A stretch of 58,355 nt of DNA, counting the filler, from Jimgerdemannia flammicorona (Eukaryota), in assembly GCA_003990765.1 (NCBI GenBank). It is 2 parts of 2 records of this genome, joined end to end, with 100 filler letters (N's around TTAATTAATTAA, not from the genome) between each part and the next. Parts side by side here need not be neighbours in the genome. Positions count along the whole stretch, not along the records: positions 29,229 to 58,355 come from RBNJ01000515.1; 1 more part is not named here. One strand, written 5' to 3'. Made by a program: the position numbers and the translations under genes. Below the pieces are notes generated by a model, which was given only the letters and a program-made list of their open reading frames with translations, was not told where the DNA came from and searched no databases. Positions 1 through 58,355 of this stretch are shown one piece after another; position 1 is the first letter of the stretch; the number at the start of each line of letters is the position of its first letter.

Positions 1-1920
1 TTCTGGGTCAAATTCTTGCTTAGTAGGGGAGGCAGAGGTCATAACCAACTGATCCTTCTGTTTGTGCAAGAGGTGGCTGTGCCCAGGGTGAAAGCAGCTT
101 GACCTGGATAATTGGTTGAGCTTTGAGAAATAGTGCTTCAGCTGTTGCCATTGTAGGTGAGAAGTCTATGCACTCCAGTTTGAAGAAAGGCCAGTGAGCT
201 CCTGTCTTTGAGTTTCTTGTGTAATTGAATCCAGTCTTTCCTAGGGGGTCCAGAGCTTCTATAAGGATGAAGGCAAGATTGATACCTTCTTTTCCTTGAT
301 GAGGGCAGCAGTACCAGCGAATGATGGCAAGAACTTCCAATGGTAGGTCCCAGATAGAGGTCTTGCTCTTGAACTTGCAATCTCCTTCATAGTTGATTTC
401 TTTGCACTTCCAACAGGCCCAGCAAATTCAAGGTTCTTGCAGGGTGGGATCCTTTCTCTTGACTCGGCTCTTGTAAATATCTTCGCTGAGGTGAATATCT
501 CGATGTTCACACCAGTAGCAGGTAAAGGTTTTTCCACAATCACAATGTCTCTTCTTGACAAAGTCTTCATTTTGCTGTTTGACCTCCCTACTGATAGGGA
601 ATCTCTTCCGATACTTGTCATAGGTGGGCTGTGTGATCTGGAGGACCCGGGTGATAGTGTAAGAGCTGTTGCTTTCTCCTTCGATGGTAAGGGACTCAAA
701 TGTTTGGCGGGCGAGGATCTTCTGTCCTTCCTTATAGGTCTTCTTGAAGGTCTTCAGGGTTGGAGGTTGTATTTGGCTGTGGGATGGTGCTTGCTTCAAT
801 TTGTCCTTGTCATCAATTTCTGGTATTAGAACCTTCTTGAGATCCAGGATTCGGCAATTGCTGCAATCATCTCTTGGTGAGTGGAAGCTGATGAAATGTT
901 CACATATATCTTGACGAAAGGCTTGCATAATCTGATTTTCTACCAGTGGTAGTGGTGGTTGAGCAGATGGTCCTGCAAACTCAGGTGCTGCCCTTGCATT
1001 AATGGCTCTATCAATGCTTTCTTCCAGGCCTTCAACACCAATAACTCCAATGAAAGAGTCTTCTTGTTCGCTTTCTTGATCCCTTGGGGCATCAAAATTA
1101 CTTCCTAGTTCTTGTAGGAAGTTGGCCTCACTTTCATCCTCAGTAGTAGTGGGGGTGTTGCCATGTCCTTGCCATTCTGTTTCTGAGGCTTGATTCGTCC
1201 TTTTAAATGATCCTTTCGAGTCAATGGGCACCTTGTGTTTCTGTCCATGAATGGAGAAGACCAGAAGTTATTTCTTGATATCTACATTGGCTCCAACTCG
1301 GCTTAACCAGTCAGTTCCCAGGATCAGGTCATAGGAGGTTTTGGGGGTCATGATGGCTTTGGGTATATTGAGGCAGGCCTTTCCGACTTGAATGGGGATG
1401 TCTCTGACAAGTCCAAGGGGTGTGGAAGCTGATCTGTCAGCCATGATAACTCTTGCTTTGGTTCCTTCATCTATTCCCCATCCAATTCACTCCAGCATTC
1501 TTTGGGTGATGATGCATACTGCTGCTCCAGTATCAACAAGAATGCTGGCATTTTCACCATGCACTTTTCCATTCGCAAGTCTTGTAGATTGATGTTCATG
1601 TTGCTGGCTCTCATGGACTGTGTGGATAGTGCTAGGTTCTTGAGTGTATAGTCCTTGGACTGGAAGTCTCTTGGTATCTTCCTTGGCTTCTTTCAGGAAT
1701 TTTCGCCTGACCTCTGGTGCATTCTTGAGGACTTGCTCAACTGTAAGACCAGCATTCTGTAGGCAGATATGTTCCCAAAGTGAGGCTGCTATATGGGGCT
1801 TGCTGCTTCTTCAGTGTCTTGGTCCCTTGGAGTGTAGTCTCTCATTCCTGATGGGCATTTCGTCAGCTGAAGATTCTATGCTCATATGCTCATCTTCTTC
1901 AAGGTCTGGCAGGGTAGAGC
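1..1920 (-). pseudogene. pol: 5' part of pol of Gypsy copy 1 (protease, Cys/His-rich insert, dUTPase N-terminus)
   Basis: Motifs DTGAAV, YDLILGTDWL, HCDCGKTFTCYWCEH, WDLPLEVLAIIRWY and GSVGYDL (dUTPase motif 1). Confidence 0.85.
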
Positions 1921-2114
1921 TGGGGGTTTGTCCTAGATGGTCCGGCCTCTAGTTCAGGAGTATCTCTTCTAACTTGCTTCTCCTGTTCTTGTGGAGTGTC
2001 TGAAGAAGAATGGCCATGTCGCGGATGCTTGCCTGTGGATATTATTACTGGCAGTTGAGGTGGGGGGTTCCTTCATGGTCTTCCTCATCCTCTGGTCTCT
2101 GCAGGGGCAGCTTC

Positions 2115-4067
2115 TCATGTCACCTTGGATGGAAAAGCCTCGAAGTATAGGTAGATGTCATCTTCTTGATCATGGAGCCAGGCTGCTTCTTCTTCCATCT
2201 CCTGAGTCTCTTTATCTATCTGAAAGAGGTTGACATTTCTGTCATTGGGCTGGGTGGATTGGTTCCTTGGACAATTCCTCTGGATGTGGCCTGGATTTCC
2301 GCAGTTGAAGCAGGTAGGACTATAGGAACCAGTCACTGATGAGACTGTAGTTGCAGCTGATAGTGCGGGAGCAGGACCTCTGTTGTCTTGTTGCTGGTAG
2401 TCTGGTCTGTTATCGTGATGGTAGTCTTGTTGTCTTCTATCTTAGTTCTTCAGCTGGGCAACCGCGATGGCCAGGTCCTTCATTTGCTTAGTGAGCATTG
2501 TCATGGGGTCTTCTTGAACTCTTGATGGTGGCTGCTGCTGTGGTTGCCTGAATGGAGTCAGATTTGTGGATACTGGTCTGTTCTCATAGTTGGCTATCTG
2601 GGCTCTGAGGAAGGCATTCTCTTGCTCCATGGTTGTTCCTCAGGTTCTTGGGGTTTCAGCTCGGATTGGCTCATGATAGCCTTATACTTGTTGTACTGGT
2701 CTATAATCTGCTTCCCAACATCCTTGTGCTCCAACAACTTGCTGTTCAATGTTTCGATATCCCATCCTAATAACTTGCCTTCAGAGTTCTGGGTATAAAC
2801 CATTGAGGAAGGTAGTTGAAGCTAGAGCCAGTTGGACTGCTGATTGAAGGTTCGTCTTGATCATTTGAGCTTGAATCCGATGGTAGAAACTCTTGGGAGT
2901 TTCATTGACAGCTTGGCTCATGTAGGTCAAAGCCTCCTGTGCTTCTTGTTGGCACTCAAATCCATTGAACTGGGCACGGAGCCAGGCTTTGTGAATCATG
3001 TACCTTGCTACATGGTTTCTATCAGGTTGAAGGCTGTCATTCAGTTCCTCTGCATGGATTCCTCCTCTGGCTTACTTGGCTTGATTATATCTCTGTAGGG
3101 CTGGTCCTCTCAGGAGTGACTCCACAATTCTGAGTTTTCTTGCAGCATCCCATTGTTTGGTGGCTGCTTGAACTTCAATTTCTCCAAAGAATTCCTCTAT
3201 GTCTTCATTGTCTGTACCATGGAACTTCTAAAGGTAGCTCATATCTGGCTCATCTTCACTATCTGAGTATTGTTTAGGGATAGGGGATCTGGTGGATCCT
3301 TGGGGTGATGGGGAAGGTGGTGGTGCTAGTACTTGATGATCTAGTGGTGCTGGCAGAGGGCAGTGTCTTGGTGAGGGTGAGGGTAATCTGGCTCTTCTAA
3401 TTAATGCTGGAGTTGAAGTCCTGGATAGTGGTAGAGATCTTCTGATAGACTGGTGATAGTGGCGAGGTGTGAGTGACTAGGGTACTGAAGTTTGAGCAAC
3501 TGATGGTGGGAGTGGACTGATATAACTGATAGTGAGTTCATCTGCCCCTTGCTGTTGTGAAGTAGTGAGGTCTTGTTCGCCTTGTTGTGGGTCAGTATCA
3601 CTGTCTAGATAATAGTATAGGTTGAATTTGTCCCTTTGATGGTCTGATCCCCAATCATCATCTTGCTCTGGTTGATATAGATAGTAGTTCTCTTCTCCTT
3701 CTGATGTTTTAAAGTATACCCGGTCTAGTGGAGTGACTCGAGTGACAACAGTAGTTATGTAGTCACTTCTGTCTGAGTTCTTTCTATGGATAAGGGTCTG
3801 ATACTCCTCAGGGATATCCTCTTCTTCTTCTTGGCCTAAGTCTTGGATCTGAAGGGGCAGTTCTGGTTGCCCTCTGAGTTGTCTCCTTTCTCTTAAAGTC
3901 AAACCATAATCTGGGTCACTTCTTTCTTCTGATTCAGTTTTCTGGCTACTGGTGTTGAGTAGAGTCCTGGCTACTGTTCTGATAAAGGTGTGGGCTTTAT
4001 TTTCTGCTGAGGAGGGCTGTTGCTGCCCCTGGTTTGGTTGCTGACTTGGTCCTGCTAAGTTCTCCAC
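2115..4067 (-). pseudogene. gag: gag of Gypsy copy 1, broken by in-frame stops
   Basis: ORFs 3477-4067, 2781-2999, 2442-2630 and 2115-2336 share one frame. Capsid-like segment (QAVNETPKSFYHRI) and CCHC knuckle are present. Confidence 0.85.
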
Positions 4068-4115
4068 TGTAGATAGCTGGGTTCTTGAGCCAAATGGTCA
4101 AGTCTTTTGAAAACT

Positions 4116-4133
4116 TTCCCAGTTGAGCCCCCA
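4116..4133 (-). promoter_or_regulatory. Primer binding site, tRNA-Pro type
   Basis: TGGGGGCTCAACTGGGAA lies 3 nt after the LTR end and resembles the classic tRNA-Pro PBS TGGGGGCTCGTCCGGGAT. Confidence 0.85.
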
Positions 4134-4899
4134 AAATGTGGCGTGCAGTTTGTATCCCTAGTTGCTTCTAGCACGGCTCAATGTGCCACTTGGTGAAGCA
4201 TGCAATGGATATGAGTGCATTTGCGACAGTTGCAGATCATTGGTCACGTGATCGGGTCATCTGAATCATACGATTATTGATAGCAGGAGTTCGATTGTTT
4301 GTTGGCTCAGAACATCGATGGCTCAATTGTTTAGTGGAAAAGGGTGGCGAATAACTTGGCGGTGATGGTCTTGATGGTCTTGCTCTTTATGCAGTCAATT
4401 AAAGTGGTCCATGGTGCAGTAGGTTGGGGAAAACAGAGGTTGATGGCTCGCTTGTCCATCTTGGTTAACTTGAAAGGTTCCTGGCAGTCGTTTGGGTCTT
4501 TGGCAGTGGTCTTGTATCCTTTGGCTGGGTAACTTGGGTTTCTTGGGTTCTTTAGCTGTGTTGCCGGGGTCTTGAATTTCGAATGGCGATCTCGAATAGT
4601 GGCGGTCAGCAGTCGGGTAATGTTTTCTTTCTTTTCATGGCAAGAGAAATTCTTTAACTCAAATCTTGAGTGATCTGTTGCTCTAGTTATTTTGTTCTCT
4701 GAATTCTGTTCTCTTGGAGGCAGTGGTTATTTCTCAAGACCAGTTGACTGAGGTTTATTCACTCTAAGAATATGGGTTATTTATACAAGTTTGCTAGCTA
4801 TGGGGGGGGGCTAAGATATACTACATTGTGGCAAACTTCACTATACTATTGGCTTGCATGATGTGAAGGGCTGACTTGCTGACATGGATGGATATGGAT

Positions 4900-5330
4900 A
4901 TGATGATTGTTGCCAGAAACAGTTGTGGAGGGTAGCAACACTGGATTCGGACTTGCTGATAAAATGCTGAAAACAGTGGCACTGGATAGCAATGCTGGAT
5001 TCGGACTTGCTGACAAAATGCTAAAAACAGTGGCACTGGATAGCAATGCTGGAAACAGTTGTGCTGGATAGCAATACTGGATTCAGACTTGCTGACAAAA
5101 CACTGAAAATGGTAGCACTGGATAGCAATGCTGGTAATGGTTGTGCTGGGTAGCAATGCTGAATTCGGACTTGCTGACAATACACTGAAAACGGTGGTAC
5201 TGGATAGCAATGCTGGATTCGGACTTGCTGACAAAATGCTGAAAACGGTGGCACTGGATAGCAATGCTGGAAATGGTTGTGCTGGGTAGCAATGCTGGAT
5301 TCGGACTTGCTGACAAAATGCTGACATGAA
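4900..5330. repeat. Tandem array of ~54-bp and ~27-bp units inside the Gypsy LTR
   Basis: Repeated GGATAGCAATGCTGGATTCGGACTTGCTGACAAAATGCTGAAAAC units. A shorter homologous array lies at ~35750-35990. Confidence 0.85.
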
Positions 5331-5365
5331 GGCTATACAATTCTTACGGCTGACAGGTGGTACTT

Positions 5366-6466
5366 CTAGAGGGAATAGTACCCTTCATCCGCGGCAGGCA
5401 AATCTTGCTGGGTTATGATTTCTTCTTCATCATATCTCTTCTCAAAAGGGGGAAGCGCCGGCCAAGAGGTGAGGGGGTAGAAAAGTGGCCAGTTATCTTC
5501 AACAATATTCTCCAACCCTTGAATAGCTTGAATGCAGACAGAGGACTGGCAGACTCTCTGTTGCTCCTCTTCTTCTTCTGAAGACTCATTAGTTTCAGTG
5601 TCAGAGGGGGTTTCTTCAGGGGCAGGGTCTTGGAGTTCTTGGGCTTCCTCTTCAAAGACAGGGACCTCTTGGGCTTCTTCTTGATTCAGTTCCCAAATGA
5701 TGAGATGTGAATTGTGGCTGGCAGGGTGGTGGGTGGTTGGGGTAGCTCCAACAGGTGCTTCTATGGTAATGGGCAGTCCTTTAAATATCTCCATAAGACT
5801 CATTAGGTGATCTTGATGGTTGTCTCGGAGTGGGGTGGTGTGGAAACCTGGCTGAGTAGGTTTGGTTTGTTGGCTTCCTACAGTGACCCAGTTGCTACCA
5901 GTAGAGTTGGCTACTTCTGATTCTATCCAGTCTGCATCTTCAGTTGAGAGATGGGCAAGACTGCCAGCCGTTACTCCTTACAAGTATACTATGGCCCAGG
6001 GGATGTGGCAGAATATCTGATGAACGCGGAGAGCTCTCTTGATCAGCTGGCTGGTGGTTATCAATTCGGTAATGAGGTCTTCTCGGTCGTCTTCTTGAGT
6101 CTCATTGCAAAGATAGTGTCTGATTTCGTAGTTATGCCAGAGGGTCATTTGTTCAGTAGTGTCTTTGAGCTATTGGGTCATTATATACCGGTAGTTGATG
6201 AAGTGTCCAAGGTCCTCGGTGTAGAAGTTCAAATGTTTGGAAGTATCTGGGTACCAGATGACCTTCTTGATAGCTTCAAAGATCAGGGTCTTTGGGCCAG
6301 GCAAAGGGGTAGAGCAGTGGGAGGTCTGGTTGGATCAGCGAATGAGAGGCATTGTGTGGTGGGTACTTGGTTCTTTGGTGCCGATTCCTGAGGCGGAGTA
6401 TGGTTCCTTAAATAATGTGGTCTTCATTTTGGCTTGGATCATCTTGTCTTCTTTTGGAATGATCAC
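5366..6466 (-). pseudogene. LTR-encoded ORF of unknown function (copy 1)
   Basis: One reading frame with three stops (TGA, TAG, TAA) that are CGA, CAG and CAA in copy 2. The C-terminal 145 aa are open in both copies. Confidence 0.7.
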
Positions 6467-7829
6467 CTAATGGATCAGGCTGTCTATTTGATTGTTATGC
6501 CATTATGTCATCTGATCTTAGCAGTCACCAGTACTCCATTGTCAATTGCGTACATCACAATATATAATACAATAGAAGTAGAATATAGAGAATAGATATA
6601 GGAGATAGATGAGATATGAGAGAGAAGTGAAATAATTGAGTATAGAGAATATATAAGTCAGATATTAGGCTTTGTCTTATATGTTAGGTTCTCGGAACTG
6701 GTAGTGTATTGGAGACAGAAATATTCATTATATATAATAGAAGCAGTAATATCAGTTTGATATCTATATGTTTACAATCTGATGAATTTGTTATGATCTT
6801 ATATTATTGATGAAATATATTGGTATTTTTATATCTAAGTATAATGTAATATATCTAAGCTCTGAAATACATTGATATAATAGATACAGAGGATATCAGA
6901 ACAAGAATATATTGAAAGCTGCCTACTCTATATAAGTAAATCAGATAGAGTATTAGAAAGAAAAAGAGCATAGAGAATATATAGTATAGAGAGATTGTTT
7001 TAGATAACAGTATATATACAACTCACTCTACATATAATTGGCATAGCCTTCAGCATCAATGACATTACAGATATTAGCAGTATATAGTTCTGATATATCA
7101 GATTAAGGTTGTATTCTACTGATCAATTTATCAAGATTCAACAGACCCAATTTTGTAGTCAATGATGATGAGCCTAGACTATACTAATGATAATGAGTCC
7201 AGTAATAATACAACCCCAGCAATGAGACAATTGGCTGACTATCTTAAGAGGTGTGTAAGCACCTGCATATAGAATTATCATTGATCTATCAAGCTTTTTT
7301 ATAGCACTTGATGGCAAATATATATATCAATTATATTTTTAACTGTTGTAATTACCGCCATTCCTTTTGCCTGGCTCCTTTCCTTTAGCCTGCCCTTCTT
7401 CTTTTATTCAGCATGCATCATTACCAAGGTTTGATTTGAACTCTGCATCTTCCTAACTGATTACTATTATGCTATATGGAAACGAATTCTCAAATATATC
7501 TCCGAAATATATTTTAACAACAGAACCAAACCCCCAGAGACAATCCTGTGACAACTGCTACCTGTAGCATCGTTCATGTCCAAGAAACTGGCAGTATTGT
7601 CAGAGAACACATGGTACTACCGAGAGTCTGGCAGATATAGTGAACACTACTGCCATAATTCGGGAGGCGACCGAAGAAGGCTTGTACACAACACACATAA
7701 AGCTCAGCCATGACATGTGGATGGCATGGGACTGACCTGGCATTTTAATTACAGATGAAGAAGAGAGACCTATGGTGGTGTTCAATAGAGTGGTAATGGT
7801 GGATGGGATGGATTTTGGACAACCTGCAG

Positions 7830-7953
7830 AAGTGATTTTGGATGAGGGCAACACTGTTGTTGATTTGGATGATGAACATGAAAATGTCGTCGATTTGGAC
7901 AGTGGGGGTGAAAATTTCGTTGATTTGGATGATGGGGGTGAAGTTGTCGATTT
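7830..7953 (+). repeat. 30-bp degenerate tandem repeat encoding (V/F)VDLD...E units
   Basis: Translation VILDEGNTVVDLDDEHENVVDLDSGGENFVDLDDGGEVVDL; GATTT recurs every 30 nt. Confidence 0.6.
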
Positions 7954-8056
7954 AATGAGCCATTCGCAGTTTCACAGTATAAAGTTGTTTATACTTAGAC
8001 ATGCATGGCTTAATCTTTGAGACAAGCATATGACTACTGGCAGGATCAACCAGGTA
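7949..8056 (-). rRNA. 18S rRNA 5'-terminal fragment (108 nt, non-functional)
   Basis: The - strand reads TACCTGGTTGATCCTGCCAGTAGTCATATGCTTGTCTCAAAGATTAAGCCATGCATGTCTAAGTATAA...GCGAATGGCTCATTAAATC, the universal eukaryotic SSU 5' end, then stops abruptly. Confidence 0.97.
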
Positions 8057-8530
8057 ACTACAAATATTCTCTCCTTTTGATGTGAAAATAAATCCCCATG
8101 AAAAATGAGCGAAAAGCGAGACATCAAGGAAAAAAATACCCGACACCTCGGCAGTTATCTAATTATTGATTGCTAATTCTTTTCTCCTTGAAAAATGAGA
8201 ATAAAAGCCGCTGTTTGCAAGGCAAATGGTTTACAAAGCCCAACTAAGGGCTGTGGAACCTTTTAGCTTCGCACACAGCAATCTTTAGGTTTTCCTAGGA
8301 AATGCCAGCCAAAAAACGAATCAAAGCTCAAAACCGAGCCAATTCTCTTTTTTGTCAGGATCCCCTTCGGAGGAAGACACCGGGCGCAGTCACAGCCAGA
8401 TTGACCGGATACCGCACTCGGCTTGCTCCCATGTGTTTATTGTGCTATCATTTGCCAAAGAGGCCAGAAATACACAGTTTTTCATTTGGGCCGTCAAGAG
8501 TATTAAAACCCGAGACCACAAGCGATCATC
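8057..8530 (-). other. Probable rDNA 5' external transcribed spacer fragment
   Basis: Directly upstream of and contiguous with the 18S 5' end, non-coding, T-rich on the - strand. The far boundary is uncertain. Confidence 0.55.
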
Positions 8531-9225
8531 AAACTAGAGCGCCCCATCACCGCGCACCGTGCATCGGAGCGTAACCACAATGGCTCCTCCTGCCATGTCT
8601 TGTCCGTTGTCCCGAGCCCCTTCACTCTGTCTTTCACATCGGTCGTGCCGCCATTCCCCCTTTCTGCGCCTCCGTGACCACGTTTCTCCTCTCTTGGCCA
8701 TTTGCTGCGCCCCCAGGAGTCACACCGCGATCCACCGTCACACCCGAGTCTCCGCCGAATCGCCGCCCTTTCAATCCAACTCCCCTTCGGCGTTACACCC
8801 CGCGCCTCGTGCCACCTCGCCCAACCTTGCATACCATCTCGATTGCCAAAAATCTCTGCCCCCATGCGCCCACCACCCATACCCCCCTGTTTCCAAGCAA
8901 ACGCGCTGCGCTTACGGCCGCCGTTCAGCACACGTCCGCCTTTACCAACCACCCTCCAGTCACTCGCCATGCTCCCCCCCCTGTTTTTCATCGCCTCCGC
9001 ATAAGTCGCCTTCGAATACCCCTTATTGCCCTCCCTCACCTCCACACGGTGTCTCGCTTCGACCTCAGCCGCCACCGCTTCCTCATACTCCGCCTCCGCC
9101 GCCACCTCCTCCGTCGCTTCCAGCACCTTCGTCGTCTCCATACTTAACTCCATAGATTTGTCCGTCGCCATTCAGAAATAAAGTCGATCGTTTTTGTGTT
9201 ACCCGAATGTTAGCGGAGAAAGCAG
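8503..9225 (-). mobile_element. 5' end of an L1-like LINE (5' UTR plus ORF1 N-terminus), 3'-truncated
   Basis: 5' motif CTGCTTTCTCCGCTAACATTCGGGTAACACAA closely matches the start of the LINE at 51017 (CACCTTTCACCAGTAACATTTGGGTGACACAA). Both ORFs start MAT. ORF1-like TYAEAMK and WRVVGK segments; G-rich coding strand. Confidence 0.65.
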
Positions 9226-9627
9226 TTCGAATAGTAGGATAGCATCAGTACTTCGCATAGCATTAGTCTCTAGTAGTAGCTCCCAAGCCGTTTTCGCGCA
9301 CCCCTCCCTCCCAACCTTGGTATGTTACGATTAAAGGTGACCTTCTTCGCCGCAGGCGAGGGCGGGCCTGGGAAGCGCGTGCTTCACCCAGCCAACTCAA
9401 CGTTTGCTTTGTTGCTCATTTTTGATGTCCCCTTCTCCTTTCCTTCTGTTTCGTTCCCCTCACTCCCGCTCGATTACTATGAGTGCGCAAAACTGAGTTC
9501 CTATTGCCTCTTTAAGTGAACTGGATTTGGTAAAGTGGCATGGAACACATACTATTCTTATTCACTCACTATCTAAACGAAGTCAAATAATATTGCATAG
9601 TCATTGTCTTATGGAGCCGCTATTCAC

Positions 9628-9782
9628 TAGGACGTGGTGATTTCGTGTACTTCTTTCCAACCTAGAACATGGTTTCACATACTCAACCTAGGACGTGTGA
9701 TGATTTCGTGTGATTTCGTGTCTCTTGGACGTGATATATTCGCGTACCCTGGACGTGGTGATTTCGACCCTAGAACGTGGTT
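9628..9782 (+). repeat. Cluster of GGACGTGGTGATTTCG-type motifs
   Basis: Motif and variants repeated about 5 times. The reverse complement is arrayed at 10641-10820. Confidence 0.7.
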
Positions 9783-9997
9783 CCCTTAGTATAATGTAAT
9801 ACAGACCTACGAGTGTCATATCAATATTTATTCAGTAGTACTTCAAACGGTTTACTTTTTATTTAGAAGTACTCTATTATTATTTAAGTTTGTCTATAAG
9901 ACGTAATAGGAACTCAGTTTTGCGCACTCATAGTATGTAGTGCGACTTTCTTTTCCTTTTTTTGGCAGTACCCATTTATGGTGCGCCCGGGGATTTT

Positions 9998-10026
9998 GTA
10001 ATAATAATAATAATAATAATAATAAT
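9998..10026 (+). repeat. (TAA)n microsatellite
   Basis: Direct observation. Confidence 0.9.
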
Positions 10027-10384
10027 ACAAAAACTCAAGGGCGATAGGCCTCAAGAATCGGCTCAAGAAATTCAACTGTCTTTGCGTTGTCACCATTATC
10101 TAAAATTCGCCAGAATGAATCGCAAAATCTCTCTGTTATCTCGTTCATTTCCAACCGCCTCTGCTCCTTGGTCTCAAACTCAGGCACTGCGGCAAACAGC
10201 CGAGTCCTTATTTACAGGGAGTGCAGTGTGAGGCAAAGTCTGAGTAAGCAAGGAAATAGAAGAAACGATTGAGAAAGAGAGAAAAAAACATTTCTGCGCC
10301 GCCTTAATGCTAGGCAGGCTGCGGCTATTGAACGGTTCTAAGTTCATATGCCTTGTGAGCCGGTGCAACTTGAGCCATGTGTAT

Positions 10385-10485
10385 CCGGCCACTTGGGTGG
10401 GTCTGTGCCGGCCACTTGGGTGGGTCTGTGCCGGCCACTTGGGTGGGTCTGTGCCGGATACTTGGGTGGCCACTTGGGTTGCCAC
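10385..10485 (+). repeat. 23-bp minisatellite (CCGGCCACTTGGGTGGGTCTGTG), ~4 units
   Basis: Direct observation. Confidence 0.9.
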
Positions 10486-10640
10486 CCCTAAATATGGCAG
10501 GATACAGTCAGAATTTGTGTAACTTCATCTAAGCGCGGAAGCGATCCTGCCTACTTGAGGCAAACTTCATCAATAATAAAAACTTAAATAAATATGGTAC
10601 AATGTTTCTGGACACAGGCATAACTTGTGCCACATAGTGC

Positions 10641-10820
10641 ATGTCCTCGCGAAATCGCGCGTCTTCACGTCCTCGCGAAATCGCACGTCTTCACGTCTTC
10701 GCGAAATCGCCACGTCCTAACATAGAAGTATGGTGTCATGAAATTGCACGTCTTCACGAAATTGCCACGTTCTCATGTCCTATATTAGAAGCATGCTGTC
10801 GTGAAATCACCACGTCCTGT
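10641..10820 (-). repeat. Cluster of CGAAATCRCCACGTCC motifs, inverted relative to 9628-9782
   Basis: About 6 degenerate copies. Confidence 0.7.
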
Positions 10821-11610
10821 CTTAGAAGTATACGGCCGGTTGTATAGTAACTGAATAAAAATGGGGTTGTACCTAACATCAACTAAATTTAACGTACTCA
10901 AATAGGCAGGTGGAACTGAATTTCGCGCCGGCATAGTATGCACAGAACACCGACAATGACTAGCGCGGAACAATGAGATAAATCTAATTGGATAACTGTT
11001 TTCTGTCCAAAGCAAACATGCGGATGTTTAGTTACACCAATCGAGAATGGATTGCATGGCACAGGCGATGGCGTCAGTTATTGAGTGATGGCGGCTTGCG
11101 GCATGCGCGGCTTATGCGTAGCTTGGCTTGATCAACAAAAAGGACGAAATTTTCTAAGCCTGGTTTTGTTTGGCCCATCACTCATCTGACGGTGTGAATG
11201 TGACTTTGCAGAGCTCTGTTTGGCACTAACATTACCAAATCAAAGACCGTAAAGACTTTCTATCCGCTGACAAATTACGAATCACGGTGTGGCTGGTATT
11301 GACATCTCTCCAAATGCCACATATGTTTACGTGGTTATATGATGAAAAGCTCCCCAATTTGGAATTTCTGCTCAATCAGATACGCTTGCGCAGCATGGAG
11401 GGATGCGTGTTTGTGCCCATCCAAGATGAGACCAGATGTTACTGGTAGTGTCCAAATGCCATCGGATGATTGTTTGTCGGACAGGGTTTTTTCCAGGAGC
11501 AGATCAATTTCGGTTTGTAACGGTTATCCTTGCAGTTGCCATCTGCTATAAGTAGAGGTACGGCCTGTGAAGTTTATAGACAACATTTCAATTCACCGAG
11601 ACCTCTCAAA

Positions 11611-12858
11611 ATGCCCACCCAACGCAAGAGAACCAAGTTCCACATTTGGTTTAAAAATTTCCTTCTCGCTTCCTTCATCGCCTTTGTCATCTTCGCCGCC
11701 TTGGCTGTCTCTTGGTATATTTGGAGAAACAAATCTTCAACTTCACCTCCGGAGAGCCACGTAGAAATGCACCCAGATCTCAAATTCAATATATCTTTCC
11801 AAAAAGTTTCCTTCGACGACTTAACTTTTCAGATTTATTTCGAATTTGCACCCTTTAATAATTTCACCGACGCCAACCGAACTCTTCTAAAACGGATCAA
11901 GATTAGAATTGACGACGTGCCACAGATAATCAGAGTCAATTCCACTGCCAAAGTTTGGAGAGGGTGGGGGAGCTCAGCGAATCTGCATGGATCCCCAGGA
12001 GACTATCCATTCGATGAATGGGAAGGCCAAGTACTCTTCGATGCGGCCGAGGATATCCCGTCGCACTCGGCAACGGGCCAAAATATCACGTTGCCGCCGG
12101 CAAAGCCAAAGATGCAAATTGCCATAAATTACGACTATCCATCACTATATGGTTGTACAATCTATTCAGAGTCGACAAAGGATGGATTCTTTTTTTATTT
12201 CAGATTTAATAGATTGAGTATAGTGAAGGGTTTCAGGTAAGCTCAATTAATACAATTACCATCTTGTGATGCGTTCCTTGTCTTTATTATCAACAATCAT
12301 GTTAGCTAATAGTGGATTATTGAATAGTATATTATTAGTGACAGCAATGTGGGTTATTATCTCCTTGTACACGTTCTTGACAATGAAGTTTTTATTCTTT
12401 ATAGAGGTAAAATTTCTCAGTCATTTTCACATTTATTAGTAATGTGATACACCCGAGATCTTTTATTGACGTAAAATAACCATATACCATATAGAAAAAC
12501 CCGCAATATGTTCAAGAGATTATCGGTTACAGTTCTCTCGGCGCTGCGATGCTCTTCGCAATGTCGTCTGTACGAAGTGCGCAACCTGGTGTCCCTACGA
12601 TAGCCTGTTTTACTGATGTGAGTACATTTTATACAATAGATTTAATGTGGCAAACGTCCCCCAGCAAAACGTCATTTTCTAATATTGTGGAAATCTGTTC
12701 AACTTTAGATTGTGGGATTCTTCTGGTTCAATTTAATACTATGCTTTTGCTTGGCGTGCCTCATTATTAAGGCACTTACAACTCAGATCAGAAGAGCGTT
12801 GGCGATGGAAAAAGCGGCTAAAGAAGAACCGGACGAGGAGATGTTGATAAAAAAGTAG
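11611..12858 (+). CDS. DUF4436-like integral membrane protein, 4 exons (11611-12236, 12328-12406, 12495-12617, 12709-12858)
   Basis: Three GT-AG introns join in frame with no internal stop. N-terminal TM helix, GDYPFDEW motif, and C-terminal AAMLFAMSSVRSAQPGVPTIACFTDIVGFFW with three TM helices, as in DUF4436. Confidence 0.8.
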
Positions 12859-13429
12859 TTGAAAATGGTGGAACATGTATAATTAAGCTTTTTTCTTTTT
12901 TTTTTTTTCTCTTTTTTTCCGTGAGATAATTGTTATCAGGCACGTCAAATAAAAATATTGGTTTGATCAGTAAGACGTCTGTCTATTGGGTTCCAATTTC
13001 GCTATCCCAAAAACATCGCCGAAAAACGCTATACGAGCTTCCAAATAGTGAAAGTTGTCTTTGGTCACTTGCCGGGCCTCCCTTTACGAGGAATGGAATT
13101 CAGAGAAAATGCGGTAACATAAACATGCTGAAAAATTTCCCGGACCGGGGACGGGTCACCGATCACAGTCGAAGTCAAATAAAGTTTGGAAGGGCGTTGT
13201 CCGGATGACCTATGTCGGGTTTGAACGTTGTCGGGGGTCCACCCAAAGAACGCCACACGAATCTTCATTATCTTTACCAACTTGTAGAGTATATATTTGA
13301 GGAAGAATGAAATGTCTCATGTATTCAGAGAAAAAGCTTCCATCAATCTATCTGAAAGAATAGTATTGATCAAGATACATTAATATTGCTTTCATATATA
13401 TCAATCATATATTACATTTAATAATAGGT

Positions 13430-15000
13430 CTCAAATTTTCTAAAATATGTTACTAGAATACAATCTCCAGATTTCCAAATTTGGTTAGTGTAAAATAATC
13501 TGCCAATAAGATTTGATCAACTCATTATATTTTGAAATTTTACCACATAAAATATTATTTCAATGTTTATTCCTCTACAATCTATCAATAATTACATATT
13601 TTGCTATATAATTACAGAGTCAAATTTTACCAAATATATATAATATCTAAAGGAATAATGTTGGTCAGAGTATATTTATTTCACTTCTATATATATTAAT
13701 TATTCTAGTGATAGTATTTACTTTCTCTAAAATATATTACTAGAATATAATCTCTAGATTTCTGAAATTTAATTAGTGTGAAATACTATCTATTAATAAG
13801 ATCTTATCAGCTTATTATATTTTGAAATTTTATCTTATAAAATATTATTTCAATAGTTAATTTCTCTGAAATCTATCAGTAATTACATATTTTGAGTTCT
13901 ATAATATTATATATTAGATATTTCTCTATATAATTATAGAGTTATATTTTGCTAAATATAATATCTGAAGAAATAAAGTTGATCAGAATATAATAATTTC
14001 ACTTCTATATATATATATTAATTATTTTAGTAATAGTTTAATTTCTAAAAAAAAAATGTATTATATACTAAAATATAATCTCTAGATTTCTGAAATTTGG
14101 TTAGTGTAAAATACTATCTACTAATAAGATCTTATATTTTGAAATTTTACTTTTATTTCAATAGTTAATTCCTCTGTAATCAATCAGCAATTATATATAT
14201 TGAGCTTTGTAATATTATATATTAGATATTTCTCTATATAATTACAGAGTTATATTTTGCTAAATATATATAACATCTGAAGGAATAATACTAGTCAGAG
14301 TATATTAATTTCACTTCCATATATATTAATTATTCTATTGATAGAGTTTAATTTCTCTAAAATATATTATATACTAGAATACAATCTTCAGATTGCTAAA
14401 ATTTGATTAGTGTAAAAATACTATCTGCTAATAAGATCTTAGATTTTAAAATTTTACTTTATAAAATATTATTTAGTAGTTAATTCCTCTGCAATCTATC
14501 AGTAATTATATATTTTGAGCTCTATAATATTATACATTAGGTATTTCTCTATATAGTTATAGAGCTATATTTTTCTAAATATATATAATATCTGAAGAAA
14601 TAATATTTATTAGAGTATATTAATTTCACTTTTATATATATTAATTTTTCTAGTAATAGAGTTTAATTTCTCTAAAATATATTACTAGAATCCAATCTCT
14701 AGATTTCTGAAATTTGGTTAGTATGAAATACTAACTGCTAATAAGATCTGATCAGCTTAATATATCTTGAAATTTTATTTTATAAAATATATTTCAATAG
14801 TTAATTTCTTTACAATCTATCAGCAATTATATTTTGAGCTCTATAGTAGATATTTATCTATATAATTACAGAGTTATATTTTGCTAAATATATATAATAT
14901 CTAAAGGAATAATATTAGTCAGAGTATACTAATTTTACTTCTATACATATTAATTATTCTAGTGACAGAGTTTAATTTCTCTAAAATATATTATATATAT
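13430..15000. repeat. AT-rich ~310-bp tandem repeat (about 5 units)
   Basis: The anchor TACTAGAAT(A)CAATCT recurs at ~13451, 13738, 14066, 14372 and 14683. The same family occurs at 18510-18633 and 22273-23150. Confidence 0.85.
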
Positions 15001-15250
15001 TTCTAATTGGATGGAATTCTAGTAGAAATAAATTAGATTTCACATTTTAGATCATAACTAAAAGTTGAGATGAAAAATCAGTTAACAGAAATATATATAT
15101 TGAATCTTGCCTTTACAATATAAAGTTAAATAATCAAAATTAATAGTTAGATGAAAGATCTGTAGCAAATAAAGAAATGACTTTCAGCTAAGGATTATAG
15201 AATTGATGGAAGTAAGCAAATATAAAAGTATGAACAAAATCATAAAATAA

Positions 15251-15299
<49 letters not shown>

Positions 15300-15300
15300 A

Positions 15301-15505
15301 TCCATAGTGTACAGAATGGTAGATCAGTTTTAATGTCATAAGGCTAGGACAATTTAAACTTCTATAGTATATAGGACAGCAGATCAGTTTTAATGTCATG
15401 AGGCCAGGACAATTCAAACTTCTATAGTACACAGGATGGCAGATCAGTTTTAATGTCATGAGGCCAGAATAATTTAAACATCCTATATAGGATGGTAGAT
15501 CAGCT
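15301..15505 (+). repeat. 60-bp tandem repeat (~3.3 units) following a long A tract
   Basis: AGATCAGTTTTAATGTCAT at 15321, 15381 and 15441. Confidence 0.85.
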
Positions 15506-16893
15506 TAGATAAAAAGAAGGGGTGTATTATCGAGACAGTTATATGTGCTGATGAAGGTATTATATTTGCCAATAGCAAAGAAATAATATGTTTGAACATA
15601 TATAATTTTGCTATTAGTATATCAGGACATTTTGCTTCCAATAGCAATTAGATATTTTTCATATATCTCTCTTATATTGATGACCTGACAGTTCAGTATG
15701 CTACTTTTCTTGAGCAACACAGAGTTTATGGAAAAACCCAGGTTGATCTCATGTGTGTCTCATCTGGAGAATTTGGGTAGATCACAAAAAGTAGCATACT
15801 GGATTGTTGGGCCAGTGGATCACCCGTGACATCATTCCCAATGGCAAAATTAAATAATTACTTATATACGATCTATACAGAATTGCCTAAATAGTAGAAT
15901 TTAAAGGAATTTGCCATTGGATCTGTAGATAACAGACCAACACAGTATATAAACCCATCTTGTGATTCATATTTCAATGGGCGAACCAACAACCACAAGG
16001 CAACTTGAACTTGACACCTTTTGGTGTACAAAGAGTTGATCATTATCGTCTTGGCCCATGACGTTATAACTGAGCTGCAAGCGCTTGGGTGGATAGGGAC
16101 AGTAGGCGCTATATAAATACAGCTGGAATTTGTTAAACAGGTATGCCGGGTTGATGGGTACAAGGCAACTTGGACTTGACACCTTTTGGTGTACAAAGAG
16201 TTGATCATTATTGTCTTGGCTCATGACGTTATAAGCATAGGGACATTGGGCGCTATATAAATGCAGCTGAAATTTATTAAATAGATCAAACAGGTGCCAG
16301 AGTTGATCTGTAAAGAACAAGTAAATTACATATTATCCTTAAGTCGAGCTATCCTGCCTCTTTCTATATTGATATAATGCAACCACCGCAAATGACTCGC
16401 CATCACGTAGTAACCTTGTGCCTCCACCTCCAACCCATCCCGGAATGCGACGCCATTGCCAACCATCTCGCATGCTTCGTTGTTATATAAATTTGGGGAT
16501 TTGGAAACATGTGAGAAGTGAAGCAAACTTATGTACTATCGAAATAAAGATAAGATTTGTATAAACCTAATTGAAAATATATTTCTTTTTAAAATCTATG
16601 TGACTTATCGGATACTATTGAAGCCTCGGCCTTGCGCTCTCGCCATGCCATATGCTTGATTTACAGTAGAAGCTCGTGTGCTCGACACAACATTTTCTGT
16701 TCACACACGCAACCACCCAGGCTACACATAAATCAGTCAGTGACGCAATGATTATGGCTAAGCCTCCTTGACTGTACAAAAGTTCGCTCGGCCAATAAAC
16801 GTGTTCAATCGTCTACCACACCTACTACACCCCCCAGACCTACCACCCTCAGACCTTCACACCACAGTAATCCATCGAGAGACCAACATCGCT

Positions 16894-17621
16894 ATGTCTA
16901 AACTGCTCAAAATTTTCAACAGAGGTACTCTTTTCTCAATGTTGACCTTATACAAGATACAATTTAGTAACCAATTTCATTTTTAGATCACCAAACTGAC
17001 TACGTCGAAAAGTTGAGTGGCAAATTCGGTGTGGGTACGTAGCGAAAAGATACAGATATATCTGTGCATGCAAATTACGAAAACTATTAACTAATTACTG
17101 TCTGTTCTGTATGTTAGCGGCGGAGAATCTTCCCCAACTGCTCCAAAATCAAGACATCGCAAGGGTAGTCCTCCAGGGCTGCGAGCTCATGCAAGTGGAA
17201 GACCCTATGCTTGTTATTCAATGGAAGGACTCCGGATTCAATAATGTTACTGGTGCCGTGGGAAGGAGGGATGGCGTTACAGGGCAGACGAAAGCCGCGC
17301 TGATCAATTTCATTGTTGGAAGTGGTGCGATTGATGTGCAGAACACCCACACAGCCTTTCTTTTCCGGAACGGTGATACGCTCATGACCTGTGCAGAGAT
17401 GATGCCGGCTTGGTACGAGAAAATACATTTCGTATTAAATTTATTCATTTCTTTTTGTGAGTTGGATTCTATATTAATTAGCTGACCCATTTTCCTTTCA
17501 AAGGTCCTTTCATCGGGCTGGGGTCCCTGACGTCGCCGAAGTGTGTAGGATCAACAAGCTAACCCTTAACGGTGCACTAGAATCGGAGCGGTTGAATTTC
17601 ATGTTCAATATGAATCGCTGA
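16894..17621 (+). CDS. Hypothetical ~160-aa protein, 4 exons (16894-16924, 16987-17034, 17118-17412, 17504-17621)
   Basis: All three introns are GT(AC)...AG with branch-like CTAA/CTGAC/TAAC sites and join in frame: MSKLLKIFNRDHQTDYVEKLSGKFGVAAENLPQLL...VIQWKDSGFNNV...MMPAWSFHRAGVPDVAEVCRINK...MNR*. CpG retained. Confidence 0.75.
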
Positions 17622-18633
17622 TCTTACGTAGTTGCCCATACTCCATGGATCTATCATCGTTACTCGTTCATATTTCGCGCAGTGCCATATAGCAAATGAA
17701 CCCCAGCTGTTACAGATGCGGAGCAGATATTTCGAGAAATCCTCTACGAGCAAAAATGCCTTGCAACCATCTTGATCATAAAGATCGTATTGTAAACGAG
17801 TTATTAAAATTGGCTTCATTGATTGCGTTCTGATGATAAGCCCGTTGGACGTTTGTTTACCCATTACGGAAGGAAGGCGGTGGATAGTAAGGCCAAATTG
17901 CTTAATAAATTTAATTTTCTGGAATCTCATAAGTCAAAATAGACGATAATGTTATAGTGCTTTTATCACTTTAAGCCAGTTCTGAAAATCACGCTGGTGC
18001 AAAAGGAGCGCGTTAGTTAAACTTTCCATGAAGCATCGGAAACAAAACCAAGAATGAAAGAGATCTCACTTTAGCGTGCAACTCGCCCAACATCTGGTCA
18101 GGCCCAGCCATAACGAAGTGCCAGGACCAGTAGTTGGTTCGATTCTGACACGACCTTCTCGTTCATTTCGCGGAGCCTGAAAAGCATTTGAACTGTGATG
18201 GTGGTTCAGGTTATTAGATGATGAGTAGATATGGCTCGAAAAAAATGGTGCATACGTCGTATCCCAACCCCGTTCATCACAAATTAAGCATCAAATGTCC
18301 TCGACGCTGAGCCAGAACAACATCCACATTCGTTGTGTAATGTTGTTCATTATAGCTTTGGTACAATGCAGAGCGACGTGATTGAATTCAGTAAGAAGAT
18401 GGATTAAAATTCGTGATGCGATTTGCCACAAATATGGCACGTGTGCATTATTTACGAGACCGAAACAGATCCCCCTCTTAATGAAACCGAGGTAAGGAAG
18501 TTTATAAACTTGAAGGAAATTTTATCTTATAAAATACTATTTCGATAGTTAATTTCTCTACAATCTATTAGCAATTATATATTTTGAGCTCTGTAGTATC
18601 ATATATTAGATATTTCTCTATATAATTACAGAG

Positions 18634-21463
18634 TATAATGTAGTGGATGTGGATCTTGCTAAGTTGGTAGGATTCTGGATTTCATGTGAAGGGGGGGGAA
18701 AGGGTATGTAAAGAAGACTTTTTTGACTGAGCTGAACTGACTGAGGTTTATTCACTCTAAAATACTGAGTTATTTATACAGATTTGTGTGCTAATTCTGC
18801 TACTAAATATGAGGCTAAGTAGCAAGTTATTTCATGTGAAATTCCAAGTAGAATTTCATTCATATCTCAGGTAGAATCTCATGTAAAATCCTATCTGAAG
18901 TTTGTGAAAGTAACAACAGTTTCACTGATAATGTTTTAGATGTAATGTTTACAGTAAAGGTAATTTCTACACTATAATAAATCAGGAAATCAGATTCAGA
19001 TACCATAATCAAATATCTATTTCCTATTTCTATTTCAAACTATAGATCACATCTTTTCTCTGAATAGGTTATTTTTGACACAAAAATATTTATTCAAATT
19101 TCTATATTACAATATTTATAAGTTTGTTTCTCCTATATGGACTTGTTTGTAATATTGTATCCAAGTAGTTATCAGAATGTTTTTTGAGGTCTCAATAAAG
19201 TCTTCAAATAATTAATTTAGATGATAGTGTATATATCATCAAAAGTCAAATAATGATAGTTCATATCTTTAGTGATAGCTTCTTTCAAAAGTTGAGTAGT
19301 GGCAAATTATATATCATGGAATAGCTTCCAGACTCATTGAGTACAGATTTTAGAGTAGTAAATTATATGATAAGCAGTATTTATATCTTTAAAAGTTGGG
19401 TGGCATTCTTTAAATAATTAACTTAGATAATGGTTTATATATATATTGTTAAAAGTCAGATAACAGTGTCTTTAATTCTCTATAGTAGTCTATTCATATA
19501 TTATCTTGGGTAGTTTATATATGATATCTTTTAATTCTCTATAATAGTCTATTTGTATATTATCTTGAGTGGTTCATATATGATGTTTTTTAATTCTCTA
19601 TAGCAGTTTATTCATAGGTTATCTCAGGTGGTTCATATATGATATCTTTAAATTCTGTGATCAAAAGTAAAGTGGTTTGATATATTAGATAGTATTCATC
19701 AAATAATTAACTTAGATAATAGTTTGTATACTATCAAAAGTCAGATAATAGTATTTTTTATTCTCTATAGTAGTCTATTTATATATTGTCTCAGATAGTT
19801 CATATATACTATTTTTAATTCTCTATAGCAGTCCATTCATAGATTATCTTAGATAATTTTTATATAATATCTTTTAATTCTATAGTTAAAAGTAGAGTGG
19901 TTTGATATATAATGGGCAGCATTCTTATCTTCAAAAGTCAGATAGCAATAGTCTGTATAGTAGTCTTGTTTAGTATAGTGGTTTGTTTAGTATTTTTCAG
20001 TAATTAATTCTTATAATATTATTCCTCAAACTAAGGAGTGACTCAGCTATTAACTCAATAATATAGTTCTTTGCAGAGTATTTATTGTTCAATACTGATG
20101 GTTCACAGAAATGAGGCTGATAACTGAAACAACCAATTAACAGTAAATGGTATAAAGATGAACAATATCTTTAAAAATTGAGTGATGGTCTATATAGTAG
20201 TTTATTCATCTTCTTTAAAATTGAGTAATAATAGTCTATACAGTAGTCCATATATTGTTTTCTTTAAGTATCTATACAGCAGTTCATTCACTCCTTTCTC
20301 TGCTACCTTACCAGTCACAAGGTTTGGTAGGCAATCTTCTGAGTCCCCTTTCCCCTATTATTACTCTCTCTATCTTGGGTTGGTTTGCTGTACCTGCAGG
20401 GGCATGGTGGGAGGAGGGTAATAGTGATGAGTTGCCCCTTTATTGGTGTCAGATTGGTGTCTTCTCTACTTTTTCGTAGTTTCTGGTATCTTCGGCTACA
20501 TCTGGAGTACATCCATTTTGGTGTGGTACCTTCTTCCTTTTACTATCACCAACAAGGTGCTGTCTCAGTATGTCTTGGGCTATGTAGAGAGTCAGCTGAC
20601 CTTGGGCATCAAGTGCTCAGTATAGGTTATCTGTAGGTCCTCAGTGCCTGTAGTGGGGCCCTCTGGCTTTGGCAAACTTCCCGGTGAGCACAGTTCTGGT
20701 ATAGGTGACTGTTTTTCAGGATGGGAGGGGAGATGGCTGTCACAGATAGGAGGAAGGGTGATTATGGTGAACCAGTGGGGTACTAGGTTGGGGGTGGTCA
20801 TCAGGGCTAGGGCAGACAATATTTCAGTAGGGCCTTTCAATTGGCTGGTGGGGGGTGGGGTGGTGCAGGGACCAGTGTCCTGGCTATACCCAACTGAAAC
20901 TAGGAGCTGATATGGCAATACGATCAAGGCCCACAGGCTTGGGGAGTGGGGCCTTTCTCATTTGGTAGTACCCAACTAGAACTGGAAGCTGATACAGCAA
21001 TGTGATTAAGGCCTGCAGGCACGGGAAGTGGGAGTAGGGTCTCTTCAGGTCCTAGCCCATGTGTAAGTCCTTTGAGGAAGATGCTGCATATAAGTCCTTT
21101 ACTCACCCACTTTAAATCTACTTTGCTCTCTGTTGGTTGGTTGGGGGGTTTTTTCTTTACCTTGGGCTTTCTTTTGAGGTTCAGGAGACTATTCTTTATT
21201 CAGTCCCAGTACTGCTAGATCTGACATATAGGTGTACTCTCATATATAAATGATGATCTAGCCCTAGTGAGCAGATAAGTCTAGTCTATGTCATGGGGGT
21301 TGACATAGCCAGTATTCGACAGATATAGCTGGAGTAGTGAAACTGCTGGACAATTTAGTAGCCTAGGTTAATGGGGGGATATTGTTTGGTGGGTGATGGG
21401 GGAGGGTTTTGGCCTATATAGTCTAGGTTCCCTTCCAATAAAAATCTGTAAGACTATGAGTCC

Positions 21464-21532
<69 letters not shown>

Positions 21533-22272
21533 AGTTCATTTACATGGTGGTTTGTTCAGCATATTTAGCAATTAATTCTTATAATATTATTCCTTAAACT
21601 AAGAAACAATCTAGCTATTAACTCAATAATGTATTCTTCCAGAGTATCTATTGTTTAATACTGATGATTTATAGAAATGAGACTAACAATCAGAACAACT
21701 AATTAATAGTAGATGGTATAGAGATAAATACCATATATAATAGTCTATATAGTGATCTGTATATCTTCAAAATTAGGCAGTAGCAGTTATTTATTTTTCA
21801 GCTTAAAAGTAAGGATTTATCTTGAATTACTAGCTAATAGATACTAAGTTGTAATATAGTAGATATGGATCTTGATAAGTTGATAAGATTCTAAATTTCA
21901 TATAAAGGAGGGGGGGGAGGAAGGATATATAAAGAAGACTTTTTTGAATGAGCTAAACTGACTAAGGTTTATTTATTCTAAAATACTGAGTTATTTATAC
22001 AGATTTATATACTAATTCTGCTACTAAATATGAGGCTAAGTAACAAGTTATTTCATATAAAATTCCAAGTAGAATTTCATCTATATCTTAGGTAGAATCT
22101 TATGTGAAATCATATTTGAAGTTTGTGAAAGTAACAGCAGTTTCACTGATAATGTTTTAGATATAATATCTGCAGTAAAGGTAATTTCTACACTATAATA
22201 AATCAGAAAATCAGATTCAGATACCATGATCAAATATCTATTTCCTATTTCTATTTTATATCATATATCACA
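18634..22272 (-). mobile_element. Non-autonomous LTR retroelement (TRIM/LARD-like), ~420-bp LTRs at 18634-19051 and 21850-22272
   Basis: Direct repeats T(G/A)TAAT...TCACA. Target duplication AGAG/AAAG splits the satellite motif ATTACAGAG|TTATATTTT. Purine tract on the - strand at 19052-19062. No recognisable gag/pol inside. Confidence 0.85.
20289..21531 (+). mobile_element. Non-autonomous ~1.24-kb poly(A) retroposon, copy 1
   Basis: 9-bp TSD CAGTTCATT (20280-20288 and 21532-21540), AATAAA plus a ~65-nt poly(A). Second copy at 27969-29128. Confidence 0.85.
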
Positions 22273-23150
22273 AAAGTTATATTTTATTAAATATATATAA
22301 TATCTGAAGGAATAATATTAGTCAGAGTATATTAATTTTGCTTCTATATATATTAATTATTCTAGTAACAGGGTTTAATTTCTCTAAAATATATTATATA
22401 CTAGAATACAATCTCCAGATTTTTGAAATTTAATAAGTGTGAAATACTATCTACTAATAAGATCTGATCAGTTTATTATATCTTGAAATTTTATCTTATA
22501 AAATATTATTTCAATAGATAATTCCTCTGCAATCTATTAGTAATTATATATTTTGAGCTCTGTAGTATTATATATTAGATTTTCTCTATATAATTATAGA
22601 GTTATATTTTGCTAAATATATAATATCTAAAGAAATAATATTAGTCAGAGTATACTAATTTTGCTTCTATATATATTAATTATTCTAGTAACAGAGTTTA
22701 ATTTCTCTAAAATATGTTATATATTAGAATACAATCTCCAGATTTCTGAAATTTAGTTAGTGTGAAATATTATCTACTAATGAGATCAGATCAGTTTATA
22801 ATATTTTGAAATTTTATCTTATAAAATACTATTTTCAATAGTTAATTCCTCTGCAATTTATCAGCAATTATATATTTTGAGCTCTGTAGTAAAATATATT
22901 AGACATTTCTCTATATAATTACAGAGTTATATTTTATTAAATATATATAACATCTGAAGAAATAATGTTGATCAGAGTATACTAATTTCGATTTTATATA
23001 TTAATTAATTTCTCAATAATATTTATATTTAACTATATAGAATCTATATCAGAAGTCTAAATACTATCTACTAATGAAATCTGATCAATATATCATGTCT
23101 TGAATTTTGTTTTATAATATTATATATATATATATCTGAGGAAATAACTA
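22273..23150. repeat. Continuation of the ~310-bp AT-rich satellite
   Basis: Same unit as 13430-15000. It resumes exactly where 18510-18633 was interrupted. Confidence 0.8.
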
Positions 23151-24624
23151 AGTCAAATAGAAAGCCCGAGCCTGTGTCCCACCCTCAACTGTTGCACTAT
23201 CTGGTGTCACCCTCAAGGCCGCCGGAATTTTGTTGAGGGTGGGCAGAATTTTGTAACACTTTCAACAAATTATGTTGAGGGTGGGCAGAATTTGGTAACT
23301 ATATTCATGCGCCGCCTTCACCAAAATCGGTCACATGACCATGCGCCCAAATCCACTTAAACTATGGGAATCACCTGATCAAGTGCCCAATGCATCACAT
23401 GATCGTGCGCCCATCATATATACTATGGCTTCTAATACACCACAACCGGGTCTCACTTTTGTAACATTTGAAATTCATTGTTCACTATACAACACAAACC
23501 AATGTTGAAATTATTCTTATAAATACACTTAAGAGCAAAAACGATGGCCACACCATCTAATAAAGGCAAGCATTTTATTTTTGGAATTGTAACCTCTCTA
23601 GAACCGCAGATTCGGATGCGTATACCAGAGGTATGGAGTCTTCAATTCCGCCGTGAGAACAGGTACACTATTTCTAACCGCCGGAGGTCCTTTATGGCGA
23701 CGTACTCAGCATTGAAAATAATGCTCATCTCCTGGCAGTTTATTATTAATTTATTTTGTATGGTCACGAACACAACATTCTTGTTTGTCCTCCCTCGCCG
23801 TTTCGATGCAGCATAGAATGATGAACAATGACTAAGCACTGAAGTGACAAAGTACAGAATAATAAATGGCAACTAAGCATAGAATGACGATGATGATAAC
23901 CAAGCACAGAATGGTGGTAATGACAACTAAGAGCCGAACAACATTGATGGCGACTAAGTCAAGAACATCTAAGCACAGAACAATGAACAGAACGACGATA
24001 ATGACAGCTAAGAGGATGGCGCCTAAGCGACTATGGTGGTGACTAAATACAGAAGGATTGAAAGAACAGCAATAATGATGGCTAAGTGGAAGACGACTAA
24101 ACGACGATGATGGCGACAAAGCGATAGTGATGGCGACAAAGCGATGATGATGACGAACGACGAACAACAACAGAAACGACAGCTGAGGGCAGAATGAAAC
24201 TAAGAGCAGAACAGTGATGACAACTAACCATAAAGTGATGATAACGACGACTAAGCACTAATCACGACGAGCACAGCTAAGTGCAGAACAACAAGAGACT
24301 GGAAATTGTGCTTTGGTCGAAATACAAAGTCACGCAATACAAGACCAAGCCACTCCTTTCCACGGCCGTATTTGGCTTTGTGGTATATACGAATTCATCA
24401 ATCCCACTAATTGCCACAATACCCAGATCCTGGTCGTGTGGCCAGCGTGACTGCCTTTACTTCTTTAAAGTCAAATTTTCAACCTCTCCGTCTTCACTCC
24501 CGAATTCATGAAGTCATTCAAAGAGTTTGTCAAAAAGATGAAAAAGAAAGAGAAAGGTCAGAGTTGTTCCGCCAAGTTACTCTTTCGCAGCCTTGGTTAA
24601 CTTACATCCCTTCTCCCCAACCTT

Positions 24625-24942
24625 CACCCCAGGCACAAGCACGATGTCCACCCCAAGCACGATGTCCACCCCAGACACGATGTCCACCCCAGCCGAGGTG
24701 TCCACCCCAGCCAAGATGTCCACCCCAGGCACGATGTTCACCCCAGACACGATGTCCACCCCAGCCGAGGTGTCCACCCCAGCCAATATGTCCACCCCAG
24801 CCAAGATGTCCACCCCAGACACGATGTCCACCCCAGGCACGATGGCCACCCCAGGCACGATGGCCACCCCAGGCACGATGGCCACCCCAGGCACGATGGC
24901 CACCCCAGGCACGATGGCCACCCCAGTCACGATGTCCACCTC
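24625..24942 (+). repeat. 18-bp coding minisatellite (CACCCCAGGCACGATGTC variants), ~17 units
   Basis: Direct observation; encodes MSTPxx/MATPGT. Confidence 0.95.
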
Positions 24943-26129
24943 CAACGAAGCCGTCACCGTCGAGACCTTGAGAAAATACGACAGAGACGTCGACGGGCGG
25001 GCCGAGAGATTCCTTGGTACGTACATTATGTACATTTCTTTGAAATGCCATGTGTAGGCATAGCATTCATGGTGGTGATGTTTATTATGTTGCAGGGAAG
25101 ATGGGTTCAGACTTCCAGTGGCCCGAGTCTATGCCGGATTTTTACAGGACGTACTGTGTCACGACGATAGGCGAAGACTATTCGGATGTGCCCGAGCAAG
25201 CCCAAGTACGCAACATGCTCTTCTTCTATAACCAACTCGACGCTGGTGCTTTCGATGACCATCAGGACAAATGGATCCTCATTGACAAAGAAACTGTCAT
25301 CAAAATTACCGACGAAGAAGACAAGGATTTTTGTGGCAATCTGGACGATGAAACGTCGGCGCCCATCTCCTTGCCAGTCGACCGAAATTACTCCTTCGAA
25401 GTGAGGGCGGCGCACTCGAGTAGACAGGGAGCAGGCCCGAGCAAACAGCGTGAAGTCAAATCGGCGGACACAAGCGGAGACCCGAAGCCCGGTCGCAAGA
25501 TTGATGCTAAGAAGGGTCCTAATGATGACGAGTTTCTGGTTCGTTGAAATCTAGCGCTGTTTATATGTACAATGAGGTTGTTTACAATAAGGTTGCTGAT
25601 AACTTGCCGTTCAATAAAAGTTGAAGATCAAGGTTCGTAAGGCCGGCGGTCGCAAAGAATTCGAATTGCCATTTGAATTTATCGATCCTCCGACCAGAAA
25701 GAAATACACAACAGTCATGGATACAGGTGCTCCCAATACACGCTTGGCATTTGACGTTATTCGCCAATTTGGTGGAGTGAAAAGTAGAGAGTTCGGAAAT
25801 CTATATGTGGCATCTGGCTATGGCAACCCAAACCTTGTAGGCGACGAATCGGGCTACCTTGACAAATGGGTGCGTGTCGAAAATCTCCATTTTTGGGAAA
25901 CGGCCCCAGATAAAAAGGTCAATTCTTTATTGATCGGCAACGACGTGCTTCAGCGCGTATTGGAACCTATCATTTTTTCAGTACTGAGAAAATTTTCATG
26001 GAAATGAGCCCCGGTTTGTATAACAATTAGCCTTTCGTCTACAATCATCGTCACGAGCGCGACACATCGGCTACGACGGCGTTGCTCTCTATGAGTAATT
26101 TCAAAGTGGAATGCGGGATGAACCGGTAG
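24644..26129 (+). CDS. Protein with N-terminal (M/V)(S/A)TPxx hexapeptide repeats, a DUF5678-like segment and a C-terminal retropepsin-like aspartic protease. Exons 24644-25016, 25096-25538, ~25627-25956; last exon tentative
   Basis: Introns 25017-25095 and 25539-~25626 are GT-AG and keep frame. Catalytic TVMDTGAP and downstream LLIGNDVL motifs. The 3' end is uncertain (stop at 26007 if unspliced, 26129 if a third intron is used). Confidence 0.65.
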
Positions 26130-26989
26130 TATTAATGAGGTTTCGTTTTTGCATAAGGGACTCGTCGGTGCAGTTGTGGGAAACAAATTACGAATGCATG
26201 ATTGTAGTTTACGCGGCGCATTTGCGTATTTCATAGCATTTAGTTATTAGTTAGGAAAATCTGTATAAATAGGGATATTCGTTGACTGCAATAAAGAGAA
26301 AGAATTGGAACTATAAGTGAAGTTACCATATTCATAGGTCATTTTTCAGGCTCGACAGGTTGCAGACCGCCCCTTTATTGACCTCTTCCACACAACCTAA
26401 ATCGGACGTGTACTTTGGCGTAGAGATCGATAATAAAGGGCAGTTTACATGCGTGAGTGGTCTAAGGAACTCCCCGTGTAAAGGCAACCGGGGGAGCCTG
26501 AAAAACGACTGAATCTTTGGATAACTTGGCCCTTGCGAAGGCACCCCGCTATTTATACAAGAATTTCTACTGACTAATACTCAGGATATGTAAGCGTTTT
26601 CCATGTAAGCCCATGAGTAATCCTTCCACGCACTTCTTCGCCTTCGTAGTGTGGTTTCAAGCCACCACGTATAGCCCAATTTTAAGCACGTGCCCTTGGC
26701 TGGTGTTGGGACGTTGTGCTGTTCCGCTCGACCCAGAGGCCAAGCTAATTACCCTCCGTGCCTTACGAAAGCTCGAACGACGTAAGATTTCTTTTCCTTG
26801 CTTGAAAGAATGACGAAATATTAGCAACCATGCGAATCTCATACAGAGTTATCAGAAATACTGACAAAACCCCTTCCCGCATGACCATACGCAAGCGCGT
26901 TACTAGTCCTTTAATACCGAAATTACTATATACATTATCAGGCCTATATACTGAACCTTACTGTGCAGGATTATCTCATGCATATAGAT

Positions 26990-27960
26990 GAAATATCCTG
27001 AGGTGAAGGTGGAATTAGTGGTAAAAATCTGAGTATTGTTTTCAAGCTGTATAAACTAGTTGTGATGGTCTGATTATCTCTACAATAATGAGACAAATTT
27101 ACTATATAGTACAGAGCTGTCAGTTTAGTCCTGAAAGAGCTAATATTAGATAGATATTTACACCCATTGGAACTCAATGTATGCAATAATTAAATGTGTG
27201 CTAGAATTTACTATAGTTAGTGCTTTTTGATTGATTAATGCAAATTGGTTTTCAGTTAGCTGAGATATATTAATTAAATTTATTTTTATTTTTATTATTT
27301 TTAAAAAAAAGCCAATAGATTCTATAGTTGCTACTAATAAGAATATATAGAGTGAGACTATTGATAAAGACAAGTAAGATATATTGAGGAGTATTGTCAG
27401 AGTTTTAGAAGTATATAAAAGACTACTTTAGTTCTATATTCATTTTAGCTATTTCTTTTATATAATATTGTAACTATTTGTCATTTTTATCTATCAGTAT
27501 TTTAATAAATATATGAAGGAAATAGTCAAGCAAGTCACTTTGATAGTAAGCTCTGCAATTCTAATATACAATCTCTTGATTGACTAATTAGAGAATAAGT
27601 TAGAGAATAGTGATAAATTCTAATAAGTCTGATTTAGAGATATACTATAGAGGCTGCCTTGAGAAAACTTAAAAAATACTACTCTAAAACAGATACTATC
27701 ATTTTCTCAATTAGTACTGATAAGCCAGCATTACTACCCTTTCTCTCTTAAAAAAAACTCTCTACCAAACTCACTCTCTTTATATAGTATTAGATTTATA
27801 CTTAAAGTACCAATATTATAAAGATTAGAACTGAGAGTAGTAGTATATTGAAGATATAAAGTAGGCTATAATCAAAACATATCAGAAGAACTATATACTA
27901 TTATAAGATTCTGGTCAAAGTCTAATTGAATATACTAAAGAAACTCTTTTATTATATATT
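26990..27960 (+). pseudogene. Heavily mutated hAT-family transposase relic with introns
   Basis: Translations KELILD..IYTHWNSMYAIIKCVLEF (for DVxTRWNSTYxMxxR), AALRKLKKYYSKTD and VLDLYLKYQYY (for LDPRxK) appear in the canonical hAT order. Confidence 0.75.
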
Positions 27961-27968
27961 TACTATAA

Positions 27969-29128
27969 TACTTCTTTCTCTACTACCCTACTAGTCATAA
28001 TGGTTTAGTAGATAACCTTTCAAGTCTACTTTCCACAATTATTACCCTCTCTATCTCAGGTTGGTTTGCTGTATCTATTGCAGGGTAATGGGAGGGAGAC
28101 AATGATGATGAGTTGCTCTTTTATCAGTATCTGATTGGTGTCTTCTCCACTTTTTTGCAGTTTCTAATATCTTCAGCTGCATCTGAAGTATATTTGTTTT
28201 GGTGCAGTGCCTTCTTCCTTTTGTTATCACTAATAAGATATTGTCTCAGTATGTCATAGATTATATAGGAAGTTGGCCAACCTTAGACATCAAGTGCCCA
28301 GTATAGGTTACCTGTAGGTTCTCAGTATCTGTGGTGAGGTCCTCTGACTTTGGTGAGCTTCTTAGCAAGTGTAGTTCTGATATATGTGACTGTTTTTTAA
28401 GTGTTATCAGAATGGAAGAGAAGATGGCTATTACAGATAGAAGGAAGGATAATTACAGTGAACCAGTAGAGTATTAGGCTGGGAGCAGTCATCAGAGCTG
28501 GAGCAGGTACTGCTTTAGTAGGACCTTTTGATTGGTACAGAGTAGTTAGATGGTAGGTATCACTCTCAGCTTCTTTTGGTGATATGTGGGGTTAGGCCCT
28601 GGTCATTGGAGGGGGTCAGGGGGCCCAAGACTACCCATTTTAGGCATCTTGACTATACTTAACTAGAACTGGGAGCTGATATGGCAATATGATCAAGACC
28701 TACAGACCTGAGTAGTAGGGTATTAAGAGTCTCCTTCTGCCTCATGTATAAGTTCTTTACTTATCTCATCTAAGAAAACCAGGTCCTATCTACTATAATG
28801 AGAGTTTTTCTTTATCTGTCATCCTTCTTAGGGTAGCAGGAACTATTCTATTTAGCTTAAGTATAGCCTTATACATACATTGGAGTCTTGGGCATGCACT
28901 TTCAGTTATTGGTATATGGCTGAGTTCTCTCTAGTAGTAGAAAGAGCATGGTATGCAGAATGAGATATGGGCCACCATAGGCCCTACTGTGCCTGATACT
29001 GGACAATAGCTAGCCTAAGTTAATAGGGGGGCAGTGCTTGGTGGGTGATAGGAGAGAGTTTTGGCCTATATAGTCTAGGTTCCCTTCTAATAAAAATCTG
29101 TAAGACTCTGAGTCTATAAAACAAAAAA
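27969..29128 (+). mobile_element. Non-autonomous poly(A) retroposon, copy 2
   Basis: Same 5' start and same 3' end (AATAAAAATCTGTAAGACT...GAGTC + A tail) as 20289-21531. The tail runs into the gap. Confidence 0.8.
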
Positions 29129-29228
29129 NNNNNNNNNNNNNNNNNNNNNNNNNNNNNNNNNNNNNNNNNNNNTTAATTAATTAANNNNNNNNNNNNNNNN
29201 NNNNNNNNNNNNNNNNNNNNNNNNNNNN
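29129..29228. other. Assembly gap with artificial six-frame-stop linker
   Basis: N run, then TTAATTAATTAA (29173-29184), then N run; 100 bp in total. Confidence 0.95.
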
Positions 29229-29230
29229 AA

Positions 29231-32200
29231 GTGCATGGTGAAAATGCCAGAATTCTCGTCGATACTGGAGCAGCAGTATGCATCATCACCCAAAGGATGT
29301 TGGAGCGAATTGGATGGGGAATAGATGAAGGAACCAAAGCAAGAGTTATCATGGCCAACGGATCAGCTTCCACACCCCTTGGACTTGTCAGAGACATCCC
29401 TTTTCAAGTTGGAAAGGCCAGCCTCAATGTACCCAAAGCCGTCATGACCCCTGCAACCTCCTATGACCTGATCCTGGGAACTGACTGGTTAAGCCGAGTG
29501 GGAGCCAATGTAGATATCAAGAAACAACTCCTGGTCTTCTCCACTCATGGACAGAAGCACAAGATGCCCATTGACTCGAAAGGATTATCTAAAAAGACAA
29601 ATCAAGCCTCAGAAACAGAATAGCAAGGACACGGTGACACCCCCACTACTACTGAGGATGAAAGTGAGGCCAATTTCCTACAAGAACTAGGAAGTGATTT
29701 CGATGCCCCAAGGGATCAAGAAAGTGAACAAGAAGACTCTTTCATTGGAGTTATTAGTGTTGAAGGCCTGGAAGAAAGCATTGATAGAGCCATTAATGCA
29801 AGGGTGGTACTTGAGTTTGCAGGACCTTCTGCTCAACCACCACCACCACTGGTAGAAAATCAGATCACGCGAGCCTTTCGTCGAGGCATATGTGAACACT
29901 TCATCAGCTTCCACTCACCAAGAGATGATTGCAGCAATTGCCGAATCCTGGATCTCAAGAAGGTTCCAATGCCAGAAATTGATGACAAGGACGAATTGAA
30001 GTACGCACCATCCCACGGCCAAATACAACCTCCATCCCCGAAGACCTTCAAGAAGACCTATAAGGAAGGACAGAAGATCCTCGCCTGCCAAACATTCGGG
30101 TCCCTTACCATCGAAGGAGAAAGCAACAGCTCTTACACTATCACCTGGGCCCTCCAGATCACACAGCCCACCTATGATAAGTATCGGAAGAGATTCCCTA
30201 CCAGTAGGGAGGTCAAACAGCGAAATGAAGACTTTGTCAAGAAGGGACATTGTGATTGTGGAAAAACCTTTACCTGCTACCAGTGTGAACATCGAGATGT
30301 TCACCTCAGCGAAGATGTCTACAAGAGCCAAGTCAAGAGAAAGGATCCCACCCTGCAAGAACCTCAAATTCACTGGGCCTGTCGGAAGTGCAAAGAAATC
30401 AACCATGAAGGAGATTACAAGTTCAAGAGCAAGACCTCTATCTGAGATCTACCATTGGAAGTTCTTGCCATCATCCGCTGGTACTGCTGCCCTCATCAAG
30501 GAAAAGAAGGTATCAATCTTGCCTTCATCCTTATGAAAGCTCTGGACCCTCTAGGAAAGACTGGATTCAATTACACAAGAAACTCAAAGACAGGAGCTCA
30601 CTGGCCTTTCTTCAAACTGGAGCACATGGACTTCTCACCTACAATAGTAACAGCTGAAGCACCATTTCTCAAAGCTCAACCAATTATCCAGATCAAGCTG
30701 CTTTCACCCTGGGCACAGCCACCTCTTGCACAAACAGAAGGATCAGTTGTTTATGACCTCTGCCTCCTCTACCAAGCAAGAATCTGACCCAGAAGTACCA
30801 GGACTTTTGACCTACAGATCGCACTCACTATACCACCTGGGCATTATGGACGATTGGCCTCAAGATCCTCATTGGCAACCAAAGGAGTCACAGTAGAAGG
30901 AGGAGTCATCGATCAGGACTACCGAGGTCTCTTGAAGGTCATTATCTGCAATTCTAGTAGAACCAGCCGATTCTTCAGTCCTATGGAAGCCATCTGCCAA
31001 ATCCTGTTTATCAAGACATCACAGCCGACCATCCAAGAGGTAGACCAACTAGAAGATACCAACAGAGGACAAGGAGGCTTTGGAAGCACCAATAGAAATC
31101 TACGGACACCACCTATCGAGGTTCATTTGGCAACATTTGCTCAATTCCGACAAATGAGACCCCATATCTGTCACCAATCCGAGCAAGAGAAGATATCCTC
31201 CTGCAGTCCTACCAGCAAAAAGGCCTAGATGTGCACCTACCAGTAGAAGCAAACAACTTGATATTTGCACCATCACTAGAGCTTCAAAAGGAATACCACA
31301 TCCTCCTGGCTGAAGAACAAATTTATGACCAGATGTCACCAATCCATATCCCTATCAGAAACTTGGGCTTCGAAGTGATAACTATCCCCAAGGGAACAAC
31401 ACTGAGATATTTTGGACTACTGATAGACACCTATGAAGAAGAAGTCTTCGAATTCTTTGGAAACGGCAAGCCCTCTCCAGTGAGACTGATGGTACCAGGG
31501 AGGAAGACTCAGCAAATTCAGCAATCAAAGCTGTTGATATCGAGACAACTCTAACCAAGGACCAGCAACAACAGATACAGGAGTTGGTAGAGGAGTACAA
31601 AGATATATTTACCACCACATATGATAACTTCCCACCATATCAATATGGAGAACACCCTATACATACTGGAGATGCAAGACCAATCCGACAACAACCCTAC
31701 CGAACACCACATCATCTGATTGAATTCGAACAACAACACATAGATGAAATGCTATGAAATGGAGTCATCAGACCATCATCAAGCCCCTGGGCTTCACCAG
31801 CAATCATAGTACCAAAGAAAGGAGGATGGAGATTAGTCGTGGATTTCAGAAAACTCAACAAAGTCACCACAGAAGATACCTACCCACTGCCAAGAATTGA
31901 TGACCTCATCAATGCCCTCGGAAAAGCCAAATACATGACCACTACCAACCACTTCCAAGGATTCCAAGTAATACCCATTGCCAAAGAAGATATCTGCAAG
32001 ATGGCCTTCATCACCAGATGAGGACAGTATGAATACCTACGAATGCCCTTTGGACTCTGCAATACACCTGCCTCATTCTAACGAATGATGAACTATGTCT
32101 ACTGGGACCTCATTGGAAGAAACGTACTAGTGTACATAGATGATGTAATCATCTACTCTAAGACATTCAAGCAGCATTTGCAAGACCTCTATGAAGTATT

Positions 32201-34189
32201 CAATACCATTCGAAATTCAGGACTCACACTCAATGCCAAGAAGTACTTCTTTGGAAAACATCAAGTCGAATATCTAGGATATGTTGTCTCAGCTCAAGGA
32301 ACACATGCTGACCCCCACAAGGTGGAGAAAGTCTAGAACTACCCAACCCTGACCACAGCAAAGGAGACCCTATCTTTCCTTATGCTGGCATCCTACTATC
32401 AACGATTCATCCCAAGGTTTCCAGATAAGGCAGCACCTCTCCGAGATATCTCCAAGAAGGACCAACCATTCTACTGGAAAGAAGAACAACAAAAGTCATT
32501 CGACCTACTCAAGAAGGTCCTTACCGAAGCCCCTGTCCTGGTGCGACCAGACTTTGGCAAATCATTCATCCTGGCAACTGATGCCTCAGCCTTAGGACTT
32601 AGATCAATTCAGTCTCAGCAAGATGACCAGAAGAGGGAGCATGTTATCGAATATGCTAGCAAGGCCACGAACAAAATACAAGTGAACTATGGAGCCACTA
32701 AGTTGGAATGCCTAGCAGTAGTTTGGGCTGTGGACCACTTCCGACACTATCTCTTGGGAAAAAGATTCGCTGTCATCACTGACCATCAAGCTCTACAATG
32801 GTTGTTCAACAAGCCAGAGCCCTCAGGAATCTTCGCTAGATGGATCATGTCTCTGCAAGAATATCAGTTCACTATTGTCTACAAGAAAGGTGCTAAGAAT
32901 TCCAATGTCGATACCCTGTCAAGAATCCCACGTAACCAACAAGAAGGGAAGGAGCCCCCACAAGAGAAGGCTGCTTCCCGCTCACCCAAATGAACCAAGA
33001 ATTGTGCCTCGCCCTCACCTGGAGCCTGCACCATAGAAGCTTTAAGAAAGGAATCCAACCAGCCCACAAGTTGTTTATCCAAAGGAATTTCAAGAAATTC
33101 CAAGAAGGCGATGGCAAACTTTGGAGAGTAGAGGGAGAGCAGTATACCCGAGTTCCAAGAGAAGAAGAAATATTGAAGATCCTGACAACAAATCATGACC
33201 AAAATGCACACTAAGGAATTGGCGCCACAATCGCAAGAATCAAGAAGCAATACTGGTGGCCCAAAATGAGAAAACAAATTTCAATGCACATTCAACAATA
33301 TGATACCTGCCAAAGATACCGACAAAAGCCTACCAACAGAGCACCATTAATACCGATCACAGCACCAGCTGGAGCCTTTCAAAGACTAGGAATAGACATT
33401 ATTGGACCTCTACCAGTAACCAGCCGAGGAAGATGCTACATCCTCACTATCGAAGACTACCTGACAAAATGGCCCGAAGTCTTTGCCATCGAGACTGCCG
33501 ATGCCCAGCCAATTATTGGGATCCTGTATGATGAAATTTTCAGCCACCATGGTGTGCCCAAGGAAATCATTACAGACCAAGGTCGAGAATTTGTCAACCA
33601 AGCCATAAAGACCTTTGCGAGCAACTTCAAGATCAAGCTACGACCAACAACAGCCTACCACCCACAGGCAAATGGACTCACTGAATGAATGAACCAGACC
33701 ATCAAGTGAGGTCTCAGTAGAACCGGAGATCAACTAAACTGGGATATCTATCTACTGGCAATTCTGTTCGGCATCCGTACCTCTAAGGCAACTGCTACCC
33801 AACAGACCCCCTTCTATTTGGTATATGGCCGAGAAGCACAAGATCCTACTGAACCAGTCCAGCTAGATCTGTCAAAACGAGTTACAGAAGAGATCACCTG
33901 GTTACATGACATATGCCAGCAAGCACGAGGATTTATCGCCAAAGCACAAGAATGCCAAAAGAGGTACTATGACCACAAAGCCGACCTCGAACCCCTGCTC
34001 ATTGGACAAAAGGTTCTGGTGTACCGTACCATTATAGAAGGAAATTGGAGTGCCAAGCTTGAACCAAAATGGGAAGGCCCCTATCTCATACACCAAGTAT
34101 TCTTGAACCACACTTATCAACTCAAGACCTTGGATGGAGTTATACTCAAGACCAAGATACATCGCAACCGTATAAGACTCTACTACTAA
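29231..34189 (+). pseudogene. pol: pol polyprotein (PR-insert-dUTPase-RT-RNaseH-IN) with stops and frameshifts
   Basis: ORF fragments 29231-34189 carry all the catalytic motifs. Stops are of the TGA/TAA/TAG transition type; frameshifts occur near 31200, 31500 and 32960. Confidence 0.92.
30680..31095 (+). pseudogene. dUTPase domain within Gypsy pol
   Basis: All five trimeric dUTPase motifs: GSV(V/G)YDL, ASRSSLA, GGVIDQDYRG, AICQIL, RGQGGFGST. Confidence 0.92.
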
Positions 34190-34524
34190 AGAGAAGCAAA
34201 ACGCATTGGACAATCCTGTTCACTCTGTCTGTGTCATCTCTGCTGGAGATATGATGGACGTTTCACTCGGAACTCAAGAAAGCCAACAACGTTGGAACCA
34301 GACTTAAGCCCATCCATGTGACAGACATTGTTACTAAGAAATTACCTCAGATTACAAGTAATACTATTTCCGATGGGTTCGAACCCCCAGCCGCAACTAT
34401 GGGAGCCCTTGCCCAAGACAAGGATGGCCAGTTCTCACAAATGCACCAGCATTCTGCTCGTCCCTGGAGTTAAGACCACCCAACTCTGTGTAACCCTCAC
34501 CACTAAGGATGGCTCTAATTTTGC

Positions 34525-34534
34525 AAGGGGCAGA
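34525..34534 (+). promoter_or_regulatory. Polypurine tract
   Basis: AAGGGGCAGA immediately precedes the LTR TGTG at 34535. Confidence 0.7.
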
Positions 34535-36949
34535 TGTGACATACACAATTGATAATGGAGTACCAGTGACTACTAAGATCAGACGACATAATGGCATGAC
34601 AATCAAAAAGACAGTCTGACCCATTAGGTGATCATCCCAAAAGAAGACAAGATGATCCGAGCCAAAATGAAGACCATGTTATTTAAGGAACCATATTCCA
34701 CCTCAAGGATTGGCACCAAAGAACCAAGTACCCACCACACAATGCCTCCCATTCACCGAACCAACCAGACCTCCCGCCGCTCTATCCCTTTGCCTGGCCC
34801 AAAGACCCTGATCTTTGAAGCTATCAAGAAGGCCATCTGGCACCCAGATACTTCCGAACACTTGAACTTCTACACTGAGGACCTTGGACACTTCATCAAC
34901 TACCGGTATATAATGACCCAACAGCTCAAAGATACTACTGAATGAATGACCCTCTGGCATGACTATGAAATTGGACACCGCCTTTGCAATAAGACTCAAG
35001 AAGGCATCCAGGAAGACCTCATTGCCGAAATGTTAACCACCAGCTGGCTAATCAAGAGAGCCCTCCATGTCTATCAAATCTTCCACCATATTCTCTGGGC
35101 TATAGCACACTTGCAAGGAGTATTGGCTGGCAGCCTCTCCCGCCTTTCAACTGAAGATGCTGACTGGATAGAATCTGAAGTAGACAACACTATTGGCAGC
35201 AACTGCATTGCCGTAGGAAGCCAACAAACCGAACCTACTTAGCCAGGTTTCCACACCACCCCACTCCAAGACAACTATCAAGGTCACCTAATGAGTCTTA
35301 TGGAGATATTTGAAGGACTGCCCATTACCATAGAAGCACCCATTGGAGCTACCCCAACCACCCACCACCTTGTCAGCCACAATTCACACCTCATCATTTG
35401 GGAACCAAATCAAGAAGAAGTCCAAGAAGTTCCTGTCTTTGAAGAGGAGGCCCAAGAACTCCAAGGCCCTGCCCCTGAAGAAACCCCCTCTGACACTGAA
35501 ACTGATGAGTCTTCAGAAGAAGAAGAGGAGCAACAGAGAGTCTACCAGTCCTCTGTCTGCATTCAAGCAGTTCAGGGATTGGAAAATGTTGTTGAAGATG
35601 ACTGGCCACTTTTCTACCCCCTCACCTCTTGGCCGGCACTTCCCCCCTTTGAGGAGAGATATGATGAAGAAGAAATCACAACCCAGCAAGATTTGCCCAC
35701 CACGGATGAAGGGTACTATTCCCTCTAGAGTACTGCCCATCAGCCATGAGAACTCAGCATTTTTGTCAGCAGGTCCGAATTCAGCATTGCCACCCTCCAC
35801 AACCATTTCTGGCAACAATCATCATATCATGTCAGCTCATCCGAATCCAGTGTTGCTACCCAGTACCACTGTTCTCAGCAATTTTGTCAGCAGATCCGAA
35901 TTCAGCATTGCCACCCTCCACAACCATTTCTGGCAACAATCAGCATTCATATCAGCTCATCCAAATCCAGCGTTGCTATCCCCTACAACCCAATCCGTAG
36001 TAAACAATAGCCTGCACCTCACATCGTGCAAACCAATAGCATAAGTTCGCCACAACATAGTATACCTTAGCCTTAGTCATGCCCCTCCCCCCATAGCTAG
36101 CAAACTTGTATAAATAACCCATATTCTTAGAGTGAATAAACCTCAGTCAGCTTGTGTTTAAAAAGTAAAAAGGATTACAAAGAAACCACTGCTTCCAAGA
36201 GACCAGATAAATTCTGAGAACAAGATAACAACCTAGAGCAACAGATCGCTCAGAAGTTTGAGTTAAAGAATTTTCTCTTGCCACGGAAAGAAAATGTTAC
36301 CCAACCACTGCCATTTGAGACCCAGCCAAGGATTCAAGACTATGACTGCCACACATTCAGACCACAATTCGGACCACCATTTGAGACCCGAGACCCAGCC
36401 AAGGATTCAAGACTATGACCGCCACGCATTCAGACTGCCATTCAGACCGCGCATTTGACCACCATTTGAGATTCAAGACCCAGAAACCCAGGGATACCCA
36501 GCTAAAGGATACTCGACTGCCAAAGACCGACCCGCTGCTAAAGACCCGAACAACCACCAGGAACCTTTCAAGATTAACCAAGACGGATGAGTGAGCCGTC
36601 AACCTCTGTTTTCCTGACCTACTGCACCACGAACCGCTTAAAGTCAAGACCGTCGCCCACTTCAAATCGACCGCATATTCCGCTAAAGTTTATCACCGCC
36701 GGCACATCCAAGTAACTGCCCTCTGTTAGCAACAACACCTTTTTCCACTGAATATTGAGCCACCATCGACATCCTGAGCCAACAAACAATCTCTTGCTAA
36801 TTATCAATTACCGCATGAATCGAACGAGCTGATCACGTGATCAACGACCCGCGAACGTCACCAATGCATTCCATTATCCATCGTGCACTTCACCAGGGGC
36901 ACACATTGAGCCGTGTAGTCGAAGTTCATTATACATAACTGACACCACA
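34535..36949 (+). repeat. 3' LTR of Gypsy copy 2 (~2415 bp)
   Basis: TGTGAC...CCACA. Similarity to 4137-6559 starts and stops at these termini. Confidence 0.9.
34628..35728 (+). pseudogene. LTR-encoded ORF of unknown function (copy 2), ~366 codons
   Basis: ORFs 34628-34945, 34946-35242 and 35291-35728 are one frame. Its two internal stops are sense codons (CAA, CAG) in copy 1. Confidence 0.72.
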
Positions 36950-39605
36950 ATATATAATAAAAAATGTCTTCTATATCTCATATAAATAAAATAAAAATAT
37001 TAGTATATTTCAAAGTATAGTAAAGCTATATCTGATGATAATTATAATTATAATAAAAATTATGAAATTTTAAGATATATTTATTATTATATAAAAAAGA
37101 AATATATTAAATATATTATAAGAATAAAAAATAATATTAATAGATAAAGTATATTGAACTTATAAAAAAATTATTTAATTTATTATATAAGAACTTATAT
37201 AAAAAATATTAGATTAAATAATTTTAACTCTATTAATATTAATTTTAGTAGTATTAGATTAATATAATAAAACTATATACTAATGGAATTGTTAAGATGG
37301 TAACTTAATATGCCAGTATATGATCTTATGCTATTTTATCAGATTTATATCACTCATTAGTAATGTAAGAAATATATAACCTATATAACTTTAATAAAAT
37401 TATCTCTCTCTTTACAATAAAGATTATGAGCCCTGCTAGTTCTAAGCAGCTATAGCAAAACATCTCTTTAAAATACACTATACTAGAAATGTCTTACAAT
37501 CAGTCTATCAATATGAGTATTAAAATAGATATACTAATCACAAGTATAGGAAATATAGTTCTGATTATTTATATAAATACAGCCAAAAGGTCTATCTCAA
37601 TCTTTGATGAGAAAGACTATACTATTTAGACATTTCATATAATAAATCTCCTTGATAAATATGGCTTGATAGAGTATACAAAGCCACAAGTACTAATTCA
37701 AGATTATGATATTATAAGTATTATAGTATTATGTAAGATTGTATTTACTATCAAACTAATAAATGAAACTCATAATGTTTACAATGACTATATATAAGGT
37801 ATAGAAGACTCTATGTAATCATGTACAAGCATCTATTTCCAATCAATTCCACTTGAAATTTCAATTATTCAATATACAAATATAGCCCAAGGAGTTTATC
37901 TGTAATTATGTCAATTATATTAACAATCTGGTGAATTAAGTGAATTATCTTAGCATAACTGTAAATTATATTAATAATGAAGATAAGGTTATAGGACTCA
38001 TAACTGAACTTCCAAATATATATAATATCATAGTAGCAGCTATGCATGATAGCAAGAGACTCTCAGATTATGCCCATATAATAACAAGTCTCATGAATGA
38101 GAAAATACACTAAGGAAATAGTACCAATAATAATAAAACACCTTCAATGGGTTCTGCTAATATAGTGCCAAATAAGTTTAAAAGTTCAATCAACAATAAG
38201 GCCAAAGAGGATGAATCCAAACCCAAGCTCAAAAATACAATAACTAGTCTAGCCAATCAATCAGTATAATGATTACTGTGAATACTGCAGCAAGTATAGA
38301 CATAGGAAATACCATTACTATAGCTGGGAAAATGATAAGGATAGTAGTGTAAATAAGCATAAAAAAGGCCAGTATTGGTAATATGAGAATGGTAGAAAGA
38401 ACTATAGAGAAAAACATGATAATACAAATACTACTGAAACTAATGAAAGCAGTAATCTATTTTTCATACAAGCTACCAGCTCCACTACTAATTCTGCTAA
38501 TATAAGATCTAAATCCATGATGAGCAGTTCTACTAGCACCAAATTTACCAATCCATTATTTATGAATCTCAGTTAGCAAAATATCTTTCGGCTGATGAAA
38601 AGTAGTAATAATATCAATACTACCAACAATCATACATTCTCTAAGTATATATCTATCAGTAGTGAATCTGTCAATATAACTGATAACAATAATGTCTGGT
38701 TAATAGATTCTTGAGCTATACAACATATGATACCATACAGAGAATAGTTCTCTATATATGAACCTTTTGAGTACCCTGTACTTATTAAGTTAAAAGATAA
38801 CAATATCATCTAAACTCAAAAAATGAGAGATGTGGGGATATATCTCTACAGAAATGTGTCAAGCCTGCTGCCACTCTTGGGGACATACTGTATACTCCAG
38901 AGATAAGAAAGAACCTCTTCTCCATAGGCAAGATAATGGCTCACCATAACAAAGAAATATATACATATATAAAGAGTACTACTATATATGATTTGCATAA
39001 CAATGAGCTAATAATAACTTTGAAACACAGAAATCTTTATATGATCAATGGGATGCTAAATGGCATGAAAGCCTCTGCTTGTACAATAACTACACCTGAT
39101 GTATCCAATATATAGCATCAATGCTTAGAACATATCAGTAAGGCAAGTCTCAAATATATAATTAGAAGTGACTCAGTAAAAGGTTTGCCAGTATATATAT
39201 ATCCAGAGGATAGCTTTTGCAAGATATATATAGAAAACAAAGCCTCCCAGTGACTGATCAAAGAATGATAGAAGTGTATCTTAAGGATCCTCAATCTAAT
39301 CTATACAGATATATACAGCCTGATACATACCCTATCATACTTTGATAAGTGATATTTTCTGATGTTTATTGACAATTATATGCATAAGGCATATATATAT
39401 TTTTTATCAGCAAAGAGTGAAGCCTTAGAGAAATTCAAAGAATTCAAAGCAATTGCCAAGAATAAAATAGGATGTAGAATATATGCTATATACTTAGTTA
39501 ATAAATGCAAATATATCTACAATACATTTAGGGAATTCCTTACAAAATAGAGTATATCTCTAATTTATGAGATAGATTGGTAATAAATAGCAATATCTAA
39601 GTGAG

Positions 39606-39652
<47 letters not shown>

Positions 39653-40987
39653 TATCCTATTAAATAATAACTCCTTATACTTCTCTGCAAAATGGTATAG
39701 ATAAGTGATTTAACCATATGGCTATAGCTGCCAGTCTAGGATATTTCTATTGAGCCAAAGCCAATAATATGGTTATATATATCTATAATCAGTATATATC
39801 TTGATCACTATGCAAAAAAGCTTACAATAATAAGTATAAGGATAATGATCTTACTCTTAAAGAGTTATGGAGGAGAACTAGGCCGAATATATCTCATCTA
39901 TATATATTCAGATATAATATATATATCCTTAATAAAAGCAATGATCTAATATAAATTCAAGTCAAAGGTGGTCAAGCATATACTCCTTAGATATAGCAGG
40001 AAATCATATAGGCTTTAGAATCTATATATAAAATATATAGATTTTGCATAATATACAATTCAATAAAAAAGAAAATAATAAAGAGATCTATATAGAAATA
40101 TCTATGCAGACCTCTATATCTATATTTAGCCAGCAAAACAATCAGTGCTGCCATTATCTCTGATAATTCCAGCAATTAATCAAAACTATTTCCAACTACT
40201 ATATATACTTGAGCCAGAGTTGCCTGAGTGAAGAATTACCAAGATCAAAGATGAAGATGATAGTGAAGACAACAACAAAGAATTTTCTATAAAGGATAAA
40301 CAAATACAAAAGTACTCTAATGTGTTCCGAGAGACATATTAAGAATTAGGAAGTTATTGGGACATACTAGTGAGCTCTAGACAGCAGCAATATTAAGCCT
40401 ATATGAGACATACAAATGTATATGTATTGCAACATCTTCTGGTAAGCCAAGCACATATGATGAGGCTATGTAATATCCTGACAACAAGAAATGAGAAGTA
40501 TGATTTGCTTATAGAGAATGACATATAGAATCTAGTACCTCTTCTATAAAATCGTTAAGCAATCAGATTCAAGTGAGTCTATAGATTCAAGCATAAGAGC
40601 AATAGAAGTTAGAGTGATATAAAGCTTGTTTTATTGCCAAGGGTTATTTATAGAATTATGATATATGTAAACTACAATAAGACATTTTTGCTAATATTTA
40701 AGCTTACTTTACTTAGAATACTCCTTGTGATTGACACAATATATGACTTTGAAATCTATTAAATAGATGTCAAGATGGCATTCCTAAATGGTGACATAGA
40801 TACTGAATTATATATCTGTCAACTGCAAGGATACAAACTATATGACAGCCAAAATAGCAAGCTCATATACAAATTATGCAAAGGATTATATAGTATCTAA
40901 CAAGTGGTACAATTATAGAATAAAAGAATTGATAAGCATTTGCTTAATAATGAGTTAATGTATTGAAAAGCAGATAATTACATATGC
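36950..40987 (+). mobile_element. Extremely decayed Ty1/Copia retrotransposon (LTR remnant, PBS, gag-PR-IN-RT), interrupted by a LINE at 40988
   Basis: AGATTATGAGCCC at 37421 (fungal Copia AGGTTATGAGCCC PBS). WLIDS*AIQHM protease (~38695). LIYTDIY and FLMFIDNY...KSEALEKFKEF integrase. KACFIAKGY and IDVKMAFLNGDIDTELY RT. Order is PR-IN-RT. Confidence 0.88.
39559..39648 (+). mobile_element. 5'-truncated LINE 3' end (~90 bp) inserted in the Copia integrase
   Basis: TSD AGTATATC (39551-39558 and 39649-39656) and poly(A). GATAGATTGGTAA matches the LINE 3' UTR near 58305. Confidence 0.75.
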
Positions 40988-42629
40988 CACCTTTCTCTGC
41001 TATAATTCATGTTACACACACTTTTACAATATACTTTCAAGTCATTTATTGGAGAAAGAGATTAAGGCAATATCAACCAACAAGTAAGCTAATATGCATA
41101 CTAGGTCAGGTGGATCTGGGGCCTTCAACTGGCAACATGTCAGATGAGGTTATGGGCTTGGGATGGGGTCTTTCAGTGGTCTGAGTGGGCAGGACAGCTT
41201 GGGCAGTAGAAGTGGTGTTGGTGGTGTGGCTGGAGGGCAGGTTGGAAGGAGCTTTGCTGAGGAATGGTGGTTGGCTGGTGGGGACTTGGGGTGGGCAGGC
41301 AGGAGGGAAGGAAAAGCAGAAGGTTGGAGAAGCTGGAAGAGCTGGAGGTACTGGACCTCAACCAGTGAGTGGTAGGGCTGGTGGGGTAGCTGCTGAGAGT
41401 AGAGATGGGACTGCTGATGGTAGTGTGACTGAGAATCTGGAAAAAAATCCAGATGTAACTACTAATGGTTGGGTTGGACAGATGGGCCCAAAGCAGAAGA
41501 GGGACCTGGCTGATGGTGTGACAGGGCTGGCAGTGGTACTGTTACTCAAGATGTCAATTTCAGAGTTTGTAGTTACCTTGTACTTCTGGGGCTTGATAGT
41601 GACTGCAAGGATGGTCCTGGGGCTTATCTTATAGCAGGTGGCTGTAGCAGTCTCAGTGAAGTTCCTGAAGGGGCTGGAGGGGGTTGAGGTGGGCTTTGAG
41701 GAGGTAGGCCTACTGGATGAGGTACTGAAGACTGGAGTGGTGGTTGGGGAAGTAGTGGTCCCTATGGTGCAATACCTTAGGTGGGACCCCAGTTACTGGT
41801 GAATGGGGTGCCTATGGTGATGAAGGTTGAGACTAGGAGGAGGGTGGAGGAGGTAATGGTGGAGTATGGCAATATGGTGGATATTGGCTTCCAGGTGTGG
41901 GAGGGGACTGCAATTAGGACAGGCGATGTTGATGTCAGGATCAGACTAGCAGAGAGAGAGGCTACAGGGAAGGTGAGTGACTGGCCCTCAGTATTGATGT
42001 GGGGGGCATTTGTCTGCAAAGTGTTGAGGGTGAAGGGGAGTGAAGAGAAGGAGGAGGATTTGTTAGAAGTATTGGAGGAGTTGAGTGGTGCAGTCAAATG
42101 ACAGACAAAGGCCTGGAAGCTCTATGTGGAGTTGACACATCTGGAGATTATTGATGGGAAGTATATTTACACTAACAAGAGGCAGTGGGAGAGAGCTCAA
42201 GGATACAAGAGGTAGCAGGAGCTACTGGTGAGCATAAAAGGATAGGTAACAATAGAGGTTGGGGGCAATGAGAAGCCTGAGGGTATGGAGGAGAGTGTCT
42301 GGGCTGGCAAGAGCAGGAGCATTAGGGAGGAGGGCCTGGGAGGAGCTGAGAAGGTGCCACACAAGAACCTGTTCAATGAGGGGGCTCGCTCGAGACCACA
42401 GGTCAATGAATGCAGGAAGGTCTTGGGCATATAGTGCCCAAAATGTTTCAACACCGTTGTTTGTCTAAGGCGTGTCTAAATCAGGCATAGTCTTTCCTTT
42501 TTTGGTACTAGCGCGGTAGGTGCATTACTTCTATATGTAATTCTACCATTCACCCAACATTACTTCATATGTGCTTTACACTTATGCTTTTGCACTTCCG
42601 TACATTCATATGCATTTCATTACATTACC

Positions 42630-44081
42630 ATGGTCCTCTCCACAAATTCCTGCCTTTTGTGTTGATACGACCCTTCCCATACGTCAAAGGGCCAACACGA
42701 CCTGGGCTCCGCCACCTGCCCTTTCCACTCGGATGTTAATTTCATCGAGCGTGTGCTCCATTTTCTACAAGACGACCTGGAATCTGATAGCGAGAACCCC
42801 AATGTTGCTATCCTCGTGGATTATCTCACCACCCTCCCTGATCACTCTACTTCCGCACCCCGCCGAATCACGCGTCTATCAGTGCATGCCGCATCCAAGG
42901 CTCCCGCTAGCGCTACGGCAGCCGGACCAGCTTTTTTCAGCACACCGGCCTCTGATGTTTCCATCGAAGCCAGCATTGCTCAGCTCCAAGAGCATGCATC
43001 CACGCAAGACCATCGGTTCGATGAACTTTTTCAGCTCTTACACTCTCGCCCCAACATCGTATCTTCGGCGGCACCGGCTAGTGTAGTTCCTGCTATTTCT
43101 GGTCAGGACGCGTCTCCCATCATCGATCAAGCCTTTATCGATTGCGCTACTGCTTCTCTTTCGACAGTTCTCACATCCCCATCCTCATCCCAGCCCTTAC
43201 CAACTATCCCTTCGGTTGGGTCCACCGGCATTCACGGCCCTGCCAGTAATCCCCAGGGTGAGTCTATCCCTATACCTCCTTCTGTCGTCTCTGCCCATAC
43301 CATTGTCTGAGGCATCAATCTCTCTTTAAAATATGCCCATGTTATTCAACGGCTGTTAGCCGTGGTCATCGACAATTCGTTCACCGCCGTGTCGCTCGGC
43401 CATTTCTTGGAGCGAAACGTCGTTTCTATCGGTGGTCTTCCTGACACTCAATTCATCAAAACGTTTGACGAATCGGGTGCCCGGATCATTCTTTGAAAGC
43501 CGCCATCCCTTATCAAAGATCTTCCAGACGTCCCTGCTTTCCTCGCCACCCTGCTTACGTATTTCAGCATTCTTCATGATGCATACCCAGGCCTCACCGA
43601 TCCTACTCCATTCTTTTCATATGCCGCGGATTTTATTTTACTATCAACATCGTCGTATTGGTCCGCGCTTCTTGATTATCATGTCTCCTTTTACACAAAA
43701 CGACTGACGGAGATCGCGAACGACGGTGTTTCTCTGGTATGGTGCGAGCACTGGGCCCGGCGCGACCCCGACCTCTTTATGATCCTTAGTCTACATCAAC
43801 ATCCGCGAACTCCGACCTCTACATCTAATCCGCTTAAGCCCTTCAAGTCTCGCAACGTACAACAGGGACTACATCTTACTGATGGCTGCTCTGCTCCATC
43901 TACCGAGAAAGCCTCTCAACGGTCTACTTGTCGGGCATACAACGGCATTCTATTCGATGGATCACCCATGAAGGATCCTGGGTGCAATAGAAAAGGATGC
44001 CCTTATGTGCATTTCTGTTCTCGCTGCAATGGTGATCATCCGTGATATCGATGCTCCCACAATCCATTGTCTCGCCCCTAG
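42630..44081 (+). pseudogene. Ngaro ORF1 (gag-like) with C-terminal Cys/His finger
   Basis: One frame with a few TGA stops, ending CRAYNG...GCNRKGCPYVHFCSRCNGDHP*YRC. Confidence 0.8.
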
Positions 44082-44114
44082 GAACTCACCCCCATTTATT
44101 CTTTACACATACCC

Positions 44115-45923
44115 ATGGCCGCTCCAAATACCCTACTCCGTCGCCAATTTACCACCCCTCTCAACAAAGCGGCTCAAGACATTCTATGTCGTTTTCCTCT
44201 TCCTTCTTCCACTCTTCGCCCTGTCACGTGGGCGCGTGAGCTCTAGTTGTATCCTGCCCCGTGTGTAGCTCAGGCTGCCATCGCCGCTATTACTCAAGGC
44301 ACTCTTCTCGGCTTTGATGGGCCTCGTCGCCGCCTGCTGTCCTATAATCATCGCTCCGCTCTCGACTACCCGGAAGCGATCATGTCTGACATTGAGCGGG
44401 AAGTCGCCGCCGGTAGAATTTGTGGCCCGTTTTCATCCCCTCCGTTCGAATGCTTTCGCTCATCTCCTCTCGGCGCCGTCGCGAAGAAGAATTCCAATAG
44501 TGCATGGCGTCATATTCATGACCTTTCTTGGCCCCATCACAGCGATTCGGTGAATGCTGGCATAGATACCGACGCCTTTTGGCTCTCTTACATTAAGTTC
44601 GACGAGGCTTTGGACTTGGTTCGTCGTTTTGGCCAGGGATGTCTTTTATCGAAGATCGACCTCACCGATGCATATCGTCATATTCTCATCCATCCTACAG
44701 ATTGGGAGTTATTGGGTTTCGAGTGGTCGGGGCAGTTTTATTTCGATCAGTTCACTCCTTTTGGCGCATCCTCGTCACCATTTCTTTTCAACCTTTTCAT
44801 GGAACTTCTCGCATGGATCACCCACCATCACGACATATGCGCGCTCATTCACTACGTCGATGATTTTCTCCTCGTTTCGCCGCTGCTCCGGCCGTCTGCC
44901 CTCTCCGACCTACATTTACTTCTTGCCATCTATCATCATCTCGGCTGGTTGATTCAAGAGCGCAAGGTTGAAGGCCCGACAACGTCACTCATCTTTCTGG
45001 GCATCGAATTGGATACAATGGCTATGGAAGTCCGCCTGCCTCTTGGCAAGCTTGACACATTGCTCACCACCCTTCAGCAGTGGCTATCGCACACGTTATG
45101 TACACGCCCTCAACTGCAGTCTCTTATTGGTTCCTTGGTATTTGCCTGTAAAATCATTCCGCTGGGCCACCCATTCCTGCGGTGGTTTATCGACCTTCTT
45201 TCCGGCAACGCCTCATTCCATATCTCACTGAATGAGGAATTCTACGCCAACATTCATTGGTGGCTCGAATTCCTACACCACTGGAATGGTATTTCCGTTA
45301 TACATCTGGTGGCATGGTTCCACGAGCCTGATGCACAATTATGGATGGACGCCAGCAGGATCCAAGGCTTTGGTGCACATTTCAATAGCGAATGGTTTTC
45401 CGCTCCCTGGCCTCCCGATATAGCCTCGCGCGACATTCAGTTCAAGGAACTTTACGCCGTGGTCGCTGCCGCTGTTACCTGGGGCACTCAATGGCGTTTT
45501 CACCGTATATTGCTTCATTCTGATAATCAGGCGGTCGTCGCTATTATCAACTCGGGCTCTTCACACAACCCTCTTCTGCTGGAACTTCTCCGCCAGCTCT
45601 ATTTTCAAATGACGCATCACGCTTTTCAACTTTGCGCCGTATTCATCTCGACGTCTGATAACGGCATTGCTGATGCTTTATCCCACACTGATCTTCCTCA
45701 TTTCCGTCGTCTTGCCCCTTACGCTCAGACGCTCCCAACCATGATTGGTATCATTTGCATTCCGTGCTTCCACCCGCCGTTGCCTTCTTTTTGTGGTTCG
45801 GACTGGCAAAATCAACGCACTGCTCATACTCTTTGGGACAACGCAGCTTCCTCCAATTCTGCAATCTCCACGGCGGTAATCATGCCTCCAGCGGGCCTTT
45901 GCCCGCATCCGAACTGGTGCTAA
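44115..45923 (+). pseudogene. Ngaro ORF2 reverse transcriptase/RNase H
   Basis: SPLGAVAKK, KIDLTDAYRHI, PFGASSSP, HYVDDFL, MDAS, KELYAV, SDNQAVV, ADALS. One TAG near the start (44244), then 558 open codons. Confidence 0.93.
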
Positions 45924-46762
45924 TGCGGTGGGTCTATAGCTTGGCCTTGCGACGGCTTCAACCATCCACAATCAAATGTTACCTCTCAGCCATTCGTTCT
46001 CTACACATCGACTCCAGTTTTGCCGATCCGTTCATCGGTCTTTACCAACTTCCCTGAGTGATGCGTGGCATGAAGCAGTGGCTAGGCATATGCCCAACTC
46101 GACCTCGGCTTCCTATCACGCTCAGTATTCTTTGCAGTCTTATCAGTTTGCTTTGGCTATCTGATTATGACGATCTGCATCTTACAACCACGATGTCGCT
46201 TGCATACGTCGGCTTTCTTCGCGCCGGCGAATTTACGTGGAATGGGTCTTTCGATCCCGTTTCCCAACTGTCCCGCAGCTCTGTGGTTTTTCAACCTAGC
46301 ATTGCTGACCCCACCCATATTATGCTCACCCTGCCAGCCTCTAAAACAGACCCGTTTCGCCAGGGTGCAACACTTTTTATCACCAAAACGGATCCCGCCA
46401 CACCATGCGTTATATCCTTACTTCACCTTCTTTACCTGGCGCACCCAGCCCCACCCGACACCCCTCTGTTCTGGCATTCCGCGAACCGATCGTTCTCTTG
46501 GGCCTATCTCGTTAGTCGTCTTTGCATGTTACTTCCACGGATTGGTCTGAATCCGCTTCTTTACGCCGAGCATAGTTTTCAGATTGGTGCAACATCTGAT
46601 GCCGCTGCAGCCGGTTTATCTGATTACGAGATTCAGATGTTGGGTCGGTGGGAGAGCGTGGCATTTAAAGGCTATATTCACATGCCTATTTCTCGCATTC
46701 TCCACCTTCGGGCTTCGTTAACTTGTAATACTTGTTCTGTTACTCATATTACTTGTGGTTAA
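45755..46762 (+). pseudogene. Ngaro ORF3 tyrosine recombinase
   Basis: TIKCYLSAIRSLH, FLRAGEF, SKTDPFRQG, HSFQIGA (HxxR arginine changed to Q), GRWES and GYIH. One internal TGA at 46055. Confidence 0.92.
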
Positions 46763-46793
46763 CGATTTCCTGTTCCTTTTTTTTTTTTTCTAC

Positions 46794-47158
46794 CATGTAG
46801 CCCATGACACCAGCTTATTCCGGGTCCCGCGTGGCGTGCGACACCAGCCTTTACCTCTCCTCATCGGCCTTACATCACCGTGCGGCTCACGACACCAGCC
46901 TTTAATCCACCCACCTCAGCCTCTTACCACCATGTAGTTCGCGATACCAACCTTTTCCGACATTGCGCGGCTCGCAACACCAGCCCTCCTTCTTTTCGTT
47001 ATTGCGCAGTTTGCAACACCAGCCTACTCGGACCCCCACGCAACTCGTGACACCAGTTCTATCCCTCGATCGCTGGGCTCATTAAATCAGCTTCTTGGCT
47101 GTCGCACGATTCGCGACACCTGCCCTCGGTTTTAACTGTGTGGCTTGCGACACCAGCC
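46794..47158 (+). repeat. Nine 22-bp repeats (consensus CGCGCGGCTCGCGACACCAGCC) separated by unique 11-44-nt spacers
   Basis: Copies start at 46794, 46828, 46879, 46931, 46964, 47003, 47037, 47103 and 47137. Confidence 0.88.
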
Positions 47159-50100
47159 ATATCATCGACATTGGGCGCGGCCTTTCTATTAAGCCTTCGG
47201 CGCCTTTCTATCATTTACTCCGCTCACATTTCCACATCCATAACCCCCTTTTTACTTCATTTGGGCCGAGTTCTTTCTTTCGGTGCTACTAACTCACACT
47301 GCTACACATCATCATCCCGCACATTTTACATATAACATTTGGGCTGGTCTTTTATACTGTGTGTTTCCACCCAAATACAGAACAATCGATCATTTATTTG
47401 AGGTTTCTTTCCTAGGATTTTGGGGTGATGCATGGTCATTTCGGTGACACGGAGTTATTGGTGTTTTATCATGAAGATTGATATCACGTGAGCGTAGCAT
47501 AGTTGACATTATGCAAAACGTAGTATAGTTACACCTCCCTAGCATAGATCGACATTACGGCAAAAACATTGAATGAGGGAGCTCGCTCGAGACCACAGAT
47601 CAATGAATGCAGGAAGGTCTTGGGCGTATAGCGCCCAAAATGTTTCAACGCCATTGTTTGTCTAAGGCGTGTCTAAATCAGGTGTAGTCTTTCCTTTTTT
47701 GGTACTAGTGCGGTAGGCGCATTACTTCTATATGTAATTCTACCATTCACCCAACATTACTTCGTACGCGCTTTACACTTACACTTTTGCGCTTCCGTAC
47801 ATTCGTATGCATTTCATTACCACCCACCTCACCCTACATATATATACATAGTGGTTGGGCCAGTCTTTTATACCATATGTTTCCACCCAAATACAGAACA
47901 ATCGATCATTTATTTGAGGTTTCTTTTCTAGGATTTCGGGGTGATGCATGGTCATTTCGGTGACACGGGGTTATTGGTGTTTTATCATGAAGATTGACAT
48001 CACGTGAGCATAGTATAGTTGACATTATGCAAAATGTAGTATAGTTACGCCTCCCTAGCATAGATCGACATTACGGCAAAAACATTGACTGATGGCACAT
48101 TTGAAGTATAGGACCTGGTCATGGAGGACACTCTTCCTCTAATTAGGCAGAGTCTGGCTATAAGGGGTCAGGGAGCAGAGGATGTATTGATGAAGAGTAC
48201 TCAGAGGGTTCACTTTGGGGTTCCTGATATGGTGAAAGGCAGTTGGGTGGTGGCAGTTGGTGAGGTAGCTGGTGAGGATGAGTTGGTGGATGTCTTGGAG
48301 AAGAGATGGGATGAGACTGCCAGTGTAGGGGTGGACACCATGATGCTTGATGCAGGGAGGCTGGAGACACCAGGAGGGAAGAAGGTGGGGAACCTGCTGT
48401 AGATGAGCAAGGTGATGGATAATCTTGCAACTGAGGAGTTGGGGGAAGTAGATCTGCAGGTGATGCTGGAGGAGCATTGGGCATGGATCCTTTATAGAGA
48501 TGGGGTAGTGGAGGCACTGAAGGCAGAGATTCTTGCAATTTTTCTGGAGGAGGAGGGATATGAGGTTGATAAGGCAAGGGAGGCTGAGCTGGTGATCATT
48601 GCTGGTAAGTGAGCTGCCTACTATTGGACTGAGCAGCATGGGTTACAACTCTAGCAGGAGGCATGCCTGGAGTATCATGAGGACTTTGAGGAAAAAAAGG
48701 ATGGGGCACTGACTAAACTTCTGGTAAGGCTGGAGGCCCAGGTGACTGAAGAGAAAGCGCTGACTGCAGAACATAATTTGGACTTGGCACAGGAGGAGTT
48801 GTATGCAGATTTGTAGAGGATGTGACTGATCAACAACATTATGCCTTATGAACAGTACAACTAACATTTTCTCTCTGAATGTGAATGGGTTAAGGGATCT
48901 GGGTGGTATAGGAACACTTTTACTTGGCTTAAAGATTGGAGGCTGATCTCATTTTACTGCAGGATGTATGGTGTAAGGATGGGGATGATTGAGTAGAGTG
49001 GACTAGAGAATTGGGAGGGGATGCTGCTTGGTTTACCAAGGTAGCGATTCTGGTGAAGAAGGGTTGAGGAGACTTGGGTGGAGTCAAGAGCTAGGGCAAC
49101 CAGTTGGTCTGAGGAGATTGGCAGTAACCAGGGTGTGAGCTGGTGAGGGTTGGCTCCTGCTACTGCTCTGCAGTTAGGGGTGAGAGGGTTGTATGGATTA
49201 GGAAGCTCCTGAAGGAGGGTATTCTCTTGGAGGAAGGAGTAGATGTTCTGGGTGGTGATTTTAATATAGTTCAGGATCCACAATTAGATAGGACAGATGG
49301 AGGGAGTGATGTAGGTGAGAGGAGTGGTGGTCTGGATGTATGGGAGAAGGTGGAGAACTTAGCTCCTTAGGGGATATGGGCTGAACATACTTGGGTGATA
49401 AGAGGGTCTATACACACTGGGTGAATGGCTTGGATATAAGGATTGACTGGATTCTGACAGCTGAATGCTGGGGTGTTGATGTTTGGAAGTCTTTAGAGGT
49501 GGAGTGGTGCCTATGGTCTGATCACTGGGAGCTATTAGGGTAGGGGTGGTTTGGGGGGAGTGAAGATGGACCTGGACATTTGTATCTTAACTCCTCCCTG
49601 CTGACTGAGAAAGAGTTGTGGGACTCATGGGTAGAGGACATCCAGGCAAGGATTCATGTTTGGAGGCATGAGGGTTTATCAGTGGGTATCCATTGGATGA
49701 GGTTGAAGGAGGTGGTAAGGGTCTATTGGGGAGAAGCTGGTAGGGAGACTGGGAGACAGAGAAGGAAGTATATAAGGTATGCTTCTAATAGGCTGAAGAG
49801 ATTGCAGATGGAATGAGTTGATTTGCTTTCTTTTGAAGAGGTAGAGGATTGGAGGTTAGAGCAGGTAAAATTGGAGATAGTAGAGCTGCAACAGGTTTTG
49901 AGAGAGGAGGAGGAGATTCATTTGAAAGAAATAGCTACCAGGCTATGGTGGCAGGGGCTCAAGGAGGGAGAGTAGCCTACTAGGTACTTGTCTAGGCTCC
50001 TCAAAGCTAGGAGAGTACAACATCAGTGAGATGGGGTCTTTGATGCTGAGGGAGATATGGTGCATGGCACACAACAGATCCTAGAGGTTTTGAAGGAGAG

Positions 50101-51112
50101 ATGGCAGGGTCTGTGGAGTAAGAAGGAAGGGGGTGCTGATGAGGAGGCAATTGGAGATACACTGGAGGAGTGGGAGCTGCTGCAGGTAGAAGGGCTGGGT
50201 GACTTGATCTTACCTGTCCAAGAGGAGGAGATCCAGAGAGTCCTTGCAGTGACTAAGCTTGGGATGGTGACAGGAGAGGATGGATTACCTTGGGACTTCT
50301 GGAGAAGGATGGTGAAAGTCCCTAGAGTGTTAGGTGAAATGGCCACCCTCTGTGACTATGTTCTTTTGAATGGTGAGTGGGTTGGGGAGCAACACTTGGG
50401 GCTGGTGGCCTTATTGTATAAAGATAAGGGGAGGTGGGAGGACTGGAAGAACTGGAGGCCAATCATGCTTCTTAATATAGACAAGAAGATGGTAACTAAG
50501 GTGATTCTTGTAAGGCTACAGAAGGTTGCCCAGTAGGTGCTGGGTGAGGAGCAGCAGGGCTTTGTAGGAGGCAGGCTTATCAGGGACAGAACTGTCTGGG
50601 TGCATGACATTATTGAAGGGGCCTGGGCTTGTGGACTGGATGGTAGACTGGTCTTCTTGGACTAGGAGAAGGCCTCTGACCATGTTCAGCAGATGTGGTT
50701 GGGCAAGGTGCTGGACAGAATTAGTGTGCCCCCATGGTTTAGGCCCTCTATATTGAGTTTGTTGGAGGGTTGCAGGGTGGTACTGATGTGTAATGGTCAC
50801 AGAGGTTTGGTATTTCTCTTAGGAAAAGGAGTTCCTCAAGAAGATCTGCTATCTCCTATCCTCTATGCCCTTTCTTTGGAACCTTTGATAGATAGGATAC
50901 CTCAGAAGGTGGAAGAGCTCTCTGTGTACAGGGTGGTGTGAAAGATGGGGCCTTTGCAGATGATATGATAGTTGGACTTAGATCAGTGGCAGATGTAGAG
51001 ACACTCAAGGAAACAGCACCTTTCACCAGTAACATTTGGGTGACACAAGACTTTGACAACACTTTTTACAATGTTTTTGGTGTCTGACGACTAACAACAT
51101 AGATGGCAACGA

Positions 51113-53015
51113 TCGATCTGGTGAGTGTACTGGCCAGGGGGGTGATGGCGCCTTTGGCTGGCAGCAGGTAGGGAGGAGGGGAGATGGTTTGGGGATGCCA
51201 GGGGCCTCGATGGCTAGCCGAGGCCCCAGCGGCAGAGGGAGGGGAGGTCTGAGGCAGAGAGGAGGGGAGAGGTTGACCTTTGCTAATAAGGTCAGGATGG
51301 GGAAGATGGCTTCTGGGCTGGATAGTTGGCTGGGCCTGGGGAAGGCATCAATGGCTACTGCTGAGGGTCAGGGAGGTGCACCCCAGGGTACTTCTGGTGG
51401 TAGGGAAGGGGCCGGAGTAGGGGCTGGAGATGTGACTGTTGATGGGGCTGTGACTGGGGATCTGGCAAAAAATCCAGATGTGACGGCGGTGGGCAATTCA
51501 AGACTTGGAGTGGGCACGAGGCCCGGGGACCTGGCGGATGGGGTGATGGGCATGGTGTCAGCCCCATTACTCAAGAAGTCGAGGTCCGTGTTCGCGGTCA
51601 CGATGTGCTTCCAGGGCTTGGCAGTGATGGTGAGGATGATTTTGGGGCTGGTGGTACAGGAGGCTAAGGGAGCGGTGTCGGTGAAGTTCTTGAGGGGAAA
51701 GGAAGGGGTTGAGGTGGGGTTTGAGGAGGAAGATGCCTTGTTGGCGGCCATAGAGAAGGGGGTGATGGTGGGTGGGGTTGTGGTCCCTATGGCCCGGTGT
51801 ATGTGCTAGGACCCCCGGGTGGTGCAGTTGACAGTGTTGGACCTTCCTATGTTGTCGAAGGAAAGGACCAGGGAGTTGGTTGTGGAGGCGATCAAGGAGT
51901 ATGGTGAGATTGTGGATGTTGGGTTCAAGATCTGGGAGGGCATGGAGCTTAGAACTGGAGACATCGATGTCAGGGTGAGACTGGCTGGAAAGAAGAATAC
52001 GGGGAAGTCAAGGGACTGGCCAGCAGTGCTGAGGTGGGGACTGGTGGAGTGTAAGGTCACTAGGGTGAAGGGGACTCAGGAGGAGGAGGAGGACCTGTTG
52101 GAGGCTCTGGAGGACCTGGAAGGGGCAGTTGCGAGGAGGAGATTAGCCTGAAAGGAGTTTGAGGCCAGGATGGTGGTGGGGGAGGTGGATGGGAAGAGGG
52201 TTTGGATGGAGAAGGGGGCCTGGGAGAAGATGCAGGGGAGGAGGATTCAGAAGGAGTTGTTGGCGAAGTTGGGCAGGGGTAGGGCTGGTGGAAGCTCCAG
52301 GGAGGGGGCTGCAGTGTTGCAGGAGAGCGCCTGGGCTGAAGGGGGAGAGATGGCTCAGGGTGGGGCTCAGATTGGAGTCAGGGAGGGGAGGGAGGAGAAC
52401 TTGGAGGTGGATGCTGAAATTGGCGAAGGTGGGGGCCCTCAGTATAGTGTTCTGAATGGGGCGGGAGGCGAGGAGGAGCTGATGGATGTGCCGGATGAGG
52501 AGTGGGATGAGTCAGTGAGGAGGAGTGCACTGGTGGACCCCAAGGTGGATGGGGGACAAATTGCTCAGGGGGTGGCAGAGGTGGTAGATGAGGAGAAGTG
52601 GATGTGGAAGACCCTAGAAGGGGTGGCGGCTGAAGAGCTGGGGGGTGAGGACTTCAGGGTGATGGAGGAGAGGTATTGGGAGGAGATCCTACATGGGGAA
52701 GAGGTGCCAAGGAAGATGAGGAATGAGATCCTGGCTGTCCTCCTGGAGTCTGTTGAGTATCTGGTTGATGATCAGCGAGAGGAGGAGCTTAGAAGGATTG
52801 TGAGTGACAGGGCACTTGTCTTGTGGAACTCGAGGAAGGGACTAGAGAAGTGGCATGCAGTCTGCTTGGATTACAGGGTGGATATGGAAGAGGTGGACAG
52901 GGTGGAGTGTCAGGAAATCTTGGGGGCACTGGATGCTCGGGATATTGCGGAGGGTGAATTGGAAGCCGAGCGGCTCTTGGACTTGGCGAGGGATGAGATG
53001 AGCATGGAATTATAG
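51113..53015 (+). pseudogene. LINE B ORF1
   Basis: Starts MATIDL. Fragments 51189-51809, 51819-52151 and 52170-53015 are one frame separated by single stops; RRM-like segment (YGEIVDVGFKIW). Confidence 0.75.
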
Positions 53016-53046
53016 GTTGAGGTCTCATCTACAATGTCTACTCAAT

Positions 53047-56000
53047 ATGAACAGTACAACTAGGATATTCTCATTAAACATTAATGGGTTATGGGGAGTG
53101 GCTAGGAGGAAGTACATCTTTGGTTGGCTTCGGGGTCTGGATGTGGACCTCTTCTTGTTGCAGGATGTTCGGTATGACGCGGATGTGAATTTACAGGATT
53201 GGACTATGGAATGGGGGTGTGCAGCAGTTTGGAGGGGGAAAGTGGGTATTCTTGTTTGGAAAGGGATGGGGGACATTGGGGACATTGGACATTGGGGGTC
53301 GCATGTGGTGTGGGGAGTATGGAAGAGGCCTGGATAGGGCTTGCTGATGGTTGGGTCTTGTTACTGCCCGGCTGAGAGAGGGGAGAGGGTGGATTGGATT
53401 CGCAGATTGAAAGAGGTGGGTTTATTGGGAGAAGTTGGGTTAGACTGTATGGGGGGGGACTTCAACATGGTACGGGATAAGGAGTTGGACAGAACTGATG
53501 GAGGGAGAGGCATGCAAGGTGAAAGTGGTGGGTTAGCGGACTGGCTGGAGATGGAAAGGTTGTGTTCTTTAGTGGATTCTGGGAGGCATATTGGTGGGTG
53601 TATATCCATTGGGCAGCTGGACTAGGGTCTAGGATTGACTGGGTTCTAACAGCAGAGTGTTGGAGAGCAGATGTCTGGATGGTGCAGGGAGTCATATGGT
53701 GTCCATGGTCTGATCACTGGAGGTTGCTTGGAGGGGAGAGGTTTGGGGGAAATAAGGATGGGCCCAGACATTGGCAGCTAAATTCTTCCTTGTTGGAGGA
53801 TAGGGCATTGTGGGAGGGTTGGGAAACAGAGGTGGTTGGAGATATCAGCAGGTGGCGGGATCAAGGACTGGCAATTGGGGACCGCTGGAGAAGGTTGAAG
53901 GTGAAGGCTCAGGGATATTGGAGGGAGGCGGGGAAAGGAAAGAGTGCTCAGCGAAGATGGCAAGTGTTGTGGGCCTTGTGGTGTTTGGCAGTGCTCATGG
54001 AGAGATGGGCAGGTGTGCTGGAGGATAGGGCTGAGGCTGATTGGCATATTGCGAGAATCCGGCAGGAGGTGGAGGAGCTCCAAGGGGTGCTACAGAGGGA
54101 GGAAGAGGAGCAGCTGCAGGGGATGGTGGCCCACTTGCGATGGCAGGGACTTGAGGAAGGGGAGAGACCTACCAGGTTTTTGTCGCGGTTGTTACAAGCA
54201 CAACGAACGAGGCAGTGGTGGGAGGGAGTTTTGGACAAGAATGGCAAGCTGGTGGTGGAGACCCCACCGATTTTGGGCCAATTGCAATCCCAGTGGGGGA
54301 ACCTTTGGAGTGAGGATGAAGGGGGACTAGATGCTCTGGACGTCGAAAGGCAGCTGGGGGATTGGCATCCGGACCCTGCTATGGGACTTGTGGCATTGGG
54401 GGACCTGTGAGTGGTGAGGAGATTTGCAAGGTGGTGGCCACTATGAGTAAAGGGACAGCCCAGGAAGAGGATGGACTCCCCTGGGATTTTTGGCAGAAGA
54501 TGACAGGGGTGTGTGAGGTACTAGAGGAAATGATGGCTATGTGTGATGAAGTTCTTTGGTCTGTTGCCTGGATTGGGGGACTGTACTTGGGGCTGGTCTC
54601 CTTACTATATAAGAACAAGGGCAGGAGGGAGGAATGGAAGAACTGGCAGCCAATCATGCTTCTGGACATGGACCGCAAACTGGTGATGAAGATCTTGGTG
54701 TTGAGGTTGCAAGGGATCGCACAGCAGGTGCTTGGTTTGGAGCAACATGGGTTTGTCGGTGGTTGGTTGATTAGAGATGGGACGGCCTGGGTTCATGGAG
54801 TGATTGAAGGTGCCCGAGTTACTGGGGTGGATGGCAGATTGGTATTTCTGGACCAGGAGAAGGCTTATGATAGAGTGTGGAGAATTTGGCTGGAGGGAGT
54901 GCTGAAGCGGATTGGTATCCCTCCAGGGTTCCAAGGTTCCTTGATCAGCCTCTTAGAGGACAGTCAGGCAGTATTGGTCATCAATGGCCACCGGGGGGTG
55001 ACTTTCCCCCTGGGCTGTGGGGTGCCACAAGGGGACCCCTTGTCACCCATATTGTATGCCCTTTCCCTAGAGCCACTACTGGACAGGATTCGGCATAAGA
55101 TTGGAGGTTTGGACATTTTAGGGGTGAACTGGAAGGTGGGGGCCTTTGCCGATGATATGGTGGTCGAACTGGGTTCCTTGGGGGACGTTGGAGAGTTGCA
55201 GAGGACAGTGGAAAGGTATGAGCGGGGTTCTGGTGCTAAACGGAACTGGCACAAATGTGAGATGATGGTGCTGGGTACTGGAATTGTCGGTGGAGATGTT
55301 ATTGGAACAGTGGTTCCAGCTGATGAACCAGTGCACTACTTGGGGATCTACTTCTTGGTGTTCAGATCTCTTCTTCCCCGGGCATAGTGGGACCGTAAAC
55401 TGCTGGAGTGGGGCGATGTCCTGATGTGATGGGGAGGCCGGCATATGTCCCTTGCTGGAAGGGTGATGGTGTTGAATGTGTACTGGATGCCGAAGCTGTG
55501 GTATGTTGGGTATCATTTGGATTTCCCACCATGGGTAGTTAAGGGGTTGTTGAAGATGGTGAGGTCATGGATTTGGGGAGGGCAGTGGAGCCAGGTTGGT
55601 TGGGAGGTGCTCACACTGCCTTTGGAGAGGGGTGGACTGGGCTTAGTGGACTTTACTAAGCAGCTCCTTTGTCTGAGGGCCTGGTGGCTAAGGAGGGCAA
55701 GTGAGCTTAGAGGTCAGGAGTGGGTGCCACTCATACAGAGGTTGTGGGAGGTTCGATACTCCCCACATGGTGGCTCTGGCGACCTGCTTGCAATGGTGGC
55801 CATGGAAGGGAGCCGGAGGATGCAGTTTACAGGCTTTTGGTGAGGAGCGGTAGATGGTGCTAAGAAAATCGGCCTTCGGTGGTGAGGTGATGAGGCCGAG
55901 GAGGTTTGGGGACTGCAGATGTGGAGATGGGACAGGCTTCTATTAGGTGGTGTTCTGGTGGAGGACTTTCAGCTTGGCGAGGATCTGGAGTGCCTGCGAG

Positions 56001-56698
56001 GCCTAGGTGGAGACCTGTGGCCAGAAGCCTGGCAGAGGGTTGGAATCGGGGAAGAGTGGAATTGGAATGAGCTCTGGCTTTGGAGCAAACAGGTGAGGCA
56101 GTGGCTGCCCCCCAAGTTCTGGTTGGCATGGTGGCAGATCCTTCAGCAGAATGTGATGCTGAACTATCGGTCTGGTCACTTAGTAGACGGTGGGGTATTC
56201 GAGTGCGAGAATTATTTCAATATTGGTCAGGAGGGTGGAGTGGTACAGATGCCTGAACATTGGCTTAGCAAGTGTGAGGTCTTGGGGGAGTTCTGGAGAT
56301 GTATAATGGATAGGTTAGAGTTGGGGGCTGGGGGAGGGGAGGGAGGGGGGAGATGGGGAGAGCTTCACCAGCGATTAGTGGGGGGGGTCGGGGACGAGTG
56401 GCTGACCCTTGGCTGGGCCTTGGCTATGTGGGTTGGGTTGGCAGGGCATTGGGTGCATGTATTTGAGGATGGGCATCAGGTTGGGGTTGGTGAAATGGTG
56501 GCATGATGGGAATGGTTGCTGTTGGACATTTTAAATAGCTGGTGGCGGAGTTGGGGTATAGGTGGGGGGTACCACAGGGGTTTGGTGCAGTGTATCTCCC
56601 GGAAGAGTGGTGGGAGGGTTCAGGTAGTTGGTGATCGGGTGGTGCTTGGGCAAGGAGAGGTTGAGAGAGGGGGGTTGGGCCCCTGGGGCATTGGTTGA
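53047..56698 (+). pseudogene. LINE B ORF2 (APE endonuclease, RT, degenerate CCHC)
   Basis: FSLNINGL, GGDFN, SRIDWVL, WSDH, LDQEKAYDRV, GVPQGDPLSP, AFADD, YLGI, GGLGL and EHWLSKC; several stops and frameshifts. Confidence 0.92.
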
Positions 56699-58355
56699 GG
56701 GGGGGGGGACATTATATTGTTAATACTATAGAGCTCGGGAATAAAGGGCAGTCCAAGAGACTATAAAAAAAAAAAAGACACTCAAGGAAACAGTAGATTG
56801 GTATGTGGCATACTCTGGGGCGAAACTCAACTGGCATAAGTGTGAGATAATGGTGTTGGGAAATGGGCTGGTGGGAGAGGATGTCATTGGAACAATTGTC
56901 TCTTCAAGAGAGGTGGTGCAGTATCTGGGCATCTTTCTTTTGGTATATAGATCTGTCTTGCCATAAGTTTGATGAGAGAGAAGGGTAGCCATTTGGGGGG
57001 AGGCCCTTCAAGGTTGAGAGGGTCGCCATATCTCCCTGGCAGGGTGGGTGCCGATTCTGAATGTCTACTGATTCCCCAAGCTGTAGTATGTAGCATATCA
57101 CCTAGACTTCTCAGCTTGGGTAGTGAAGAGGCTGACAAAGATGGCTAGAGATTAGATTTGGGCTGGGAGGAGGTCTCAGATCAGTTGGGATATCCTTGCA
57201 ACTCTGGTGATTAGGAGAGGACTAGGTCTTGTGGATTTCCCTAAGAGGTTGCAATGCCTGCAAGCCTGGTGGTTGAGGAGAGCTATTGAATTGCAGGGAG
57301 GGGGTTGGGTACTGCTGCTGCAGAGGGTGTAGGAGATGAGATTCTCCCCTCAAGGGTCCTCAGGAGACTTGCTTGCTCTGGTGGGGCTGAAGGGAAGTTG
57401 ATGGCTGCAGTTTAAGGGCTTCTAGTGGGGGGTGGTGGATGGAGTACACTGAATCAGCCTGTGCTGGCAGGGCAATGAGAAGGAGGTGCCTTGGGGTCCA
57501 AATATGTGGTGATGGGACAGATTGCTTCTAGGGGGTACTCCACTTGCTGAGTTTGACATGGGGGATAGAGTGGAGTGTCAGCAGGGTCTTGGCCAGGATC
57601 TTTGGCCCAGTGGATGACAGGTGGTGAGGATTGGTGAGGAGCAGGACTGGGCAGGTATCTGGTCATGGAGTGCTGAGGTGAGAAAGTAGCTTCGCCCCAA
57701 GTTCTGGATGTTATGGTGGTAGATGCTACAGAGGAACATCATGTTGAATTTCCATACAGGGCATCTGGTAGAAGGTGGCTGATTAGATTGTGAGGAGTAT
57801 TATGATGTGAGGTGAGTTGGGGGATTTGTGCAGACACCAGAACATTGGCTGGAAGAGTGTGAGGTGCTGGGGGACTTTTGGATAGAAGTAGGGAATTGGC
57901 TGGGTATAGAGCAGTGGCTGGATGGCAAGCAAGTCCACTGGGAGGATTTGAGATCTTGGCTAGTGGGGGGTGTGGGCAATAGTTGGCTCACTATAGGGTG
58001 GGTTTTAACAATGTGGGTGGAATTAGCTGGACATTGGCTCTTTGTCTTTAAGGAGGGATGACAGTTGGGCTTACAGAAGAAGTTGTTAAGATGGGAGGGG
58101 TTGATGGAGGATCTGCTGACTGGGTGGTGGGTGGGTTGGGGTCCTCAGGGGTGGTGATGTTGTAGTCTGGTGGAAGGGATCTATGAACAGAGTAGTGGAC
58201 AGGTGGTGATGGTATTAGACAAAGTGGTCTTTCATTGAGTGGGGGTGGGGGAGTGGGGCCCCCCTAGGGGGATTGGGTGAGGAGGGGGCTCAATGTATTA
58301 TATGGGATAGATTGGTAAATTAATAAAGGAAGGAGTCCAAGAGACTATAAAAAAA

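Follow-up and report, generated by a model that had tools for sequence, protein, structure and literature searches.

A probable accessory gene within the long terminal repeat of a Ty3/Gypsy retrotransposon of Jimgerdemannia flammicorona

Introduction

Retrotransposon long terminal repeats (LTRs) are treated as non-coding control regions and are masked by annotation pipelines; the placement of a gene within an LTR is otherwise known mainly from a few retroviruses. Can the 2.4-kb LTR found at a locus of the fungus Jimgerdemannia flammicorona carry a gene for a protein? A sequence-only reading of this locus had proposed an accessory gene there, and we followed it up computationally. The window, meaning the whole stretch of DNA that was analysed, is 58,355 nucleotides long and joins two parts of assembly GCA_003990765.1 through 100 filler letters, with positions 29,229 to 58,355 coming from RBNJ01000515.1. 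We conclude that the LTR of this Ty3/Gypsy element probably contains a genuine accessory gene belonging to the element itself (‘ORF3’, 328 codons, 34742–35728).

Results

Two element copies carry the same LTR

The element is a Ty3/Gypsy (Metaviridae) LTR retrotransposon encoding a gag with a CCHC motif, PR, dUTPase, RT, RNase H and INT. Its pol domains follow the order that marks Ty3/Gypsy elements, running gag-asp_proteas, dUTPase, RVT_1, RT_RNaseH, Integrase_H2C2 and rve on copy B, and the dUTPase-bearing whole is estimated at ~12.7 kb. No Chromo match, which would mark a chromovirus, was found at E ≤0.001 in any frame of 29229–34551, nor in 33710–34186, although decay could mask one.

Two pairs of inverted arms lie in the window, 5365–6559 with 34535–35729 (1195 nt, 90% identity, without gaps) and 1–1566 with 29229–30794 (94% identity). 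Their different offsets show that two separate copies, A and B, are present. Copy A, on the minus strand, has its 5′ LTR at 6559–4137, followed by the primer-binding site (PBS), gag and PR, and is cut by the window start; copy B, on the plus strand, is 5′-truncated and runs from PR to INT (29229–34534) into its 3′ LTR (34535–36949). The matched segments 4137–6559 and 34535–36949 are thus the same 2.4-kb LTR, as first proposed, but they form an inverted pair from two copies and not a direct pair; a search of the window for direct repeats found none. Both LTRs are never visible on one copy, the 5′ LTR being known from A and the 3′ LTR from B.

Internal features of the two copies:
29229–34534, plus strand: internal part of copy B, with domain matches and many stops and frame changes
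from 29231, plus strand: PR, copy B
about 30722–31090, plus strand: dUTPase, copy B, between PR and RT
about 31809–32285, plus strand: RVT_1, copy B
about 32475–32864, plus strand: RNase H, copy B
about 33161–33322, plus strand: Integrase_H2C2, copy B
about 33377–33664, plus strand: rve, copy B
after rve to about 34500, plus strand: conserved pol tail, copy B
1–4136, minus strand: copy A between its 5′ LTR and the window start, comprising leader, CCHC-bearing gag and PR, with 1566–1 94% identical to 29229–30794 of copy B
about 2315–2268, minus strand: zf-CCHC, copy A (E 1.6e-6)
about 1573–1298, minus strand: aspartic protease, copy A

The LTR borders given by the sequence-only reading hold: the LTR has TG...CA ends, a purine tract precedes 34535, a TGG-type primer site follows 4137, and the same 2.4-kb block stands 5′ of PBS, gag and PR in copy A and 3′ of INT and the polypurine tract (PPT) in copy B.

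Borders of the LTR:
34535–36949, plus strand: 3′ LTR of copy B, 2415 nt, TG...CA ends; the A–B alignment begins at 34535 and ends at 36949
4137–6559, minus strand: 5′ LTR of copy A, 2423 nt, then PBS and gag; placed by alignment with copy B
34525–34534, plus strand: polypurine tract aaggggcaga adjoining the 3′ LTR of copy B, read directly
4118–4133, minus strand: primer-binding-site-like TGGGGGCTCAACTGGG (TGG-type) of copy A, its start 4 nt inward from the 5′ LTR, read directly

An open reading frame broken by private stops

Within the LTR, 207 nt precede the gene and 1221 nt follow it. Because the gene is entirely within the LTR, a complete element carries it twice.

The frame and its leader:
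34742–35728, plus strand: LTR-borne gene in copy B, with 328 codons and a TAG stop, interrupted by TGA 34943 and TAG 35240
5366–6352, minus strand: LTR-borne gene, copy A, broken by TGA 6337–6335, TAG 6172–6170 and TAA 5980–5978
34550–34627, plus strand: leader between pol tail and gene, with four in-frame stops common to both copies (34550, 34574, 34589, 34625)

In copy B coordinates the copy A stops fall at 34757 (TGA), 34922 (TAG) and 35114 (TAA). Each of the private stops, two in B and three in A, is CAA, CAG or CGA in the other copy, and when the transitions are set back to C or G the two-copy consensus has no stop in this frame, as the sequence-only reading had held. Both window copies are dead, owing to these two and three private stops, which arose mainly from C-to-T and G-to-A decay at CpG. 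The remaining two forward frames have 17–23 stops over the same 1.1 kb, and 17 and 19 after the same correction, so they are not equally open.

A frame of this kind could be a chance product of DNA rich in C and A and poor in T and G, or U3 control sequences conserved at the DNA level could be mistaken for coding. The strand is indeed skewed (A 31%, C 29%, G 19%, T 21%), which lowers stop frequency, and copy B, though not copy A, has a second open frame at 35334–36044. Against this, Markov-1 simulations of the same composition gave no stop-free frame in 5000 and three or fewer stops in 0.04%. Homology at the protein level and its pattern over codon positions, given below, also speak against chance, and we give that explanation almost no credence.

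Homologues fix the start codon and separate the gene from pol

A search with P0001 returned two proteins at E ≤0.01 among 1204 candidates. The cluster of P0003 has six members, with intact forms of 325, 324 and 331 aa, and these close homologues, all public metagenome proteins, are 76–78% identical to the window protein; by tblastn, P0003 matched copy B at 77% over 314 aa (E 3.5e-150) and copy A at 74% over 314 aa (E 3e-145). P0011, P0014, P0013 and P0016 matched the copy B gene at E 1e-16 to 1e-23. When 1.84 billion representatives were searched with a profile built from the close family, seven proteins were returned at E ≤0.001, P0011 (8.7e-12), P0013 (1.3e-9) and P0014 (1.6e-8) among them, with all matches in the N-terminal domain. 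The distant homologues have 27–33% identity, the same start and the same order of motifs, a depth of homology not expected of a chance frame.

One relative could be seen in its DNA context. A 1.5-kb metagenome contig locus (L001), on which LTR borders are not visible, holds an intact 291-codon homologue of ~31% identity; the first ~70 nt of the contig align with the window pol tail, and the gene lies directly 3′ of that tail. It was the one locus confirmed of 196 stretches when metagenome_contigs was scanned with the distant subfamily. Scanning the same collection for DNA of the close homologues matched 121 stretches, none confirmed, and homologue scans of viral_contigs and genome_contigs confirmed 0 of 173 and 0 of 67. 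All relatives except L001 are known solely as proteins on short contigs, and the family thus far appears small and orphan, with seven representatives in 1.84 billion and metagenome contigs as its only source. Of these contigs, that of P0007 measures 19.4 kb and that of P0014 4.8 kb. Separately, a sequencing-run search gave six rows, all with small shares (0.05–0.15), and listed no RNA run among them.

Full-length homologues, close and distant, all start at the MPP methionine that corresponds to 34742 in the window. This settles the start codon, which had been left open, and shortens the gene from the ~366 codons first proposed to 328 codons plus stop.

In the window the gene lies in the frame of the integrase end, as the sequence-only reading had stated, and of the pol tail. 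This would suit a frame that is no separate gene but the C-terminal portion of Pol, translated by means of read-through or frameshift. The four intervening in-frame stops are common to both copies, however, and in L001 the pol tail (in the frame of 3–152) and the gene (in the frame of 325–1251) are in different frames; on these two grounds fusion of the gene to pol appears unlikely. The shared MPP start argues the same way, as does, weakly, the lack of any longer fused form among 7422 candidates. Overall, an origin as a Pol extension is highly improbable.

Conservation of the frame

Between window copies A and B, dN/dS was 0.40 in frame versus 0.71 and 0.76 off frame. This check had been suggested at the outset with more copies in mind; run on the two window copies only, it gave the lower in-frame value, but with a permutation P of 0.065. 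Synonymous changes were in weak excess (38 observed versus 30.9 expected, P = 0.065) and stops had accumulated at the neutral rate (5 versus 6.5). Most A–B differences are post-insertion decay, so this dN/dS is uninformative, and we would rest the argument for selection on the deeper homologues rather than on the A–B comparison. Between the window and L001, identity by codon position was 0.46, 0.56 and 0.33 over 280 codons; third positions are conserved least, contrary to a chance frame or a conserved control sequence.

No indel separates A and B in the 987-nt gene, whereas the LTR 3′ of it, 1221 nt long, holds 27 gap events. Among the 32 of 716 matching metagenome pieces that were listed, all 11 overlapping the gene were free of gaps, versus gaps in four of the eight lying 3′ of it. 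The non-coding 207-nt leader is kept as well as the gene (90%, without indels), so the contrast between the gene and the rest of the LTR may reflect mosaic history and not coding constraint. Variant positions from metagenome contigs numbered at least ten in the gene among those listed, too few for a codon-position test.

Taking the open consensus and the homologues together, the frame reads as a genuine, conserved protein-coding gene that lies wholly on the U3 side of the LTR, as judged from the predicted U3/R border.

The product is an orphan protein with an acidic tail

The protein begins with a short basic stretch, which is followed by a helical domain of ~200 residues that contains conserved motifs. 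Its tail is variable and strongly acidic, with a net charge of about −30 and many bulky hydrophobic residues. The helices of the N-terminal domain are predicted from low-confidence models. AlphaFold, proposed earlier as a check, was run on whole P0003 (alignment of 10 rows) and on the N-terminal domain of L001 (12 rows), but with mean pLDDT of 43.3 and 48.1 the models were unusable.

A PDB sequence-profile search gave no matches at E ≤5, Pfam gave only two single-member matches among 10 family members (E 0.073 and 0.25), and the ESM Atlas had no usable match for P0003, while the best for P0014 (score 0.88) was to an unnamed cluster. The product thus has no recognisable family in Pfam, PDB or the Atlas, in keeping with the undescribed protein first proposed.

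Two other identities were considered and rejected. An env-like ORF3, which would call for a signal peptide and/or a transmembrane segment, was set aside because none of six family members has a run of at least 16 hydrophobic residues. A duplicate of gag was set aside at an hhalign probability of 0.09% (E 0.59) against the element’s own gag.

This dissimilarity from gag, and the lack of any retroelement domain, would suit the capture (transduction) of part of a host gene by a single retrotransposon lineage, with no role for the element, and gene capture by LTR retrotransposons is documented in the available part of PMC7264820. The gene product is not, as far as its matches indicate, recognisable as a host gene: no cellular homologue was found in the 1.84 billion representatives, where the seven matches are on short contigs, or among 7422 longer candidates. 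Capture is also opposed by the finding of the gene, open, with the same start and at the same site behind pol, in the L001 relative, whose ~31% identity implies divergence far above that expected of a recent passenger. We regard capture as improbable.

Signals in the LTR and how the gene might be expressed

Signals and repeats of the LTR:
34680–34686, plus strand: TATA-like box TATTTAA, 62 nt 5′ of the ATG, a candidate promoter of the gene’s own
36061–36150, plus strand: conserved LTR core with TATAAATA at 36109 and AATAAA at 36135, 96% identical between copies versus 75% on its flanks
35753–35978, plus strand: 121-nt tandem repeat, 1.9 copies, directly 3′ of the gene, copy B
36317–36458, plus strand: 73-nt tandem repeat, 1.9 copies, in the variable 3′ third of the LTR

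The LTR core coincides with the depth peak of matching metagenome contigs and is a candidate for the genomic promoter and poly(A) signal. The TATA-like box lies at 6414–6408 (minus strand) in copy A and aligns with TATAAAAG, 80 nt 5′ of the L001 ATG; the 9-nt motif is not significant alone, with at least two matches in 20 of 100 shuffles. Copy A has, at 4933–5316, a longer array with 54-, 82- and 136-nt periods. An Rfam search of the window gave no matches.

The gene may be real and yet lie in the LTR by accident, if the PPT shifted upstream and took in an ordinary additional ORF from between pol and the LTR. It would then be expressed by a spliced subgenomic RNA from the 3′ copy only, with the copies in 5′ and solo LTRs silent. 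ORFs between pol and the 3′ LTR are a common arrangement in LTR retrotransposons, according to the available text of PMC7264820; the L001 gene follows a pol tail on a 1.5-kb contig without visible LTR borders; and TATAAATA at 36109, the sole strong TATA box of the LTR, is 3′ of the gene. The TATA-like box before the ATG in both the window and L001, and the fact that the gene ATG is the first after this box, point the other way. We see accidental inclusion as a minority possibility that deserves serious weight.

For a gene that belongs to the LTR, expression could proceed from the TATA-like box to the LTR AATAAA as a short mRNA of its own, and/or as a subgenomic RNA of the 3′ copy, the two routes appearing about evenly balanced. 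The basic N-terminus, helical domain and acidic tail suggest a regulatory protein. From this charge and helix pattern, we tentatively propose that the product might act as a soluble regulatory factor of the element, either an LTR transactivator or an antagonist of host silencing; as a specific proposal this is possible but not favoured, and it may have another role, for instance as a cofactor of the particle or of integration. More speculative still is the idea, which we think rather doubtful, that the LTR might be a self-contained cassette in which a 328-codon orphan regulator has a promoter to itself and shares the poly(A) signal, the whole being duplicated with each insertion and left behind in solo LTRs.

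Discussion

A conserved LTR gene would mean that the retroviral habit of keeping accessory genes in U3 arose also in an env-less Ty3/Gypsy lineage, and the few accessory genes listed for retrotransposons are joined by an orphan protein family. If 5′ and solo LTRs express the gene, host copy number, silencing and LTR-driven regulation need rethinking; if the protein serves the element cycle only, it is still a useful lineage marker and a candidate for functional study. Were the cassette reading true, hundreds of LTRs could produce a factor working in trans to activate the family or weaken host silencing. Retrotransposons would then have their own equivalent of the Tas of foamy viruses or the Sag of MMTV, with LTRs acting as protein-coding genes.

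Additional ORFs (aORFs) of LTR retrotransposons include the env-like ORFs of the plant elements Athila and Bagy2, the antisense ORFs of Grande, RIRE2 and Retand, and brtn of Botrytis Boty; as described in the accessible parts of PMC7264820 and PMC8365987, they are family-wide, of unknown function and without homologues outside the elements. The LTR-borne gene may be comparable: it is present in both window copies and beside the pol tail in L001, and no cellular homologue was found among the representatives and candidates searched. According to the available text of PMC7264820, aORFs are internal, most standing between pol and the 3′ LTR and others before gag, and Boty brtn is an antisense ORF, whereas the LTR-borne gene is sense and inside the LTR. 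Neither ‘in the LTR’ nor ‘within the LTR’ occurs in the accessible portion of that aORF review. A literature search within a partial library, covering the text of PMC2864245, did not turn up a sense ORF described as lying entirely within the LTR of a retrotransposon; PMC11302176, PMC6673714 and a 2026 Blumeria preprint use similar wording only in unrelated senses.

As for the carrier, the consulted sections of PMC2864245 record both an ‘add. ORF’ and dUTPase in fungal Gypsy elements, a dUTPase between PR and RT in a basidiomycete element, dUTPase-containing Ty3/Gypsy elements in Postia placenta (PosPlaTy3-5), Phanerochaete and Tuber, and element sizes from 4.4 to over 13 kb. Likened by description alone, the window element agrees with PosPlaTy3-5 and the Phanerochaete and Tuber elements in the position of its dUTPase, and its ~12.7 kb is within range; it differs in that no chromodomain was detected in it. 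This position of the dUTPase, together with the decay at CpG, hints at a fungal host.

Among retroviruses, the LTR-borne gene is like foamy-virus tas/bel1 and bet and HIV nef in lying 3′ of pol and in U3. Those genes, 3′ of pol and overlapping U3, overlap the LTR only in part, whereas the LTR-borne gene is entirely inside it, and no sequence similarity to them was found in its protein. Tas has ~300 aa, an acidic C-terminal activation domain and its own internal promoter, to which the acidic hydrophobic tail and the TATA-like box 5′ of the ATG may be analogous; the features that could mark a Tas/Tax-like transactivator here are that tail and the basic N-terminus alone.

MMTV sag is placed likewise, as a sense ORF of ~320 codons wholly in the U3 of an unusually long LTR and so in both LTRs. 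Its product, encoded by a vertebrate retrovirus, is a type II membrane glycoprotein, whereas the LTR-borne protein has no membrane-like run and no Pfam or PDB sequence match, and its carrier is an env-less Ty3/Gypsy element. In MMTV the ‘LTR contains an ORF’, in the words of the available text of PMC9412291; in the same manner the LTR-borne gene at 34742–35728 would lie wholly in U3, before TATAAATA at 36109, given the predicted U3/R border.

Two copies of one Ty3/Gypsy element

The LTR pair that a sequence-only reading had claimed, 4137-6559 against 34535-36949, was not recovered by a direct-repeat search of the window; the match is real, but it is an inverted pair. An inverted-repeat search returned the gapless arms 5365-6559 / 34535-35729 (1195 nt, 90% complementary) and the arms 1-1566 / 29229-30794 (94% complementary), and because the offsets differ between these pairs, two separate copies of one element, A and B, lie in opposite orientation. 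Full alignment placed the TG...CA borders of the LTR exactly where they had been read.

Features of the two copies
6559-4137, minus strand: LTR of copy A, then a TGG-type primer site, gag with a CCHC knuckle, and aspartic protease
29229 onwards, plus strand: copy B, starting abruptly in protease, then dUTPase, RVT_1, RNase H, Integrase_H2C2 and rve in order
34535-36949, plus strand: LTR of copy B, with a purine tract directly before it
34742-35728, plus strand: probable LTR-borne gene in copy B

The internal part of copy A is cut by the window start and no single copy in the window shows both LTRs; the LTR status of the 2.4-kb block follows from its position at the 5' end in A and at the 3' end in B. 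The element is a Ty3/Gypsy retrotransposon which, pieced together from A and B, would be about 12.7 kb long, with two 2.4-kb LTRs and 7.9 kb of internal sequence. The dUTPase domain of copy B (PF00692, E = 4e-28; 30722-31090, plus strand), between protease and reverse transcriptase, is a second accessory acquisition; PMC2864245 reports a dUTPase in the same PR-RT interval of a basidiomycete Gypsy element.

An open frame inside the LTR

The frame across 34628-35728 is interrupted in copy B at 34943 (TGA) and 35240 (TAG), and in copy A at the positions equivalent to B 34757, 34922 and 35114. Every one of these private stops reads CGA, CAG or CAA in the opposite copy, as first noticed, while four stops further upstream (34550, 34574, 34589 and 34625) are common to both. 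The gene is dead in both window copies. Across the same 1.1 kb, the remaining two forward frames have 17-23 stops.

The arms differ at 125 positions, 111 of them by transitions, and 47 of 78 restored CpG sites had changed, compared with 7-14% in other contexts; this decay is of the methyl-CpG type and not CpA-type RIP. Resetting transitions to C or G left no stop in the frame but 17 and 19 in the others, so these are not equally open after correction, and none of 5000 composition-matched Markov-1 simulations gave a stop-free frame. The reported open frame is thus confirmed, and is far beyond chance.

Homologues and the start codon

Among 1204 candidates, a query of the copy B translation with stops read as X matched two clusters. 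The P0003 cluster, of close metagenome homologues, has six members, among them intact forms (325, 324 and 331 aa) from short contigs and a 290-aa one from a 19.4-kb contig; identity to the window protein is 76-78%. Searching 1.84 billion representative proteins with a close-family profile returned seven matches at E <= 0.001, three of them distant and in the N-terminal domain (P0011, 8.7e-12; P0013, 1.3e-9; P0014, 1.6e-8), with 27-33% identity to P0003. These distant homologues and P0003 share a start of MPP or MPA followed by arginines and a PLP motif, the motif run LN..DLGH; W.EYEI; AKK.HQ.F.H.P; L.DNPDQ.L; F.GPPI, and an acidic tail. Every full-length family member starts at the MPP/MPA methionine, which is window position 34742, so the gene has 328 codons and the earlier length of about 366 no longer holds. 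A near-length search with a broader profile found nothing new (seven proteins).

Relation to pol

A second metagenome scan yielded one locus, L001 (1535 nt), with an intact 291-codon member at 376-1251 whose protein is about 31% identical to that of the window. Its first ~70 nt align with the window's pol tail, sharing the peptide PLP.TRMA.SH.CTS, which places the gene just 3' of pol in a distantly related element. The gene is in frame with pol in the window, as a fusion would have it; in L001 the pol tail and the gene occupy different frames, so the window arrangement is coincidental and fusion is unlikely. No longer, fused form occurred among 7422 candidates with the broader profile, which is weak evidence.

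In copy B, about 340 nt (34190-34534, plus strand) separate the canonical integrase end (GPY...LYY then stop) from the LTR. This stretch, whose peptide is kept in L001 1-152, has the deepest metagenome cover at 34335-34441 and is a candidate for an unrecognised module at the C-terminus of pol; a chromodomain was not detected.

Tests for selection on the protein

Window and L001, aligned over 280 codons, are identical at 46% of first, 56% of second and 33% of third codon positions, a pattern that points to a protein under selection; since this alignment was built at the protein level, the E-values of the library-wide search carry more weight.

The dN/dS check proposed earlier was made here on the window's two copies. 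By Nei-Gojobori counting the ratio is 0.40 for the gene's frame, against 0.71 and 0.76 for the frames beside it. In a permutation test preserving mutation spectrum and CpG context the synonymous excess was slight (38 changes against 30.9 expected, P = 0.065) and stops were as frequent as neutrality predicts (5, with 6.5 expected). Most of the decay in A and B since they inserted has therefore been neutral, and their comparison speaks neither for nor against the gene.

Between A and B the gene is free of indels, while 27 gap events fall in the 1221 nt of LTR 3' of it. However, the leader (207 nt, non-coding) is kept as well as the gene, so a mosaic history could also explain the contrast. The LTR is a mosaic: its first 1.2 kb is 90% identical without indels, a 90-nt core (36061-36150) is 96% identical and the remainder about 75%, despite 94% identity in the A/B internal overlap, which suggests subfamily recombination or very fast turnover of R/U5-side repeats. 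Four soil-metagenome runs, belonging to three studies, had contigs with many diverged pieces of the family; among 32 of the 716 pieces, all 11 overlapping the gene were gapless (including ones of 792, 619 and 506 nt that differed at 6-8% of letters), and gaps occurred in 4 of 8 lying 3' of it.

Character of the protein

The LTR-borne protein matched no Pfam family, PDB sequence or Atlas cluster, and showed no similarity to the element's own gag. Two AlphaFold models of family proteins (pLDDT 43.3 and 48.1) were too poor for use; their sole agreement is a mostly helical N-terminal domain. The first 40 residues are net positive, the middle consists of near-neutral helices, and the last 100-130 residues carry about -30 net charge, bearing out the very acidic tail, in which WPLFYPL, DLIIFED and VLNF form aromatic or aliphatic clusters. 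No membrane-like run occurs along the family proteins, which excludes an env-like protein and sets this one apart in type from the Sag of MMTV. Nuclear activators typically combine a basic N-terminus with an acidic hydrophobic tail; by composition the protein could be one, an assignment that we regard as rather doubtful.

Possible expression

The one strong TATA box of the LTR, TATAAATA at 36109, is followed 26 nt further on by AATAAA, both in the best-conserved core of the 3' half. If this were the genomic promoter, the gene would fall in U3, and genomic RNA would include it at its 3' end, copied from the 3' LTR alone, in the manner of retroviral U3 genes. A TATA-like TATTTAA, by itself too short for significance, lies 62 nt upstream of the ATG in both copies with no other ATG between, and L001 has TATAAAAG at the aligned place, 80 nt upstream of its ATG. 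These motifs suggest that the gene may have its own promoter, which would also act in 5' LTRs and solo LTRs.

Surrounding sequence

No host gene is recognisable in the window, which is dense in transposons throughout. The AT-rich direct repeats D7 (18691-18990 and 21912-22211) hold matches to the LTR core at 18737-18786 and 21955-22001 (minus strand, 85-90%) with TATA and AATAAA motifs in opposite orientation, and could derive from older LTRs of a related family that have since decayed heavily. Direct repeats 20321-21476 / 28002-29128 (7.65 kb apart, 76-88% identical) stop about 100 nt short of copy B's 5' truncation point (29229); they may be LTRs of another decayed element, bearing on that 5' loss.

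A second retroelement (42372-48095) has a 558-aa open frame (44247-45920) with RVT_1 and weak RVT_3; direct repeats of 250 nt (42372-42623 / 47569-47820, 93%) flank this frame, and another pair occurs at 47339-47579 / 47855-48095. A third retroelement, decayed, lies at 48000-58355, where the plus strand is very G-rich (GC skew +0.4 to +0.56, CpG observed/expected 0.21) and RVT_1 matches a frame at 54320-55384. Overlapping open frames (24411-25170) within an island of 45-49% GC enclose a tandem array (24572-25003) of 18-nt units, at least 17 of them in register, without a Pfam match. Satellite-like AT-rich repeats, recurring every ~308-323 nt, form blocks of 23-30% GC at 13526-15108, 18514-18708 and 22252-23001.

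Comparison with known elements

With the restored frame stop-free against 17 and 19 stops in the others, and distant homologues at E-values down to 8.7e-12, we consider it quite probable that the LTR carries a real accessory gene, as originally proposed. ORFs in U3 occur in retroviruses, as in MMTV sag and, partly, nef and the foamy bel genes. A literature search of partial coverage found no report of a retrotransposon whose LTR fully contains a sense gene. A review places accessory ORFs of LTR retrotransposons in the internal region, chiefly between pol and the 3' LTR (PMC7264820); among fungal cases, Boty's brtn, an additional ORF of BcGypsy1 (PMC8365987), is grouped with antisense ORFs in the former review; and fungal Gypsy elements have an unspecified 'add. 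ORF' (PMC2864245). The present gene would thus be a retrotransposon accessory gene located where some retroviruses have theirs, its product forming an orphan protein family.
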